Positions 1-64,000 of a DNA stretch of 64,000 nucleotides are shown here, one piece after another (the first letter of the stretch is position 1; each line of letters opens with the position of its first letter). The position numbers and the translations under genes are program-made. This stretch comes from Thermoleophilia bacterium. Lineage in GTDB: Bacteria > Actinomycetota > Thermoleophilia > Gaiellales > SKUG01. The notes below the pieces were generated by a model that saw nothing but the letters and a program-made list of their open reading frames with translations, searched no databases and was not told where the DNA came from. The stretch spans positions 11,754-75,753 of the forward strand of contig JAOPYQ010000028.1 of assembly GCA_025964555.1 (NCBI GenBank), given 5' to 3'.

Positions 1-793
1 GGCCGACGGCGCCGCTGGCTGGCACGCTGCTCGCGACCTGCTGCTCGAGGCGCCACCGCTGCGCGCCGACCTGGCCGCCGCGCGCCGCGTGGCGACGGCG
101 ACCCGAGGTGCCACCCCGTCGGCCGACGACGACGCAGCTCCCGGCGACGACGAGCTGCCCAACCACGACCCGCCGCTGCGGGACGCGGCGGTGCGAGCGC
201 GGCGACTGACGGCGATGCGCGAGCTCGTCGCGCGCGACCGCGCCACGCACGTGGCGGGCATCCGCGCACTGGTCTGGTCGCTCGCGCAGTCGCTCCACTC
301 GAGCGGCGCCACGAATCGGGTCGACGACGTGTTCGACCTGCAGGTCGGCGAGCTCCTGCGCCTCGCGCGCGGCGGCGAGGCAGCGGCTGCGAGTGTCGCG
401 TCGCAGCCGGGCGCATCGAACGTCGACAGCCCCGACGAGCTCGGGGATCCTGGGTCGGACGACGTCGTTCGCGAGGTGCGGGGCATCCCGGCGAGCCACG
501 GCCGCGGGAGCGGTCGCGTGGTGGTGCTCGAGGATCCATCGCTCGACGTGGACGTCGACGGGGCGGTGCTCGTGTGCCGCGTGACCGATCCCGCGTGGCT
601 GCCGCTCATGGTGCGCTGCGCGGCGCTCGTGACGGAGCGCGGCGGACCGCTGTCGCATGCGGCGATCGTGGCGCGCGAGCTCGGACTGCCGACGGTGGTC
701 GGGGCTGCCGGGGCGCGGGCGGCTGCGCGCCATGCCGAGCGTGCGTCGGTGGATGGCGGAAGCGGCGTCGTCGCGTTCGATCCGGCACCCTGA
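1..793 (+). CDS. PEP-utilising enzyme, C-terminal phosphohistidine swivel (mobile) domain; PEP synthase / rifampicin-phosphotransferase-like. 5'-partial: the reading frame is open to the window edge (phase: first full codon at nt 2).
   Basis: The frame of ORF 89..793 has no stop back to nt 2. The C-terminus reads 'VLVCRVTDPAWLPLMVRCAALVTERGGPLSHAAIVARELGLPTVVG', the classic PEP-utiliser mobile-domain signature with the phospho-His in 'LSHAAIVARE'. Confidence 0.7.
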   Translation, partial: ADGAAGWHAARDLLLEAPPLRADLAAARRVATATRGATPSADDDAAPGDDELPNHDPPLRDAAVRARRLTAMRELVARDRATHVAGIRALVWSLAQSLHSSGATNRVDDVFDLQVGELLRLARGGEAAAASVASQPGASNVDSPDELGDPGSDDVVREVRGIPASHGRGSGRVVVLEDPSLDVDVDGAVLVCRVTDPAWLPLMVRCAALVTERGGPLSHAAIVARELGLPTVVGAAGARAAARHAERASVDGGSGVVAFDPAP

Positions 794-840
794 CGGTTCC
801 CCCTGTGCAGGGTCGCCCGAGCGTGCGACCTTGGAGGAAG

Positions 841-858
841 GGCACGTGCCGACGTGCC
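841..858 (+). terminator. Small GC hairpin downstream of the PEP-utiliser gene; possible terminator.
   Basis: ggcacgt-gccg-acgtgcc gives a 7-bp perfect stem with a 4-nt loop, followed by tgtttcgccgtt. It lies 48 nt after the TGA at 791-793. Confidence 0.35.
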
Positions 859-1022
859 TGTTTCGCCGTTCAATCGCCAGGGAGTGCCAGATGTTGTTTC
901 GCACCGTCTTCGGAGCGTTGACGCTCGTCGGATTCGTGTTGCAGCGCGGCCGCATCGCCGCGCGCTGACGTCCACACGTCGTCCTGATCGACCCACGCCA
1001 CCACGCCAGGGAGGGAGAGCTC

Positions 1023-1559
1023 ATGCTCGCTCGACTCGTTTTCAGCCTCGTGCTGGGACTGCTCATGTACATTCCGCGGCCCGTTCCGCGTCCGCCCGTC
1101 GACTCGGTTCCACCGACACCCGATGACCTGCCGCCCGGATCGGGCGACGGCGACGGGGTGCCACCGATCGGCGAGCCACCGGTCGGGGAACCGCCGGTCG
1201 TCCTGCCGGACATTGAATTCCCGGATTGGCCGTCGGGCCCTGGCGGCGACAACCTGCCGTCGGTGCCGCCGACGCCGCCGCCCGGCTACGAGGGAGACTG
1301 GCCGCCGGCATCGGAGCGCCCCACGGGGCCGAAGCTGCCACCGACCGCGCCGCCCGGGCACACCGGGCCGTGGAATCCGGTCGAGGGGGGCGGCGGCGAC
1401 GCCACGTTCCGCGAGCGCGTGCGCGAGATCATCAAGGACCTGCGCGAGCTGCTCAGCGAGAACAAGCAGGGCAAGGCCGTGGGCGACGCCGACGAAGGCG
1501 TGAAGAAGCTCGGGGTCGCCAGGCGCGTCGAAGGCAGCGACACGCCGCTCGACGCCTAG
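1023..1559 (+). CDS. Hypothetical proline-rich protein with an N-terminal hydrophobic anchor.
   Basis: Strong SD (gggagggagag) upstream of the ATG. N-terminus 'MLARLVFSLVLGLLMY', then Pro-rich repeats ('PPIGEPPVGEPPVV', 'PPTPPPGYEGDWPP'), then a charged helical tail. Confidence 0.5.
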   Translation: MLARLVFSLVLGLLMYIPRPVPRPPVDSVPPTPDDLPPGSGDGDGVPPIGEPPVGEPPVVLPDIEFPDWPSGPGGDNLPSVPPTPPPGYEGDWPPASERPTGPKLPPTAPPGHTGPWNPVEGGGGDATFRERVREIIKDLRELLSENKQGKAVGDADEGVKKLGVARRVEGSDTPLDA

Positions 1560-1572
1560 GAATACGCGATGC

Positions 1573-1620
1573 CCACGGGCGGCGCGTGGTGCACTCCGGT
1601 GTGCCGCGTGCCGCCCGTGG
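1573..1620 (+). terminator. Long stem-loop after the Pro-rich gene; terminator-like or a structured RNA.
   Basis: ccacgggcggc (1573-1583) pairs with gccgcccgtgg (1610-1620). Pairing continues inward with G:U wobbles to a tccg loop (1595-1598), about 22 bp in total, followed by tcttcag. Confidence 0.45.
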
Positions 1621-1659
1621 TCTTCAGTCGCGCGGCTCGGATGACGATGGGGCCGTGTC

Positions 1660-2145
1660 ATGCCCACGTGGTCCACTGATCCGATCGTGCTGCTCGCCAT
1701 TGCTGCGGGCGGTTGCGGCGTGCTCATGCTCGTGCACGCACGACTGCAGTCGAAGCTGCTGCGGCGGCGGATCGCGTCGGGCGCGGGAGCGGTCGTCGTG
1801 GATCCCGCGACCGGGCTGTTCTCCGCGAACGCGGCGTGGCAGTGCATTCGCGCCGAGGCGAACCGGGCGCTGCGCCTGGGTCGCCCGCTCGACGTGTGGA
1901 TCGGCACCGCCACCGATGCCGCCGACCTCGACGCTCGTGGGCGCGAGCTCGTCTTCGACATGCCGGCCGGAGCGATGGGCATCCGCGTCGATGCGACCCG
2001 CGTGTGCGTCTTGTCGTGTGCGGGATCGGCTGCTGCACCGCTCGCAGTGGTGGATGCGCTCGAGTGGCGCTCGCTTCGGGTGGAGCCGGGTGATGAAGCT
2101 GCGGCGACGGCGCTGTCGTTCGTGTCGGAGGTGACCGGTGGCTGA
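1660..2145 (+). CDS. Hypothetical membrane-anchored protein with a degenerate GGDEF-like domain.
   Basis: N-terminal TM segment 'IVLLAIAAGGCGVLMLV'. 'VVDPATGLFSANAAWQCIRAEANRALRLGRPL' resembles the start of a GGDEF domain (D.LTGL.NR...). No GG(D/E)EF or DxDxFK motif is visible. Confidence 0.45.
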   Translation: MPTWSTDPIVLLAIAAGGCGVLMLVHARLQSKLLRRRIASGAGAVVVDPATGLFSANAAWQCIRAEANRALRLGRPLDVWIGTATDAADLDARGRELVFDMPAGAMGIRVDATRVCVLSCAGSAAAPLAVVDALEWRSLRVEPGDEAAATALSFVSEVTGG

Positions 2146-2761
2146 CCTGTTCACCACCGCGCTGGCGGCGACCGGCAGTGGTCTGCTCGGCGCTGGGTTG
2201 GCGTCGCAGATCCGTGCGCACCGGCTCCGCACGCGCTGGGCCGAGGTCGGGCTCGGGCTCGAGGAGCTCGCGACGGGCCTGGCTTCGATCGCCGCGATCC
2301 CGGTGCTGTTTCCCGCCGAGCTCGAGACGGCTCGCGCCACCGGAACGAAGCTTGCCGTGCTCGCGGTGCGTCGCTACACCGAGCACCCCGAGGAGTTCGG
2401 CCGACGCCTCGCCGCTGCCACCCGCGCGCACGAGACCGGCTGGCGCATCGACTACGACCTGTTCGCGGTGACGATCACCGTCGAGGATCGCGACGAGGCG
2501 GTGCTCGCCGCGGCGCGCATCGGTCGCGCCGCGTGCGGCGAAGCGGCGGCGCGCGACCTGCGCATCGGCATCGCGATGTGCCCGGAAGATGCGACCGACC
2601 TGTTCGACGCGCTCGACATCGCAGGACGCCGCATGCGCGGGTTCTCGGTGCTCGACGCCGTCGCGAACCAGCTGCGACGCCTCGACGCGGGCCCCGAGCT
2701 CGCCGACGGTACGGCGAACGCGGGTGGCGCTGCAGGCGCACCCGCCGCCCAGGCGAGCTGA
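2138..2761 (+). CDS. Hypothetical protein with a degenerate GGDEF-like domain.
   Basis: GTG start overlaps the upstream stop by 8 nt. 'IDYDLFAVTITVEDRDEAVLAAARI...LRIGIAMCPEDATDLFDALDIAGRRM' matches the layout of the C-terminal half of GGDEF domains (GGDEFavll...SiGiA...ll..AD.AmY), but with DYDLF in place of GGDEF. Confidence 0.45.
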   Translation: MADLFTTALAATGSGLLGAGLASQIRAHRLRTRWAEVGLGLEELATGLASIAAIPVLFPAELETARATGTKLAVLAVRRYTEHPEEFGRRLAAATRAHETGWRIDYDLFAVTITVEDRDEAVLAAARIGRAACGEAAARDLRIGIAMCPEDATDLFDALDIAGRRMRGFSVLDAVANQLRRLDAGPELADGTANAGGAAGAPAAQAS

Positions 2762-2942
2762 GCCTTCCTTCACGTCAGGCAGGGCTCGGCCGCCCGACGA
2801 GCGTTGCTCCCTCCCGCCAGTATGTGGAGGTGGAATGACACGGTCCCGATCCCGATCGGTCAGTGCAGTGGCCCATCTCCAGCATCTGGTGGCAGCCTCA
2901 CACGGTCCGCCCGGATTCCGGCCTGCGCACATGCGAGCTGGG

Positions 2943-3839
2943 TCAGCCGCCGAGGTAGGTGAGGCGGCGCAGCGAGAACCGCGTGGAGCGCCACACGAGT
3001 CGGGCGTTCACGAGCACCCACGCGACGCCGAGCAGCGGCAGCACCGGCACGGTGGTGTCGAGCGCGACCGCGGCGACGAGCGCTGCGCCGAGCGCGATCG
3101 AAGTGCGACCGAGCGGCAACCAGAACAGGTGCGCGAGGCCGAGCAGCAGGCCGAGCGCGACGACGTCGACGAGACCGAGCATCCACGTGCCCGTGGCGGC
3201 CGGCACGTGCAGCACGAGCAGGTCGACGCGTTCGACGATCCCGGGCGCGACCGACACCGTCGGCGCGACGCGCTCGGCGGCGGCGGTCGTGACGCCGCCA
3301 TCGGCGAGCAGGCGCCCGGTCACCCCGGCCGCCACGCTGTGCGCGTCCGACAGCCCGGCAGCGAGCACCAGCGGCAGCGCCCAGACCGCACGTCGAACCG
3401 CACGGGCGGCGGCGACGCCGAGCAGCGCCGCGCCGTACGCGGCAGGTATCGCACCCACCACCAGGTCGCCTCGGTCGACGAGGAACCCGCCGAAGGCGAG
3501 CAGCATCATCCCGGCGCCGAGCAGCGGCTCGACCCGGGTTCGCGCGAGCGGCGCGAGCGCCGCCGCGAGGAGGACGAAGGCGACGAGCGCCGGTGCCACG
3601 AGCACGACGTCGGCGACGGATCCCGAGAACGCATCGATCGCCCACGAGCGCACCGGGCGGGCTGACGCGAACACGAGCGCCAACGGGAGCAGGACCAGCG
3701 CCGGGATCACGCGCATCGCGAGCGTGGCAGCTCGGGGTCCGAGCCGGTCCGCGTCCGTGAACAGGTCGTCGCGGGCAGCACGCACCACGGGAGGAAGCTC
3801 ACGCGCGCGCACGCGTACGCGAGGACCTTCGTCCTGCAT
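2943..3839 (-). CDS. Polytopic membrane protein, possibly a presenilin / signal-peptide-peptidase-like (A22) intramembrane aspartyl protease. Tentative.
   Basis: I shortened the ORF to the in-frame ATG at 3839 (MQDEG...) because the longer ORF overlaps the divergent lipoprotein gene. There are multiple hydrophobic helices. 'LVLHVPAATGTWMLGLVDVVALGLLLGL' resembles the SPP motif 'KLVFP....MLGLGDvViPG'. An upstream Asp lies in 'AGLSDAHSV' and a downstream 'VPVLPLLG' sits where the PAL motif would be. Confidence 0.4.
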   Translation of the reverse strand: MQDEGPRVRVRARELPPVVRAARDDLFTDADRLGPRAATLAMRVIPALVLLPLALVFASARPVRSWAIDAFSGSVADVVLVAPALVAFVLLAAALAPLARTRVEPLLGAGMMLLAFGGFLVDRGDLVVGAIPAAYGAALLGVAAARAVRRAVWALPLVLAAGLSDAHSVAAGVTGRLLADGGVTTAAAERVAPTVSVAPGIVERVDLLVLHVPAATGTWMLGLVDVVALGLLLGLAHLFWLPLGRTSIALGAALVAAVALDTTVPVLPLLGVAWVLVNARLVWRSTRFSLRRLTYLGG

Positions 3840-3942
3840 GCGTGAAGCTCCGGTCGAGCCGGCCTGCGGTGCGTGGTGCGTCATTCCCCCTCCTCCTCGG
3901 CATCCACGACCCGTCGCTTGACCGTCTGCGAGGCTCCGGGAC

Positions 3943-4818
3943 GTGCGTCTGACCATCCTCAGCTCCATGGTGCTGCTCGCCGCGCTCTCGGCGAGCGGCT
4001 GCGGATCGGAAGCCCCGGCTCCATCGCGCTCGTCGGGCACGGTCACGACCCCGCAGCCCGCGCCGTCGACCACCACTCCCCCGCGCCGCCTGGACCGCGC
4101 GGCGCAGTGCCACGCGCCGCGCACGAGCGCCGGCCCGCTGCAGCGCGCGGCCGACCTCCCTGCCGCCGAACTGGTCATCGTGCGCGCAGCGAAACGCGCG
4201 ACCCGATCTGGACACCGCTTCACCATCGAGCTGCGGGTCGCTGCAGGTCGGCTCCGCGGGACGGCGACGATCTTCGGGCGCCGCACGGCGCAGGACACGA
4301 GCGCCGCCCTGGTGGTCTGGTCGGGCCTCGCGGGCGCCGTGCTGCCGGACCTGGGCCTGCGCATCGTCGACGACCGCCTCTACCTCCAGCCCGGCACGTT
4401 CACGTCGCCGTGGCGGGTTGGCGGGTCGGCATCCGGCGTGTCGCTCGACGTCGGTCGCGAGCTGCTCGACCATCCGTTCCTGCTCGAGCCGACCACCGCG
4501 CGCGGCGACGGCGACGTCGCGACCACCGTGTCGTTCAGTGCCCCGCCCGAGCGGCTTCGCGCCTATGCGACCTCGGAGCGGCGTGGACGCGTGACCGACC
4601 TGCTGCGCGCCGCCCGGCGACTGACGCTCACCGCGGACGTGCGTGGCGGCACGCTCGTCGGCGACCGCTTCACGCTCCTCACCACGGTGCCCGAATCCCT
4701 GCACCTGGGTCCGGCAGCTCCCGGCACGCGGATTCGCATCGACGGGGTGACGACCTACTGCGCCCTGCGATCGGTGGACCGCACGCCGATCACTGCGCCG
4801 AACGTGAGCGGCGACTGA
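3943..4818 (+). CDS. Hypothetical lipoprotein.
   Basis: Signal peptide with a lipobox, 'MRLTILSSMVLLAALSASGCGSE' (L-S-A-S-G-C). Confidence 0.6.
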   Translation: MRLTILSSMVLLAALSASGCGSEAPAPSRSSGTVTTPQPAPSTTTPPRRLDRAAQCHAPRTSAGPLQRAADLPAAELVIVRAAKRATRSGHRFTIELRVAAGRLRGTATIFGRRTAQDTSAALVVWSGLAGAVLPDLGLRIVDDRLYLQPGTFTSPWRVGGSASGVSLDVGRELLDHPFLLEPTTARGDGDVATTVSFSAPPERLRAYATSERRGRVTDLLRAARRLTLTADVRGGTLVGDRFTLLTTVPESLHLGPAAPGTRIRIDGVTTYCALRSVDRTPITAPNVSGD

Positions 4819-5524
4819 CCGTCGGGGCATCCACGAGCTCGGCCACCTCGTCGACGATGGGTCGCACGAACGCACCTGCACGCGGCATCCGCCACACGAG
4901 CCCCTGCCATCGCACGGCCAGGCCGTGCAGGCCGCCGCGAACGTCGCGCCACTCGGCATCGGCTCCGGCCGCCTGTGCGCGCTGGACCGCGCGTTGCGAC
5001 TGCTGCCGCGACGTGCCCGGCACGAGTGGCAGCGCGTTGTCGAGCGAGCCATGCACCACGAGCAGGCGGCGCCCTCGCAGGCCGTCGACCGGCAGCTGCG
5101 GCGGGAACCACGGCGCCATCGCGACGAGCCCGACCACCTGCGGTGCATCGAGCCCGTGCAGGGCGCCGAGACAGGTGGCGCCGCCCATGGAGAGCGCGAC
5201 CAGCACGATCCTCGTGGGCGGCACGTCGCGCGAGAGCTCATGCTCGATCGCAGCGCGTACGTCGGCAATGCCGGCATCGAGCCGATTCCACGAGGAGGAC
5301 AGGTAGCGCACCTGGCCCACGCGAACGTCGCCCCCGACTCGCTTCCGCACGCGCGGCGCGAGCCAGGTCATGCTCGTCGACCACTTCCCGGGACGGTCGA
5401 TGCCGGTGCCGCCGCCCACGAGCAGCACCACGCTCGATGCATCCGCAGGTCCGTCGGTGCGCAGCTGCCCGCCACTCGGCAGGTCGACGAGGTCAGTCCA
5501 GGCAAGGTCGTTCATGGCGTCCAA
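4790..5524 (-). CDS. Alpha/beta-fold hydrolase.
   Basis: Nucleophile-elbow-like 'VALSMGG'. 'VVLLVGGG', 'LLVVHGSLD' and a late 'GGLHG' are consistent with the Ser-Asp-His order. The 3' end overlaps the convergent lipoprotein gene by 29 nt. Confidence 0.6.
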   Translation of the reverse strand: MDAMNDLAWTDLVDLPSGGQLRTDGPADASSVVLLVGGGTGIDRPGKWSTSMTWLAPRVRKRVGGDVRVGQVRYLSSSWNRLDAGIADVRAAIEHELSRDVPPTRIVLVALSMGGATCLGALHGLDAPQVVGLVAMAPWFPPQLPVDGLRGRRLLVVHGSLDNALPLVPGTSRQQSQRAVQRAQAAGADAEWRDVRGGLHGLAVRWQGLVWRMPRAGAFVRPIVDEVAELVDAPTVSRRSRSAQ

Positions 5525-5596
5525 CCATACGCCGAAGGGAGCCGTGCGGTTGTCCGCAGGCTCCCTCCAGATGCTTCGTGCGCCGTGCGTCTCCGA

Positions 5597-6589
5597 CTAG
5601 ATCGGCTTGACCGTCGTGCGGTCGGGCGTCCACTTCGGATTCGCCGCGGGCGACTTGATCAGCACGACGCGCTGCTGGCTCTTCACGAGCGCGCCGTTCC
5701 TGGTGCTCTTGAGGTGGAGCTGGTAGGTGAAGCGCTTCGTGCGCAGCTTGCGTTCGGCAACTGTCAGTCGCCACACCGCCTGGACGGTGCCGTCGGTCCC
5801 GACGCTCGCCACCTTGAGGTAGCGGGTGCCCGCAGCGCTCGTGACCTTCACGTAGGAGCGGGTGGCGTCCACGGCGCCGACGTGCTTGCCGGTGATCCGG
5901 AACGCGTAGGTCGCCAGACGAGCCGAATGGATCGAGCTGACCCGAACGCCGCTGTTGACGAGCGCCGCGGCGCCGAGGTTGAGATACGAGCCGTCGTCGA
6001 ACGCCGTGCCGTGCACCTGGGCGCTGACATCCGCGATCGTCGGCTGCGCCGTCTCGGAATCGATGGCGAAGGCGCGCACCGCGCTCTTGACCTCCGACTT
6101 GCCGTCGGCCGAGTTCGACACCACCTGCCAGTAGTAGACCTTGCCGGCGTCGAGCGGCTTGAGCTGGTCGTTGCCGTACTGGTCCGCGCCGGTCGCCCAG
6201 CGGTTGCAGCCCCAGTGGTAGGCGCCATCGGTCGTCGCCCAGACGAACTGCCGGCAGTAGCGCACGGTCTTCGTCATCGCGCGATCGTCGGCGAGCAGCA
6301 CCCACTTGGCGGTCTCCGCCTTGCCGGCCGAATCCGTGCTCGGATCGAACTGCACCATCGGCGCCACCTCGAGGTGGTCGAAGTGCTGCCCGTCCGCCGG
6401 GGCGACGAGCTTCGCTCCGGTGGTCGTCGTCGCCGCGGGCGTCGCTGCCGGCGTTGCCGGAGCGGCGGGCTGTTCCGATGCACGGGCGCTCGACGGCATG
6501 CCGAGCACCACGAGCAGCATGAGCAGCAGCGTGACGGATGTCCAGGCGCCTCGCGCCCGGGCTGTGTGAATCACCGCACCGTGATCCAT
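5597..6589 (-). CDS. Hypothetical secreted protein.
   Basis: I chose the internal ATG at 6589, which is preceded by a gggaggaa SD. Signal peptide 'GAWTSVTLLLMLLVVLGMPSSARA', then a Pro/Ala/Thr linker. No recognisable catalytic motif. Confidence 0.55.
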   Translation of the reverse strand: MDHGAVIHTARARGAWTSVTLLLMLLVVLGMPSSARASEQPAAPATPAATPAATTTTGAKLVAPADGQHFDHLEVAPMVQFDPSTDSAGKAETAKWVLLADDRAMTKTVRYCRQFVWATTDGAYHWGCNRWATGADQYGNDQLKPLDAGKVYYWQVVSNSADGKSEVKSAVRAFAIDSETAQPTIADVSAQVHGTAFDDGSYLNLGAAALVNSGVRVSSIHSARLATYAFRITGKHVGAVDATRSYVKVTSAAGTRYLKVASVGTDGTVQAVWRLTVAERKLRTKRFTYQLHLKSTRNGALVKSQQRVVLIKSPAANPKWTPDRTTVKPI

Positions 6590-7058
6590 GGTGTTCCTCC
6601 CGATGTTGCACGCCCCTCCCAGGGCGAGTCCACCGGTACATCGCGTTGGCCGCTTCCGTTGTTGCAGCGAATGTCGCCAACACGCCGGGATTCTTGGCGA
6701 ACGGGCCGCGACGTGGCCCGGTTTCCGTGCTGGATGTCGACAGCCGCAACGCCACGATCCGCGCTCGCTCGATGTCGCGGGCGAGGTCCGGGTGTCGGAC
6801 CCCCGCCGCGACAACGCGACGCGGGTCGCGAGTCCGCAACTACGTTCGAGCGACGGTACGTCGTTCGGCGAACTCGTGCACTAACCGAGGTACGTTCACC
6901 CAATGCGGCTGCAGGATCTGGTATGTTCGGGCGGACCCATCGGCCCTCCGAAGCGGTCGCGCGAGGATGTCTCCCCAGACGTGCCCTCCGCGCGCCGGCC
7001 ACGTGTGCCGCCGGCCCGGTGCCCACCGAGCCGTCGAACAACGGAGACGACCTTCCAG

Positions 7059-7313
7059 ATGACTGGATCAGGTGCGCTCGCAGCCGGATGGCTGCTCGTG
7101 CTGACCACCGCCGCGCTCGCGGCGGTCGGGGCGCTCCTCGGCGGACTGGCGGACGTTCGGTTCATCGGCGGCCTCGCAGGCGGCGTGCTCGGCACGATTC
7201 TCGGCTTCATCATCGTCTGGCACCGCTACGTGGTGCCCGCGAACGAGGAGGACGAGGGGCGCGACTACTCACGCGTGAAGAAGATCGAGGACGATGACGA
7301 CGACGACTGGTAA
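7059..7313 (+). CDS. AtpZ/AtpI-family small membrane protein (putative F0F1-ATPase accessory subunit).
   Basis: ATG at 7059 with GGAG 13 nt upstream. Two hydrophobic helices ('LAAGWLLVLTTAALAAVGALLGGL', 'GGLAGGVLGTILGFIIVW'), a position immediately upstream of the atp genes, and an acidic tail 'KKIEDDDDDDW'. Confidence 0.55.
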   Translation: MTGSGALAAGWLLVLTTAALAAVGALLGGLADVRFIGGLAGGVLGTILGFIIVWHRYVVPANEEDEGRDYSRVKKIEDDDDDDW

Positions 7314-7787
7314 TCACCACGCCGCCTCCACCGGCCGAGGTGCTGGTGCCGTCGTGCGTTCCGTGCTCCTGCACGGTGCCGGCATCCTGCTCGCGCTCGT
7401 GCAGCTGCCGCTGTGCCTCGTCGCCGGCGTCCCGTTCGCCGCATGGGCGATCGCGACCGGACTCGTCGTCGCGAACCGCGTCATCCACGGCGTCGTCGCC
7501 TGGAGCGTTCGCGACTCGAGCCTCACCGTCGCGCTCGGCGCGATGGGCTTCTCGATGATGTTCCGCGCGATGCTCACCGCCCTCGCGCTGCTCTTCGTCG
7601 GCGCCAGCGTCGGCGCGTCGGGCGACTCGCCCGTCGGGCTCGACCGCCCCGACCTCGCCAAGCCGGCGCTCATCCTCTTCGCCCTGTGCTTCACGCTCGA
7701 CGCCGGGATCGAGGCCATCCGCCGCGCCTCCCAGCGCGAGGAGCTCATCACCGCCGACCTGTCTGCGACCCCCAGGGAGACCACCGC

Positions 7788-7791
<4 letters not shown>
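7294..7791 (+). CDS. atpI: ATP synthase protein I-like membrane protein.
   Basis: About 165 aa with four hydrophobic segments, directly preceding and overlapping atpB. The start is uncertain, because the ATG lies inside the poly-Asp codons of the upstream gene. Confidence 0.5.
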
Positions 7792-9120
<1,329 letters not shown>

Positions 9121-9229
9121 GACGCCAGGACCGCAGTATCGTGACGAGCGGTCGCCTCACCTGCCTCGGCAGGGGGGGCGGCCGCCCGACACACCCCAGT
9201 GAATCCACACTGACAAGGACAGCACAGAG

Positions 9230-9808
9230 ATGCTCACCCTCATCGCAGCAGCCGCCGAACATGGAGCCGCCGAAGGCGGCGAAGAGATCAGCCCGATCCT
9301 GGCGCCGTACCCCGGCCTCATGTTCTGGACGGTCCTCGCCTTCCTCCTCGCCATGTTCGTGCTGCGCAAGTACGCATTCGGCCCGATCCAGGAGGCGCTC
9401 GATGCTCGACGCGCCGTTGTGAACGGCGCCATCGACCACGCGGAGCGCGTCAAGGCCGAAGCCGAGGCGCTGCTCGCCGACTACAAGGCCCAGCTCGCCG
9501 AGGCACGCGTCGAGGCCGACCAGATGCGCGACCGCGCCCGCAAGGACGCCGACGACCACGTCGCACGAGTGAAGTCCGAAGCGGAGACGCAGCGCCAGGA
9601 GCAGCTCGTCGCCACGCAGGGCCAGATTCGCGCCGAGGTCGACAAGGCCATGGGCGACCTGCGCGTCGCCGTTGCCGAGATGACCGTCGCGGCATCCGAG
9701 AAGGTGCTGCGCGGCTCGCTCGACGCGAAGCAGCACGAGGCGCTCATCCAGCAGGCCGTCGAGGAGCTCGACTTCGATCGTCTGCAGCGCGTCGGAGCAG
9801 GTTCGTGA
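9230..9808 (+). CDS. atpF: F0F1 ATP synthase subunit b.
   Basis: N-terminal TM ('LMFWTVLAFLLAMFVL') followed by a long charged coiled coil. Operon position supports the call. Confidence 0.9.
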   Translation: MLTLIAAAAEHGAAEGGEEISPILAPYPGLMFWTVLAFLLAMFVLRKYAFGPIQEALDARRAVVNGAIDHAERVKAEAEALLADYKAQLAEARVEADQMRDRARKDADDHVARVKSEAETQRQEQLVATQGQIRAEVDKAMGDLRVAVAEMTVAASEKVLRGSLDAKQHEALIQQAVEELDFDRLQRVGAGS

Positions 9809-10362
9809 CGCGCGCCTCTCGCACCTACGCCAAGGCGCTGTTCGATGCAGCCGGCGCTGACGCCTCGCGCGTCGCCGACGAGCTCGACCAGTTCGCGGCA
9901 GTGGAGACCGAGGCGCCCGACGCCTGGAACGAGCTGCTCGCCCCCGGCCTGCCGTCCGCCGTCCGCAAGGCGACGATCGATCGCTTCCTCGCGGCCTCGC
10001 ACCCGCTCGTGCGCAACGTGCTCAAGGTGCTCGTCGACCACGGTCGCCTCGAGGAAGTGGACGAGGTCGCGGCTGACTACCGCGCGCTCGTCAAGGAGCT
10101 CGAGCAGCAGCTCGACGTGCACGTGACCTCGGCCGTCGAGCTGAGCAGCGACCTGCGCGCCAAGCTCGAGCAGCGGCTCGGCGAGAGCACCGGCAAGCAG
10201 GTCCGCCTGCACGCCTCGGTCGACCCGGACATCATCGGCGGCCTCGTCGTGCGTCACGGCGACACGCTCGTCGACACCTCGCTTCGCGGCCGCCTCGACC
10301 AGATGCGACTCGCGCTCTCGCGCCCCACGCCCCGTCCCGCAACTTCCGACAGCAACAGCTGA
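9805..10362 (+). CDS. atpH: F0F1 ATP synthase subunit delta (OSCP).
   Basis: GTGA overlap with atpF. 'YAKALFDAA...' at the N-terminus and '[25 protein letters not shown]' at the C-terminus are typical of OSCP/delta. Confidence 0.9.
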
Positions 10363-10384
10363 CACCGAAAAGGAACCTGCCACC

Positions 10385-11889
<1,505 letters not shown>

Positions 11890-11893
<4 letters not shown>

Positions 11894-12290
11894 CACCTGC
11901 GGTCGACACCCGACCCGCCCTCGTCGGCGTGACGATCTACTCGTCGCGTCCCGACGTGCTCGCGGCGTTCTACGCGAAGGTGCTCGTGACGTCGCTCGAC
12001 GGCGGGGTCGACCACGTGAGCGGCGAGGCGATGTTCCGCACGCAGCTCGACGGCCTCGAGTTCGAGGTCATCGGATCGTCGGCGGTCCTCGGGGCCGGCA
12101 GCATCCAGCCGTCGGTGCAGGTGCCGGACGTCGCGTCGGCCGTGCAGCGGGCACTCGACGCAGATGGCAGCGTACACCTGGGCGTTGCCGACCACGACTG
12201 GGGCACGTTCGCGATCGTCGTCGACCCCGATGGCAATCGACTCGGGCTCTACGCACCCGTCTACAACTCCGACACGGAGGGACAGGCCTG

Positions 12291-12291
<1 letters not shown>
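11890..12291 (+). CDS. VOC (glyoxalase / bleomycin-resistance / dioxygenase fold) family protein inserted inside the atp operon.
   Basis: In-frame GTG at 11890 overlaps the atpA stop (GTGA). Its TGA (12289-12291) shares one nt with the atpG ATG. The product is 133 aa: '[22 protein letters not shown]...' at the N-terminus and '[20 protein letters not shown]' at the C-terminus, the typical VOC beta-alpha-beta-beta-beta ending. Confidence 0.7.
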
Positions 12292-14671
<2,380 letters not shown>

Positions 14672-14672
14672 C

Positions 14673-15095
14673 ATGGCGTCGACGTACCAGCTCTTCCCCG
14701 TCAAGGTCGTCACGCCTGAAGGCGTGCTGTTCGACGGCGAGGTCCGCGAGCTCGAGGTCACCTCGGTCTCCGGCGGCATGGGCATCCTCGCTCGCCGCGC
14801 GCCGGTCGTCGCCGACCTGAAGCTCGGGCAGGTGCGTGCCGAGCTCGAGGACGGCACGTGGAAGACGTGGGCGACCGAGGAGGGCTTCGTCCAATCGTCC
14901 AACTCGACCGCCACCGTCGTCGTCGAGGACGCGATCGCGCTCGAGGACGTCACCGCGGCTGCCGCTGCGGAGCTCGTCTCCGAGGGCAAGGCCAAGCTCG
15001 ACGCCGCGGGCGACGACGAGGCCGATGCGAAGGCGGCCCGTCGCGAGATCGCATGGGGCGAGCACCTCGCCGCATTCAAGCACCAGCACGGCTGA
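14673..15095 (+). CDS. atpC: F0F1 ATP synthase subunit epsilon.
   Basis: 140 aa, starts 1 nt after the atpD stop. 'VKVVTPEGVLFDGEVRELEV' is the typical epsilon beta-sandwich N-terminus. Confidence 0.9.
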   Translation: MASTYQLFPVKVVTPEGVLFDGEVRELEVTSVSGGMGILARRAPVVADLKLGQVRAELEDGTWKTWATEEGFVQSSNSTATVVVEDAIALEDVTAAAAAELVSEGKAKLDAAGDDEADAKAARREIAWGEHLAAFKHQHG

Positions 15096-15119
15096 CGCTC
15101 GCGTCACACCAGCTCTGAC

Positions 15120-15153
15120 GAGGCCCTCGACCGGATGTCCGGACGGGGGCCTC
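15120..15153. terminator. Bidirectional terminator-like hairpin between convergent atpC and the PGPGW gene.
   Basis: gaggccc (15120-26) pairs with gggcctc (15147-53). Inner pairs c28-g45 and g29-c44, then ccgg/ccgg around an atgt loop, give an imperfect stem of about 14 bp, followed by tctcgtt. Confidence 0.5.
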
Positions 15154-15170
15154 TCTCGTTCGTCGGGCAG

Positions 15171-15725
15171 CTAGGCGGAGCGCACGTCGTCGTCCGGATC
15201 GCTCTCGAGCTCGGGCTCCAGGTCGCTCAGGCGGCGTCGCTCGCCGGTGTCCGGTGCAGCATCCAGGCGGCGATCGGCCCAGAGGCCCCACAGCTCGGGA
15301 TCCTCGTCGATCCACTCCTGCTTGGGTCCGCCACGGAGCTTCGCGTGCAGGCGGCGCAGGTAGGGGATCGTCTCGTCCTCCACGCGGTCCATCACGAGCG
15401 CCGCGCGTCGCCACTCGCTCGCGACCAGCAGCGCTCCCGGGATGGCGAAGATGACGAAGCCCGGACCCGGCAGCCAGCCGATCGCGACGCCCGTCAGGAT
15501 GAGGACCACACCCGAAGTCACGCGGATCGGGCGCTTGAGTGGATGGTGGCGACCGGCAAGGCGTTCCGCGCGGCGCTGCTCGTACCGCTCGAGGAAGCGG
15601 CGCCGGCGACGACGCGCTCGCACCCACATCGTGGGGCGGTCACCATCGCGGGGACGACGATCACGGCGCGCACCGTCGCGCACACGTCGATCGATGGTGC
15701 CGTCGTCCTCCTCCACGCGCACCAT
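15171..15725 (-). CDS. PGPGW-domain transmembrane protein (unknown function).
   Basis: 'VVLILTGVAIGWLPGPGFVIFAIPGALLVA' matches the PGPGW putative-TM family motif. The flanks are highly charged. Confidence 0.6.
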   Translation of the reverse strand: MVRVEEDDGTIDRRVRDGARRDRRPRDGDRPTMWVRARRRRRRFLERYEQRRAERLAGRHHPLKRPIRVTSGVVLILTGVAIGWLPGPGFVIFAIPGALLVASEWRRAALVMDRVEDETIPYLRRLHAKLRGGPKQEWIDEDPELWGLWADRRLDAAPDTGERRRLSDLEPELESDPDDDVRSA

Positions 15726-15799
15726 GATGGCAGCCGGATCGGCTGCACGCTACGGGAACCTACTGGTACCGTAATGCGATCAAACGACTGGAGCGCCCC

Positions 15800-16342
15800 G
15801 TGGCACGTCCCCCATCGATCGATCCCCTGGCAGCTGCCGAGCGTGCAGGAGTGCGCATCCGCGCCGCGGAACCGTCCGACGTTCCCGCGATCAGCGCGAC
15901 GATGTCCGATCCCGGCGTCATCCACGGCACGCTCCAGGTGCCCTTCACCTCCGAGGCGCGGCGCGCAGAGCAGTTCACGTTCACGGACCTGCACACCGTC
16001 TTCCTGGCTGCCGTGCCGCTCGAGGGTGGCGATGCAATCGGCAACATCGGCCTGCACCGCAACACGCGCCCCCGACGCATCCACACCGCCGCGCTCGGGA
16101 TGAGCGTGCGCGACTCGTGGCAGGGGCGAGGGGTCGGCACGGCGCTGCTCGCCGCGGCGCTGGACGTCGCCGACAACTGGTGGCAGGTGCGGCGCGTGCA
16201 CCTGGAGGTCTACTCCGACAACGAGCCCGCGATCGCGCTGTACCGCAAGTTCGGGTTCGAGGTCGAGGGGACGCTCCGGCAGGACGCCTTCCGGGCCGGC
16301 GAATACGTCGACTCGCTGACGATGGCTCGCCTGCGCGACTGA
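15800..16342 (+). CDS. GNAT-family N-acetyltransferase.
   Basis: 'WQGRGVGTALLAAALDVA' (Q/RxxGxG/A acetyl-CoA motif) and 'AIALYRKFGFEVEG'. GTG start. Confidence 0.85.
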   Translation: MARPPSIDPLAAAERAGVRIRAAEPSDVPAISATMSDPGVIHGTLQVPFTSEARRAEQFTFTDLHTVFLAAVPLEGGDAIGNIGLHRNTRPRRIHTAALGMSVRDSWQGRGVGTALLAAALDVADNWWQVRRVHLEVYSDNEPAIALYRKFGFEVEGTLRQDAFRAGEYVDSLTMARLRD

Positions 16343-16379
16343 CGGCGGCCAACGTGTCCTGCGCGAGCGGACGGGAACC

Positions 16380-18089
16380 ATGTCGGGGATGGCACGAACA
16401 GATGCACCCTCCCGGACCGACGTGACCCGCGCGTTGGAACACCTCGCGTCCGCGCTTCGCGACACCACGCTGACGCTCCCCACGCCGCTCGCGACCGAGG
16501 CCGAGCGGGTGCGCATCCAGCTGCTCGAGCAGCTCGAGGACTACGTGCTTCCGCGACTTGGCCAGATGGAGGCGCCACTGCTCATGGTGGTCGGCGGCTC
16601 CACCGGCGCCGGCAAGTCGACCCTCGTCAACAGCCTGGTCGGGGAGGACGTCACCGCCTCCGGCGTGCTGCGGCCCACCACGCGCGCCCCGGTGCTGGCA
16701 TGCCACCCTGACGACCTGCCGTGGTTCGCCGATGACCGGATCCTGCCGAGCTTCCCACGCACGAGTGGCGGTTCGGCCGGCGCAGGCGGCCTGCAGCTCG
16801 TGCCGACCGAGCGACTCCCGCAGGGGATCGCGCTGCTCGACGCGCCCGACATCGATTCGGTGGTCGAGACCAACCGGGTCCTGGCGACCCAGCTGCTCGG
16901 CGCGGCGGACTCGTGGCTGTTCGTCACGACGGCGGCTCGGTATGCGGATGCGGTGCCGTGGGACCTGCTCGAGGCAGCACGTGAACGAGGGACGACCCTG
17001 TCACTCGTGCTCGACCGCGTCCCCGTAGATGCAGCGGACGACATCCGCGACCACCTCGTCACGATGCTGGACGAGCGCGGGCTCGCCGACACGCCGGTCC
17101 TCGTGGTCCCCGAGGTGCAGCTCGAAGATGGTCGGCTGCCTGCCGGGGCGCTCGGACCGGTGCGGGCGTGGCTCGACGACCTCGCGGCCGACGCACATGC
17201 CAGGGAGGGCGTGGTCGAACGTACCCTCGCTGGAGCGCTCAGGAGCATTCCCGGTCGCGTCACCGTCGTGCACGATGCAATCACCGAGCAGGACCGCCTG
17301 CGCGCCGAGCTCGCGACGCAGGTCGAGCGGGCCTACGCGACTGCCCTCGCCGCTGTCGACGAGACGGTGCGCAGCGGTGCGCTGCTGCGAGGCGAGGTGC
17401 TGGCCCGCTGGCATGACGTGATCGGCACCGGGGACCTGATGCAGGCGCTCGAGTCGCGGATCGGTCGATTCCGGGATCGCGTCCGGGCATTCGTCTCCGG
17501 CACCGCTCCCGCGGAATCCGAGCTCAAGGCGGCAGTCGTCACGGGCGTCGACGCGGTCGTGATCTCGGCTGCGGACGCCGCCGCCGAGCGCGCCGCCGAT
17601 GCCTGGCGAGCCACTGCGGCAGGTCGATCACTGCTCGATCACGGACGCAGGCTCGACGCCGCCTCCCCCGGGCTCGTCGCGCGGATCGCCGACGAGGTCC
17701 GCGCATGGCAGGGCGAGGTGCTCGAACTCGTGCGCGAGGAAGGTGCGGGCAAGCGCGCCACCGCGCGACTCGCGTCCTTCGGCATCAACGCGACCGGGCT
17801 GACCGTGATGATCGCGGTGTTCGCGAGCACCGGCGGGCTCACCGGCGCGGAGGTCGTCGTCGCGGGCGGCACGTCTGCCGTTGGACAGAAGGTCCTGGAG
17901 GCCGTGTTCGGCGACCAGGCCGTGCGCACGCTCGCCGAGCGCGCCCGCGTGCGCCTCATGGAACGGGTCGGGTCGATCATGGACACCGAGGCCGAGCGCT
18001 TCGCCGCCGTGCTCGACGCGGTCGTCCCGCCGAGCGTCGCTTCCCCCGCGCTCGCTGCGGCGAGTGCAGAGCTGGCGGCAACGCGATGA
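16380..18089 (+). CDS. P-loop GTPase, bacterial dynamin-like / MMR_HSR1-type (soluble partner).
   Basis: G1 'VVGGSTGAGKSTLVNSLVG', 'LLDAPDIDSV', and a long helical C-terminal region. Coupled by ATGA to the next gene. Confidence 0.6.
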   Translation: MSGMARTDAPSRTDVTRALEHLASALRDTTLTLPTPLATEAERVRIQLLEQLEDYVLPRLGQMEAPLLMVVGGSTGAGKSTLVNSLVGEDVTASGVLRPTTRAPVLACHPDDLPWFADDRILPSFPRTSGGSAGAGGLQLVPTERLPQGIALLDAPDIDSVVETNRVLATQLLGAADSWLFVTTAARYADAVPWDLLEAARERGTTLSLVLDRVPVDAADDIRDHLVTMLDERGLADTPVLVVPEVQLEDGRLPAGALGPVRAWLDDLAADAHAREGVVERTLAGALRSIPGRVTVVHDAITEQDRLRAELATQVERAYATALAAVDETVRSGALLRGEVLARWHDVIGTGDLMQALESRIGRFRDRVRAFVSGTAPAESELKAAVVTGVDAVVISAADAAAERAADAWRATAAGRSLLDHGRRLDAASPGLVARIADEVRAWQGEVLELVREEGAGKRATARLASFGINATGLTVMIAVFASTGGLTGAEVVVAGGTSAVGQKVLEAVFGDQAVRTLAERARVRLMERVGSIMDTEAERFAAVLDAVVPPSVASPALAAASAELAATR

Positions 18090-19744
18090 GCGCCACGCTC
18101 ACCGACCGACTCGTCGCCCTGCGCAGCGCGGCGGACCTCGCAGCGGATCGCGTCGATCCCACCCCGGTCGAACGGGCCGCGGCGGTCGTTGCGCGAGCAG
18201 GCGCACGCCTCGATCTCGGCCTGGAGGCCACCGTCGTCGCGCTCGCCGGGCCGACCGGCGCGGGCAAGTCGTCGCTGTTCAACGCGTTGGCCGGTGAACC
18301 GCTCGCCGATCCGGGACACCGCCGCCCGACGACGTCGACGGCCACCGCCGCCATATGGGGCGACGAGGTGGCCGACGACCTGCTCGACTGGCTCGACGTG
18401 CCACGGCGGCATCGCCTGGCCGGCTCACCCGAGGGACTCGTGCTGCTCGACCTGCCCGACTTCGATTCGGTCGCAGCCGCCCACCGCCACGAGGCCGACC
18501 GTGTGATCGAGCTTGCGGACCTCGTCGTCTGGGTCGTGGATCCGCAGAAGTACGCGGATGCCGTGCTCCACGATCAGTACCTGCGACCGCGAGCGGGACG
18601 GTCCGACACGATGCTCGTCGCGCTCAACCAGGCCGACCGGCTCGATCCCGCGTCCCGCAGCGCCTGTCTCGCCGACCTGGACCGGCTCGTCGCCGACGAC
18701 GGTCTCGCCGGCACGCCGATCCTCGCCGTGTCGGCCACCGATGGCACCGGCATCGACGAGCTGCGCGCGGAGATCGCCCGGCGTGTGCAACACCGCGAAC
18801 AGGCGCTCGACCGCATCGCCGCCGACGCGCACGTCGCTGCGCTCGAGCTCGCTGCCGCCGTGGGCACCGATGGACTGCCTGGCGATGTCGGACGACATCA
18901 GCTCGACGCGCTCGCGGCGTCCCTCTCGGAAGCCGCGGGAGTCCCGACCGTGGTTCGCGCGGTCCGTGCGGCCCATCGACGACGTGGCGCGCTCGCGACG
19001 GGATGGCCGATCGTGCGCGGACTGCGTCGCCTGCGCCCGGATCCGCTGCGGCGACTGCGCCTGGACCGACGGACCGATTCGACCGGCGAGGAATCCACGC
19101 GTCGCACCTCCCTGCGCCCGGCGACGCCCGTGCAGCGAGCACAGGCCGACAACGCGGCTCGCCAGCTCGCGTCCCACGCGGCGGGCACACTGTCCGACCC
19201 GTGGCCACGCCACCTGCGTCTCGCCGCGTCGTCGAGCGAATCGCAGCTGCACGAACGGCTCGACGCAGCAGTGGCGGGCACCGACCTGCACCTGCGCGAG
19301 CCGCTGTGGTGGAAGCTCGTCGGCGCGCTCCAGTGGCTGCTGCTCGTCGCGTCGATCATCGGGGCGCTCTGGCTGCTCGCGCTCGCCGCCCTCGGGTTCC
19401 TGCACCTGGACCAGCTCGTGCCGACGCCGGAGCTGGAACAGCTCCCTGTTCCGACGCTGCTCGCGGTGGGGGGCGCGCTGGCGGGCATGCTCGTGGCGCT
19501 CGTGGCCGGGTGGTGCAACCGACTCGGAGCAGCCCGTCGAGCCCGGACCGCCGAACGTGAGTTGCGGCGCCAGGTTCGCGCCGTCGGGATGGAGCTCGTC
19601 GTGGCGCCCGTCGAACGTGAGCTGCAGTCACGATCGGCGCTGCTCCACGAGCTGTCGATCGCGTCCGGAACCGGCACGTCGCGACGAGCCGGGCGCCGCG
19701 GGCGAGGTCGTGCCGCGCCTCCGCTGGCCGGCAGCCGCAGCTAG
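18086..19744 (+). CDS. P-loop GTPase, dynamin-like, with a C-terminal transmembrane hairpin.
   Basis: ATG at 18086 overlaps the upstream TGA. G1 'LAGPTGAGKSSLFNALAG', 'LLDLPDFDSV', 'LNQADRL' (NxxD/G4-like). Two C-terminal hydrophobic helices: 'LVGALQWLLLVASIIGALWLLALAALGFL' and 'LLAVGGALAGMLVALVAGW'. Confidence 0.6.
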   Translation: MSATLTDRLVALRSAADLAADRVDPTPVERAAAVVARAGARLDLGLEATVVALAGPTGAGKSSLFNALAGEPLADPGHRRPTTSTATAAIWGDEVADDLLDWLDVPRRHRLAGSPEGLVLLDLPDFDSVAAAHRHEADRVIELADLVVWVVDPQKYADAVLHDQYLRPRAGRSDTMLVALNQADRLDPASRSACLADLDRLVADDGLAGTPILAVSATDGTGIDELRAEIARRVQHREQALDRIAADAHVAALELAAAVGTDGLPGDVGRHQLDALAASLSEAAGVPTVVRAVRAAHRRRGALATGWPIVRGLRRLRPDPLRRLRLDRRTDSTGEESTRRTSLRPATPVQRAQADNAARQLASHAAGTLSDPWPRHLRLAASSSESQLHERLDAAVAGTDLHLREPLWWKLVGALQWLLLVASIIGALWLLALAALGFLHLDQLVPTPELEQLPVPTLLAVGGALAGMLVALVAGWCNRLGAARRARTAERELRRQVRAVGMELVVAPVERELQSRSALLHELSIASGTGTSRRAGRRGRGRAAPPLAGSRS

Positions 19745-19747
19745 CCG

Positions 19748-21394
19748 TCAGTCGGCCTTCATGCCGCGCAGTGCATCGCGCAGGACGGCGTGCTGGCGGA
19801 TTGCAGCAGCCTGCTCGGGTTCGAGGCCCAAGCCGAACGCCGCGTTGGCCGACGAGACGCCGGTCGCCTGGTAGCGATGGCCGACCTCGTACCAGAGGCC
19901 AGGCTCCTTCGGCATGTCGATGCCGAAGTCGCCGAACGCGTTGATCGCGCTCATCACCGGGATGAACGGTCGTCCCTCCTGCGTGCTCGGCGGCACGAGG
20001 AGACCCTGCAGGCCGACACGCAGCGGATCGTTGCGGTGCATGAGCATCGTCACGTCTGGAGCCGGTGCGCCCGAGGCGGCGAGCTCGTCGAGCTGGGCGC
20101 CCGAGTAGGCGATCACACCCGCCTGCTCCCCGCGCGCAAGTCGTCCCGCAAGCGCGCGGGATTCGCGCCGCAGGGCGGGCGAGCCTTCGAGCAGCACGTG
20201 CTGCACGCCGTTCGCCTTGAGCGCGTCGATGCCGAGCTCCACGGGCGACAGCGCGCCGTAGCACAGTGCACTCAGCAGGAACTCAGGTCGCTCCTCGGGC
20301 GGGAGCGCCTGGATGCGCTCGTTGAGGCCCTTCACGACGAGGTCGAGGGTGCGCTGCGCCTGCGGCACCTTGTGCAGCACGAAGTACGGCTCGGTCTGCG
20401 ACGTCTGCGTCATGAGCGTGATCACGTTGCCGCGCCGCGCATGCTCGACGGTGAGCGGCACGACCTCGTCGGTGTCGCCGATGGCTGCGGGCGAGACGAC
20501 GTGGATCGTGCCGTACTTGATGCCGCCCGCCGCGTCGAAGCGCTCAAGCATGAGCGCCGCGCGCGCCTCGGGGGTCTTCGCTTCCTTGGCGGCGACGACC
20601 AGTCGGCGTGGGGTCGCGATCGGATCGAGTCCGCTCGTCGCCCGGATGTCCTCGGGAGTGGCGACGCCGCGCAGGAACGTGCGGCCCGTACCGATCCGCT
20701 TCCAGGAGTTCGCGTCGGTGCCCGGCAGCTGCTCGAACAGCTGCTTCGCCGCCCCGCTCCGCGCCGCGTTGTCGGCGGACGCCAGCTCGGGCGTCCACGC
20801 GGCGAGGTCGTCCGCACTCGGCGTGACGGTCCGCAGCGCCGCCTCCGCGACGTTCGGGGCACCTCGGAACCCGCCCTTGAGCGCGAGCACGCCGAGCACG
20901 GCTGCGCTTCCTGCAGCGCCCACGATGAGCCCCGCGCCGGCCTTCGAATCGAGGATCGGCAGGTCTGCCCGGTCGACCGCTTCGGTCGCGGCCACGGCGC
21001 CGCCACCGACCGCGGCGATCGTGCCGAGCGAGGTGACCACGCGGCCGGCATCGCGCATCGAACCGATGCCCGGCACGTGTCGACCGATGACGGCCGTCAC
21101 GAGCCCTGCTGCGCCGACGAGCAGTCCGCCCTGCACGGCGTCGCCGCTACCGACGAGGTCAGCTGCAGGCGCGGCGATGAGGTTGCCGGCACCGAATCCC
21201 ACGAGACCGGCGATGGCGGTGACGGCCGCCTGGCGACCCAGCCCCTTCGCGTAGGCGGCAGGCATGAAGCTCGTCGCGGCCGCGGCAGTGCCCACGGCGA
21301 TGCCGGTGGCGAGGCGCGAGGCGCCTTCCTCCTCGGGCGGGCGGGCGTCCGCAGACGCGCGCACTGCTCCGACCTGTGGTCCGACCTTGGTCAT
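19748..21394 (-). CDS. Membrane-associated protein, probably the alpha/beta-hydrolase-9-like family (Gly-rich TM N-terminus plus globular C-terminus). Tentative.
   Basis: The N-terminal third is Gly/Ala-rich hydrophobic ('AVTAIAGLVGFGAGNLIAAPAADLVG', 'GAGLIVGAAGSAAVLGVLAL'). The C-terminal part ('MLMHRNDPL...FIPVMSAINAFGDFG...EVGHRYQ') resembles what I recall of the uncharacterised Abhydrolase_9 family. No clean GxSxG; the closest pentapeptide is 'ALCYG'. Confidence 0.4.
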   Translation of the reverse strand: MTKVGPQVGAVRASADARPPEEEGASRLATGIAVGTAAAATSFMPAAYAKGLGRQAAVTAIAGLVGFGAGNLIAAPAADLVGSGDAVQGGLLVGAAGLVTAVIGRHVPGIGSMRDAGRVVTSLGTIAAVGGGAVAATEAVDRADLPILDSKAGAGLIVGAAGSAAVLGVLALKGGFRGAPNVAEAALRTVTPSADDLAAWTPELASADNAARSGAAKQLFEQLPGTDANSWKRIGTGRTFLRGVATPEDIRATSGLDPIATPRRLVVAAKEAKTPEARAALMLERFDAAGGIKYGTIHVVSPAAIGDTDEVVPLTVEHARRGNVITLMTQTSQTEPYFVLHKVPQAQRTLDLVVKGLNERIQALPPEERPEFLLSALCYGALSPVELGIDALKANGVQHVLLEGSPALRRESRALAGRLARGEQAGVIAYSGAQLDELAASGAPAPDVTMLMHRNDPLRVGLQGLLVPPSTQEGRPFIPVMSAINAFGDFGIDMPKEPGLWYEVGHRYQATGVSSANAAFGLGLEPEQAAAIRQHAVLRDALRGMKAD

Positions 21395-21477
21395 AGTCCC
21401 GTGTTCCCCCGGCGCACGTGCCCCTCAGCACGTCGTCACCTGACCATCGGGTACGGGTCGCCCGCCGTTTCGGGCAA

Positions 21478-22731
21478 TCACCCTGTGGTGGAGCCGTCCT
21501 GGACCTGCTCGGCGCCGACCTCAGCCTCAGCTCCGCCGAGTTCGCTCATGCGGCGGTTGCGCTCGCGCACCCGTCGGCTCTTGATGATCTCGAGCCGGAC
21601 CGCGAGCAGGACCGTCACGGACACGGCCCCGAACACCACGATGGCGAGCACGACGAGGCCCTCGCGGTTCCAGTGGTTGGAGTTGCCGTAGTCCACGAAC
21701 CGCAGTGCCAGCGCCACCGAGCTCATGGCAGTCGTCCACGCCCAGAGCGTCGCCGCCACGCGACGTGGCGACAGGCCGACGTTGAGGAGCCGGTGGTGCA
21801 GGTGCCAGCGATCGGGATGGGCGATCGACACGCCGTGCTTGAGTCGCTTGAGCACCACGAAGGACGTGTCCATGATCGGCACCGCCAGCAGCGCGAGTGG
21901 GATCGCCAGGCTGATCGCGGCGGTCGTCTTGAGCACGCCCTGCACGCTGATCACCGCGAGCAGGAACCCGAGCAGCATCGAGCCGCTGTCGCCCATGAAG
22001 ATCCGCGCTCCGCCCCTGCGCCAGTTGTGCGGCAGGAAGCCGACAGCGGCGCCGCTTGTCGCTGCCGCGAGCACCGCCACGCCGATGCGGCCGTAGCTCG
22101 CGGCGATGATGGCGAACGTCGCCGCGATGATCGCCGCCTGACCGGCAGCCAGACCGTCGACCCCGTCGATGAAGTTGAGCATGTTCATCACGGCCACGAT
22201 CCACAGCACCACGAGTCCGACGCCGATCACGATCGGCAGCTGGAACGGGTGCAGGAACGGCAGGTCGATCACGTTCACCACGAGCGGCGCATGGGCTGCC
22301 CGGAGGCCCTCGGGCAGCTGGAACGCCGGCGCGATCACGACGGCGGTCGCCACGCACACCTGACCGAGCAGCTTCGGCTGCCACGACAGCTCGCGGATGT
22401 CGTCGATCGCACCGAGCACGCAGATCGCGAACGCGCACACGAGCGTCACGACCAACTGGCGCTGGTTGAGCAGCGCCAGTCCGCCGACACGCTCCCAGTC
22501 GACGAACACGATCGTGGCCGTCAGCAGGGCCACCAGCATCGCCACGCCACCCAGCAGCGGGGTGGTCTGGGTGTGCACGCGCCGCTCGTCGGTCGGGGCG
22601 TCCACCACGCGTTCGCGCAGCGCGAGCCACCGCACGACCGGCACGAGCGCGAACGACAGGGCCAGTGCGGTCGCGAACGCCCACCAGCCCGGTCGGTATG
22701 CGGGATCGAACAACCCCTCCATGTCCCGCAT
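21478..22731 (-). CDS. wecA: UDP-GlcNAc:undecaprenyl-phosphate GlcNAc-1-phosphate transferase (WecA/Rfe/TagO; GT4 MraY-like).
   Basis: 'LGAIDDIRELS', 'NFIDGVDGLAAG', 'FLPHNWRRGGARIFMGDSGSMLLGFLLA' and 'DRWHLHHRL' are MraY/WecA signatures. The start is either 22731 (MRDMEG...) or 22722. Confidence 0.85.
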   Translation of the reverse strand: MRDMEGLFDPAYRPGWWAFATALALSFALVPVVRWLALRERVVDAPTDERRVHTQTTPLLGGVAMLVALLTATIVFVDWERVGGLALLNQRQLVVTLVCAFAICVLGAIDDIRELSWQPKLLGQVCVATAVVIAPAFQLPEGLRAAHAPLVVNVIDLPFLHPFQLPIVIGVGLVVLWIVAVMNMLNFIDGVDGLAAGQAAIIAATFAIIAASYGRIGVAVLAAATSGAAVGFLPHNWRRGGARIFMGDSGSMLLGFLLAVISVQGVLKTTAAISLAIPLALLAVPIMDTSFVVLKRLKHGVSIAHPDRWHLHHRLLNVGLSPRRVAATLWAWTTAMSSVALALRFVDYGNSNHWNREGLVVLAIVVFGAVSVTVLLAVRLEIIKSRRVRERNRRMSELGGAEAEVGAEQVQDGSTTG

Positions 22732-22797
22732 GTTACGGGGCCGCCCGGCGTCGTGGATACCGGCTGGACCCTCGACCGCCCCGCACCTCACCCTGCC

Positions 22798-23316
22798 ATG
22801 CTCTCCCGTCGCCTCATCCTCGCTCCTGTCATCGCGCTCGGCGCCATGGTGCTCGTGGGCGCCATCATCGATTCGGGCGAGCGCGCGCGCATGGCCCGCG
22901 CGGACGGGCTCACGCAGCTGTCGGTGCCCGCCGACCCGGCGCTCGCCACGGAAGCGCGACGCGTGCGCCAGGCGGCCACCGCTGCGGAGCGCTGCAGCGG
23001 CACGGCCGCGTGCACGGCGGAGGTCACGAGCGCGCGCGTGCGCGACGCAGCGCACGAGATCGACCGCTGGCCGGCGGATCGACGCTTCCAGCTCGTGCGC
23101 GCGACCCTGCGCACGCAGCTGCTCACCCAGGCCGCGCTCATCGAGCAGCGCACGGCCAGCGATGTCGATGGCCGCTCGACCTATGCGACTCGCGCGCGTC
23201 TGCGCGACCTCGAGCACCAGCTCGACGATGCGACGCTCGACGCCGCCCGCGCCCAGCGCTCAGCCGGGCTCCTGAGCCGCGCCGCGTTCGACGCGCTCGT
23301 GGAAGACCTTACGTAG
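22798..23316 (+). CDS. Hypothetical membrane-anchored protein.
   Basis: ATG at 22798. N-terminal TM 'LILAPVIALGAMVLVGAII', then a helical Ala/Arg-rich domain. The stop abuts the convergent upp stop. Confidence 0.4.
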   Translation: MLSRRLILAPVIALGAMVLVGAIIDSGERARMARADGLTQLSVPADPALATEARRVRQAATAAERCSGTAACTAEVTSARVRDAAHEIDRWPADRRFQLVRATLRTQLLTQAALIEQRTASDVDGRSTYATRARLRDLEHQLDDATLDAARAQRSAGLLSRAAFDALVEDLT

Positions 23317-23973
23317 TCACTTTGTGCCGAACAGTCGATCGCCGGCGTCGCCGAGGCCGGGCACGATGTAGCCCTTCTCGTTGAGCTTCTCGTCGATCCC
23401 GGCGACGATGATGTCGACGTCCGGGTGGTCCGCCTGTAGCCGCGCGATGCCTTCCGGCGCGGCGAGGATCGCGAGCAGCTTGATGTGCACCGCGCCCGCT
23501 GCCTTGACCTTGTCGACCGCGACCGTCACCGATCCGCCGGTGGCGAGCATCGGGTCGAGCAGGAACACGTTGCGGTGCTCCAGGTCCTCCGGCAGCTTCT
23601 CGTAGTACGTGACCGGCTCGAGGGTCTCCTCGTCGCGATACAGGCCGATGTGGCCGATCTTCGCGACCGGGATCATGCGCAGCACGCCGTCGACCATGCC
23701 CAGGCCCGCGCGCAGGATCGGCACGACCGCGACCTTCTTGCCGCTCACCGCGGTGCCGATCATGGACGTCAACGGCGTCTCGATCTCGTACGGCTCGGTC
23801 TCGAGATCCTTGGTCGCCTCGTACGTGAGCAGGTTCGCGAGCTCCTCCACCAGCGAGCGGAACTGCGCGGTGTCGCAGTCCACGCTGCGCAGCAGCGTCA
23901 GCTTGTGGCGAACGAGCGGGTGGTCGACCTCGATGACCTTGCCGGTCGCGACGGGTGCGGGGGCCTGCGTCAT
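23317..23973 (-). CDS. upp: Uracil phosphoribosyltransferase.
   Basis: '[16 protein letters not shown]', '[14 protein letters not shown]', '[12 protein letters not shown]', '[16 protein letters not shown]'. The ATG overlaps the glyA stop (ATGA). Confidence 0.95.
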
Positions 23974-25247
23974 GCGTAACCTTCCTCGAGCTGCGGGTAG
24001 AGCGGGAATCGCCCAAGCAGCGCCTGCGCGCGCTCGGAGAGTTCGGTGGTGTCGGCGTCCGCCGCGAGCGACGCGACCATGATCGCGCCCGTCTCGCGCG
24101 CTGCTTCCTCGTCGAAACCACGCGTGGTCATCGCGGCCATGCCGACGCGCACGCCGCTCGTGACCATCGGCGGCTGCGTGTCGAACGGCACCGCGTTGCG
24201 GTTGACGGTGATGTTCACCTCGTCGAGGCGATCCTCCGCGTCCTTGCCTGTCCACTCGATGCCGCGCAGGTCGGCGAGCACCAGATGCGTGTCGGTGCCG
24301 CCGCTCACCAGTTCCCAGCCACCGGACGCGAGCTCCTTGCCCAGCGTCTTGGTGTTGGTGACGACCTGGCTCGCATATGCGCGATATTCGGGGGTCATCG
24401 CTTCGGCGAAGCACACTGCCTTGCCCGCGACCACGTGGCAGAGCGGCCCGCCCTGCATGCCGGGAAACACGGCCTTGTCGACCTTCTGCGCGTGCTCCTC
24501 GCGACACAGGATCAGTCCCGATCGCGGCCCGCGCAGCGTCTTGTGCGTCGTGGACGTGACCACGTCGCTGTGCTCGACGACGTCCGGGTGCACGCCCGCC
24601 GCGACGAGCCCCGCGAAGTGCGCCATGTCGACCATGAGCAGCGCGCCGACCTCGTCCGCGATCGTGCGGAAGCGCGCCGCGTCGATCACGCGCGGATAGG
24701 CGCTGCCGCCCGCCACGATGAGCTTGGGGCGGTGCTCCTTCGCCAGTCGCAGCACCTCGTCGAAGTCGATCAGGTGCGAGGAGCGATCGACCCCGTAGTG
24801 CACGAAGTTGAAGAGCTTGCCGCTGAAATTGACGTTGTGTCCGTGCGTGAGGTGTCCGCCGTGCGACAGGCTCATCGCGAGGATCGTGTCGCCCGGCTGC
24901 AGCAGCGCCATGTACGCCGCGAAGTTCGCCTGGCTTCCCGCGTGCGGCTGCACGTTCGCGTGCTCGGCGCCGAACAGCTGCTTCGCTCGGTCGATCGCCA
25001 GCTGCTCGATCTCGTCGACGACCTCGCAGCCGCCGTAGTAGCGCCGCCCGGGATACCCCTCGGCGTACTTGTTCGTGGCGACGCTGCCGACTGCCTCGAG
25101 CACCGCGCGCGAGGTGAAGTTCTCGCTCGCGATCAGCTCGATCTGGTCGCGCTGGCGGTGCAGCTCGTCGCGGAGGAAGTCCGCGATCTGCGGATCGCCA
25201 TCGCGGAGGGTCCTGGACATCAGGTCCGTGCTGGTGGTCGTCGACAT
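23970..25247 (-). CDS. glyA: Serine hydroxymethyltransferase.
   Basis: '[16 protein letters not shown]', '[16 protein letters not shown]', '[15 protein letters not shown]' (PLP Lys); 425 aa. Confidence 0.97.
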
Positions 25248-25309
25248 GGGCGCGCCTCGCGGTCGGGTACCGGCTCGCCATCGATCCTATCCGGATAGGG
25301 TCGACGCCG

Positions 25310-26302
25310 ATGGTCCGACTGCTCCGACAGCCCCGCACGATCGCCGTCGCGGCGTGGATCGCGGCGTTCGCGATCGCTGTCCTCACCATCGGCTACCCCA
25401 CCCGACGAACCGTGGTGCTGGTGTGGATCGCCCTCGCGATCATCGCGTTCGGCATGGATCGTCCCCGGGCGACCGCTCGCTCGTTCGCGACGACCTGGCT
25501 GCCGCTTTTCCTCGCGCTCGTCGTGTACGACCGCCTGCGCGGCGCATCGGATCCCGCGCAGCAGGCGAGCGCGCACACGTGGCCGCAGGTGAACCTCGAC
25601 ATGTGGCTCGGCGGCGGCGCAACCCCCACCGAGCACCTGCAGGGCTGGCTGTGGACGGCAGGGTCGCCGCGGTGGTGGGACTTCGCGGCCTGGGTGGTGT
25701 ACCAGTCGCACTTCATCGTGCCACTGCTCGTCGCCGCCGCCATGTGGGGCGCGCGCCATCGTCTCGCGCGCCGCTACGTGCTCGGCTTCGCCACGCTCAG
25801 CTGGATGGCGCTCGCCACGTACTGGCTCTATCCCGCCCAGCCGCCGTGGATGGCCGCGCGCGACGGGCTCATCGGCGGCCTCGATCGGGTCGTGCCGCAG
25901 GTGTGGCGCGAGGTCGGCATCGAGCGTGCCGCGCGCGTGTTCGAGACCGCTCCCCAGGGCGGCGCCAGCCGGTTCGCGAACCCGGTCGCGGCGCTGCCGT
26001 CGCTGCACGCCGCGTTCCCGACGCTCATCGCCGCCTTCCTGTGGGGCGCGGGGCGCTGGCGCAACGTCGCGCTCGCCTCGTACGTCGCGGCGATGGCGCT
26101 CGCGCTCGTCTACACGGGCGAGCACTTCACCTTCGACATCGTGCTCGGGTGGACGTTCGCGCTTGCCGTCGCGGTGCCGCTCCGTCGCTACCAGCGCAGG
26201 CCGTCGACGGCGCGATCCCACAGTCCGGGGTCGCAGTCCGACGCCGACGGCACGGACGGCACCGAGCCCGTGTCGGAGCCGCCGCTGCTGCTGAGCCGGT
26301 AG
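25310..26302 (+). CDS. PAP2-superfamily membrane protein (PAP2_3 / inositolphosphotransferase-like).
   Basis: Polytopic, with '[12 protein letters not shown]', '[14 protein letters not shown]' and '[14 protein letters not shown]', i.e. the C2 (SxH) and C3 (H...D) PAP2 motifs. Confidence 0.7.
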
Positions 26303-27840
26303 ATCGCGCGATGGCACACGTCGGCGACGTGGTCGTAGCGCTGCTCGACGAGCGTCTGGACACGCCCACCGCGGTCGAGGCCCCACAGGCCGATCGGCTG
26401 CCACTCCACGATCCACGTGGGCGGCGCCTTGCCTGCGACCAGTGCGCGCAGGTCATCCAGTCGCGGGTCGCGAACGCGCACCGGCAGGCTCCAGGCGAGC
26501 CCGTACGGCGAGTTCAGGCCCGAGCGTCGCAACACGTTGGGATGCCCCCACGTGACCACGAGCGTGTCACCCGGTCGCGATGCGTCCTTGAGCCAGTCGC
26601 CGGCGACGGCCACCTCGCGCTGCACGTTGCCGGTCGCGGACCATGCCGCGCCGATCGCCCACGCGACCCCCACGACGACCGACACAACCGCTCCCGCTCG
26701 GGTGCTGCCCCGCGCGATGCGCGAGCGCGCACGATCGGACACGCCACCGGCGACCACGCCGAGGCCCATCGCCAGCACCGGCACGAGCTGCACGAGGTAG
26801 TGGCGCCACCAGTTGCCGCCCTGCGTGACCGCGAACACGCCCCACACCGACAACGCAGCGAGGCCGACGGCCGTCGACCGCAGCAGCAGCTCGTCCGCGC
26901 CCGCTCGCACCGATTGGTCACCGCGCGCCAGGCGCACCAATCCGATCCACGTGTACGCGAGCAGCGAGAGCAGCCCGCTCGCCGACACGAGCACGAGCAG
27001 CAGCACCGCCCGCTCGTCCGGGGCGGCGGCATCGCCGATGGCGCCCCGCGCGTCGATCCTGAAGCCATAGAGCGCGTCGAGCAGCTCGCCGATGCCCGGC
27101 CCCACGGCCTGCGCCCACGCCACGAGCACCGCAGCGACCACCGCGGCGCCGACCACGCCGCCAGCAAGCACGGCTGCGACTCGTCGTCGACGCGGTCCGC
27201 GCTCGAGCACGAGTGCTCCGACGACCGCAGCGCCGGCGAACACGAACCCGTCGAGGAACGACTGCTTGACCAGCACCGCGCAGCCCGCCAGCACACCCGC
27301 GCCGATCGCCATCGCGAACGCGCGGCGCCAGGTCGTCGACCCCAGCGCGAGCACGGTCATCCACACGGCTGCGGCCACGAACGCCGCAGCCGGCAGCTCG
27401 GCGTTGACCGTGTGCGCCTGCCAGAGCGTGCTCGAAGACAGCACCACCGCCGCGACCGCCGACCACGTCATCGCCGTGCGGCCGGCCGCTCGGTGCGCGA
27501 CCCCCGCGCTCGCTACGACGATGAGCGCCGCCGCGACGCAGCCGAGCAGCCGCACGCCCACGTCGCCGGCCAGCGCGACGGCGATCGCGTACAGCGCGAT
27601 GAGCAGCGGCGGTCGATCGACCCACTGCTCGCCGTAGATGCCGCCGTCACCGACGTTCCAGTTCGCCGCGACGTAGGCGTAGCCGCCCTCGTCGATCCCG
27701 AGCGGCGAGGCGACGAACGGCAGGCGCAGCAGCACGGCTGCAGCCACGCAGGCGAGGACGATCTGTCGATCGCTCAGACGCCTCGTCGCGCGCGTCCGTC
27801 CTCGTGTCTCGCCTGCCGCCACGGCGGCACGGTACCGCAC
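26188..27840 (-). CDS. GT-C fold glycosyltransferase (ArnT/PMT, GT39/GT83-like) membrane protein.
   Basis: The start is assigned to the in-frame GTG at 27840 (VRYRAAV...), because the longer ATG ORF runs to the S8 gene start. First-loop 'SPLGIDEGGYAYVA' (DE motif), more than 10 hydrophobic helices, and a soluble C-terminal domain. Confidence 0.6.
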   Translation of the reverse strand: MRYRAAVAAGETRGRTRATRRLSDRQIVLACVAAAVLLRLPFVASPLGIDEGGYAYVAANWNVGDGGIYGEQWVDRPPLLIALYAIAVALAGDVGVRLLGCVAAALIVVASAGVAHRAAGRTAMTWSAVAAVVLSSSTLWQAHTVNAELPAAAFVAAAVWMTVLALGSTTWRRAFAMAIGAGVLAGCAVLVKQSFLDGFVFAGAAVVGALVLERGPRRRRVAAVLAGGVVGAAVVAAVLVAWAQAVGPGIGELLDALYGFRIDARGAIGDAAAPDERAVLLLVLVSASGLLSLLAYTWIGLVRLARGDQSVRAGADELLLRSTAVGLAALSVWGVFAVTQGGNWWRHYLVQLVPVLAMGLGVVAGGVSDRARSRIARGSTRAGAVVSVVVGVAWAIGAAWSATGNVQREVAVAGDWLKDASRPGDTLVVTWGHPNVLRRSGLNSPYGLAWSLPVRVRDPRLDDLRALVAGKAPPTWIVEWQPIGLWGLDRGGRVQTLVEQRYDHVADVCHRAIYRLSSSGGSDTGSVPSVPSASDCDPGLWDRAVDGLRW

Positions 27841-28073
27841 CCGAGATCCGTCGTGCCGCGCGAACGATCGTGCCTGCGCACGGGGCGGCCGGGTGCGGCC
27901 ACGATCGGCGGCCAGCGACGGCCGTTCGTTCTGCAACTGCACCACCGTCCGACGGCACCCGCTACCCTTCCCCAACGCATGGAAGCGCCCCGGGGAGGGG
28001 GCTGCGGGGACCGCATGGACGTCGGAACCCCGAGCTCTTCTCCGTTCCCCGGGCACCGTCAGGGAGACACGGA

Positions 28074-29831
28074 ATGGCTATCACCGGCACGACCCCGCGA
28101 GTCATCGACCCAGCACTCATGGCAGCAGCCGCCAAGGGACCGGTCGACGCAGTTGTGTTCTTCCAGGCCCCGACGAACGACGCGACGGCGAAGGCGGCCT
28201 CCAAGTTCACGGCGATCGAGTCGATGCCCCTCGGCGCTGCTCGAAAGACAGCCGCCTTCGAGGCGCTCCACGAGATCGGCACGCAGACGATCGCGGCGAA
28301 CCACGACAAGGTCCAGGGCCTCGTCGACCAGGGTCTCGCCAGCGGCATCGACGAGCTGTGGTCACTCGGCGCGGTGCGCGTTCGTGGCGCGAGCCTCGAG
28401 ACGCTCAAGCAGCTCGTTGGTCCCGGCGTGCAGTCGATCATGCAGGACACGATCATCGCCTCCCCGACGCTGCCCAGCGCGGCTGACGGCGCGGTCAACG
28501 GCGCGATCAACATCGACCTTCCCGCCAGGTTCGACACCGTGACCGGCGCCGCCGAAGCGCGCGACAACGACGCCGATCCGAACGCCGTGCTCATGGACTG
28601 GGGCGTCAAGCGCATGAAGGCCCCCGAGGCCTGGGCGCAGGGCATCACCGGCGCCGGCATCGTGATCGGCTCGCTCGACACGGGCGTCAACGTGTCCCAC
28701 CCCGTGCTCAAGCACAACTACCGCGGCACCAACGCCGACGGCACGCAATCGCACGACTACAACTGGAAGGACATGGTCAAGGAGCTGCCCGAGGACGGCA
28801 AGCTCCCTGACGGGTCCACGTTCGACCCCGCCGTCGACGGCGCCAAGAACGGCACCTCCAAGCGCCCGATCGACCTGAACGGTCACGGCACGCACACGTC
28901 GGGCAGCGCGCTCGGCTGGGATCCGCAGCACATCACCGGCACCGCGCCCGACGCGAAGCTGATCGTCTCGCGCGGCCTCGGCGAGAAGGGCGGCTCGATG
29001 TTCGACCTCGTCGCCGCGATGGAGTGGTTCATGGCGCCGACCAAGGTCGACGGCAGCGAGCCGCGCCCGGACCTCGCTCCCGACATCGTCACCAACTCGT
29101 GGGGCGGCGCGCCGGTCGGCAACCCGTTCCTGTGGATGGCGCTGCGCAACTGGCGCCGCGCGGGCATCATCCCGGTGTTCGCCTCGGGCAACGCCCAGCC
29201 CACCAAGCCCGGCCAGGTCGCCGTTCCCGGCATGTATCCGGAGACGATCACAGTCGGCGCCCAGGACCTCGACGATTCGCGCGCATGGTTCTCGATGTAC
29301 GGACCGAGCGACTTCGCCAACGGCCCGAAGCCGGACGTGATGGCTCCCGGTCACTGGACGTACTCGTCGCTGCCCGACGGCACCGTGCGCGACACGTTCC
29401 CGGTGAAGATGCCCGACGGGTCCACGCGACTGGCGCCGGCCTCCGGCACCTCGATGGCCACCCCGCACGTCGCGGGCGCCATGGCGCTGTACCTGCAGGC
29501 CCATCCGGGCGCCACGTTCGACGAGGTGCTCGGCGCGCTCAAGAAGGCATCGTCGCTCTACGCCACGCCGAACGAGGAGCAGGGCTCCGGCAACCTCCAG
29601 CTCGACAAGCTGATCACCGCCGACACCATCTCCAAGGACGCGAAGCTCACCGACAAGGCACGCGTCGACGAGCTGGCCGCGCAGGTCGCCAAGGCCAAGG
29701 TCTTCATGGAGGGCGAGCGCCTTCCCGGCAAGCCCAAGCCGAAGCCCGCGCCGCCCGCGCCCACGCCCGCAGCCGAGTCCTCTGCAGTCGACGCGGTCGA
29801 CGCGGCGATGCTGCTGCGCGACGCCGCATAG
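28074..29831 (+). CDS. Subtilisin-like serine peptidase (S8 family) with an N-terminal propeptide-like region.
   Basis: ATG at 28074 after an AGGGAGA SD. Catalytic triad motifs 'IGSLDTGV' (Asp), 'NGHGTHTSGS' (His) and 'SGTSMATPHVAGA' (Ser). No N-terminal signal peptide is visible. Pro/Lys-rich C-terminal tail. Confidence 0.85.
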   Translation: MAITGTTPRVIDPALMAAAAKGPVDAVVFFQAPTNDATAKAASKFTAIESMPLGAARKTAAFEALHEIGTQTIAANHDKVQGLVDQGLASGIDELWSLGAVRVRGASLETLKQLVGPGVQSIMQDTIIASPTLPSAADGAVNGAINIDLPARFDTVTGAAEARDNDADPNAVLMDWGVKRMKAPEAWAQGITGAGIVIGSLDTGVNVSHPVLKHNYRGTNADGTQSHDYNWKDMVKELPEDGKLPDGSTFDPAVDGAKNGTSKRPIDLNGHGTHTSGSALGWDPQHITGTAPDAKLIVSRGLGEKGGSMFDLVAAMEWFMAPTKVDGSEPRPDLAPDIVTNSWGGAPVGNPFLWMALRNWRRAGIIPVFASGNAQPTKPGQVAVPGMYPETITVGAQDLDDSRAWFSMYGPSDFANGPKPDVMAPGHWTYSSLPDGTVRDTFPVKMPDGSTRLAPASGTSMATPHVAGAMALYLQAHPGATFDEVLGALKKASSLYATPNEEQGSGNLQLDKLITADTISKDAKLTDKARVDELAAQVAKAKVFMEGERLPGKPKPKPAPPAPTPAAESSAVDAVDAAMLLRDAA

Positions 29832-29852
29832 CAGCACCACACGATCGTCAGT

Positions 29853-30485
29853 TCAGGGCGCGTCTGCCAGCACCGCGAGTGCCTGGCCGGCGCGCCCTGA
29901 CGTATCTCGCAGCACGCGCACGTCCCCCTCGCCGCGCGACCACGCCACGAGGTCGAGCACGGTCGATTCGCCCTCTGGTGGCAGCACGCCGCGGTCGATC
30001 GCGCAGCTGACCTGGTCCACCAGGGCGGGATCGAGCTGCGACAGCTGAGCGGCGGTCGTCTCCCCCGCGACGTTCGCGCTCGTCGCTGCGATCGGCGGCA
30101 GGTCCACCGCGCCGGCAGGCACGCGCACTCCGATCGGGCCGGCCTCGCCCCCGGTCAGCCACGTCCAGCGATCGCCGGGGTTGTCGAGCACGAGCGTCCA
30201 CGGCCCGGGCAGCAGCGAGTGCACCGCCCACGTCGCGCGCACGCCCAGCTCGGGCAGCTCCGACTGCAGCTGACCGATCGACGAGAACACCACGGCAGTC
30301 GGTTGTGTCACGTCGCGACCCTTGCACTCGTACATGCGACGCACGGCGGCCTCGTCGCTCGCGAGCGCTGCCAGGCCATAGACGGTGTCGGTCGGCACGA
30401 CGACCAGCTCGCCCTGCTCGAGCGCGCGGTGCACGTACGCCAGCTCCGAGCTGCCGGTTGCGGGATCCTTCAGGACGAGCATCAC
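29853..30485 (-). CDS. tsaC: L-threonylcarbamoyladenylate synthase (Sua5/YwlC/TsaC family).
   Basis: 'VVVPTDTVYGLAALA', 'KGRDVTQPTAVV', 'IAATSANVAGE'; 210 aa. The GTG/ATG start overlaps the prmC stop. Confidence 0.85.
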   Translation of the reverse strand: MMLVLKDPATGSSELAYVHRALEQGELVVVPTDTVYGLAALASDEAAVRRMYECKGRDVTQPTAVVFSSIGQLQSELPELGVRATWAVHSLLPGPWTLVLDNPGDRWTWLTGGEAGPIGVRVPAGAVDLPPIAATSANVAGETTAAQLSQLDPALVDQVSCAIDRGVLPPEGESTVLDLVAWSRGEGDVRVLRDTSGRAGQALAVLADAP

Positions 30486-31372
30486 TGACCTCCGCTGGTT
30501 CGGTACCCGATGACGACCCGATCGACCCCGGCCAGGTCGTCGCGTCCCTCGATGTCGACGAAGCCCGCGGCGCGCAGCGCGGACGCCACCATCGCGCGCT
30601 GCCCCTCGCCGTGCTCGACCGCGAGCATGCCGCCGTCCTCGAGCACCTGGAGTGCCTGCGTCGCGATGCGCCCGTAGAACGACGACACACCCTCACCCCC
30701 GGGGACGAACAATGCGACGTGCGGCTCGTGGTCGCGCACGCCGGCCTCGAGCCCCGAGTCGTCGACGCCCTCCACGTACGGCGGGTTCGCGACCACCACG
30801 CCGACGCGGCGCAGGTCGGCGACCGGCTCGAAGAGGTCACCGGCGCGGTACTCGACCTCCACGCCGTGGCGGGCCGCGTTCGCGCGGGCCACGTCGAGCG
30901 CATCCTCGGAGATGTCGGTGGCGACGACCCGCGCTCGACCGTCGAGCTCCGCGGCGATGCTCACCGCCACGCAGCCGCTGCCGGTGCAGGCATCGACGAA
31001 CGTCGCGCTGCGTGCGTGGTCGGCGAAGTGCGTCAATGCGAGCTCCACGAGCAGCTCCGTCTCGGGGCGCGGCACCAGGACGCGTCGATCCACCTCGAAC
31101 TCGCGGCCGTAGAACCACGCGGTGCCGAGCAGGTACGCGATCGGCTCACCCGTCACCCGGCGCCCGAGCAGCGCGTCGAGGCGCTTCCACGCCTCCGGCT
31201 CGAGCGTGCGGTCGCCGTGCACGCGCAGGCCCACGCGATCGAGCTCGGCGACGTGCCCCACGAGCAGCTCGGCATCCAGGCGCGGCGTGTCGCCCACGCC
31301 CGCCTGGTCGATCGCCACCGTCGTGCTGCGCACGGCGTCGGTGACGGTGGTCGCAACGCCGCCCTCGCTCAC
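30482..31372 (-). CDS. prmC: Release-factor glutamine N5-methyltransferase.
   Basis: The GTG at 31372 overlaps the prfA stop (GTGA). 'EPIAYLLGTAWFYGREFEVDRRVLVPRPETE', 'DACTGSGCVAV', 'VVANPPYV' (NPPY). Confidence 0.9.
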   Translation of the reverse strand: MSEGGVATTVTDAVRSTTVAIDQAGVGDTPRLDAELLVGHVAELDRVGLRVHGDRTLEPEAWKRLDALLGRRVTGEPIAYLLGTAWFYGREFEVDRRVLVPRPETELLVELALTHFADHARSATFVDACTGSGCVAVSIAAELDGRARVVATDISEDALDVARANAARHGVEVEYRAGDLFEPVADLRRVGVVVANPPYVEGVDDSGLEAGVRDHEPHVALFVPGGEGVSSFYGRIATQALQVLEDGGMLAVEHGEGQRAMVASALRAAGFVDIEGRDDLAGVDRVVIGYRTSGGQ

Positions 31373-32436
31373 CCGAAGCGCTCGGCCAGTCGCGTTCGCT
31401 GCTCTTCCTGGCGCAGCGCGTCGAGCAGGTCGTCGAGCTCGCCCTGCAGCACCTTGTCGAGCTGGTGGATCGTCAGCCCGATCCGGTGGTCGGTCACGCG
31501 ACGCTCGGCGTAGTTGTAGGTGCGGATCTTCTCGGCTCGGTCGCCCGTGCCGATCGCGCTGCGGCGCTGCTCGCCGAGCGCGGCGGCGCGCTTCTCGGCC
31601 TCCACCTCGGCGAGTCGCGTGCGCAGCACGCGCATCGCGGAATCCTTGTTCTGGTGCTGCGACTTCTCGTTCTGGCACGTCACCACGATGCCGGTCGGCT
31701 CGTGCGTCAGTCGCACGGCGCTGTCGGTCGTGTTGACGCTCTGGCCACCCGGTCCGCTCGACCGGTACACGTCCACGCGCACGTCGTTCATGTCGAGCTG
31801 GACCTCGACGTCCTCCGCCTCGGGGCGCACCACCACCGACGCGGTCGACGTGTGGATGCGCCCCTGCGTCTCGGTCTGCGGCACGCGCTGCACGCGGTGC
31901 ACGCCGCTCTCCCACTTGAGCTTCGCGAACGCGTCGTCGCCCGCCACCGAGAAGAACGCTTCCTTGTACCCGCCGGCGTCGCCGTCCGCGGTCGAGATGA
32001 GCTCGACCCGCAGCCCGTGCGACTGCGCGAACTTCATGTACATGTGCGTCAGGTCGCCGGCCCACAGCGCGGCTTCGTCGCCACCGGCGCCGGGACGGAT
32101 CTCGACGATGACGTTCTTGTGGTCGTCCGGATCGGCCTCGACCATCGCCAGGCGCAACGCCTCTTCGATGGTGGGCAAGGTCGCTTCGGCGTCTGCCTTC
32201 TGCGCCTTCGCCATATCGCGGATCTCGGGCTCGTCGTCACCCGTCAGTTCGTGCGCCTCGGCGATCTGCGCCTTGAGCTCTCGCCACTGCGATGCGAGCT
32301 CCGCAGCACCCTTGAGGCGCGCATGCTCACGCGTCACCTCGACGGCGCGCCTCTGGTCGTCGAACAGCGACGGGTCCGAGAGTGCACGCTCGATCTCGGC
32401 GAACGAACGCTCGATGTCCTCAACGAGTGGCTCCAC
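31369..32436 (-). CDS. prfA: Peptide chain release factor 1.
   Basis: '[11 protein letters not shown]' (GGQ) and '[17 protein letters not shown]' (PxT tripeptide region); 355 aa. Confidence 0.97.
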
Positions 32437-32478
32437 CCCGGGGATGATATCGGGGATGGGTTCCGAGGACCGAACGCC

Positions 32479-34296
32479 TCAGGTCGCGACGACTTCGAAC
32501 GCGATCGGCGCGAGGAAGCGGCCCGGCACCTGCGAGCTGGAGATCTTGAGACCGAACTGGATCGTGGCGGTCGCGGTCGTGGTCGGGGTGGCCGTCGATG
32601 CGACGAGCGCTGCCGGGAGCGTGGCGTCGGCCGGGAGGCCGTTCCATCCGGGGTCGGCGGTCGTGCAGTCGGCATTCGCGTCGACCGCCCATCCGGCTGC
32701 TGCGCCGCTCACGGCACGAAGGCAGGCGGCGAACATGCTCGGCGCCGTTCCCCACGTGCGAGTCGTCCCGTTCCAGTCGTCGATCGCGTGGCTCGAGTAC
32801 GACCAGATCTCGGAGACGGTCGCTCCCGAGTAGGCGCCGATGAGGTATCCGCCGTCGACACCTCGAACGATCGATCGCGCCCCGTTGTCGCCGACGCCTC
32901 CGACGACCAGCATGCCGGACGAGCCGAACGTGGTGTCGATCGAACCGTCGTTTCGCAGGCGGACGCCGATCGCGTCGGCGTCGACGCCGTTGGGGGTGGC
33001 ACCGACGTACATGACGGACCCGTCACCTTCGACGAATGCGTCGCCTTCCTGATGCTGAACGAGCACGACCGATGGATACAGGCGCTTGCCTCCCGTTCCC
33101 CACGTGGTATCAGGAACCCCGTTGGGGTCGACGCGGGCCGTTCCGAGCGTCCATGTCGAGCCCGTACGCGTGGAGACCGCCATGGTCAGACGTCCGTGGT
33201 CGTCGACGCCGGCGCCGCGCACGATGTCGCGATCGCCCTGAAAGTCAAAGGTGGTGGATCCGCCGGTGCCGTACGAGCTGTCGACCGCACCGTCCGGCAG
33301 CAGGCGAGTGGCGTACAGGTCGGAGCTCACGCCGTTGGTGATCGCCACGACCACGATTCGGTCGTCCGCCTGCACGAAGACCTGCCCACGGTGGCGGTAC
33401 AGGAAGTCCTCGTTCGGCGCGCCGCCGATGATCACGTGGCCGCCCGTCCCGAAGGAGGTATCCAGGCCTCCGTCCTCGCGCAGGCGTGTCAGGCGCCATT
33501 GTCGAGTGGTTCCGAGGTCCCCTCGGGCGAGGAAGAGGTATCGGCCTGCGCGGTCCTGCTCGACCGCCACCGCCAGATCGTCCCCCGCGAGGACCTGGTC
33601 GAAGGTGACCACGCCTCCGGTCCCGAAGGACGGATCCCAACCACCATTCGGGGTGGATCGAGCGACGAAGGCGTCGTAGGTGGCGCCGTCGTAGTCCTGT
33701 CCAGCCACGAGGATCCGATCCTGCGCATCCACCAGAACATCCCACCCATCGTCGGCGCTGTGGAACGTCGGGAGCGGTGGCGGCCCAAGCACGCCAGCAG
33801 ACCCGAACCCGGGATCCGGGGTGCCGTTGGACAGCAGGCGGCGGGTCAACAAGGTCGCGCTGTCGTTGACCTCGACCAGCAACCCGGTCCGGTCGAGTGC
33901 GATACGGGGCGCGTAGTCCTGTCCGGCGTCGTCGACGGTGGAGACGCCGCTCGAACCCCAGCCGCTGTTCGGGGTCCCCGTCGTCGGAGCCGCCAGCGCA
34001 GACCCCCGTCGATCGCGCTGCCACAGGCGCAGCTGGGTGGCCCCGTTGCTCGATCCGAACGTCACCGTACAGCCGGCCGCAAGGACGACGCTCGATCCCG
34101 GGGTGACGCTCCCGAACTCGGTCGCGCTCGTACCCGGTCGGCATCCCGCGTTGGACACGCTCGTCGCGGTCGGAATCGTGGCCGTCACGACGGTTCCAGA
34201 GGTCGCGGCCTGAGTCGACGCGGACGCGGCTGCCACGAACACCACGACGGCAGCGATCCACGCCGATCGTCTGTGGAATGTGGATCGCGCCAGCAT
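32479..34296 (-). CDS. Secreted delta-60-repeat (beta-propeller-type) protein.
   Basis: The ATG at 34296 gives the signal peptide 'MLARSTFHRRSAWIAAVVVFVAAASASTQA'. Six spaced repeats carry the delta-60 signature D(P/T/S)(S/T/G)(F/Y/W)G(S/T)(G/A/S)G: 'DPGFGSAG', 'DPSFGTGG', 'DTSFGTGG', 'DSSYGTGG', 'DTTWGTGG', 'DTTFGSSG'. Confidence 0.7.
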   Translation of the reverse strand: MLARSTFHRRSAWIAAVVVFVAAASASTQAATSGTVVTATIPTATSVSNAGCRPGTSATEFGSVTPGSSVVLAAGCTVTFGSSNGATQLRLWQRDRRGSALAAPTTGTPNSGWGSSGVSTVDDAGQDYAPRIALDRTGLLVEVNDSATLLTRRLLSNGTPDPGFGSAGVLGPPPLPTFHSADDGWDVLVDAQDRILVAGQDYDGATYDAFVARSTPNGGWDPSFGTGGVVTFDQVLAGDDLAVAVEQDRAGRYLFLARGDLGTTRQWRLTRLREDGGLDTSFGTGGHVIIGGAPNEDFLYRHRGQVFVQADDRIVVVAITNGVSSDLYATRLLPDGAVDSSYGTGGSTTFDFQGDRDIVRGAGVDDHGRLTMAVSTRTGSTWTLGTARVDPNGVPDTTWGTGGKRLYPSVVLVQHQEGDAFVEGDGSVMYVGATPNGVDADAIGVRLRNDGSIDTTFGSSGMLVVGGVGDNGARSIVRGVDGGYLIGAYSGATVSEIWSYSSHAIDDWNGTTRTWGTAPSMFAACLRAVSGAAAGWAVDANADCTTADPGWNGLPADATLPAALVASTATPTTTATATIQFGLKISSSQVPGRFLAPIAFEVVAT

Positions 34297-34428
34297 GTGA
34301 AGGTCGTATCGGCAGGTTCCTGCAGGACTGCAGCGCTCCTCCGAGCCCCGTACCAATTGCCGAAACAGGCGTTCCATCGTACCTTGGAGCAGGGGGCGCT
34401 GCCGTCGCAGCACCCGTGTGGAGGACGC

Positions 34429-35739
34429 GTGAGCCAGCCAGTGGGATCACCACGTCCCGTCGTGACGCCGACGAGGACGAAGACGAGCAGCGCAACGCCG
34501 ACGAAGTCCGGCACGAAGTCGCCTGCGCCCAAGCCGGCCCGCACCGACACCGATCAACCCGTGCCACGGGGATCCGGCGGCCCGAACGGCGCGACCACCG
34601 GCGCGACCAAGACGCGGGTCGCCACGCCCACGAAGGTCCGCAGCACCGCCACGCCCACGAAGGTCCGCACCGCGACTCCCACCAAGGCGAATCCCTCGGC
34701 CCCGCTCTCGGATCGGGCGAAGGAGCTGCGCGACCTCGCCCTCGAGACGCGCAGGGGACGCCTGCTCGTCCCACTCGACGGCCGCGTCTGGGATCCCGAC
34801 AACGACGACCTGACGAAGGCGCACAACGCCCATCACTCCAACACGCCCGAGGAGATGCGCGACGCGCTCGAGCACGACTACAACTGGCTCGAAGGCGACC
34901 TGCGCGTCGATGCACGCGGCGAGCTCGTGATGGCACACGACTCCGACAAGAAGGATTCGGGTCTCAAGCTCGACGAGTGGCTCGCGATCGGTGGCGCCGG
35001 TGAGCGCGGCCTGAAGGTCGACGTCAAGGAAGCCGAGGCGATCCCGAAGCTGCTCGAGACGCTCGAGGCGAGCGACATACCGGACGGCCGCATCATGCTC
35101 AACGTGAGCACGTCGCAGGTCGACGCCGACGACGTGCGCGAGATGCGCCGCCGCTTCCCCGATGCGTGGCTCGCACTCAATCCGAGCCCGGGCGACGACA
35201 ACGACTACGGCCCTGACGATCTCAAGCAGGTGACCGACCTCGCCGACACCGCCGGCGGACGCGTCGCGTTCCCGCTGCGCTGGGACCTCGTCACCGACGA
35301 CGTCATCGAGACACTCAAGCCGCACGGCAAGGTCTCCATCTGGACGTCGAAGTCCGAGGGCACGCCCGACCACCCCGGCAGCGAGACGCGCAAGCTGCGC
35401 GATCGCGGCGTCGACGGCGTCATCGACTTGGGCCCGCCCCAGAGCGTGGTCGAGAACCTCGCCGAACGCGGTCAGGACCTCTGGGAGTCCGGCCCCGTCC
35501 GAGGCGCACGCGACCTCATCGGAGGCATCCCTGGCGCCCTGGGCGATGCGTGGGGCGGCGTCAAGCACCTCGGGAGCTGGTTCGGTGATCGCGGTAGCGA
35601 CGCCCTCGACTTCGGGGGCGACGTCATCGACGGCGCCGGCGACGTGCTCGACAGTGCCGGCGACCTCGGCGGCGACATCCTCTCCGGAGCCGGCGACATC
35701 GCCGAGGACCTGCCACTCGTCGGCGGCATCTTCGGCTGA
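34429..35739 (+). CDS. Menorin/FAM151-like (GDPD / PI-PLC-fold) domain protein with a K/T/P-rich N-terminus and a Gly-Asp repeat C-terminus.
   Basis: Only the last ~436 codons of the 1424-aa ORF look coding. The putative GTG at 34429 sits just after a GGAGGA; the spacing is short, so the start is uncertain. Motifs: 'AHNAHHSN', 'NWLEGDLRVD', 'ELVMAHD', 'RGLKVDVKE'. Tail: 'GGDVIDGAGDVLDSAGDLGGDILSGAGDIAEDL'. Confidence 0.5.
   Translation: MSQPVGSPRPVVTPTRTKTSSATPTKSGTKSPAPKPARTDTDQPVPRGSGGPNGATTGATKTRVATPTKVRSTATPTKVRTATPTKANPSAPLSDRAKELRDLALETRRGRLLVPLDGRVWDPDNDDLTKAHNAHHSNTPEEMRDALEHDYNWLEGDLRVDARGELVMAHDSDKKDSGLKLDEWLAIGGAGERGLKVDVKEAEAIPKLLETLEASDIPDGRIMLNVSTSQVDADDVREMRRRFPDAWLALNPSPGDDNDYGPDDLKQVTDLADTAGGRVAFPLRWDLVTDDVIETLKPHGKVSIWTSKSEGTPDHPGSETRKLRDRGVDGVIDLGPPQSVVENLAERGQDLWESGPVRGARDLIGGIPGALGDAWGGVKHLGSWFGDRGSDALDFGGDVIDGAGDVLDSAGDLGGDILSGAGDIAEDLPLVGGIFG
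34621..34692 (+). repeat. Short in-frame tandem repeat (27 + 24 + degenerate 21 nt) encoding 'ATPTKVR(S)T' units.
   Basis: gccacgcccacgaaggtccgcagcacc / gccacgcccacgaaggtccgcacc / gcgactcccaccaaggcgaat. Confidence 0.8.
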
Positions 35740-35793
35740 TCCGCCCGTCGCGGGCACCGATCCCGCGACCCCGCCTGCTAGCGTGGGCGCCGA

Positions 35794-38070
35794 ATGGCGT
35801 CCCGGCAGACACCCACGCGCGCGCGCCGCGCGACCGTGCAGCCACCGCCCCCGCCGCCACGTCGACTTCGGCGCACCCGCGCCCTCGCGCGCTGGACCTT
35901 CTACGTCATCGCCTATGGCGCCGTGTTCGCCGTCGGTGGCTGGCTCGGTGTCGTCACCGCCGCGTTCCCCAAGCTCGACGACCTCGAGCAGCGCGCCGAG
36001 TTCCGCCAGGTCCCGGGCGCGATCCTCACCTCCGACGGGAAGACCGTCCTGCGCCGCCTGCGCGCGCCCGAGACGCGCACCTACCTCGAAACCGACCAGG
36101 TTCCCCCGCTCGTCGCGAACGCGGTGATCGCGGCCGAGGATCGACGCTTCCGCGACCACTTCGGCATCGATCCACGCGGCATCGCGCGCGCCGCCATCGC
36201 CGACCTGCGCTCACGCACCGTCGCCGAGGGCGGCTCCACGATCACGCAGCAGCTCGTCAAGAACACCTACGTCGGCCCCGACCAGACTCTCGCGCGCAAG
36301 TCCCGCGAGGCGGTGCTCGCCGTCGCGCTCGAGACGCGCTGGTCCAAGGACCGCATCCTCGCCGCCTACCTCAACACCGCGTACTTCGGCAGCGGCCGCT
36401 ATGGCATCGCCGACGCCGCGACCGGCTACTTCGGCGTCAAGGTCGCCAGGCTCACCCCCGCCCAGTCCGCCCTCCTCGCATCGCTGCTGCGCTCGCCGGA
36501 GGGCAACAACCCCGATCGCGCGCCGCGTCGAGCGCTCGTCCAACGCAACCTCGTGCTCGCCTCGATGCTCGAGCTCGGCACCATCACCGCGGCCCAGCAC
36601 CGCACCGCGATCCACACCCCGATGCCACGCCCCCGCGCGAAGCCCTCCGGGTCGAGCCGCGAACTCGCCCCGCAGCTGTCCGACCTCATCGTCGGCGACC
36701 TGGTCGAGCGCTACGGAGTCCGGCGCGCGCTCGGCGGCGGGCTGCGAGTGCGGACGACGATCGATGCCGACCTGCAGCGCGCTGCCAAGGATGCGGTCCA
36801 CGCGGTGGACGCGGTCGGCCTCGACGCCGCCATCGTCGCGATCGATCCCAGGTCGGGTGAGCTGCGCGCGGTCGCCCACGGCGGCGATGCCGCCACCTCC
36901 GCGTTCAACGTCGCGTTCGACGGTCACCGCCAACCCGGCTCAGCCTTCAAGCCCTTCATGCTCGCCGCCGCCTACGAGCACGGCTACGCCCCCGGCACCG
37001 CGGTGGTGAGCGCGCCGTTCAGCAAGACATATCCCGGCGGTCCCTTCACCGTCACCAACGGCGGTGGGTACGCCGGCACCACCACCCTCGATCGCGCCAC
37101 TTGGCAGAGCGACAACACCGTCTACGCGCGGCTGCAGGACCGGTTCGGCATCCAGTCCGCGATCGACGTCGCCACCGCGGCGGGCATCACGAGCCGCATG
37201 GATCCGGTTCCGGCGCTCGTGCTCGGGGCGCTCCCCGAAGGCACGACCCCGCTCGAGCTCGCCCACGCCTACGCGACCTTCGCCGCACACGGCACCAGGA
37301 CGTCACTCGTCGATGGCGGTGGCCCGCGCTATGTGTCGTTCGTGACCGAGCCCGACACCGACACGCGCTACCGACCGACCACCACCCGTCGACAGGTGCT
37401 CGACCCGGGCGTCGCCGACCTCGTCACCGCCACCCTGCAGGGCGTGGTGACATCCGGCACCGGCACCGGAGCAGCGATCGGGCGCCCAGTCGCAGGCAAG
37501 ACCGGCACCACCGAGGAGTACCGCGACGCGTGGTTCGTCGGCTACACGCCCGAGCTGGTCACGGCCGTCTGGGTCGGACACGTGGAGGGCGGCATCTCGA
37601 TGCGCACCGAGAACGGCGGCGGACCCGTGACCGGTGGCAGCATTCCCGCGTCGATCTGGCGCACCTTCATGCAACGAGCGCTCGACGACGTGTCGCCCTC
37701 GGAGTTCGAGCTCGAGACCCCCACCTACGTCACCGTCTCCATCGACGCCGAGAGCGGACTGCTCGCCGGTCCCTGGTGCGTCGGAGCCGTCACCGCGAAG
37801 TTCGTCGCCGGGCAGGAGCCCACCGAATCCGCGGGCACCTGTACCGAGCAGGATCGCCCCGTGCCGTCGCTCGTGGGACTGACGCTGGACGATGCCCGCT
37901 CGCAGCTGACCGAGGACCAGTTCGACGACGTCGTCGACGTCGAGGAGCGCCTCGTCACCAACCCGGACGATGCAGGGGTCGTGGTCGCCCAGCGCCCCGC
38001 CGCCGGCACCCGCATCTTCCGCGACGAGCGCATCGTGCTCGTCGTCGGCGAGGACCCCTTCGCGCAGTGA
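35794..38070 (+). CDS. Class A penicillin-binding protein (transglycosylase + transpeptidase) with a C-terminal PASTA domain.
   Basis: GT51 motifs 'AAEDRRFRDHFGIDPRG' and 'GGSTITQQLVKN'. Transpeptidase motifs 'SAFKPF' (SxxK), 'SDN' and 'KTGTT'. The C-terminal 'PSLVGLTLDDARSQL...VVAQRPAAGTRIFRDERIVLVVG' is PASTA-like. Confidence 0.92.
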   Translation: MASRQTPTRARRATVQPPPPPPRRLRRTRALARWTFYVIAYGAVFAVGGWLGVVTAAFPKLDDLEQRAEFRQVPGAILTSDGKTVLRRLRAPETRTYLETDQVPPLVANAVIAAEDRRFRDHFGIDPRGIARAAIADLRSRTVAEGGSTITQQLVKNTYVGPDQTLARKSREAVLAVALETRWSKDRILAAYLNTAYFGSGRYGIADAATGYFGVKVARLTPAQSALLASLLRSPEGNNPDRAPRRALVQRNLVLASMLELGTITAAQHRTAIHTPMPRPRAKPSGSSRELAPQLSDLIVGDLVERYGVRRALGGGLRVRTTIDADLQRAAKDAVHAVDAVGLDAAIVAIDPRSGELRAVAHGGDAATSAFNVAFDGHRQPGSAFKPFMLAAAYEHGYAPGTAVVSAPFSKTYPGGPFTVTNGGGYAGTTTLDRATWQSDNTVYARLQDRFGIQSAIDVATAAGITSRMDPVPALVLGALPEGTTPLELAHAYATFAAHGTRTSLVDGGGPRYVSFVTEPDTDTRYRPTTTRRQVLDPGVADLVTATLQGVVTSGTGTGAAIGRPVAGKTGTTEEYRDAWFVGYTPELVTAVWVGHVEGGISMRTENGGGPVTGGSIPASIWRTFMQRALDDVSPSEFELETPTYVTVSIDAESGLLAGPWCVGAVTAKFVAGQEPTESAGTCTEQDRPVPSLVGLTLDDARSQLTEDQFDDVVDVEERLVTNPDDAGVVVAQRPAAGTRIFRDERIVLVVGEDPFAQ

Positions 38071-38073
38071 CCC

Positions 38074-38094
38074 GTTCGACGCAGCTCGTCGAAC
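38074..38094 (+). terminator. Hairpin immediately after the PBP stop; terminator-like.
   Basis: gttcgacg-cagct-cgtcgaac gives an 8-bp perfect stem with a 5-nt loop, starting 4 nt after the TGA (38068-70). There is no U tract. Confidence 0.4.
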
Positions 38095-38101
38095 CCGCGC
38101 G

Positions 38102-38219
38102 CGATGCAACCCGCCGAACCTGCGCATGACGACGGTTCGCGAGGTCGCGTCGCGCCACGCGTCCGCCTGGACCGATGCAACCCGCCGAACCTGCGCATGA
38201 CGACGGTTCGCGAGGTCGC
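38102..38219. repeat. Two perfect 47-nt direct repeats (38102-38148 and 38173-38219; period 71 nt) in an intergenic region.
   Basis: cgatgcaacccgccgaacctgcgcatgacgacggttcgcgaggtcgc occurs twice, identically. Each copy contains a cgaacc...ggttcg inverted repeat (6 bp) around tgcgca. Confidence 0.9.
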
Positions 38220-38273
38220 ATCGGCCACCCCCATCGCGTCACATGGTTCGGTGACACCAGAACGTCCAAGGAT

Positions 38274-38939
38274 TCACGGTGCAGGTTCGACCGGGAACGG
38301 CTTCGACACGTGCGCGCCCCGCACGCCGAAGCGCCACGGCAGCTCCACCGCCTTCGTGATCCCGATGCGTGGGCCGACCAGCAGGTGCGCCCGGTCGAGC
38401 GGCAGCTCGATCCCGACCTGCGCCGCGAGCGCGATGTCGCGGTAGATCACGGGTCCGTGCGCCGCCGCGTCCAGCGCGTCGCCGAGCGACTGCAGGTCCT
38501 CGCGCAGCAGCACGCATCCGGTGTCGTCCAGGCGCAGGTCGAGCCCCTGCGCGAGCCGGCCGGGCCCGGTCAGCAGGTCCTTCGCACGCAACGCGCCGGG
38601 CTCCGTCGCCCGGCCGACCACGCGTCGTGCCCGGATGAGCTCTTCACCGTGGACCGGCATCCCGGCACGCAGCAGCACGGCCTCGCCGCTGCCGTCCGCG
38701 CCGGTCACCAGGTTCGCGCACCAGTGGATCCCGTAGGACAGGTACACGTACGCCGTTCCGGGGGGCCCGAACAGACCCGCCGTGCGCGGCGTCACCCGCC
38801 CACCGTAGGAGTGCGCCGCGGGCTCCTCCTCGTGATACGCCTCGACCTCGGTCAGGACCGCCGCGGTGCCGCGGCACGCGATCGTCCACCCGAGCAGGTC
38901 GGGCGCTACGTCAGCAGGGTGTCGCAGGGGCTCGAGCAT
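38274..38939 (-). CDS. DNA-3-methyladenine glycosylase (MPG/AAG family).
   Basis: 'TEVEAYHEEEPAAHSYGGRVTPRTAGLFGPPGTAYVYLSYGIHWCANLV' matches the MPG signature (E.EAY...DpAsH...G.T.R....FG..G.aYVY..YG.H.C.N.V). Confidence 0.85.
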   Translation of the reverse strand: MLEPLRHPADVAPDLLGWTIACRGTAAVLTEVEAYHEEEPAAHSYGGRVTPRTAGLFGPPGTAYVYLSYGIHWCANLVTGADGSGEAVLLRAGMPVHGEELIRARRVVGRATEPGALRAKDLLTGPGRLAQGLDLRLDDTGCVLLREDLQSLGDALDAAAHGPVIYRDIALAAQVGIELPLDRAHLLVGPRIGITKAVELPWRFGVRGAHVSKPFPVEPAP

Positions 38940-38984
38940 GTCCGCACATTGTGCCCGACCCTGCGCTCGCGATGCGCCTTCGCG

Positions 38985-40055
38985 CTAGCCGGCCGCGAGC
39001 GCGTCGCGCAGCGCACCGACCACGCGGTGCTGCTGCTGCGGCGACAGGTGCGGATACAGCGGAATCGAGACGGCACGGCGTGCCGCTGCCGCCGCGACCG
39101 GGCAGGTCTCGGCAGCGTCGAGCGCGAGTTCGTGCGTCGCGCACTCGATCCCGCCCGAGCGCAGGCGCTCCACGATCAGGTCACGGTCGACGTCCTCGTC
39201 GAGCAGGATCCAGTAGCCGAACCACGAGCGCACGTCGCCGTCGATCGACGACGGCGGAGTCGTCACGCCGGCCACCTTGATGAGCGCTCGCGCGTACTCC
39301 GCAGCCACGTGCTCGCGCATCGCGAGCATCCGCGGCACCTTCTCGAGCTGCGCCACGCCGATCGCGCAGCTGACATCGGACATGCGCACGTGCTCGAGGC
39401 GCGCGCGCCAGGCCTGCGCCAGGCCCGCGTCGTCGGTGCAGAGCATCCCGCCCTCGCCGATCGCGAGCTGGCGATCCTGGTCGAAGGAGAACACGCCCGG
39501 CCACGCTGCGTCGTCCATGATGCCGCGCCCGCGACGCATCGCGCCGAACGCCTCGCTGGCGTCCTCGATCACGGCGATGTCGTGCTCGCGCGCGAACGCC
39601 TGGAACGTCGGCACGTCGGATGGCCAGCCGAAGGAGTTGGACGCGATGATGCCCGCCGTGCGATCGCGCAGCGCGTCCGTCACGGCGTCCGGTGACAGCG
39701 TCAGCGTCCGCGCGTCCACATCCGCGAAGCGCACCGTCGCGCCGGTGCGATGCACCGCATCCACGGCAGCTGCCGGCGCGAGCGGGCTCATGATGACCTC
39801 GTCACCCGCACTCCACCCGACCGTCAGCGCCGCGATGCGCATCGCCGCGGCGCTGCTCGACACCGCGACGGCATGGCGCGTGCCGACCAGCTCGGCGAAC
39901 GACTGCTCGAAGCGCTGGCGCATCGGACCGTCGCTCAGGCGCCCCGACTGGAGCACCTCGGCGACGAGCTCCAGCTCGCGCCCGTTGAGGAAGGGCTGGG
40001 ACAGCGAAACGACGTCCTCGGACGCTGCCGCCAACGGTTGTGCCTGCATGAACAT
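38985..40055 (-). CDS. DegT/DnrJ/EryC1/StrS-family (fold-type I, sugar aminotransferase-like) protein lacking the Schiff-base lysine.
   Basis: The start is taken at ATG 40055 (MFMQAQP...); a longer alternative starts at 40133. 'LSQPFLNGRELELVAEVLQSGRLSDGP', 'VIEDASEAFGA' and 'VFSFDQDRQLAIGEGGMLCTDD' align to ArnB '[21 protein letters not shown]'. Arg (codon 39471-39473) sits where the PLP lysine should be. Confidence 0.75.
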   Translation of the reverse strand: MFMQAQPLAAASEDVVSLSQPFLNGRELELVAEVLQSGRLSDGPMRQRFEQSFAELVGTRHAVAVSSSAAAMRIAALTVGWSAGDEVIMSPLAPAAAVDAVHRTGATVRFADVDARTLTLSPDAVTDALRDRTAGIIASNSFGWPSDVPTFQAFAREHDIAVIEDASEAFGAMRRGRGIMDDAAWPGVFSFDQDRQLAIGEGGMLCTDDAGLAQAWRARLEHVRMSDVSCAIGVAQLEKVPRMLAMREHVAAEYARALIKVAGVTTPPSSIDGDVRSWFGYWILLDEDVDRDLIVERLRSGGIECATHELALDAAETCPVAAAAARRAVSIPLYPHLSPQQQHRVVGALRDALAAG

Positions 40056-40169
40056 TCGGTGGTGCGACTCCGGGGAGGGGGACTCGTCGTGCCCAATGCT
40101 ATCGATGCCGATCCCGACACCGTTCCCCGTCACGCCCCGAGCCGGCCCGCGTAGGCCACCCGACCCGAA

Positions 40170-41816
40170 TCAGCCCAGGTCGACCGACTGCGCGATCTCG
40201 CACGTCACCTTCGACGCGATCTGGTCGATCGCACCCTGCGGCGGCGCCTCGTCGAAGCTCACCACCATGAGCGCCACGCCGTCCTTTCGCGCCACGGACA
40301 TGTTCGCGATGTTCACCCCGGCATCACCGAACGCCGTACCGACACACCCGATTACGCCCGGCACGTCCTGGTAGCGGAAGAACGCCATGTGGCGCACGAG
40401 TTCGATGTCGAGGTCGAAGCCCACGAGCCGTGTCAGCCACGGCCTACCGGCGGTGCTGCCCAGCAGGGTGCCCGACGCCGTCGCCACTCGATCGCTGCCA
40501 CCCACGCGCACCGACAGCACCGAGCGGTAGGTCGTCGCCGCATCCTCGGCCGCGTCGCTCACGTCCAGCCCTCGCCGCTCGGCGACGTGCACCGCGTTCA
40601 CAGCGTTCACGGGCTCGTCCGTCGTGCCCGCGAGCAGGCCCACGATCGCGCCCGTCACGAGCATCCGCGTGCCATACGCCGCGAGCTCGCCGCGCGAGTG
40701 CACGTGCACCGACGACGGCGGCCCCACCACCAGCTGGTCCGCGAGCCGCGCAAGCCGCGACGCGAGCGGCATCCACGGCTGCAGCGCCTCGAGCTCCTCC
40801 GGTCCGATCGCCGGCACGTTCACCGCGCTCGTCACGACCCCCCCGCACAACGCAGCGACGACCTGGTCGGCGACCTGCTCGCCCGCGCGATCCTGCGCCT
40901 CGGTCGTCGACGCCGCCAGGTGCGGCGTGATGAGCACGTTCGCCCGCTCGAACAACGGGTGCGGCGCCGGCGGCTCGGTCGGGAACACGTCGAGCGCCAC
41001 GCCACCGAGCGTTCCAGTCTCGAGGGCCGCGTCGAGCGCGTCGAGGTCTACGAGGGGTCCGCGCGCCGTGTTGACGATGAGCGCGCCCGGCTTGAGCAGC
41101 CCCAGCTCGCGCTCGCCCACCAGCCCACGCGTCTCCGGGGTGAGCGGCATGTGCAGGCTCAGCACGTCCGCGCGCGCGAACGCCTCGTCGAGCGTGTCGA
41201 CCGGCTCCACGCCGATGCGATGGAACACCTCGCGCGACAGGAACGGGTCGTAGCCGACCACATGCATGTCGAACGCCTTCGCGCGCTCCGCCACGAGCTG
41301 CCCGATGCGCCCCATGCCGAGCAGCACGAGCGTGCGCCCGGCCAGCTCGATGCCGCCGAGCTTGGAGCGCTGCCACTCCCCCGCCCGCAGCGTCGCGTCA
41401 CCGCGCGCCACGTTGCGCGCCAGCGCGAGCATGAGTCCCATGCAGTGCTCGGCGACGCTCAGCACGTTGCTCGTCGGTGCATTGACGACGACGATCCCGC
41501 GCCGCGACGCAGCGTCGAGGTCGACATTGTCGACGCCCACGCCCGCGCGACCGATCACGCGCAGGTTCGTGCCCGCGTCGATGAGCTCGGCCGTCATCTT
41601 GGTGGCACTGCGGATGACGATCGCGTCGAACTCCGAGATCCGCGACGTGAGCGTGTCGAGGTCCCACCCGTCCGCGACCTCCACGTCGCAGCGGGCCGCG
41701 ATCGCATCGATGCCCGCCTGGGCGATCTTCTCGGCCACGAGCACGCGCGGTCGATCGCCACTCGCCTCGGTCACCGCGGCTGCTTCGGGCGCGGTGGTCG
41801 TCGACATCATCATCAT
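40170..41816 (-). CDS. serA: D-3-phosphoglycerate dehydrogenase (long form with ASB + ACT domains).
   Basis: 'GRAGVGVDNVDLDAASRRGIVVVNAP', 'LLGMGRIGQLVAERA' (NAD GxGxxG), 'NTARGPLVD'; 548 aa with an ACT-like tail. The ATG overlaps the upstream stop (ATGA); the N-terminus reads MMMM. Confidence 0.92.
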   Translation of the reverse strand: MMMMSTTTAPEAAAVTEASGDRPRVLVAEKIAQAGIDAIAARCDVEVADGWDLDTLTSRISEFDAIVIRSATKMTAELIDAGTNLRVIGRAGVGVDNVDLDAASRRGIVVVNAPTSNVLSVAEHCMGLMLALARNVARGDATLRAGEWQRSKLGGIELAGRTLVLLGMGRIGQLVAERAKAFDMHVVGYDPFLSREVFHRIGVEPVDTLDEAFARADVLSLHMPLTPETRGLVGERELGLLKPGALIVNTARGPLVDLDALDAALETGTLGGVALDVFPTEPPAPHPLFERANVLITPHLAASTTEAQDRAGEQVADQVVAALCGGVVTSAVNVPAIGPEELEALQPWMPLASRLARLADQLVVGPPSSVHVHSRGELAAYGTRMLVTGAIVGLLAGTTDEPVNAVNAVHVAERRGLDVSDAAEDAATTYRSVLSVRVGGSDRVATASGTLLGSTAGRPWLTRLVGFDLDIELVRHMAFFRYQDVPGVIGCVGTAFGDAGVNIANMSVARKDGVALMVVSFDEAPPQGAIDQIASKVTCEIAQSVDLG

Positions 41817-43009
41817 GCTCCGACCTCCACGCCGGTCGCGAGGAAGCTGCGCTGCGCGGCTGCCACGCCCGCACCCGGCTCGATTTCGATGCCGAGCTCC
41901 ACGAGGCCGCGTTCGAGCGCGCCGATCATGAGGACGACGTCCAGCTCGTTGACCCACCCGCAGTGCCCGAGGCGGAAGATCTTCCCCTTGAGGTCGTCCT
42001 GGCCGCCGGCGATGGTCACGCCGTACTCCTTGAGCTTGGACGGGATCTTCGTGCCGTCCACGCCCTCGGGCACCCGAACTGCGGTGAGGGCCACGGAGCT
42101 GTCGTGGTCGGGCGAGAACAGCTCGAAGCCGAGCGCGTCGACCGCTGCGCGCGCGGCGCGACCGAGCCGCACGTGACGCGTGAACACGCCCTCGAGGCCT
42201 TCCTCGAACATGATGCCGAGCGCCACCCTGAGGCCGAGCACGATCGTCAGCGCGGGCGTCACGGGAGTCGACGGCGGCGTCTTGCGGTGTGCGTCGACGG
42301 CCTTGGGCCAGTCCAGGTACCAGCGCCCGCTCGTGGTCTCGCGCGCACGCTCGAGCGCGCGCGGGGAGATCGATGCGAAGGCGAGGCCGGGCGGCACCAT
42401 GAGCGCCTTCTGCGAGCCGGCGACGACGCTGTCCCAGCCCCACGCATCCGCCTGCATCTCGGCTGCGCCGAGCGAGCTGATCGCGTCGAGCACGAGCAGG
42501 ACGTCGTCACCCGCCTGCGCCTTGATGGAGGCCGCGAGCGCCTGCGCGTCGGACACGGCGCCGGTCGAGGTCTCGGAGTGGGTGCAGAACACGACTCGCG
42601 TGTTCCGCTTCGATGCGACGAACGCGCCGACCTCGTCCGGGTCGGGGCGCTGGCCACGCTCGGTCTCGTGCAGGTGCACCGTGGCGCCGTAGCGCTCGGC
42701 CATCTGCGACCAGCGCATGCCGAAGCGTCCGTGGGCGGCGACGACCACCTCGTCGCCGGGTCGCACGAGGTTGGCGACTGCGCTCTCCATCGCGCCGGAG
42801 CCGGACGACGCGAACGTCGCGACGTCGTGCTCGGTGCCGAACACGCGCTTGAGGCCGGTGAGCACCTCACCGAACGCCTCCTGCCACTGCGGCGTGCGGT
42901 GGTGGATGATCGGTGCGCTCAGCTCGCGCAGCACCTCATCGGGCACCGGGGTCGGACCGGGCGTGAACAGGTGTACCTTGCGCGGGTGAAGAGGCGTCAT
43001 GGCTGACAC
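41813..43009 (-). CDS. Class V pyridoxal-phosphate aminotransferase (serine-glyoxylate / phosphoserine aminotransferase-like).
   Basis: 'HLFTPGPTPVPDEVL', 'SGSGAMESAV', 'DAISSLGA' and 'VVAGSQKALMVPPGL' (PLP Lys). Translationally coupled to serA, which suggests the serine pathway. Confidence 0.8.
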   Translation of the reverse strand: MSAMTPLHPRKVHLFTPGPTPVPDEVLRELSAPIIHHRTPQWQEAFGEVLTGLKRVFGTEHDVATFASSGSGAMESAVANLVRPGDEVVVAAHGRFGMRWSQMAERYGATVHLHETERGQRPDPDEVGAFVASKRNTRVVFCTHSETSTGAVSDAQALAASIKAQAGDDVLLVLDAISSLGAAEMQADAWGWDSVVAGSQKALMVPPGLAFASISPRALERARETTSGRWYLDWPKAVDAHRKTPPSTPVTPALTIVLGLRVALGIMFEEGLEGVFTRHVRLGRAARAAVDALGFELFSPDHDSSVALTAVRVPEGVDGTKIPSKLKEYGVTIAGGQDDLKGKIFRLGHCGWVNELDVVLMIGALERGLVELGIEIEPGAGVAAAQRSFLATGVEVGA

Positions 43010-43079
43010 CGTACCCTCGCGAGCGAAAAGCGGTCAACCGCTTCCCACGCAAGTCGACATGCGGCATCCCGCAGCGTCG

Positions 43080-44174
43080 TCAGTCCTGGTCGGTCCAGTA
43101 GGCGCGAGCGACCGCCACGGCCGACTCGAGGAACTCGTCGATCGAGCCGATCGGATCGCTCACCGGGGAGTCGCGGTAGACGAACAGGTGCTCGAACCGC
43201 TGGTCCCAGTGCACGGGAGCGTCTGCGAGGCGAGCCACGAGCTGGGGCCCGAACAGCTCGCGCACGGCGACGGGATCGCTGCCGGCCTTCACGTCGACCG
43301 TGAGCTTCGACGTCACCGCGATGCTCTCGAGCTCGACCTGCTCGAACCCGTGCCGACCCTTCCTGAACGGGAGCTTCCGGCGCGGACCCACCGACGCAGC
43401 GACGTGCCGCTCGGCAGCGAGTGGCGGGATCTCGAACACGGCGAAGTGGCGATGCGTGCGCGGCAGTGAATCGCGTCCGGGGGCGGGATCGTAGGAAGCG
43501 AGCTCGCCCCACCATGCCGGGAAGCCGCGAAGTTCGCTGCGCCGGATCCAGCGCGGGTACACGTCGGCAGCCGCGGCCAGCACCGGGATCGTGTTGCGCA
43601 GCAGTGGCCAGTTGGTGGGCGAGCCACGGTGTTCGCCTCCGTCGAGGCCGCGCGCGAGGAACGCGAGGTCCCAGACCTCGTCGCGGGCCTCGTCGCGAAT
43701 CGTGCGCATCGCCTGGACGATCGGGCTCGGCCCCTCCGAGCGCATCGCGTGGTACTCGTCGTCGGATATCGAGGTCGGATCGAGCGGGTTGAAGCGCGAT
43801 CGCTGCGAGCTGAGCGCCGCGTCGAACGCGGCGAGGATGATCGAGCCGATGAGCGACATGGTCAGCTGCGGCAGTCGGGCGATGACGCGCCAGCGGATGC
43901 GACCACCCAGGCTCGGGACCGCGCCGTCGATCGTTCGGCGATGCAGTGGCGTGTCGGGCGACGGCACGGGCCACCGTCGCGGGTCCTCCACGACGGCCGG
44001 CGCTTCGTCGGCCACGGCGACCGCCGTCGCGTCAACCGCCGGCGAACCGTGCAGCGGTGCGACGTGCTCGGTCCACGTCGATCCGTCCCACCAGCGCCAC
44101 TGCTGCGCGTTCGTCGGGTCGACGAACCAGGCGGCGGCTACTGCGTTGGCGGCGTGCTCGGACATGTCCTCCAC
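43080..44174 (-). CDS. Hypothetical protein with an N-terminal DUF2510-like Trp-rich motif.
   Basis: 'AAWFVDPTNAQQWRWWDGSTWTEHV' matches the DUF2510 pattern (GWY.DP....lRyWDG..WT.hv). One central hydrophobic segment. The C-terminal 'FEQVELESIAVTSKLTVDV...' is DUF3137-like. Confidence 0.5.
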   Translation of the reverse strand: MEDMSEHAANAVAAAWFVDPTNAQQWRWWDGSTWTEHVAPLHGSPAVDATAVAVADEAPAVVEDPRRWPVPSPDTPLHRRTIDGAVPSLGGRIRWRVIARLPQLTMSLIGSIILAAFDAALSSQRSRFNPLDPTSISDDEYHAMRSEGPSPIVQAMRTIRDEARDEVWDLAFLARGLDGGEHRGSPTNWPLLRNTIPVLAAAADVYPRWIRRSELRGFPAWWGELASYDPAPGRDSLPRTHRHFAVFEIPPLAAERHVAASVGPRRKLPFRKGRHGFEQVELESIAVTSKLTVDVKAGSDPVAVRELFGPQLVARLADAPVHWDQRFEHLFVYRDSPVSDPIGSIDEFLESAVAVARAYWTDQD

Positions 44175-44209
44175 CTATCGGTCGGCCCGCGACCGCCCTT
44201 GATGCACCG

Positions 44210-45664
44210 TCAGCCGCGCTGCACGGTCTCGCAGTCGCGGGCGACCGTGTCTCGACGGTCCGCGGTGACCCGATCGCGTCCGGCGCCGCACGACACCCGT
44301 TCACGCGGCGTCTTGTCACGGGCGTTGATGACGTCGTTGCCCGCACCTGCGATGTACGTGTCGGTTCCGGCGTCGCCGGAGAGCTGGTCGTTGCCCGCTC
44401 CGCCCAGGAGGCCGTCGTTGCCCTGGCCGCCGAACAGTCGGTCGTTGCCGACCCCGCCGTCAAGTCCGTCGTTTCCTCGACCCCCGTACAGGGTGTCGTT
44501 GCCGATCCCGCCGAACAATCGGTTGGGTCCGTCGTCGCCCGCAAGGCGGTCGTTGGTCGTCGCAGCACGAATGCACCGTCCGGTTCCCGCGAAGCCGAAG
44601 CCGTCGGGCAGCGTGCCCTGCGAACCACCGAGGTTGGCACAGGCATCGACCGCTGGGGTGACGACGACCGGCGGCGGTCCCGGGACGGTGCACGTCGTTC
44701 CCGTCTGCAGCATCCCGGTCGGGACAGCTCCCTGGAACCCGTCGACGTTCGTGCACGCGTCCTGAGGGGGTGCCGGATGCACGACGACCAGCATCGTGCG
44801 GGCGTTGTCACCCGGATCGAGTTCCGTGCCCGACGAGGCGATCGACAACGTCGCCGTGTACGAACCCTGCTGCGCCGCGATGACTTTCGCGAACACCGAC
44901 CGGCGTGACGTCGTGGGAATCGGTCCGGTGCAGTCGAGGCGTTGCCCCGACACGGCGCACGTCGTGCCGGCCGGCACCTGCGCGGTGCCCGGGGTGCCCG
45001 TGAAGGACAGGCCGGCAGGCAGGATGAGGGTCACGGTGGCGGTGGGCACGGTCGCGTACGACTGACCGAGGTACTCGAAGTATCGGACGTCGATCATGAA
45101 CGGGATGCCCGCGCGGACTTCGCTGCGTCCCTCCGTGGAGGCCGCATATCCGCGCACGCCCAGATCGACGTCGTTCGGCCCCAGGATCGTGCCCTCCATC
45201 GTGCCTGATGGGGGGGCCCACAGGTCACCGGGGGACGATGCCGACCAGCCCACGGCGAACGTGCCGGGGGTCGAGGGTGCCGCGATCTCGATGCGGATCG
45301 CCTGGTAGTCCCACGGATCGATGCTCGGCATCGAGCAGGTGACGACCCCCGCCGAGGCGCTACACGTGACGCCAGTCTGTGACAGGGATGTCACGTAGGT
45401 CGCGCCTGCAGGGAGCGTGAAGGTCACGGTCGCTGCACTCGATGCGAAGTCGTCGTAGTTCTCGACGTAGAGCGAGGCGTACACGGACTCGCCCGGCGTG
45501 ACGTAGTCGTCGTAGTCGTCGTTCCAGAAATCAGCCGACGGATTCAGCACGGCCGCGGACGCGACGCCGGGAAGCACCGCTGTCGCGGTCCATACGCAGC
45601 TGATGACGAGGGCGGAAACGAGGAGGCGACGCAGGCGGGGCGAGCACGATCGAAAAGCAGGCAT
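44210..45664 (-). CDS. Secreted protein with DUF11-type repeat domains and C-terminal RTX (hemolysin-type Ca2+-binding) nonapeptide repeats.
   Basis: Signal peptide 'LLVSALVISCVWTATAVLPGVASA'. 'FGGIGNDTLYGGRGNDGLDGGVGNDRLFGGQGNDGLLGGAGNDQLSGDAGTDTYIAGAGNDVI' is a run of GGxGxD repeats. Confidence 0.8.
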   Translation of the reverse strand: MPAFRSCSPRLRRLLVSALVISCVWTATAVLPGVASAAVLNPSADFWNDDYDDYVTPGESVYASLYVENYDDFASSAATVTFTLPAGATYVTSLSQTGVTCSASAGVVTCSMPSIDPWDYQAIRIEIAAPSTPGTFAVGWSASSPGDLWAPPSGTMEGTILGPNDVDLGVRGYAASTEGRSEVRAGIPFMIDVRYFEYLGQSYATVPTATVTLILPAGLSFTGTPGTAQVPAGTTCAVSGQRLDCTGPIPTTSRRSVFAKVIAAQQGSYTATLSIASSGTELDPGDNARTMLVVVHPAPPQDACTNVDGFQGAVPTGMLQTGTTCTVPGPPPVVVTPAVDACANLGGSQGTLPDGFGFAGTGRCIRAATTNDRLAGDDGPNRLFGGIGNDTLYGGRGNDGLDGGVGNDRLFGGQGNDGLLGGAGNDQLSGDAGTDTYIAGAGNDVINARDKTPRERVSCGAGRDRVTADRRDTVARDCETVQRG

Positions 45665-45720
45665 GCGCCAGTTATCGGATCGTTCGCCTCTTTTCTATAG
45701 TCTCGATCTCGATCGAGTTC

Positions 45721-47193
<1,473 letters not shown>

Positions 47194-47195
47194 GC

Positions 47196-48683
47196 TCACT
47201 GTGCCGCTCCTTCCGCGACCGCTCCGCGCAGTCGCGTCGGGACGGGATTGAACTCGAACGCCTGCTCGAGTGCCCACGCCGCCGACATGATCCGGTTCTC
47301 GCTGAACGCGGGTCCGATCAGTTGGAAGCCGACCGGCAGCCCGCCGGCGAGACCGGACGGGATCGAGATGCCTGGAAGCGCTGCGAGGTTGACCGGGATC
47401 GTGCAGAGGTCCGACGCGTACATCGCGAGCGGGTCATCCATGCGCTCGCCGATGCCGAACGCGGTCGTCGGCGAGGTCGGCCCGACCACCAGGTCGCAGT
47501 GCTCGAACACCTTCTCGAAGTCGCGGGCGATGAGCGTTCGCACCTTCTGCGCCTGTCCGTAGTAGGCGTCGTAGTAGCCGCTCGAGAGCGCGTAGGTGCC
47601 GATCATGATGCGGCGCTGGACCTCGAGGCCGAAGCCCTGTGCCCGCGTCGCGTCGTACATCTCGCCGAGGCTGTCGGCATCGACGCGAAGGCCGTAGCGC
47701 ACGCCGTCGAAGCGCGCCAGGTTGGCGCTCGCCTCCGCCGGAGCGATCAGGTAGTACGCGGCCAGCGCGTACTCCGCATGTGGCAGGTCCACGTCGACGA
47801 TCGCCGCACCGAGCTCGATCGCCTGGCGCAGGTTCTCCTCGACGACGGCCTTCACGTCCGGATCGACGCCCTCGGCCATGAACTGCCTGGGCAGCCCGAG
47901 CCGCACGCCGTCGAGTCGGTCGCGCTTCTCGAGCGCGATCGGCTCACGCGGTCCCACGCTCGTCGTGTCGCGCGGATCGGGCTCGGCAATCACCTTGAGC
48001 AGCGCCGCGCAGTCCTCGACGTCCTTGGTCATCGGACCGATCTGGTCCAGGCTCGACGCGAAGGCGATCAGCCCGTATCGCGACACCACGCCATACGTCG
48101 GCTTGAACCCGACGATGCCGCACAGCGATGCAGGCTGCCGGATCGAGCCACCGGTGTCGGAGCCGAGCGCCCACGGGGCGAAGCCGCCCGCGACCGCAGC
48201 AGCACTGCCGCCCGAAGATCCACCGGGCACCTTCGTCGGATCCCACGGGTTGCGCACCGCGCCGTAGGCACTGGTCTCGTTCGACGAGCCCATCGCGAAC
48301 TCGTCCATGTTGGCCTTGCCCAGGTTCACCAGGCCCGCTTCACGAGCGAGGTCGACGGCCGTCGCGTCATACACCGGCCGGAATCCCTCGAGGATCTTCG
48401 AGCCACACGTGGTCGGCATGTCCTTGGTCGAGAGCAGGTCCTTGATCGCGAGCGGCACGCCGCGCAGCGGCCGGTCGGCACCGCGCGTCTCCGCGTGTGC
48501 GACGCTCGCGAGCGTGGTCGAGCGATCGACGTGCAGGAACGCGTTCGTCTCGTCCGGGTCGTTGGTGATGCGGTCGAGGTACGCGTCCGCCAGCTCGGCG
48601 GGCGAGACGTCGCCGCCGGTCAGCAGCTCCGCGGCGCCGCGCCCGGTGAGCGACAGCAGGTCGAGATCCGACGCGCCGCTCAT
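47196..48683 (-). CDS. gatA: Glu-tRNA(Gln) amidotransferase subunit A.
   Basis: The ATG at 48683 overlaps the gatC stop (ATGA). Amidase signature 'GGSSGGSAAAVAGGFAPWALGSDTGGSIRQPAS'. Confidence 0.95.
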   Translation of the reverse strand: MSGASDLDLLSLTGRGAAELLTGGDVSPAELADAYLDRITNDPDETNAFLHVDRSTTLASVAHAETRGADRPLRGVPLAIKDLLSTKDMPTTCGSKILEGFRPVYDATAVDLAREAGLVNLGKANMDEFAMGSSNETSAYGAVRNPWDPTKVPGGSSGGSAAAVAGGFAPWALGSDTGGSIRQPASLCGIVGFKPTYGVVSRYGLIAFASSLDQIGPMTKDVEDCAALLKVIAEPDPRDTTSVGPREPIALEKRDRLDGVRLGLPRQFMAEGVDPDVKAVVEENLRQAIELGAAIVDVDLPHAEYALAAYYLIAPAEASANLARFDGVRYGLRVDADSLGEMYDATRAQGFGLEVQRRIMIGTYALSSGYYDAYYGQAQKVRTLIARDFEKVFEHCDLVVGPTSPTTAFGIGERMDDPLAMYASDLCTIPVNLAALPGISIPSGLAGGLPVGFQLIGPAFSENRIMSAAWALEQAFEFNPVPTRLRGAVAEGAAQ

Positions 48684-48970
48684 GACTGCATCCTCGGCAC
48701 GCGGAAGCATCCGTCCTCGGGATCAGGCGCGTTCGCGAGCGCCTGCTCCGTCGTCAGCGACTCGTGCGGCACGTCGTCGCCGAACACGTTGACGACCTCG
48801 AGTGCATGCGTCGTCGGCGGCACGCCCTCCAGGTCGAGCTCGCTGATCTTGCCGATGCTGTCGATGATCGTGTCCAGCTCGCCGGCCATTCGCTCCAGCT
48901 GGTGCTCATCGAGCCCCAGCCGCGCGAGCCGAGCAACGTAGCGCACGTCGTCGATCGAGAGATTCGTCAT
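48680..48970 (-). CDS. gatC: Glu-tRNA(Gln) amidotransferase subunit C.
   Basis: 96 aa. 'IDDVRYVARLARLGLDEHQLERMAGELDTIIDSI' is typical of GatC. Confidence 0.9.
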   Translation of the reverse strand: MTNLSIDDVRYVARLARLGLDEHQLERMAGELDTIIDSIGKISELDLEGVPPTTHALEVVNVFGDDVPHESLTTEQALANAPDPEDGCFRVPRMQS

Positions 48971-49130
48971 GAATCGCCCCCTTCGGGAGCGCTCCATGCG
49001 AACGCTCCTCGCTCGGCCATGTGCCCTACGGGCACGCGGCCCTCGCTTCGTCGGTTCGTCATGACGGCACCCTACCGAGTACCGGGCCCGCCGTCAGGCG
49101 CGCTCGGCCTTGGCATCACCCGCATGCGCG

Positions 49131-50015
49131 TCACGCACGCGCACGTGCGCGCGCCTGCGCGAGCTTCAGTGTGGACTGCAGCAGCGTCGCTATCGTCATC
49201 GGCCCCACGCCGCCCGGGACCGGCGACACCAGCCGCGCGACCTTCGCCACATCGTCGAAGAGCACGTCGCCGCGAAGTCCGTCCGGGGTGTGCGTCGTGC
49301 CGATGTCCACCACGACCGCACCGGGCTTGACCATGTCGGCCGTGATGAGGCCGGGCACCCCGGCCGCGACGATGAGCACGTCCGCTTCCCTGGTCGCTTT
49401 CGCGAGGTCGCGGGTCAGGTGATGGGTCACGGTGACGGTCGCGTTGCGCTGCAGCAGCAGCATCGCCATCGGCATTCCCACCGTTCGCGAGCGACCGACG
49501 ACGACCGCCTCCGCGCCGACCAGCGGCACATCGTACGCGTCCAGGAGCGTCATCACGCCCTGCGGGGTGCACGACGCGATGCCGTCGAGCGTGCTCGCGA
49601 TCGCGCCCAGGTTCCACGGGTGGAACCCGTCCACGTCCTTGGTCGGTGGCACGGCCAGGATGACCGGCTCAGGGTCCAGGCCCGCGGGAAGCGGCACCTG
49701 CACGAGCACGCCATCGACGGCATCATCGGCCACGAGCTCGTGCGTGACGCGCTCCACGTCCTCCTGCGTGGCGTCTGCAGGAAGCGTGCGATGGATCGAG
49801 GCGATCCCGACCTCTTCGCACGCGCGATGCTTCATTCGAATGTAGGTCGCGCTCGCCGGATCGTCGCCGACCAGCAGGGTCCCGAGCCCCGGTGCGCGAC
49901 CGAACTCGCTCCGAAATTCTCCAACGTCGATCGCCACTTGGGCCCGAACGACCTCTGCAACTGCACGGCCATCGATAAGCGCCTGGTCGAACGCGATTCC
50001 CTCGAAATGAGCCAT
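49131..50015 (-). CDS. folD: Bifunctional methylenetetrahydrofolate dehydrogenase / methenyl-THF cyclohydrolase.
   Basis: The ATG at 50015 follows a GAAGGAAAG SD. 'TYIRMKHRACEEVGI', 'VLVQVPLP', 'DVDGFHP', 'VVVGRSRTVGMPMAMLL', 'PVPGGVGPMT'. Confidence 0.93.
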   Translation of the reverse strand: MAHFEGIAFDQALIDGRAVAEVVRAQVAIDVGEFRSEFGRAPGLGTLLVGDDPASATYIRMKHRACEEVGIASIHRTLPADATQEDVERVTHELVADDAVDGVLVQVPLPAGLDPEPVILAVPPTKDVDGFHPWNLGAIASTLDGIASCTPQGVMTLLDAYDVPLVGAEAVVVGRSRTVGMPMAMLLLQRNATVTVTHHLTRDLAKATREADVLIVAAGVPGLITADMVKPGAVVVDIGTTHTPDGLRGDVLFDDVAKVARLVSPVPGGVGPMTIATLLQSTLKLAQARARARA

Positions 50016-50179
50016 GTGCAGGACTTTCCTTCTCAACGGTTCGCCTGCCAAGTAAGGGCGAAGCTCGTTTTTGTTTGCAGGCGGTAAAACGTACTCAAGT
50101 TGCGGTACCCATTTCCGATACCCCATTCGAGCCGGAGCTGGGAGGCACCGGATCACTACTTACCTCATCACACAGGAGT

Positions 50180-50356
50180 ATGGACATGCTGGACTACATC
50201 CTCGCGCACATCGGTTCCGACGAAGAGGGTCAGACGATGGCTGAGTACGCCGTCGTACTCGCCGTCATCACGGTCGTCGTGATCGTCGCCCTCACCGCCC
50301 TCTCCGGTGGCATCGGCGCAGCGCTCGACAAGATCACCGCCGTTCTCGGCCGCTGA
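50180..50356 (+). CDS. flp: Flp/Fap-family type IVb pilin precursor.
   Basis: 'SDEEGQTMAEYAVVLAVITVVVIVALTALSG' has the Flp processing motif G/xxxxEY followed by a hydrophobic helix. The start is either ATG 50180 or ATG 50186; the latter is 7 nt after an AGGAG. Confidence 0.85.
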   Translation: MDMLDYILAHIGSDEEGQTMAEYAVVLAVITVVVIVALTALSGGIGAALDKITAVLGR

Positions 50357-50380
50357 TCGAGCCGGCATACGGATCCCGGC

Positions 50381-50417
50381 GGCGGGGGTGGCTTCGGCCA
50401 CCCCCGCCTCTTTTTTT
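50381..50417 (+). terminator. Canonical intrinsic terminator immediately downstream of flp.
   Basis: ggcgggggtggc-ttcg-gccacccccgcc gives a 12-bp perfect GC stem with a UUCG loop, followed by tcttttttt. Confidence 0.85.
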
Positions 50418-50528
50418 GACGAAGGGTCGGACCTGGTCGGACCCTTGCATTTCGCTGCGTACACCTCGCGCCCGTTCAAGTCGCCATCGGTGTCATCCGA
50501 TGCACACCGACGAGAGAGCCGTTACCGC

Positions 50529-50936
50529 ATGGACAACCCGATCGAACAGCAGCAGGACTTCACTCCCGAGCGCGCACAGGCGACGGTCGAGTTCGCCATG
50601 ATCCTGCCGATCCTCTGCGTCATCCTCTTTGCCGTCGTCGAGTTCGGCATGGCCTTCTGGACCTACCAGCAGGTCAGTGCCGCGGCTTCCGAGGGCGCGC
50701 GCCGCGCCGCGGTGAGCCGCACCGCCGGCGACCGCACCACCCGCGCGCGAGATTCGGCGCGCGCCGCGTCGCCCGGCCTCACGGCAAGCAGCATGAACGT
50801 CACCACCACGTCGACATGGGTCGCCGGCGACCCGGTCACCGTCGTCGTCACCTATCCCGAAGACATCACGATCATGGGCAAGCAGCTCTTCCACAAGGAC
50901 CTCAAGGTCACCCGCACGATGCGCGTGGAGCAGTGA
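50529..50936 (+). CDS. TadE-like pseudopilin / pilus assembly protein.
   Basis: 'ERAQATVEFAMILPILCVILFAVVEFGMAFW' matches the TadE N-terminal motif (G...vEfAl.lP.l). 135 aa from the ATG at 50529. Confidence 0.8.
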   Translation: MDNPIEQQQDFTPERAQATVEFAMILPILCVILFAVVEFGMAFWTYQQVSAAASEGARRAAVSRTAGDRTTRARDSARAASPGLTASSMNVTTTSTWVAGDPVTVVVTYPEDITIMGKQLFHKDLKVTRTMRVEQ

Positions 50937-50943
50937 TCGGCGG

Positions 50944-51978
50944 ATGCATCGCATGAATCCCCGCACCAGTGAAGACGGCCAGGCGATCATCGTGTTCGCG
51001 ATCTTCCTCGTCGTGCTGCTCTGCTTCGTCGGTGTCATCATCGACGGCGGCATGTACTACGTGGAGCGACGTGACATGCAGGGCGTCGCGGACGCCGCCG
51101 CCCTCGCAGCCGTTCGCGAACTGCCCCGCAGCTCGGCGCAGGCGACCGCCAAAGCCAACGAGTATGCAGGCTCGCGCAACAGCGACGCCAAGGGAACGCT
51201 CCAGTCGATCCAATTCTCCGACGCCAATCGCCAGGTGACCGTCCGTGTCGGCAAGACCGGTACACAGAACTTCGGCAAGATCCTCAAGCTGGGCGCCCCT
51301 GCCATCTCCGCCTCTGCGACGGCGCGCGTGCAGATGATGGGCGCTCGCCCCGGCATGCTCCCGATCGCATTCATGCGCGACCGGTTCACGATCGGCACCA
51401 ACGAAGAGATCAAGTGGGACGATCCTGGCGGCGGCAACCGCGGCGCGATTGCGCCCGAGAAGCAGCCGAGCTGCGCTGACGCCTCCGGCGCGAACGACTT
51501 CCGGGACCTCATCATGGGCAAGGCTCACGGCGGGATCGACGCGTGTGCCACACCGATCGCCGAGACCCTCGACACTGAGCCGGGGCAGATGGCCGGCGCG
51601 ACACGCCAGGGCTTCGACGCGCGTCTCGTGGGCAACACGCAGTCGTTCTCGGACGTGTTCAAGACTGATCCGGTCACCGGTTTCCACACGATCGAGGATC
51701 CGAAGTCGCCGCGCATTGGCATCGTGCCGATCATCGAGAACTCCAACGGCACGAACGTCTGGCCGAACGGCCGGAGCGCTCCGATCAAGATCCTCGGCTA
51801 CATGCTGGTGTACATCGGCAAGGTCGGCACTACCGGCAACCCTGCCTATACCGACAACGGCAAGAGCGTCTGGATGACCCCCGTGCGTCCTTTGTTGCCG
51901 GAAGATTTTGTCGATGGTGGCTTCGTCGACTACAACGAGGCCCTTCCGTCACCGGTCGTGTTCCGCCTCTCGCAGTAG
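50944..51978 (+). CDS. TadG-like (Tad / pilus-assembly TadE/G-like N-terminus) protein, copy 1.
   Basis: 'EDGQAIIVFAIFLVVLLCFVGVIIDGGMYYVERRDMQGVADAAALAAVRE' matches the Tad N-terminal domain. About 85% identical to the next gene over the C-terminal ~220 aa. Confidence 0.75.
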   Translation: MHRMNPRTSEDGQAIIVFAIFLVVLLCFVGVIIDGGMYYVERRDMQGVADAAALAAVRELPRSSAQATAKANEYAGSRNSDAKGTLQSIQFSDANRQVTVRVGKTGTQNFGKILKLGAPAISASATARVQMMGARPGMLPIAFMRDRFTIGTNEEIKWDDPGGGNRGAIAPEKQPSCADASGANDFRDLIMGKAHGGIDACATPIAETLDTEPGQMAGATRQGFDARLVGNTQSFSDVFKTDPVTGFHTIEDPKSPRIGIVPIIENSNGTNVWPNGRSAPIKILGYMLVYIGKVGTTGNPAYTDNGKSVWMTPVRPLLPEDFVDGGFVDYNEALPSPVVFRLSQ

Positions 51979-52024
51979 CGGCGGTCCCGTCGCATGGATC
52001 CCCCCCTGACGGGGTCGTCTGGGC

Positions 52025-53047
52025 ATGGGCTCCACTCGTGAAAACGGTCAGGCGATCATCGTCTTCGTGATCTTCCTGACCGTCCTGCTGGGCTTCGTCG
52101 CGGTCCTCGTCGACGGGGGAATGTCCTACGTCGAACGCCGTGACATGCAGGGCACGGCCGACGCCGCCGCACTGGCCGCCGTGCGCGAACTCCCGACGAG
52201 CGCGACCCAGGCGAACAACCGGGCCCACGAATACGTCACGACCCGGAACGCAGACGCCAAGGGCACGCTCCGGTCGATTCAATTCTCCGACTCCAATCGC
52301 CAGGTGCGCGTCACCGTCGGCAAGAGCGGCACACAGAACTTCGGCGCCCTGCTCGGACTCGATGCCCCGGACATCGCGGCATCCGCAACCGCGCGCGTGC
52401 AGATGATGGGCGCCCGCCCCGGCATGCTGCCGATCGCCTTCATGCGCGACCGCTTCACGATCGGCCACAACGAAGAGATCAAGTGGGACGACCCAGGCGG
52501 CGGCAATCGCGGGGCAATCGCGCCCCAGAAGCAGCCGAACTGCAGCGAGGCGAGCGGCGCGAACGACTTCCGCGACCTCATCAAGGGAGACGCACATGGC
52601 GGCATCGACGCCTGCGCCACCGCCATCGCCGAAACACTCGACACCGAGCCCGGGCAGATGTCGGGCGCCACGCGCCAAGGCTTCGACGCCCGCCTGGCGG
52701 GCAACAATCAGACCTTCGATGACGTCTTCAAGATCGACCCCGTCACCGGCTTTCACACGATCGAGGACACCGACTCCCCACGGATCGGCATCGTCCCGAT
52801 CATCGAAAACGTCAACGGCACCAACAACTGGCCGAACGGCCGCAGCGCTCCCATCCGCATCCTCGGCTACATGATCGTGTACATCGGCAACACGTCCGTG
52901 CCGGGGAACCCCGCGTACACGGACAACGGGCACAGCGTCTGGGTCACGCCCGTGCGCCCGCTCCTGCCAGAGGACTTCGAGGACGGCGCGTTCGTCGACT
53001 ACAACGCGAGCCTGCCGTCACCCGTCGTCTTTCGCCTGACGGACTGA
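52025..53047 (+). CDS. TadG-like protein, copy 2 (tandem paralogue).
   Basis: 'ENGQAIIVFVIFLTVLLGFVAVLVDGGMSYVERRDMQGTADAAALAAVRE'. Long identical blocks with copy 1, e.g. 'ARVQMMGARPGMLPIAFMRDRFTIG' and 'EEIKWDDPGGGNRGAIAP'. Confidence 0.75.
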   Translation: MGSTRENGQAIIVFVIFLTVLLGFVAVLVDGGMSYVERRDMQGTADAAALAAVRELPTSATQANNRAHEYVTTRNADAKGTLRSIQFSDSNRQVRVTVGKSGTQNFGALLGLDAPDIAASATARVQMMGARPGMLPIAFMRDRFTIGHNEEIKWDDPGGGNRGAIAPQKQPNCSEASGANDFRDLIKGDAHGGIDACATAIAETLDTEPGQMSGATRQGFDARLAGNNQTFDDVFKIDPVTGFHTIEDTDSPRIGIVPIIENVNGTNNWPNGRSAPIRILGYMIVYIGNTSVPGNPAYTDNGHSVWVTPVRPLLPEDFEDGAFVDYNASLPSPVVFRLTD

Positions 53048-53227
53048 GCCGAGCACAACTTCACGAAAGCTTGACGAAAGCTTCTGTGAGGGCCCGTGTC
53101 TCCCCTTCTGAGACCGCACTCGCACCCTGTCGCGCGCCCCACTCAAGGTCGCCTACATGGATGCCGATGCGCGTCCCGGAACCCGTTCGACCGTCGTTCC
53201 GACGCACCTGAACCGCAGGAAGGCACC

Positions 53228-54001
53228 ATGAATTACACGCTTCGCAACCTCGTCGTCGCATCGCTGCTGATGCTGCTCGGCATCGTCGCAGTCATCAGCT
53301 TCATCCGAGGCGAGCGACAGGACCTCTCCCGCGGAAAGCAGGAGGTGCAGGTCTTCATCGCCGCCAAGGACATCCCGGCAGGCACGCCCGCCGACGAGCT
53401 CGAGTCCGGCGGCTTCCTGGAATCCAAGGACGTGCTGCGCGAGGACGCACCGCCGCAGGCCGTCGGCAAGATGTCGACGATCGAAGGCCTCGTGTCCAAC
53501 GAGACCGTCTACACGGGCGAGTACGTGAACTACACAGCCTTCGACAAGACGGCCGGCCTCAAGCCCACCGCGCAGATCAAGGGCAACGAGCGCCTGTTCT
53601 CGCTGCCGATCAAGGCAGCTGCGGACGCAGCCGGCCTCATTCGCGCCGGCGACCACGTCGACATCTTCGTTGCGAACGACGGCGGGTTCACCTACGTCGC
53701 CGCTCGCGACGTGGAGATCATCGAGACCCCGCAGACCCTGACTCCCGAGGGCGTCGAGGTCGAGGCAACCGCCCCCGAGGCGAACGGCGACACCAAGCTC
53801 TACGTCGTCAAGGCGACCGACCGCGAACAGGCGAACATCAAGTTCGGCCTCTCCAACGCGGACGAGTACGGCCTCATGCTCTCGCTGCGACCCGCCTCGG
53901 GCGACGCGGAGACCAAGATCCCGCCGCTCGTGCCGCAGCTCAAGATCCCGGAGAAGGAGCCCTCGGGCACCCAGCCGGCACCTGACCCCTCCATCCGCTG
54001 A
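53228..54001 (+). CDS. cpaB: Flp pilus assembly protein CpaB/RcpC (SAF-domain).
   Basis: N-terminal TM 'LVVASLLMLLGIVAVISFI', 'VQVFIAAKDIPAGTP' (SAF-like), and 'IRAGDHVDIF'. Confidence 0.75.
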   Translation: MNYTLRNLVVASLLMLLGIVAVISFIRGERQDLSRGKQEVQVFIAAKDIPAGTPADELESGGFLESKDVLREDAPPQAVGKMSTIEGLVSNETVYTGEYVNYTAFDKTAGLKPTAQIKGNERLFSLPIKAAADAAGLIRAGDHVDIFVANDGGFTYVAARDVEIIETPQTLTPEGVEVEATAPEANGDTKLYVVKATDREQANIKFGLSNADEYGLMLSLRPASGDAETKIPPLVPQLKIPEKEPSGTQPAPDPSIR

Positions 54002-54053
54002 TCCCGCTGATCCGCATCACCGCAACTCGCAGCACCACGCAAAGGAACGCACC

Positions 54054-55388
54054 ATGAGCGACCAGCCGATCAGGATCTTCATCTCAGGCGCATGCGCCGG
54101 TCTCGCCGAAGCGCGCGACGCCCTCGCCGGTCACCGCGACATCGAGCTCGTCGGCACCGCGTCGGAGCCGTCCAAGGCGGGATCCAAGCTCGCCTCCACC
54201 GGAGCCCAGGTCATCCTGCACGCACTCCAGCGTCCCGACTCGGTCCCGACCGAGGAGATCGCCAAGATCCGCGAGCACACCTCAGCCCCGATCATCCTGC
54301 TCGTGACGCGCTCCACGTCGACGCTGCTGGACGAGGCCGTGGAACTTGGGCTCAACGACGTCATGCTGCTGCCGCAGCTCACGGACAACCTCGTGTTCAC
54401 CGTCAAGAAGGCGCACACGATCGGCTCGATGACCGGCTCCGGTGGCGCCGGCCAGCGACGCTCGGGTGACAGCTGCAAGGTCATCACGCTGTTCTCGCCG
54501 AAGGGCGGCGTCGGCAAGACGGTGCTCGCCACGAGCATGGCAGCGATGTACGCGAAGAAGCTCAAGAAGCGTACGCTGCTCATCGACCTGGACCTGCAGT
54601 TCGGCGACGCGGCGATCATGCTCGGAGCCGATCCGCGCGCAACGATCCTCGACCTCGTCATGAGCCACGGCGACCTGGACAGCGACAAGCTCGCTGGCTT
54701 CGTCACGCACCACGAGAGCGGCCTGCACCTGCTGCCCGCTCCGCTGCGACCCGAGGATGACGCGCTCGTCACCGATGATCGTCTCGCGAGCGTGCTCTCG
54801 GCTGCCAAGCAGTCCTACGACATCATCCTCATCGACACGGCACCGAACTTCACGTCCACCGTCCTCACCGCGCTCGATCGCACCGACGAGCTCATGCTGG
54901 TCGCGAGTCTCGAGGCGACATCGCTCAAGAGCGTGAAGGTCTGCCTGCAGACGCTCGAGATGCTGCACTATCCGCTCGAGAAGTGCCACGTGGTGCTCAA
55001 TCGCGCGGACACCAAGGTCGGCCTCAAGAAGGACCAGGTCGAAACGGCGCTCGGCAAGTCGATCCGTTTCGGCATCCCGTCCAACCGAGCCGTGCCGATG
55101 GCCATCAACCGCGGCGTCCCGGTCGTCATGACGGACCCGAAGGCGGATGTCACCCGTGCGATCCGCGAGCTGTGTGTCGCGTTCAGCCCGGAGGCGTCGA
55201 GCGTCACCGAGCAGGCGGCCTCCACCGCGAAGCTGAGCCGCCGCGATCGCAAGCGCATCGCCGACGAGACCCAGCGCGCCCAGCTGCGCGATGCGGACCT
55301 CGCCGGAGCGTCCGCGCCTGCACCGGGCGCAGCCCACTCACCCGACCTGGACCTCGAGTTCGATTTCGGCGACGAAGCCGCAGCCTGA
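54054..55388 (+). CDS. tadZ: TadZ/CpaE: receiver-like N-domain + ParA/MinD-type ATPase.
   Basis: The N-terminal ~120 aa are receiver-like. Deviant Walker A 'ITLFSPKGGVGKTVLATSMA'. 'DIILIDTAP'. Confidence 0.85.
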   Translation: MSDQPIRIFISGACAGLAEARDALAGHRDIELVGTASEPSKAGSKLASTGAQVILHALQRPDSVPTEEIAKIREHTSAPIILLVTRSTSTLLDEAVELGLNDVMLLPQLTDNLVFTVKKAHTIGSMTGSGGAGQRRSGDSCKVITLFSPKGGVGKTVLATSMAAMYAKKLKKRTLLIDLDLQFGDAAIMLGADPRATILDLVMSHGDLDSDKLAGFVTHHESGLHLLPAPLRPEDDALVTDDRLASVLSAAKQSYDIILIDTAPNFTSTVLTALDRTDELMLVASLEATSLKSVKVCLQTLEMLHYPLEKCHVVLNRADTKVGLKKDQVETALGKSIRFGIPSNRAVPMAINRGVPVVMTDPKADVTRAIRELCVAFSPEASSVTEQAASTAKLSRRDRKRIADETQRAQLRDADLAGASAPAPGAAHSPDLDLEFDFGDEAAA

Positions 55389-55426
55389 GCACCACCTCGT
55401 AGACCGCACGAAGAAAGCCGACTGAC

Positions 55427-56896
55427 ATGTCACTGCACCGACGACTCCAGTCACTCAACGTCGAGGCGCCTGCTCCCAGCAGCAACAGCACCTCCTCGTC
55501 CCAGTCATCCAGCGAGACTCGTGACGAAGCTCACGATCCGTTCGTCGAACTCAAGACGAAGATCCACAAGCTGGTGATCCAGTCGGTCGGTCCTGCCCTG
55601 TTCCGCTCCGAGCGCGCGGAAGGCGCTGCGACGAGCCGTCAGGAACTCGAGCATGCCGTGCACGATGCCGTGAACCAGTCGATCGAGGACGACGCCACGC
55701 CGCTCACGCGCCAGGAGCGCAACCAGCTGATCCAGGAGATCACCGACGACATCCTGGGTTACGGACCGATTGATCCATTCCTCCGCGACGATTCCGTCTC
55801 GGAAGTCATGGTCAACAACCACTACACGGTCTACATCGAGAAGAAGGGCAAGCTGACGCTGACCAATGCCCGCTTCGTCGACGAGCAGCACCTCGAGCGC
55901 ATCATCGACAAGATCGTCTCCCAGATCGGCCGGCGCATCGATGAATCGAGCCCGATGGTCGACGCACGCCTCCCCGACGGCTCGCGAGTGAACGCGATCA
56001 TCCCGCCGCTCGCGGTCCGCGGCTCGGCGCTCACCATCCGAAAGTTCAAGAAGGACCCGCTCAAGATGGAGGACCTGATCAAGTTCGGGACCCTCTCCCC
56101 CAAGTCGGCGCAGTTCCTCGAGCTGTGCGTCAAGGGCGCGCTCAACGTCGTCATCAGCGGCGGTACCGGCTCGGGCAAGACGACCACGCTGAACGTCCTG
56201 TCGGCCGCGATCCCCGCCGAGGAGCGGATCATCACGGTCGAGGACGCGGCGGAGGTCCAGCTCAAGCAGGAGCACGTCATCACGCTCGAGAGTCGCCCGG
56301 CGAACATCGAGGGCAAGGGCCAGGTCTCCATCCGCGACCTCGTGCGCAACACGCTGCGCATGCGTCCCGACCGCATCGTCGTCGGCGAGTGCCGTGGCGC
56401 CGAGACGGTCGACATGCTCCAGGCGATGAACACCGGCCATGACGGGTCGATGACCACCATCCACGCGAACAACCCGCGTGAAGCCCTCAGCCGCGTCGAG
56501 ACGCTCGTGCTGACCGCCGGCGTCGACCTGCCGCTGCGCGCCATCCGCGAGCAGGCTGCCGGCGCCATCGACCTCATCGTGCAGGTCTCGCGCCTGGTCG
56601 ACGGCTCGCGCCGCATCACCCACATCACCGAGGTCGGCAAGATGGAGGGCGAGACGATCACCCTCCAGGACATCTTCATTGCCAAGCCCGATGAAGACGG
56701 CGCGGCATCCGGCCAGACGTCACGCCTGCTCGGACCGCTCACGATGACCGGTATCAAGCCTGGCTTCCTCGACAAGCTCGCGCAGAACGGCGTGACCATT
56801 CCGGTCTCGTTCTTCGCGGGTGACGACGGCGCCGGCGGCCCTGGCGGTTCGCAGGGCACGTTCGGCAGCAACTCGAGCTTCCGGAGGAGCGCGTGA
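55427..56896 (+). CDS. tadA: TadA/CpaF secretion ATPase (T2SS/T4P GspE-family).
   Basis: Walker A 'ISGGTGSGKTTTLNVLS', 'RIITVEDAAE', 'RMRPDRIVVGECRG' and 'GHDGSMTTIHAN' are CpaF signatures. Confidence 0.93.
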   Translation: MSLHRRLQSLNVEAPAPSSNSTSSSQSSSETRDEAHDPFVELKTKIHKLVIQSVGPALFRSERAEGAATSRQELEHAVHDAVNQSIEDDATPLTRQERNQLIQEITDDILGYGPIDPFLRDDSVSEVMVNNHYTVYIEKKGKLTLTNARFVDEQHLERIIDKIVSQIGRRIDESSPMVDARLPDGSRVNAIIPPLAVRGSALTIRKFKKDPLKMEDLIKFGTLSPKSAQFLELCVKGALNVVISGGTGSGKTTTLNVLSAAIPAEERIITVEDAAEVQLKQEHVITLESRPANIEGKGQVSIRDLVRNTLRMRPDRIVVGECRGAETVDMLQAMNTGHDGSMTTIHANNPREALSRVETLVLTAGVDLPLRAIREQAAGAIDLIVQVSRLVDGSRRITHITEVGKMEGETITLQDIFIAKPDEDGAASGQTSRLLGPLTMTGIKPGFLDKLAQNGVTIPVSFFAGDDGAGGPGGSQGTFGSNSSFRRSA

Positions 56897-58869
56897 GCTT
56901 CCGCACCACACGATTGGCGACGACCTTCGTCGTGGCGCTTGCCGTCGCGGTCGCGGGCTCGTGCGCATCTGCCCTCGCGGCCGATCGCGACTCCGCGAAC
57001 GGCGTGTCGATCACGGCCGTGGATTCTTCGCGATTCCCGATCGTGCGCGTTGCGTTCGGCGCGGACGAGGTCAAGGGCAAGGAGCCGGACCTCAACTTCT
57101 TCGAGGGCAGCACTGCGCTGCCTGCGGCGTCGCTGTACCGCGGCGAGATCGGCGAGTTCGAGGACGCGCGACACACCGACGTCATGCTCGTCGTCGACAC
57201 GTCGCTCTCGATGGGCACAGGGTCGCGCATCGATGATGCGATCGATGCTGCCAACCAGCTCATCGATCGCGCTCGCTCCGGCGACCGCATCGGCCTCGCG
57301 ACCTTCGGCGGCAGCGCCGCTGTCGTCGTCAAGCCGACGGGCGACCTGGAGCGCGTCCGAAGCGCTCTCCGTGGTATCGAGCTGTCGAACCGGACGACGA
57401 TGTTCGACGCAGTCAGCATGAGCGCTCGCGCATTCGGTTCTAAGATGGACTCCAACCGCGCGATCGTCCTGCTGTCCGACGGCACCGACGTCGGGAGCGT
57501 GGAGACCCTCGATGAAGCGGCTGGCGAGGCGCTCAAGGCGCAGGCTCCGATCTTCGCCATCGCGATCCGCGAGAACGCTGACGACCAGCCCAAGGACCTT
57601 GCGGAGCTGGGCAACGGCACCGGCGGCGAGCTGCACACCGTGGTGGGTACTGCCGGTCTCGAGACGCTGTTCTCGGAGCTCGGTCGACGCATCCTGCAGC
57701 CCTACTGGGTCGAGTACAAGTCGAGCGCGCCGCAGGGCAGCGCGCTGCAGTTCGGGATCGCCATCGGCGACCGCCGCAGCGACATCGTCGTGAAGCGTTC
57801 GTTCCGCGGAATCCCATCCGCCAGTGCCGCAGGGCGCGCGGGTGGCGGCGACTTGCCGAATTCGACGCCTGCCAAGCCGCTGCTGCCGGTCCCCGGCGGG
57901 ATGGTGGGAGTGCTCGTCGCCTCGTTCCCGTTCGCGCTGCTCATCTTCAGCTTCGTCTGGATGATGCTCCAGCGCCGCACGAAGCCCGACATCCTCGCCC
58001 GCCTGGATCTCTACACGACACGCGCAACGGCTGACACCGTGGTGCGTCGCGAGGAGCAGCAGTCGCTGTTCCGCCGGCTCGGGTCGCCGATCATGAAGCT
58101 CAGCGAGTCGTTCCTCGGCGGCTCCGCATTCTTCGAGCGGACACGCAAGCGCGCCGAGCAGGCGTCGATCGCGGTCAAGCCGAGCGAGATGTTCACGGCG
58201 ATGCTCGCCGCAGGAGCACTGGGCGCGCTTGTCGGTCTCATGCTCGGCTCGATCGTGTTCACCGGCCTCATCGGCGTGCCAGCCTTCTACCTCCCGATGT
58301 TCTGGCTGCGCTTCAAGGCGCGCAAGCGACGCAACATGTTCGACGACCAGCTGCCGGATGTGTTGCAGGGCATCTCCTCCTCGCTCAAGGCGGGCCACTC
58401 CTTCAACCAGGCGCTCAACGCCATGATCAAGGATTCGCCCAACCCGACCGCCGAGGAGTTCTCGCGCGTGATGACCGAAGCCCGCCTCGGCATGCCGCTC
58501 GAGGACGCGCTCCAGCACATGGCTGACCGCATGGGCAGCGCCGACTTCGAGTTCGCGGTGACGACCGTCAACATCCAGCGCACCGTGGGTGGTTCACTCG
58601 CGGACATCCTCCAGATGGTCGGCGACACGGTTCGCAACCGTCAGCAGTTCCGCAAGAAGGTCAAGGCGCTCAGCTCCATGGGCACGATGAGCGCCTACGT
58701 CCTGCTCGGCATGCCGATCTTCATCGGCCTCGCGCTGACCGTCATCAACGCGAGCTACATGGCTCCGCTGTTCACCACCGACACAGGCCACTTGCTGCTG
58801 GTCGTCGGAGCGTTCTCGATGACGCTCGGCTACTTCGCATGCATGAAGGTCGTCGCGATCAAGATCTAG
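56893..58869 (+). CDS. tadB: Fusion protein: signal peptide + extracytoplasmic von Willebrand A domain + TadB (T2SS-F family) platform domain.
   Basis: The GTG at 56893 overlaps the tadA TGA and follows a GGAGGAG SD. Signal peptide 'TTFVVALAVAVAGSCASALA'. vWA MIDAS 'VVDTSLSMG' (DxSxS) ... 'AIVLLSDGTD'. TM 'VGVLVASFPFALLIFSFVWMML'. T2SSF domain 'LPDVLQGISSSLKAGHSFNQAL...LGMPLEDALQHMADRMGS'. Confidence 0.8.
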   Translation: MSFRTTRLATTFVVALAVAVAGSCASALAADRDSANGVSITAVDSSRFPIVRVAFGADEVKGKEPDLNFFEGSTALPAASLYRGEIGEFEDARHTDVMLVVDTSLSMGTGSRIDDAIDAANQLIDRARSGDRIGLATFGGSAAVVVKPTGDLERVRSALRGIELSNRTTMFDAVSMSARAFGSKMDSNRAIVLLSDGTDVGSVETLDEAAGEALKAQAPIFAIAIRENADDQPKDLAELGNGTGGELHTVVGTAGLETLFSELGRRILQPYWVEYKSSAPQGSALQFGIAIGDRRSDIVVKRSFRGIPSASAAGRAGGGDLPNSTPAKPLLPVPGGMVGVLVASFPFALLIFSFVWMMLQRRTKPDILARLDLYTTRATADTVVRREEQQSLFRRLGSPIMKLSESFLGGSAFFERTRKRAEQASIAVKPSEMFTAMLAAGALGALVGLMLGSIVFTGLIGVPAFYLPMFWLRFKARKRRNMFDDQLPDVLQGISSSLKAGHSFNQALNAMIKDSPNPTAEEFSRVMTEARLGMPLEDALQHMADRMGSADFEFAVTTVNIQRTVGGSLADILQMVGDTVRNRQQFRKKVKALSSMGTMSAYVLLGMPIFIGLALTVINASYMAPLFTTDTGHLLLVVGAFSMTLGYFACMKVVAIKI

Positions 58870-58879
58870 GGGTTCGTCA

Positions 58880-59785
58880 ATGTTGCTGCTCATCATCGGC
58901 ATGGTCGCCTTCGCAGGTGGCGTGTACATCGCGATGGAGAACGCCTCGGTCTCGCGCAAGCAGATCCAGGCCAACACCAAGCGCGCGAGCTCCTACGCCG
59001 TGATCGATCCCGGCAACGAGGAGATCTCCAAGAGCGCCAACGAGCGACTCATCCAGCCGCTGATGGAGCGCTTCAGCGAGATGGCCGTGCGCATGAGCCC
59101 GGCCGGCAAGCGCATGGAATTGCAGCGCAAGCTTCGCAACGCCGGCACGAACGTCAAGCCGCAGACGTTGCTCGCGTTCAAGGGCGGCGTGACGATAGGC
59201 GGCGTCGTCGTGATCATCATGGGCGCCGGAGCCGGCAGCATGCCGATCCTCGGCGTCGGCATGCTGTTGTTCATCATCGGTTTCCTGGGATCGGACTTCT
59301 GGCTCAACTCCCGCATCCGCGGACGACGCGACGAGATGGAGCGCGCCCTGCCGGACACGCTCGACCTGCTGACGGTGAGCGTCGAGGCCGGCCTCGGCTT
59401 CGATGCCGCGGTCTCGAAGGTCTGCGAGAAGATGCACGGACCACTCATCGAAGAGTTCGACGTCGTGGCTCGCGAGATCCGCGTCGGCGAGACGCGACGC
59501 CAGGCGCTTCGCAACATGGGCGACCGGGTGGCGAGCGACGACCTGCGCTCGTTCGCACGCTCGATCATCCAGGCCGACGAGATGGGTACTTCGCTGGGGC
59601 GCACGCTCAAGGTGCAGGCCGACGACATGCGCATCCATCGTCAGCTCGCGGCCGAGGAGAAGGCCATGAAGGCCCCGGTCAAGATGCTGTTCCCGACCGT
59701 CCTCTTCATCTTCCCGGCAATGTTCATCGTCATCCTCGGACCAGCGTTCCTGAACATCATGGCGTCGCTCGCCGAAGCCACCTGA
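58880..59785 (+). CDS. tadC: TadC (T2SS-F family) platform protein.
   Basis: 'ALPDTLDLLTVSVEAGLGFDAAVSKV', 'VGETRRQALRNMGDRV' and 'EEKAMKAPVKMLFPTVLFIFPAMFIVILGPA' are typical of TadC. Confidence 0.85.
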   Translation: MLLLIIGMVAFAGGVYIAMENASVSRKQIQANTKRASSYAVIDPGNEEISKSANERLIQPLMERFSEMAVRMSPAGKRMELQRKLRNAGTNVKPQTLLAFKGGVTIGGVVVIIMGAGAGSMPILGVGMLLFIIGFLGSDFWLNSRIRGRRDEMERALPDTLDLLTVSVEAGLGFDAAVSKVCEKMHGPLIEEFDVVAREIRVGETRRQALRNMGDRVASDDLRSFARSIIQADEMGTSLGRTLKVQADDMRIHRQLAAEEKAMKAPVKMLFPTVLFIFPAMFIVILGPAFLNIMASLAEAT

Positions 59786-59807
59786 TCGACCACCGAAAAC
59801 TGTGCAC

Positions 59808-59840
59808 GTGCGGGGCGTCTTCGGGCGCCCCGCGCCTCTT
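59808..59840 (+). terminator. Terminator-like hairpin after tadC.
   Basis: gtgcggggcgtc-ttcg-ggcgccccgcgc gives about 12 bp including two G:U pairs, with a UUCG loop (59820-59823), followed by ctcttc. It lies 23 nt after the tadC TGA. Confidence 0.5.
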
Positions 59841-60008
59841 CAGTGGCTAGGACCCCATGGCCCATAGAAGGTCAGTTCGCGAACGGTTCCGCGCACGGAA
59901 CGGATCTCCTTGGTTCCTTACAGGATGCTCACTCGCATCGCCTCAAGTCGCCGCTCCCGGGGGTCGATGCAGCAAGGGTTCGGGTGTGAACGAAGGGTGT
60001 TTTCTGCC

Positions 60009-60971
60009 ATGAAGCGATGGCTCACAACAAGCAATGTGCTCGCAACGATCGCGATGCTGTGCGCATTGACTGGCACGTCGATCGCGGCAGCCTGGGCGGC
60101 ACCGCTGCTCACCGGTGCGAACGTCCGGAACGGGACGCTGACCGGCGTCGACGTGAAGGACCTGAGCCTCTCGTCCACGGACTTCACTTCCGCAGCGACA
60201 ACTCAGCTCCGTGCGCAAACCGGTCCGGTCGGCGACAAGGGACCTGTGGGGCCCACCGGAAGCAAGGGCGCCAAGGGGCGCAAGGGAACCGCCGGGGTTG
60301 ATGCCGCGAAGGCGTACAGCTACATCACAGCTGACGACACAACGTCCTTCGTGAGCCCCAAGACCGGCAGCCTGTTGAATCCGGATCCGGTCAAGGGCAA
60401 CTGCGTCAATGCTGGCACCGTGACCATCATGAACTTTGCATCGAACTGCACGCCGTTTGCGCCCTACTTCCCACACTGGAAGTACGACTGCGATGCCGCC
60501 CTTTCCCGGTACTGCGGATCGAGCAAGGTCAAGGGCAGTGCCGGCGCCGGCGCCACGCTGTTGCAGACGAATTCGAATGGCGTGGTCGGATTTACTGGCG
60601 ACGAGAACGGAAGCTTCGTGTCGTTGATGGGTCCTGGGAACGTTCTCGTGACCGCCTCGTTGACGCTCATGCATCCGGAAGAGGATCTCTTCCACTCTCG
60701 AATCGCGTGTCAGCCTCAGGTCCGGCGAAGCAACACCGCCGACGCATACACCAACCTTGGGGTTCCGACGATCGCATCGAGCGCCGACTCCGACGAACTC
60801 GTGCACATTACGGTGACGGGCGCCGCGCGCTTCATCCCCCCAACCAACGAGTCCGCGGACTACGACTTTCAGGTCACCTGTCAAATGCTTGACGAATACT
60901 CCAGTGGTACCGAGGTCGACAACTGGTTCTTCATCTCCGGAAATGCAACTGCGACCACGACGGAGCTCTGA
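60009..60971 (+). CDS. Collagen-like (Gly-X-Y) secreted or surface protein, paralogue 1.
   Basis: Signal/anchor 'MKRWLTTSNVLATIAMLCALTGTSIAAAWA', the 'LTGVDVKDLSL' motif, 8 uninterrupted G-X-Y triplets 'GPVGDKGPVGPTGSKGAKGRKGTAG' (nt 60222-60296), then a ~220-aa C-terminal domain. Confidence 0.7.
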   Translation: MKRWLTTSNVLATIAMLCALTGTSIAAAWAAPLLTGANVRNGTLTGVDVKDLSLSSTDFTSAATTQLRAQTGPVGDKGPVGPTGSKGAKGRKGTAGVDAAKAYSYITADDTTSFVSPKTGSLLNPDPVKGNCVNAGTVTIMNFASNCTPFAPYFPHWKYDCDAALSRYCGSSKVKGSAGAGATLLQTNSNGVVGFTGDENGSFVSLMGPGNVLVTASLTLMHPEEDLFHSRIACQPQVRRSNTADAYTNLGVPTIASSADSDELVHITVTGAARFIPPTNESADYDFQVTCQMLDEYSSGTEVDNWFFISGNATATTTEL

Positions 60972-60973
60972 TC

Positions 60974-61918
60974 GTGAAGAACTCATCCTTCCTCATTCGC
61001 CGACACGTTACGTATGCGAACGTCGTGTCGATCATCGTCATCATTGCGGCGACCGCGACATCTGCGTTCGCGGCCACCATGTACACGGGCAGGAACATCA
61101 AGGACTCCTCGCTGACCGGCGTCGATTTCAAGGATCGTTCAATCGACTCCAAGGACATCGCGGCCACGTCGCGGAAGTCGATGACCGGCTTCGCCGGTGC
61201 CACCGGCGCCACGGGCGATAAGGGTGGAACAGGCCCTCAGGGGGATACGGGCGATGCTGGCGACATGGGCAAGCAGGCGCATTCGCTTGTGCGCTTCGCA
61301 TCCTTCCACTCGCCGTTTCTACGCACCAACCTGGCTGCGCTGCCGAATGACCCACTGGCTCAACCGAACCCCGGCACTGTAGATCCCTGGGACGGAGCGA
61401 CGTATCCGACCTATGACACGGGCGAGCCTCGTTCGTATCCCAATGTCACAGAGAATTTCCCGACGAATGATTTCGAGACCACGATCGATAACTCCGATCA
61501 GGTCCTCCTGCAGCTCACTGGTCAGAACGAGACGACGACTGGCACCATCCGTCCGACTGCTGGTGGCCTGCTGAATGCAACTGCAACGATCACTGTGCTT
61601 CACACCAATGATGGCGAGACGAATTTCGCTGGCGGACGAGCGTTGCACAATCGACTTCGCTGCACACTGCGGTTCGCGAACAACGATAACGCTCTTGGGT
61701 CTGGATCACCTTCAATGGGAGCGGTCGAGTGGATCTCGTCCCGACGCCAGCACAAGGTGTACACGATCACCATGACTGGATCCGAGAAGATCCCATCCGA
61801 CGCTTCGGCCAACTACAACGTCGGCGTGTCCTGCGCCGACGTGGACTACACGGGCTCGAATCACTGGAAGTACATCGCCGGCAACATCACCGCCCACGCC
61901 ATCTACGTCGGCCCCTGA
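60974..61918 (+). CDS. Collagen-like secreted or surface protein, paralogue 2.
   Basis: The GTG lies 2 nt after the upstream stop. 'RRHVTYANVVSIIVIIAATATSAFA', 'LTGVDFKDRSI', and 9 G-X-Y triplets 'GFAGATGATGDKGGTGPQGDTGDAGDMG' (nt 61187-61270). Confidence 0.7.
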   Translation: MKNSSFLIRRHVTYANVVSIIVIIAATATSAFAATMYTGRNIKDSSLTGVDFKDRSIDSKDIAATSRKSMTGFAGATGATGDKGGTGPQGDTGDAGDMGKQAHSLVRFASFHSPFLRTNLAALPNDPLAQPNPGTVDPWDGATYPTYDTGEPRSYPNVTENFPTNDFETTIDNSDQVLLQLTGQNETTTGTIRPTAGGLLNATATITVLHTNDGETNFAGGRALHNRLRCTLRFANNDNALGSGSPSMGAVEWISSRRQHKVYTITMTGSEKIPSDASANYNVGVSCADVDYTGSNHWKYIAGNITAHAIYVGP

Positions 61919-61936
61919 GCAGGACGGATTCGAATC

Positions 61937-62857
61937 ATGCGACCTCGCATCACCTACGCAAATACGATGGCCACTATCGCACTGTTTCTCGCGCTTGGAG
62001 GCACGGCGCTGGCAGCGGTAACGCTGACCAGCAGGAACGTGGCTGACAAGTCGCTGACGAGCGTCGACGTCAAATCTGCTTCACTTGGCGTTGCCGATCT
62101 GACGCTTGCTGCGAAGAACGCGCTCCGCGGAGCGAAAGGTGCCACTGGGCGGGCAGGCAGCGTCGGCTCCACGGGCACGACGGGCGCCGACGGTGCCCAA
62201 GGCCTTCGCGGGTCGGCCGCCTTCATGACTTCTGCATTCGCTTACCGTGACACTGGTCTGGTGACGAATCGGGCTAACGCGTCGCCCCCGAACAACAACG
62301 GCGGTTCCGGAAAGAACTGGGACGATCCAGCTTACGCCAGCACGGGTTGTCCTGGCGGCACGTGTCCCCAGATCCGCGGCGCCGGCGCGTATCAGGCAAT
62401 CAATCTCAACGCCTCATGGCAGCCCATGGTGACGCTCACAGGAATGTCAGGAAGCGATCCCACTCGCTCTCCCGATACGTTGCTCAACCTCCCGTTCTCC
62501 GATGCCTTCCTGAACGCGACCGCGTCCCTCACGTTCATGCATCGCGCGATTGGCGAGGACTTCTCGAACAACACAGGAGGGACGCCTTTGCATGGCCGCC
62601 TCGAGTGCGCGCTGTTTTATGGCACCTCCGCTGACCCGAACGCACTGACGACGTCGGCGGGAGTGCTCGCTCAGGCGTCAGGCGGTTATGACGGCATTCA
62701 GCATGAACTTACGAACGTCTCCCTGAATGGAAACGGGCAGGGGCTCGTGGCGGGAACCCAGTACAACGTCACTGTTAAGTGTCGTGATGCGGATTACACC
62801 GGCGACACCCAGTGGCAGCTCGCACGAGGGAACCTGACGGCGCTCGCGTCGCGCTGA
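61937..62857 (+). CDS. Collagen-like secreted or surface protein, paralogue 3.
   Basis: 'MRPRITYANTMATIALFLALGGTALAA', 'LTSVDVKSASL', and 9 G-X-Y triplets 'GAKGATGRAGSVGSTGTTGADGAQGLRG' (nt 62129-62212). Confidence 0.7.
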   Translation: MRPRITYANTMATIALFLALGGTALAAVTLTSRNVADKSLTSVDVKSASLGVADLTLAAKNALRGAKGATGRAGSVGSTGTTGADGAQGLRGSAAFMTSAFAYRDTGLVTNRANASPPNNNGGSGKNWDDPAYASTGCPGGTCPQIRGAGAYQAINLNASWQPMVTLTGMSGSDPTRSPDTLLNLPFSDAFLNATASLTFMHRAIGEDFSNNTGGTPLHGRLECALFYGTSADPNALTTSAGVLAQASGGYDGIQHELTNVSLNGNGQGLVAGTQYNVTVKCRDADYTGDTQWQLARGNLTALASR

Positions 62858-62881
62858 GCAAGCCCCGCTCCGGGACCTGTG

Positions 62882-62887
62882 TAGAAT
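62882..62887 (+). promoter_or_regulatory. Candidate -10 element (TAGAAT) for tRNA-Cys.
   Basis: tgtgTAGAAT lies 16 nt upstream of the tRNA 5' end and fits the actinobacterial TANNNT -10 consensus. No convincing -35. Confidence 0.3.
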
Positions 62888-62903
62888 CGCCCGACCATCC
62901 CAC

Positions 62904-62974
62904 GGCGCCGTGGCCGAGTGGTTAGGCAGAGGCCTGCAAAGCCTCGTACACCGGTTCGAATCCGGTCGGCGCCT
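62904..62974 (+). tRNA. tRNA-Cys (anticodon GCA), 71 nt, no encoded CCA.
   Basis: Folded by hand. Acceptor GGCGCCG/CGGCGCC, D arm GCC(G)...(A)GGC, anticodon stem GAGGC/GCCTC with loop CTGCAAA (GCA), 4-nt variable loop, T arm ACCGG-TTCGAAT-CCGGT, and discriminator U as expected for tRNA-Cys. Confidence 0.9.
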
Positions 62975-63991
62975 TCAGTGCTCGAGCGTGTCGAGCGTGA
63001 CGACCTGGTCGCCGCGCACGATGCCGTAGAGCTCCGCGAGCGTGGCTGGAGCGTCGACGCGATCGTCGCTGCCGTGCTGTTCGAGCCAGGCGTTGGCCTC
63101 GTCCTCCGGAAGCTCGGTGAACTCGAGGTGCGCCCAGCTGCGGCCGGGGCGGGCGACGGCATCGTGGAGGCGGTCGATCGGCTCGTTGGTGGTGACGAGC
63201 ACGGAGACGTTCGAACCTTGTCCGAGCATGCCGTCGGTAAGGTTGAGCAGGCGTGAGAGCGCCTGGCCTGCGCTGACGCGGGCGTCGGAGCTGATGAGCT
63301 CGCCAGCATCCTCAAGCACGATGAGCTTCGCGCGCGAGTGCGTGGGCGCGGGTGTCGACGACATTGACGCGTAGTGCACCGGGGGCATCACGCCAGGTCC
63401 GTGCCCCATCGTGTCGGCGAACACGACATTGACCGCGCTGCCATCCGCGCCGTCCCAGTGCTCGTCGACATCGTGGCCGAACAGCACCTGCACGAGGTAC
63501 GAGGCGCGCTCGCCGAGGAAGACTTCGGGGTCGACGATCACATGGATGTCGACGTGATCGCGCCACGCATGCGCGAGCGCGCGAAGCGCAGTGGTCTTGC
63601 CGGTACCGGGCGCGCCGCGCCAAAGGGCGATGCCGCGCGCCGAATCGGGCGGGTTGTCCATGATCTTGGCGAGTGCATCGCTGAGCGGGCCGACGTAGTT
63701 GCCGGCGATCTCGTCCCACGCGGGCGCGTACAGGCGCCGCACCATCGGCTCAGGCCCGTGCTCGGTGAGTGTCCAGAACCAGATCGGCACCCTGGGGTCC
63801 TCCGGGCGCTTCTCGGCCTGCAGGCGCTCGCACAGTCGGTCGAGCAGGTCGTCGGCAGTGGCGGCGTCGTCGGTCGCGACGCGCACGTGACCATTGCCGT
63901 AGTGCCACGAGACCTCCACGAGCTCGCGCTCCTGAACCGATCCCACGAGGAGCAGCTGCCCCATCGAGTCGATGCTCGTCTCCACCTTCAT
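62975..63991 (-). CDS. AAA+ ATPase (classical AAA-type) with a ~115-aa N-terminal domain of unknown function.
   Basis: Walker A 'GAPGTGKTTALRAL', Walker B 'LIVLEDAGELI', sensor-1 'VLVTTNEP', and 'ARPGRSWAHLEF' (Arg-finger region). The stop codon (62975-62977) directly abuts the 3' end of tRNA-Cys. Confidence 0.75.
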   Translation of the reverse strand: MKVETSIDSMGQLLLVGSVQERELVEVSWHYGNGHVRVATDDAATADDLLDRLCERLQAEKRPEDPRVPIWFWTLTEHGPEPMVRRLYAPAWDEIAGNYVGPLSDALAKIMDNPPDSARGIALWRGAPGTGKTTALRALAHAWRDHVDIHVIVDPEVFLGERASYLVQVLFGHDVDEHWDGADGSAVNVVFADTMGHGPGVMPPVHYASMSSTPAPTHSRAKLIVLEDAGELISSDARVSAGQALSRLLNLTDGMLGQGSNVSVLVTTNEPIDRLHDAVARPGRSWAHLEFTELPEDEANAWLEQHGSDDRVDAPATLAELYGIVRGDQVVTLDTLEH

Positions 63992-64000
63992 CTCGCAGAG

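Follow-up and report, generated by a model that had tools for sequence, protein, structure and literature searches.

Three collagen-like paralogues follow tadC

In the genome of an uncultured soil actinobacterium of the class Thermoleophilia, we analysed a stretch of 64,000 nucleotides (the window) and found three paralogous open reading frames, here called ColA, ColB and ColC, in tandem on the + strand between tadC and a tRNA-Cys gene (Table 1). A check of the open reading frames reproduced the coordinates and the gaps of 2 and 18 nt given for them in the first-pass annotation, and the ATG at 60009 was taken as the start of ColA because its start context (ATGAAGCG) is kept in four orthologous loci. 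The tRNA-Cys gene that had been named as the downstream boundary was also located; in the window and in the related loci L003 and L014 it follows the cassette, whereas in L001 and L015 it precedes the cassette.

Full-length pairwise identity among the three proteins is 29–32%, and similarity is still significant when only the C-terminal domains (heads) are compared (ColB–ColC, the nearest neighbours for ColB, E = 1e-17; ColA–ColB, 2e-8; ColA–ColC, 9e-4). Both comparisons agree with the earlier view of the trio as paralogues of one architecture. Each protein has a signal-like N-terminus, SLTGxDVK-type repeats, 8–9 uninterrupted Gly-X-Y triplets and a C-terminal domain of ~215 aa, and the short motifs reported at first sight (SLTGVDVK; (V/A)TA(S/T)(L/I)T..H; H.R(I/L).C; Y(D/N)(F/V).V.C; GN.TA) are all present in the alignment. 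Of the three, ColC best preserves the N-terminal module shared across the family (RITYANTMATIALFLALGGTALAA); it has two family-invariant Cys in its head (C224 and C282), and the ColA head bears a Cys-rich insert. The N-x-S/T sequons, which had been described as many, show no enrichment over composition-matched shuffles (P = 0.06–0.43); their richness is an effect of composition.

Table 1. Features of the collagen-like cassette and its borders, in window coordinates
Feature	Position	Strand	Description
Hairpin after tadC	59808..59835	+	12-bp G+C; -32.9 kcal/mol, z = -2.2
Conserved upstream block TTCCTTACAGGATGCTC	59914..59930	+	~80–95 nt before ColA start; from alignment of orthologous loci
ColA	60009..60971	+	320 aa; ORF
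ColA parts			residues 1–33 signal-like N-terminus; 34–71 SLTGVDVK repeat region; 72–96 Gly-X-Y; 99–320 head
ColA Gly-X-Y run	60222..60296	+	GPV GDK GPV GPT GSK GAK GRK GTA G
ColA head, predicted TNF/C1q-like	60303..60968	+	AF2 model and Foldseek
ColB	60974..61918	+	314 aa; GTG start, 2 nt past ColA stop
ColB parts			ColA-type architecture; 9 Gly-X-Y triplets, residues 72–99
ColB Gly-X-Y run	61187..61270	+	GFA GAT GAT GDK GGT GPQ GDT GDA GDM G
ColB head, predicted TNF/C1q-like	61277..61915	+	assigned via homology to ColC and ColA heads
ColC	61937..62857	+	306 aa; 18 nt past ColB
ColC parts			Gly-X-Y residues 65–92, 9 triplets; head 94–306
ColC Gly-X-Y run	62129..62212	+	GAK GAT GRA GSV GST GTT GAD GAQ GLR G
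ColC head, predicted TNF/C1q-like	62216..62854	+	AF2 model and Foldseek
tRNA-Cys(GCA)	62904..62974	+	landmark of variable region

The hydrophobic N-terminal segment that had been read as an anchor is present, with an h-region of ~11 residues followed by GG/TG and then A-x-A. In shape, the segment matches a Sec signal peptide of the cleavable type, and it may be cleaved rather than serve as an anchor. None of ColA–C carries an LPXTG, S-layer-homology or lipobox motif by which it could be kept at the surface. Cleavage of the signal peptide may simply set the proteins free; if the segment is retained, a stalk of ~8 nm would not be long enough to cross a Gram-positive wall.

Upstream of the trio, the hairpin behind tadC is likely a terminator without a U-tract, and equivalent hairpins stand ahead of the cassette in L001, L014 and L015. 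The conserved block between this hairpin and ColA contains a candidate promoter –10 region (CAGGAT in the window, CATAAT or CACAAT in relatives). A consensus sigma-70 scan upstream of ColA found nothing, and an Rfam search found no riboswitch.

Gly-X-Y runs and predicted head fold

The Gly-X-Y runs are very short and proline-poor (0–3 Pro, with none in ColC), Thr is common at the Y position, and the resulting stalk may be only marginally stable. Across 58 homologues, the Gly columns are invariant or nearly so and the X and Y positions vary, so that the run, whose conservation the first-pass annotation had proposed to check, is indeed kept. The collagen segments of ColA–C align in a single register, with A one triplet shorter than B and C throughout, and the triplet numbers (8 in A, 9 in B, 9 in C) are kept in all five triplet loci, the exception being one additional triplet in the B chain of L001. 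Pfam Collagen scores of the trio (18.5–21.8 bits) are below the gathering score of 27.2 because the run is short.

AlphaFold2 monomer models were obtained for ColC (pLDDT 83, head >90) and ColA (pLDDT 72, head core >80). Foldseek matched these models to the TNF ligands TL1A, 4-1BBL, RANKL, CD40L and TNF, as well as to B. anthracis BxpB (8d02), B. cereus ExsFA (7r5i), the N-terminal lectin domain of BC2L-C and cyanophage fibre tips, with a probability of ~1.0, E ~1e-4, target-normalised TM-scores of 0.4–0.55 and identities of 8–16%. For ColC, the best Foldseek matches in BFVD were giant-virus proteins that combine collagen with C1q/TNF, and phage minor tail proteins. A Pfam search of ColA–C matched no TNF or C1q model. 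The models suggest that the heads are TNF/C1q-like jelly rolls, a match at the level of the superfamily only, and they bear out the layout first proposed: an N-terminal hydrophobic segment, a short collagen stalk and a globular head of a trimer-forming type.

The ordered triplet in related genomes

We found the A-B-C triplet, in unchanged order, behind tadC in a further four independent contigs of Thermoleophilia (L001/L002, L003, L014 and L015), with gene gaps of 1–5 and 17–22 nt in L001, L003, L014 and L015. In these four, ColA orthologues (53–77% identity) hold the first position; ColB orthologues (50–70% identity) hold the second position of the triplet. The L018/L019 lineage has two collagen genes only, and in L018 three unrelated genes, including an opposite-strand histidine kinase, lie between tadC and the collagen genes, as does a tRNA. 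No tad gene was found in the 5.5 kb upstream and 10 kb downstream fetched for L020, or within 10 kb of ten loci of the wider family (L004–L013).

That wider family is defined by the N-terminal module LTYANVMATIAxFxALGG(T/S)xYAA, followed by SLTGxDVK repeats and a short collagen run; it is common to at least 100 clusters at 50% identity, and neither Pfam nor NCBIfam contains a model for the module. The family is unnamed and actinobacterial, with members in Thermoleophilaceae, Solirubrobacterales and Nocardioides. Its members share the N-terminal module with ColA–C but carry other C-terminal domains, and most are 200–240 aa long with unrelated small heads, as compared to 306–320 aa for ColA–C. 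Their genes are single or scattered, and none was found to adjoin tad.

Composition and divergence of the cassette

The GC content of the trio is 0.59–0.63 as compared to a window mean of 0.692, with a minimum of 0.557 in a 400-nt window; no 3-kb stretch elsewhere in the window is as poor in GC, and the trio lies ~2.9 sd below the mean. The GC dip that had been reported is therefore real, although smaller than the 45–65% against 70–75% first estimated. GC3 of the trio is 0.70–0.77 versus 0.83–0.90 in neighbouring genes; this dip is not seen in three of the four orthologous loci and is slight in L015, and the low GC3 is specific to the copy in the window genome.

The proteins do diversify rapidly, as had been suspected. 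Identity of Col proteins between loci is 50–77% as compared to 69–98% for the flanking Tad and DUF5925 proteins, and omega between cassette types is 0.45–0.60 versus ~0.2 for the flanking genes. Between L001 and L015, which share one type, the Col genes evolve like the flanks. The Col proteins fall into discrete types, and all three genes switch type together. Between the window and L014, nucleotide identity is 75–78% in the cassette, 93% in tadC and 85% in DUF5925, and identical residues are encoded by identical codons in 49–58% of cases in the cassette versus 83% and 71% in the flanks. Together with the change of side of tRNA-Cys between lineages, these comparisons mark the locus as a diversification hot spot.

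Interpretation and alternatives

Taken together, these data lead us to favour, with moderate confidence, the reading that ColA–C assemble into short trimeric 'mini-collagen' fibres, which are exported and bind ligands at the surface or in the matrix, with a possible role as adhesins or lectins suggested by analogy. Each chain would be exported via Sec through its basic and hydrophobic N-terminal segment, which would then be cleaved at the A-x-A site or retained as a type II membrane anchor. The heads would trimerise, as their modelled fold class suggests, and fix the register of the chains; the 8–9 triplets, with their regular and invariant Gly, would then zip into a triple-helical stalk of ~8 nm, with the SLTGxDVK repeats presumably forming its base and the variable head surface binding an external ligand. 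The trio would be co-transcribed from its own upstream region and is probably translationally coupled. The locus would be an old cassette, vertically retained in one Thermoleophilia clade, in a variable segment by tRNA-Cys and the tad genes, and it probably diversifies into discrete types through cassette replacement by recombination among relatives.

A refinement of the fibre reading, which we hold only tentatively and consider rather doubtful, is that the proteins form an obligate A:B:C heterotrimer with every fibre built from one chain per gene, much as complement C1q is; chain selection and stagger would then be governed by the three different TNF/C1q-like heads. All five independent triplet loci contain one member of each old paralogue group, always as A-B-C, the tight gene spacing suggests coupled, equimolar synthesis, and the single register and joint change of type are consistent with this arrangement, as are the organisational precedents of the C1q A/B/C chains and the Pasteuria group 1-2-3 triplets. 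However, Gly-X-Y net charges vary by locus with no consistent charge complementarity between chains, and the L018/L019 lineage, with two genes only, would need an A2B-type assembly or homotrimers. Characterised prokaryotic collagen-like proteins have all been reported as homotrimers (PMC8968730). Three homotrimers that differ in specificity, as with C. difficile BclA1-3, would be retained together just as readily. If the heterotrimer is true, the trio might be a natural three-chain bacterial collagen. It is unlikely that the trio serves the neighbouring Tad (Flp) pilus machine as an accessory, with, for example, the fibre docking on the pilus or on the VWA domain fused to TadB. This domain follows a signal peptide and therefore lies outside the cell, VWA/I domains are classic collagen binders (integrin I domains, von Willebrand factor), and the trio directly follows VWA-TadB and TadC in five loci, with TadC identity down to 80%. 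Yet the hairpin and the separate conserved block stand between tadC and ColA, L001 and L015 add a tRNA gene and a clear terminator, and the adjacency weakens in more distant relatives, being interrupted in L018 and not seen in the stretches covered around L020 and L004–L013. Moreover, ColA–C have neither a TadE/TadG N-terminal domain nor the G/xxxxEY prepilin site carried by Flp proper (50186–50350), and the adjacency is explained by shared descent, the genomes that show it all being closely related. The once proposed cooperation of the trio with the pilus is so far unsupported beyond this adjacency among related genomes.

We also regard it as quite improbable that the trio entered the genome recently as a foreign island inserted at tRNA-Cys, a reading that takes up the horizontal acquisition considered in the first-pass annotation. 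The low GC and GC3, the adjoining tRNA gene, a tRNA-Cys side that differs by lineage and a cassette whose synonymous divergence from the nearest relative far exceeds that of its flanks would all fit such an origin. Against this, every related contig found has the triplet, ordered alike, in this same neighbourhood, and its genes are orthologous position by position; when the region of tadC and tRNA-Cys was compared across relatives, much as had been suggested, the triplet was present at all four loci, hence there is no strain-specific island. Homologues are confined to the same bacterial class, and no integrase, transposase, tRNA-derived or att-like repeat was found at the cassette, in agreement with the first-pass annotation on integrase and direct repeats. 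A diverged allele that took the place of a resident cassette, or locally relaxed codon usage, fits the data better than a newly gained island. Descent from phage tail fibre or receptor-binding protein genes of a prophage or tailocin is highly improbable: the fold of the heads is similar to that of cyanophage fibre tips and actinophage minor tail proteins, and PHROGs tail-fibre families match weakly, but the PHROGs matches span the collagen segment only (residues ~48–101, E 1e-7 or weaker), no phage gene lies near the trio in the window or in any related locus, and a signal peptide, absent from virion proteins, is present in each Col protein.

Comparison with known systems

Streptococcal Scl1/Scl2 and Legionella Lcl are bacterial surface collagen-like adhesins, and the NCBIfam Scl/Lcl models match the trio weakly through the Gly-X-Y run (14–23 bits versus cut-offs of 325–500). 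Unlike the LPXTG-anchored Scl1/Scl2, the trio has no LPXTG motif, and its predicted head is C-terminal and TNF-like, in contrast to Scl, whose globular trimerisation domain is N-terminal and not a jelly roll. The trio is similar in layout to the Bacillus exosporium proteins BclA (collagen stalk and C1q-like head) and BxpB/ExsFA (TNF-like), where a collagen-like region is followed by a trimerising C-terminal head of the TNF/C1q-type jelly-roll fold and Thr is often at the Y position; BxpB and ExsFA are among the fold matches of the Col heads. A PDB profile search matched the BclA chain 1wck through the collagen segment only, with no sequence-level match of the head. In contrast to BclA, the trio has a Sec-type signal or anchor instead of an exosporium-targeting N-terminal motif, and its stalk has 8–9 triplets, whereas that of BclA is a long, strain-variable GPT-rich collagen-like region. 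Thermoleophilia are not known to form spores.

The C1q/TNF superfamily has the same order of N-terminal anchor or signal, short collagen stalk and C-terminal jelly-roll head. Ectodysplasin-A, with its type II membrane anchor, short collagen run and TNF domain, has the same topology as the trio, and the C1q chain genes lie in tandem. C1q/TNF proteins are eukaryotic and have no detectable sequence similarity to the trio outside Gly-X-Y, and the relation is one of fold and may be convergent or very ancient. C1q consists of three paralogous chains (A, B, C) that heterotrimerise via their heads (PMC5807628, PMC5153404). On the fibre reading, the trio is best seen as a variant within the BclA/C1q-like group of proteins.

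In gene organisation, the nearest described case is that of the Pasteuria ramosa collagen-like (PCL) gene triplets (McElroy et al. 2011, as cited in PMC13233619 and bioRxiv 10.1101/2025.03.22.644704). The triplets are presented there as adhesion determinants and diversity hot spots, and a recent genome paper calls their organisation seemingly unique to P. ramosa. Both systems have one collagen-like gene per paralogue group of three, with order and orientation fixed, and both are hot spots of sequence diversity and, in the trio probably, of gene replacement, the Pasteuria triplets determining attachment. Pasteuria, a parasitic Bacillota that forms endospores, has ~13 triplets per genome and 36–45 or more collagen-like genes, whereas the trio's host belongs to a free-living, uncultured Thermoleophilia lineage with a single triplet at a fixed chromosomal site. 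The trio would be a second, probably independent, case of triplet organisation.

The ColA, ColB and ColC genes and their collagen stalks

We found the three reading frames exactly where the first-pass annotation had placed them, all on the + strand and with the same gaps of 2 and 18 nt, and ColA and ColB are identical to proteins tagged JWL76_1703 and JWL76_1704 of a 'Thermoleophilia bacterium' MAG, on a 105-kb contig. When we aligned the three proteins, all of the motifs quoted in that annotation could be seen. Full-length identity among them is 29–32%, and the heads alone are still significantly similar (B–C 1e-17, A–B 2e-8, A–C 9e-4). As had been described, Gly recurs at every third residue in an uninterrupted Gly-X-Y run, of 8 triplets in ColA and 9 in both ColB and ColC. 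Among 58 aligned homologues the Gly columns show no or almost no variation and X and Y are freely variable, which in an alignment is the signature expected from triple-helix constraint. The runs score 20.3, 18.5 and 21.8 bits against PF01391, under the gathering threshold of 27.2, because they are short and below the 60-residue length of the model; some relatives having longer runs do carry the PF01391 annotation. The stalk is ~27 residues, roughly 8 nm, and proline-poor (0–3 Pro), and the cohesion of its chains would probably depend on the head and perhaps also on the N-terminal region. A weak NCBIfam match to HxsA4, a His-Xaa-Ser repeat protein, covers ColC residues 27–93 (E = 0.0036, 18 bits, cut-off 55); we regard this match as an artefact, due to low complexity in the repeat and collagen region.

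Positions of the genes and other features in the window and in related loci
Feature	Locus	Position	Strand	Remark
Flp pilin	window	50186-50350	+	G/QTMAEY site
TadE	window	50307-50936	+
Two TadG-like genes	window	50944-53047
RcpC	window	53096-54001
TadZ	window	54054-55388
TadA	window	55427-56896
VWA-TadB	window	56893-58869	+	N-terminal, signal-peptide-led VWA domain fused to TadB
TadC	window	58880-59785
Hairpin	window	59808-59835		12-bp G+C, without U-tract; after tadC
ColA	window	60009-60971	+	ORF
ColB	window	60974-61918	+	ORF; 2 nt after ColA
ColC	window	61937-62857	+	ORF; 18 nt after ColB
tRNA-Cys(GCA)	window	62904-62974
DUF5925 plus AAA/STAND-like ATPase	window	62975-63991	-
tRNA-Cys(GCA)	L001	7789-7859
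tRNA-Cys(GCA)	L015	3423-3494
tRNA-Cys(GCA)	L003	11109-11179
tRNA-Cys(GCA)	L014	3487-3558
tRNA-Cys(GCA)	L018	5170-5243
GNAT acetyltransferase	L018	8150-8647		directly after Col genes
GNAT acetyltransferase	L019	2428-2925		directly after Col genes
GNAT acetyltransferase	L020	6546-7037		directly after Col genes
GNAT acetyltransferase	L022	1342-1839		directly after Col genes
GNAT acetyltransferase	L003	11657-12118		~0.7 kb downstream of triplet, past tRNA-Cys and one small gene
Lysyl-oxidase family (PF01186)	L003	18222-19292		~8 kb downstream of triplet

Predicted fold of the C-terminal heads

Profile searches of the trio with Pfam, NCBIfam and PDB sequence profiles gave matches to the collagen run and nothing elsewhere: neither TNF (PF00229) nor C1q (PF00386) matched in Pfam at E up to 1, and only the collagen segments were matched in the PDB profile search. 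We modelled ColC and ColA with AlphaFold2, from alignments of 58 and 41 homologues, respectively. The ColC model has a mean pLDDT of 83, with most of the head above 90; the ColA model has a mean of 72, its head core exceeds 80, and confidence is low in a Cys-rich insert. In both models, an N-terminal helix is followed by a poorly ordered repeat region, an extended Gly-X-Y segment and an all-beta sandwich. When searched against the PDB with Foldseek, both match TNF-superfamily ligands (TL1A, 4-1BBL, RANKL, CD40L and TNF), the Bacillus exosporium proteins BxpB and ExsFA, the Burkholderia BC2L-C TNF-like lectin domain and cyanophage fibre tips, at E ~1e-4, probability near 1 and a TM-score by target of 0.4–0.55. 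The best matches among the viral models of BFVD are giant-virus 'collagen-like / C1q / TNF-like' proteins and actinophage minor tail proteins. Two independent models match the ten-strand jelly-roll beta-sandwich of TNF or C1q domains, and from the PDB and viral-model matches the head is predicted to be a TNF/C1q-like jelly roll at the superfamily level. Alignment, Gly-X-Y runs and fold models agree in showing that the architecture had been described correctly, and the layout of a collagen stalk plus a C1q/TNF-like head stands, as a prediction, on the ColC and ColA models and their Foldseek matches. Based on the fold class and the attached collagen run, the head would form a trimer about a three-fold axis. 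The proposed richness in N-x-S/T sequons falls away, as their frequency is no higher than in composition-matched shuffles and is not significant.

A conserved N-terminal module and its wider family

The hydrophobic segment of the trio proteins is part of an N-terminal module that occurs in a much larger family. This module has the consensus (R/H)-L-T-Y-A-N-V-M-A-T-I-A-V-F-I-A-L-G-G-T-S-Y-A-A and is followed by 1–4 SLTGxDVKxG-type decapeptides and then by a collagen run with a median of 11 triplets. It is present in 106 of the 223 fetched proteins, and most of its members are 200–240 aa and have other small C-terminal domains; the hosts are Thermoleophilaceae, Solirubrobacterales and Nocardioides. 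No model in Pfam or NCBIfam covers the module. These proteins form a large unannotated actinobacterial family, which we have uncovered here and which is marked by a strikingly conserved putative export or anchor module. The near-invariant segment LTYANVMATIAVFIALGGTSYAA is found in P0071, P0082, P0089, P0113, P0147 and ~100 other proteins, and at the wider-family loci L004–L013; it is far better conserved than ordinary signal peptides, and SLTGxDVK decapeptides, a short collagen run and small C-terminal domains of diverse kinds follow it.

With an h-region of ~11 residues, a helix-breaking GG and A-x-A, the shape of the module fits a cleavable Sec signal peptide, but for a signal peptide it is unusually conserved, and it may instead be a type II anchor that is retained or a dedicated sorting signal. 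We rejected a prepilin or pseudopilin reading of the trio N-terminus from the motif and the Pfam results. The hydrophobic stretch precedes the Gly site (GG/A-x-A), unlike the prepilin order (true Flp has G/QTMAEY), and neither PF07811 (TadE) nor PF13400 (Tad) has a Pfam match in the trio, while the genes at 50307–53047 do match; this is therefore not a prepilin signal. We also rejected a pentapeptide-repeat reading of the SLTGxDVK region, which has no Pfam Pentapeptide match at E up to 1 and is a resemblance only.

The ordered triplet in related loci

Few full-length relatives exist: each paralogue has about 13, at 53–78% identity, and among 1.8 billion representatives there are about 45 clusters at 50% identity. 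On contigs long enough to show it, we found ordered A-B-C genes after VWA-TadB and TadC in the related loci L001/L002, L003, L014 and L015. These triplets are orthologous position by position and have the same tiny intergenic gaps, and their Gly-X-Y counts are the same except for one extra triplet in the L001 B chain. Since the ordered triplet recurs in relatives, the cassette is old and resident, not private to this genome. The more distant relatives L018/L019 (TadC 74% identical) have two Col genes only, one A-like and one C-like; the 3.3 kb between these and tadC contains genes for a histidine kinase, tRNA-Cys and DUF6458 and one more gene. Duplication of a C-like gene probably gave rise to B, because, of the three heads, those of B and C resemble each other most. 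The genome scan returned relatives by the N-terminal module only, none of them beside tad. In the metagenome scan a closer alignment led to two loci only, one of which was known already, and the head-domain alignment of 14 sequences was too divergent for a search pattern.

Among the more distant relatives, a GNAT acetyltransferase gene is a more constant neighbour of the Col genes than the tad genes are. In the window, a gene for DUF5925 plus an AAA/STAND-like ATPase runs towards the cassette from the other side; L001, L014 and L015 also have this gene, and L003 and L018 do not. The L003 triplet has a lysyl-oxidase family gene in its vicinity; lysyl oxidases cross-link animal collagens, and here the neighbourhood is probably a coincidence.

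The Tad neighbourhood and transcription of the trio

A complete Flp/Tad locus lies upstream of the trio. Its Flp gene (MLDYILAHIGSDEEGQTMAEYAVV...) overlaps the longest ORF of the TadE-like gene, so the TadE start is probably downstream of the listed ORF start. VWA-TadB is 658 aa long as compared to ~300 aa for TadC, and the fusion is kept in L001, L003, L015 and L018. Because VWA/I domains are collagen binders in animals, an external VWA domain on a Tad platform protein adjoining collagen-like genes is suggestive. The proposal of a Tad partner was overstated. At L020 there is no tad gene in the fetched 5.5 kb upstream or 10 kb downstream, and at the 10 wider-family loci none occurs within 10 kb. 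L022 has no tad gene in the 10 kb downstream, and its contig ends just upstream of the Col gene.

Hairpins comparable to the one after tadC precede the cassette in L014, L001 and L015, with U-tracts in L001 and L015. The block TTCCTTACAGGATGCTC (59914 in the window), which contains a -10-like hexamer, is conserved in 5/5 triplet loci, 80–95 nt upstream of the ColA start. Sigma-70 promoter and canonical terminator scans gave no promoter and no relevant terminator. At gathering scores Rfam matched nothing but the tRNA, and at E up to 10 it gave nothing but noise in 59700–60100; on this result we rejected a riboswitch or other known RNA upstream of the trio. Based on the hairpin, the conserved upstream block and the lack of a known riboswitch, the trio is most likely transcribed as a unit of its own, rather than as the last part of the tad operon.

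Discrete cassette types around tRNA-Cys

We compared the proteins of the triplet loci to those of the window and found that the excess divergence of the Col proteins does not follow a clock. One cassette type is common to L001 and L015, and in it the Col proteins are as similar as their flanks (78–81% identity, omega 0.12–0.22). Between types, Col dN is 0.32–0.53 as compared to 0.08–0.25 in the flanks, and omega is 0.45–0.60 as compared to about 0.2. Against L014, the nearest relative, nucleotide identity is 93% at the tadC 3' end, 75–78% in the cassette and 85% in DUF5925, and identical residues have identical codons in 49–58% of cases in the cassette, whereas the flanks reach 83% (tadC) and 71% (DUF5925).

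Identity (%) of proteins at other triplet loci to the window protein
Locus	TadC	VWA-TadB	DUF5925	ColA	ColB	ColC
L014	98 (99-aa fragment)	not on contig	85	77	70	73
L001	88	81	78	59	54	54
L015	90	78	81	56	54	53
L003	80	69	absent	53	50	56

The GC-poor patch noticed in the first-pass annotation is real, although smaller than estimated there: the genes have a GC content of 0.594–0.625 as compared to a window mean of 0.692. The lowest 400-nt segment is at 0.557, and the cassette is the lowest-GC 3-kb stretch of the 64 kb, about 2.9 sd under the mean. At third codon positions, the window Col genes also dip (GC3 0.70–0.77 as compared to 0.83–0.90) and L015 has a slight dip; there is none in L001, L003 and L014, where Col values of 0.89–0.92 are like those of the neighbours. 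The dip in the window reflects either relaxed codon usage in this genome or an allele from a lower-GC donor.

The tRNA-Cys gene stands after the cassette in the window, L014 and L003 and before it in L001 and L015. Its promoter-like flanking sequence differs in each position relative to the cassette, and two base changes in the tRNA, which seem to lie in the acceptor stem, vary with the arrangement. Between tadC and the GNAT gene, gene content is in flux. There is no integrase among the neighbouring genes of the window and the related loci, the tRNA 3' end does not recur even when 3 mismatches are allowed, and there is no flanking or att repeat; neighbour genes and repeat searches thus confirm what had been noted about integrase and tRNA-derived repeats. 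We rejected integration at the tRNA, as no repeat was found and the features of a tRNA island are missing, and the idea of a foreign island goes too far for a cassette that is present in all relatives found and has neither integrase nor repeat. Taken together, the divergence pattern, the tRNA-Cys shifts, GC3 and the lack of integrase and att sites point to a resident cassette within a variable segment around tRNA-Cys, existing as discrete types that are probably exchanged by homologous recombination among relatives. In an uncultured soil lineage, the trio would be a clear example of how a surface-protein cassette diversifies into discrete types while the chromosome region around it is otherwise syntenic.

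Proposed assembly of the fibres

We observe directly three co-oriented, tightly spaced paralogues, an invariant Gly periodicity and discrete cassette types, and the models add a predicted TNF-like head fold. In the mechanism that we propose, each chain would be exported by Sec, the heads would nucleate trimerisation, the short triple helix would zipper from C to N and the variable head surface would bind a ligand. By analogy to BclA, BC2L-C, phage fibre tips and the Pasteuria PCLs, the function may be that of a surface or matrix adhesin or lectin.

Bacterial collagen-like proteins serve as adhesins, spore fibres and biomaterial scaffolds, and registered heterotrimers are a standing problem in collagen engineering. 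The bacterial proteins characterised to date are reported as homotrimers (PMC8968730), and three homotrimers are one of two alternatives for the make-up of the fibres encoded here. One gene per group is strictly co-retained in fixed order, the spacing of the three genes is coupled, the register is common with A always one triplet shorter, and all three genes switch type jointly, as would suit a natural bacterial ABC heterotrimer of co-translated chains in which the three different heads set stoichiometry and a one-residue stagger, a prokaryotic counterpart of C1q. However, the net charges of the collagen segments differ by locus and have no consistent complementarity pattern, and on balance we consider ABC assembly unlikely. 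As a further possibility, the stalk could dock on the external VWA domain of TadB. If the fibre were ABC, the triplet gene organisation, which to date has been reported from Pasteuria alone, would be a general solution for heterotrimeric, fast-evolving adhesion fibres, and a collagen as short as 27 residues, with a clamp of three different TNF-like heads, would offer a compact natural means of setting the register.

Comparison with known systems

In protein architecture, the trio comes closest to BclA with BxpB, to C1q and to ectodysplasin-A. The trio N-terminus is a signal-like hydrophobic segment, whereas BclA has an exosporium-targeting motif, and the BclA stalk is long and GPT-rich, whereas that of the trio has 8–9 triplets and 0–3 Pro. 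BclA hosts form spores; the source of the trio is a Thermoleophilia MAG, and Thermoleophilia are not known to form spores. The LPXTG motif of Scl1/Scl2 is missing from the trio C-termini (...TATTTEL, ...AIYVGP and ...TALASR), and NF038329 and NF038330 for Scl-type adhesins score 14–23 bits on the trio, with cut-offs of 325–400. Unlike the Tad pseudopilins and minor pilins (TadE/TadF/TadG), the trio has neither their domain nor a G/xxxxE(Y/F) prepilin-peptidase site. We rejected a phage origin, as PHROGs matches are confined to the collagen run. In a literature search, we found no paper on Thermoleophilia collagen-like proteins.

The trio is a real feature and well defined, and its products are collagen-like proteins of bacteria that carry heads of the C1q/TNF type. 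Two aspects are worth following: the ordered triplet, which is conserved and may encode a natural heterotrimer, and the unannotated family that shares the N-terminal module. The closest described gene organisation is that of the Pasteuria ramosa PCL triplets, to which groups 1, 2 and 3 contribute one gene apiece; these triplets have a fixed order and orientation, are diversity hot spots tied to attachment and are said to seem unique to P. ramosa (PMC13233619; bioRxiv 10.1101/2025.03.22.644704). Three groups in fixed order and the same orientation are found in the window, L001/L002, L003, L014 and L015. The likeness is one of gene organisation, and it extends the ordered collagen-like triplet from Pasteuria ramosa to free-living Actinomycetota.
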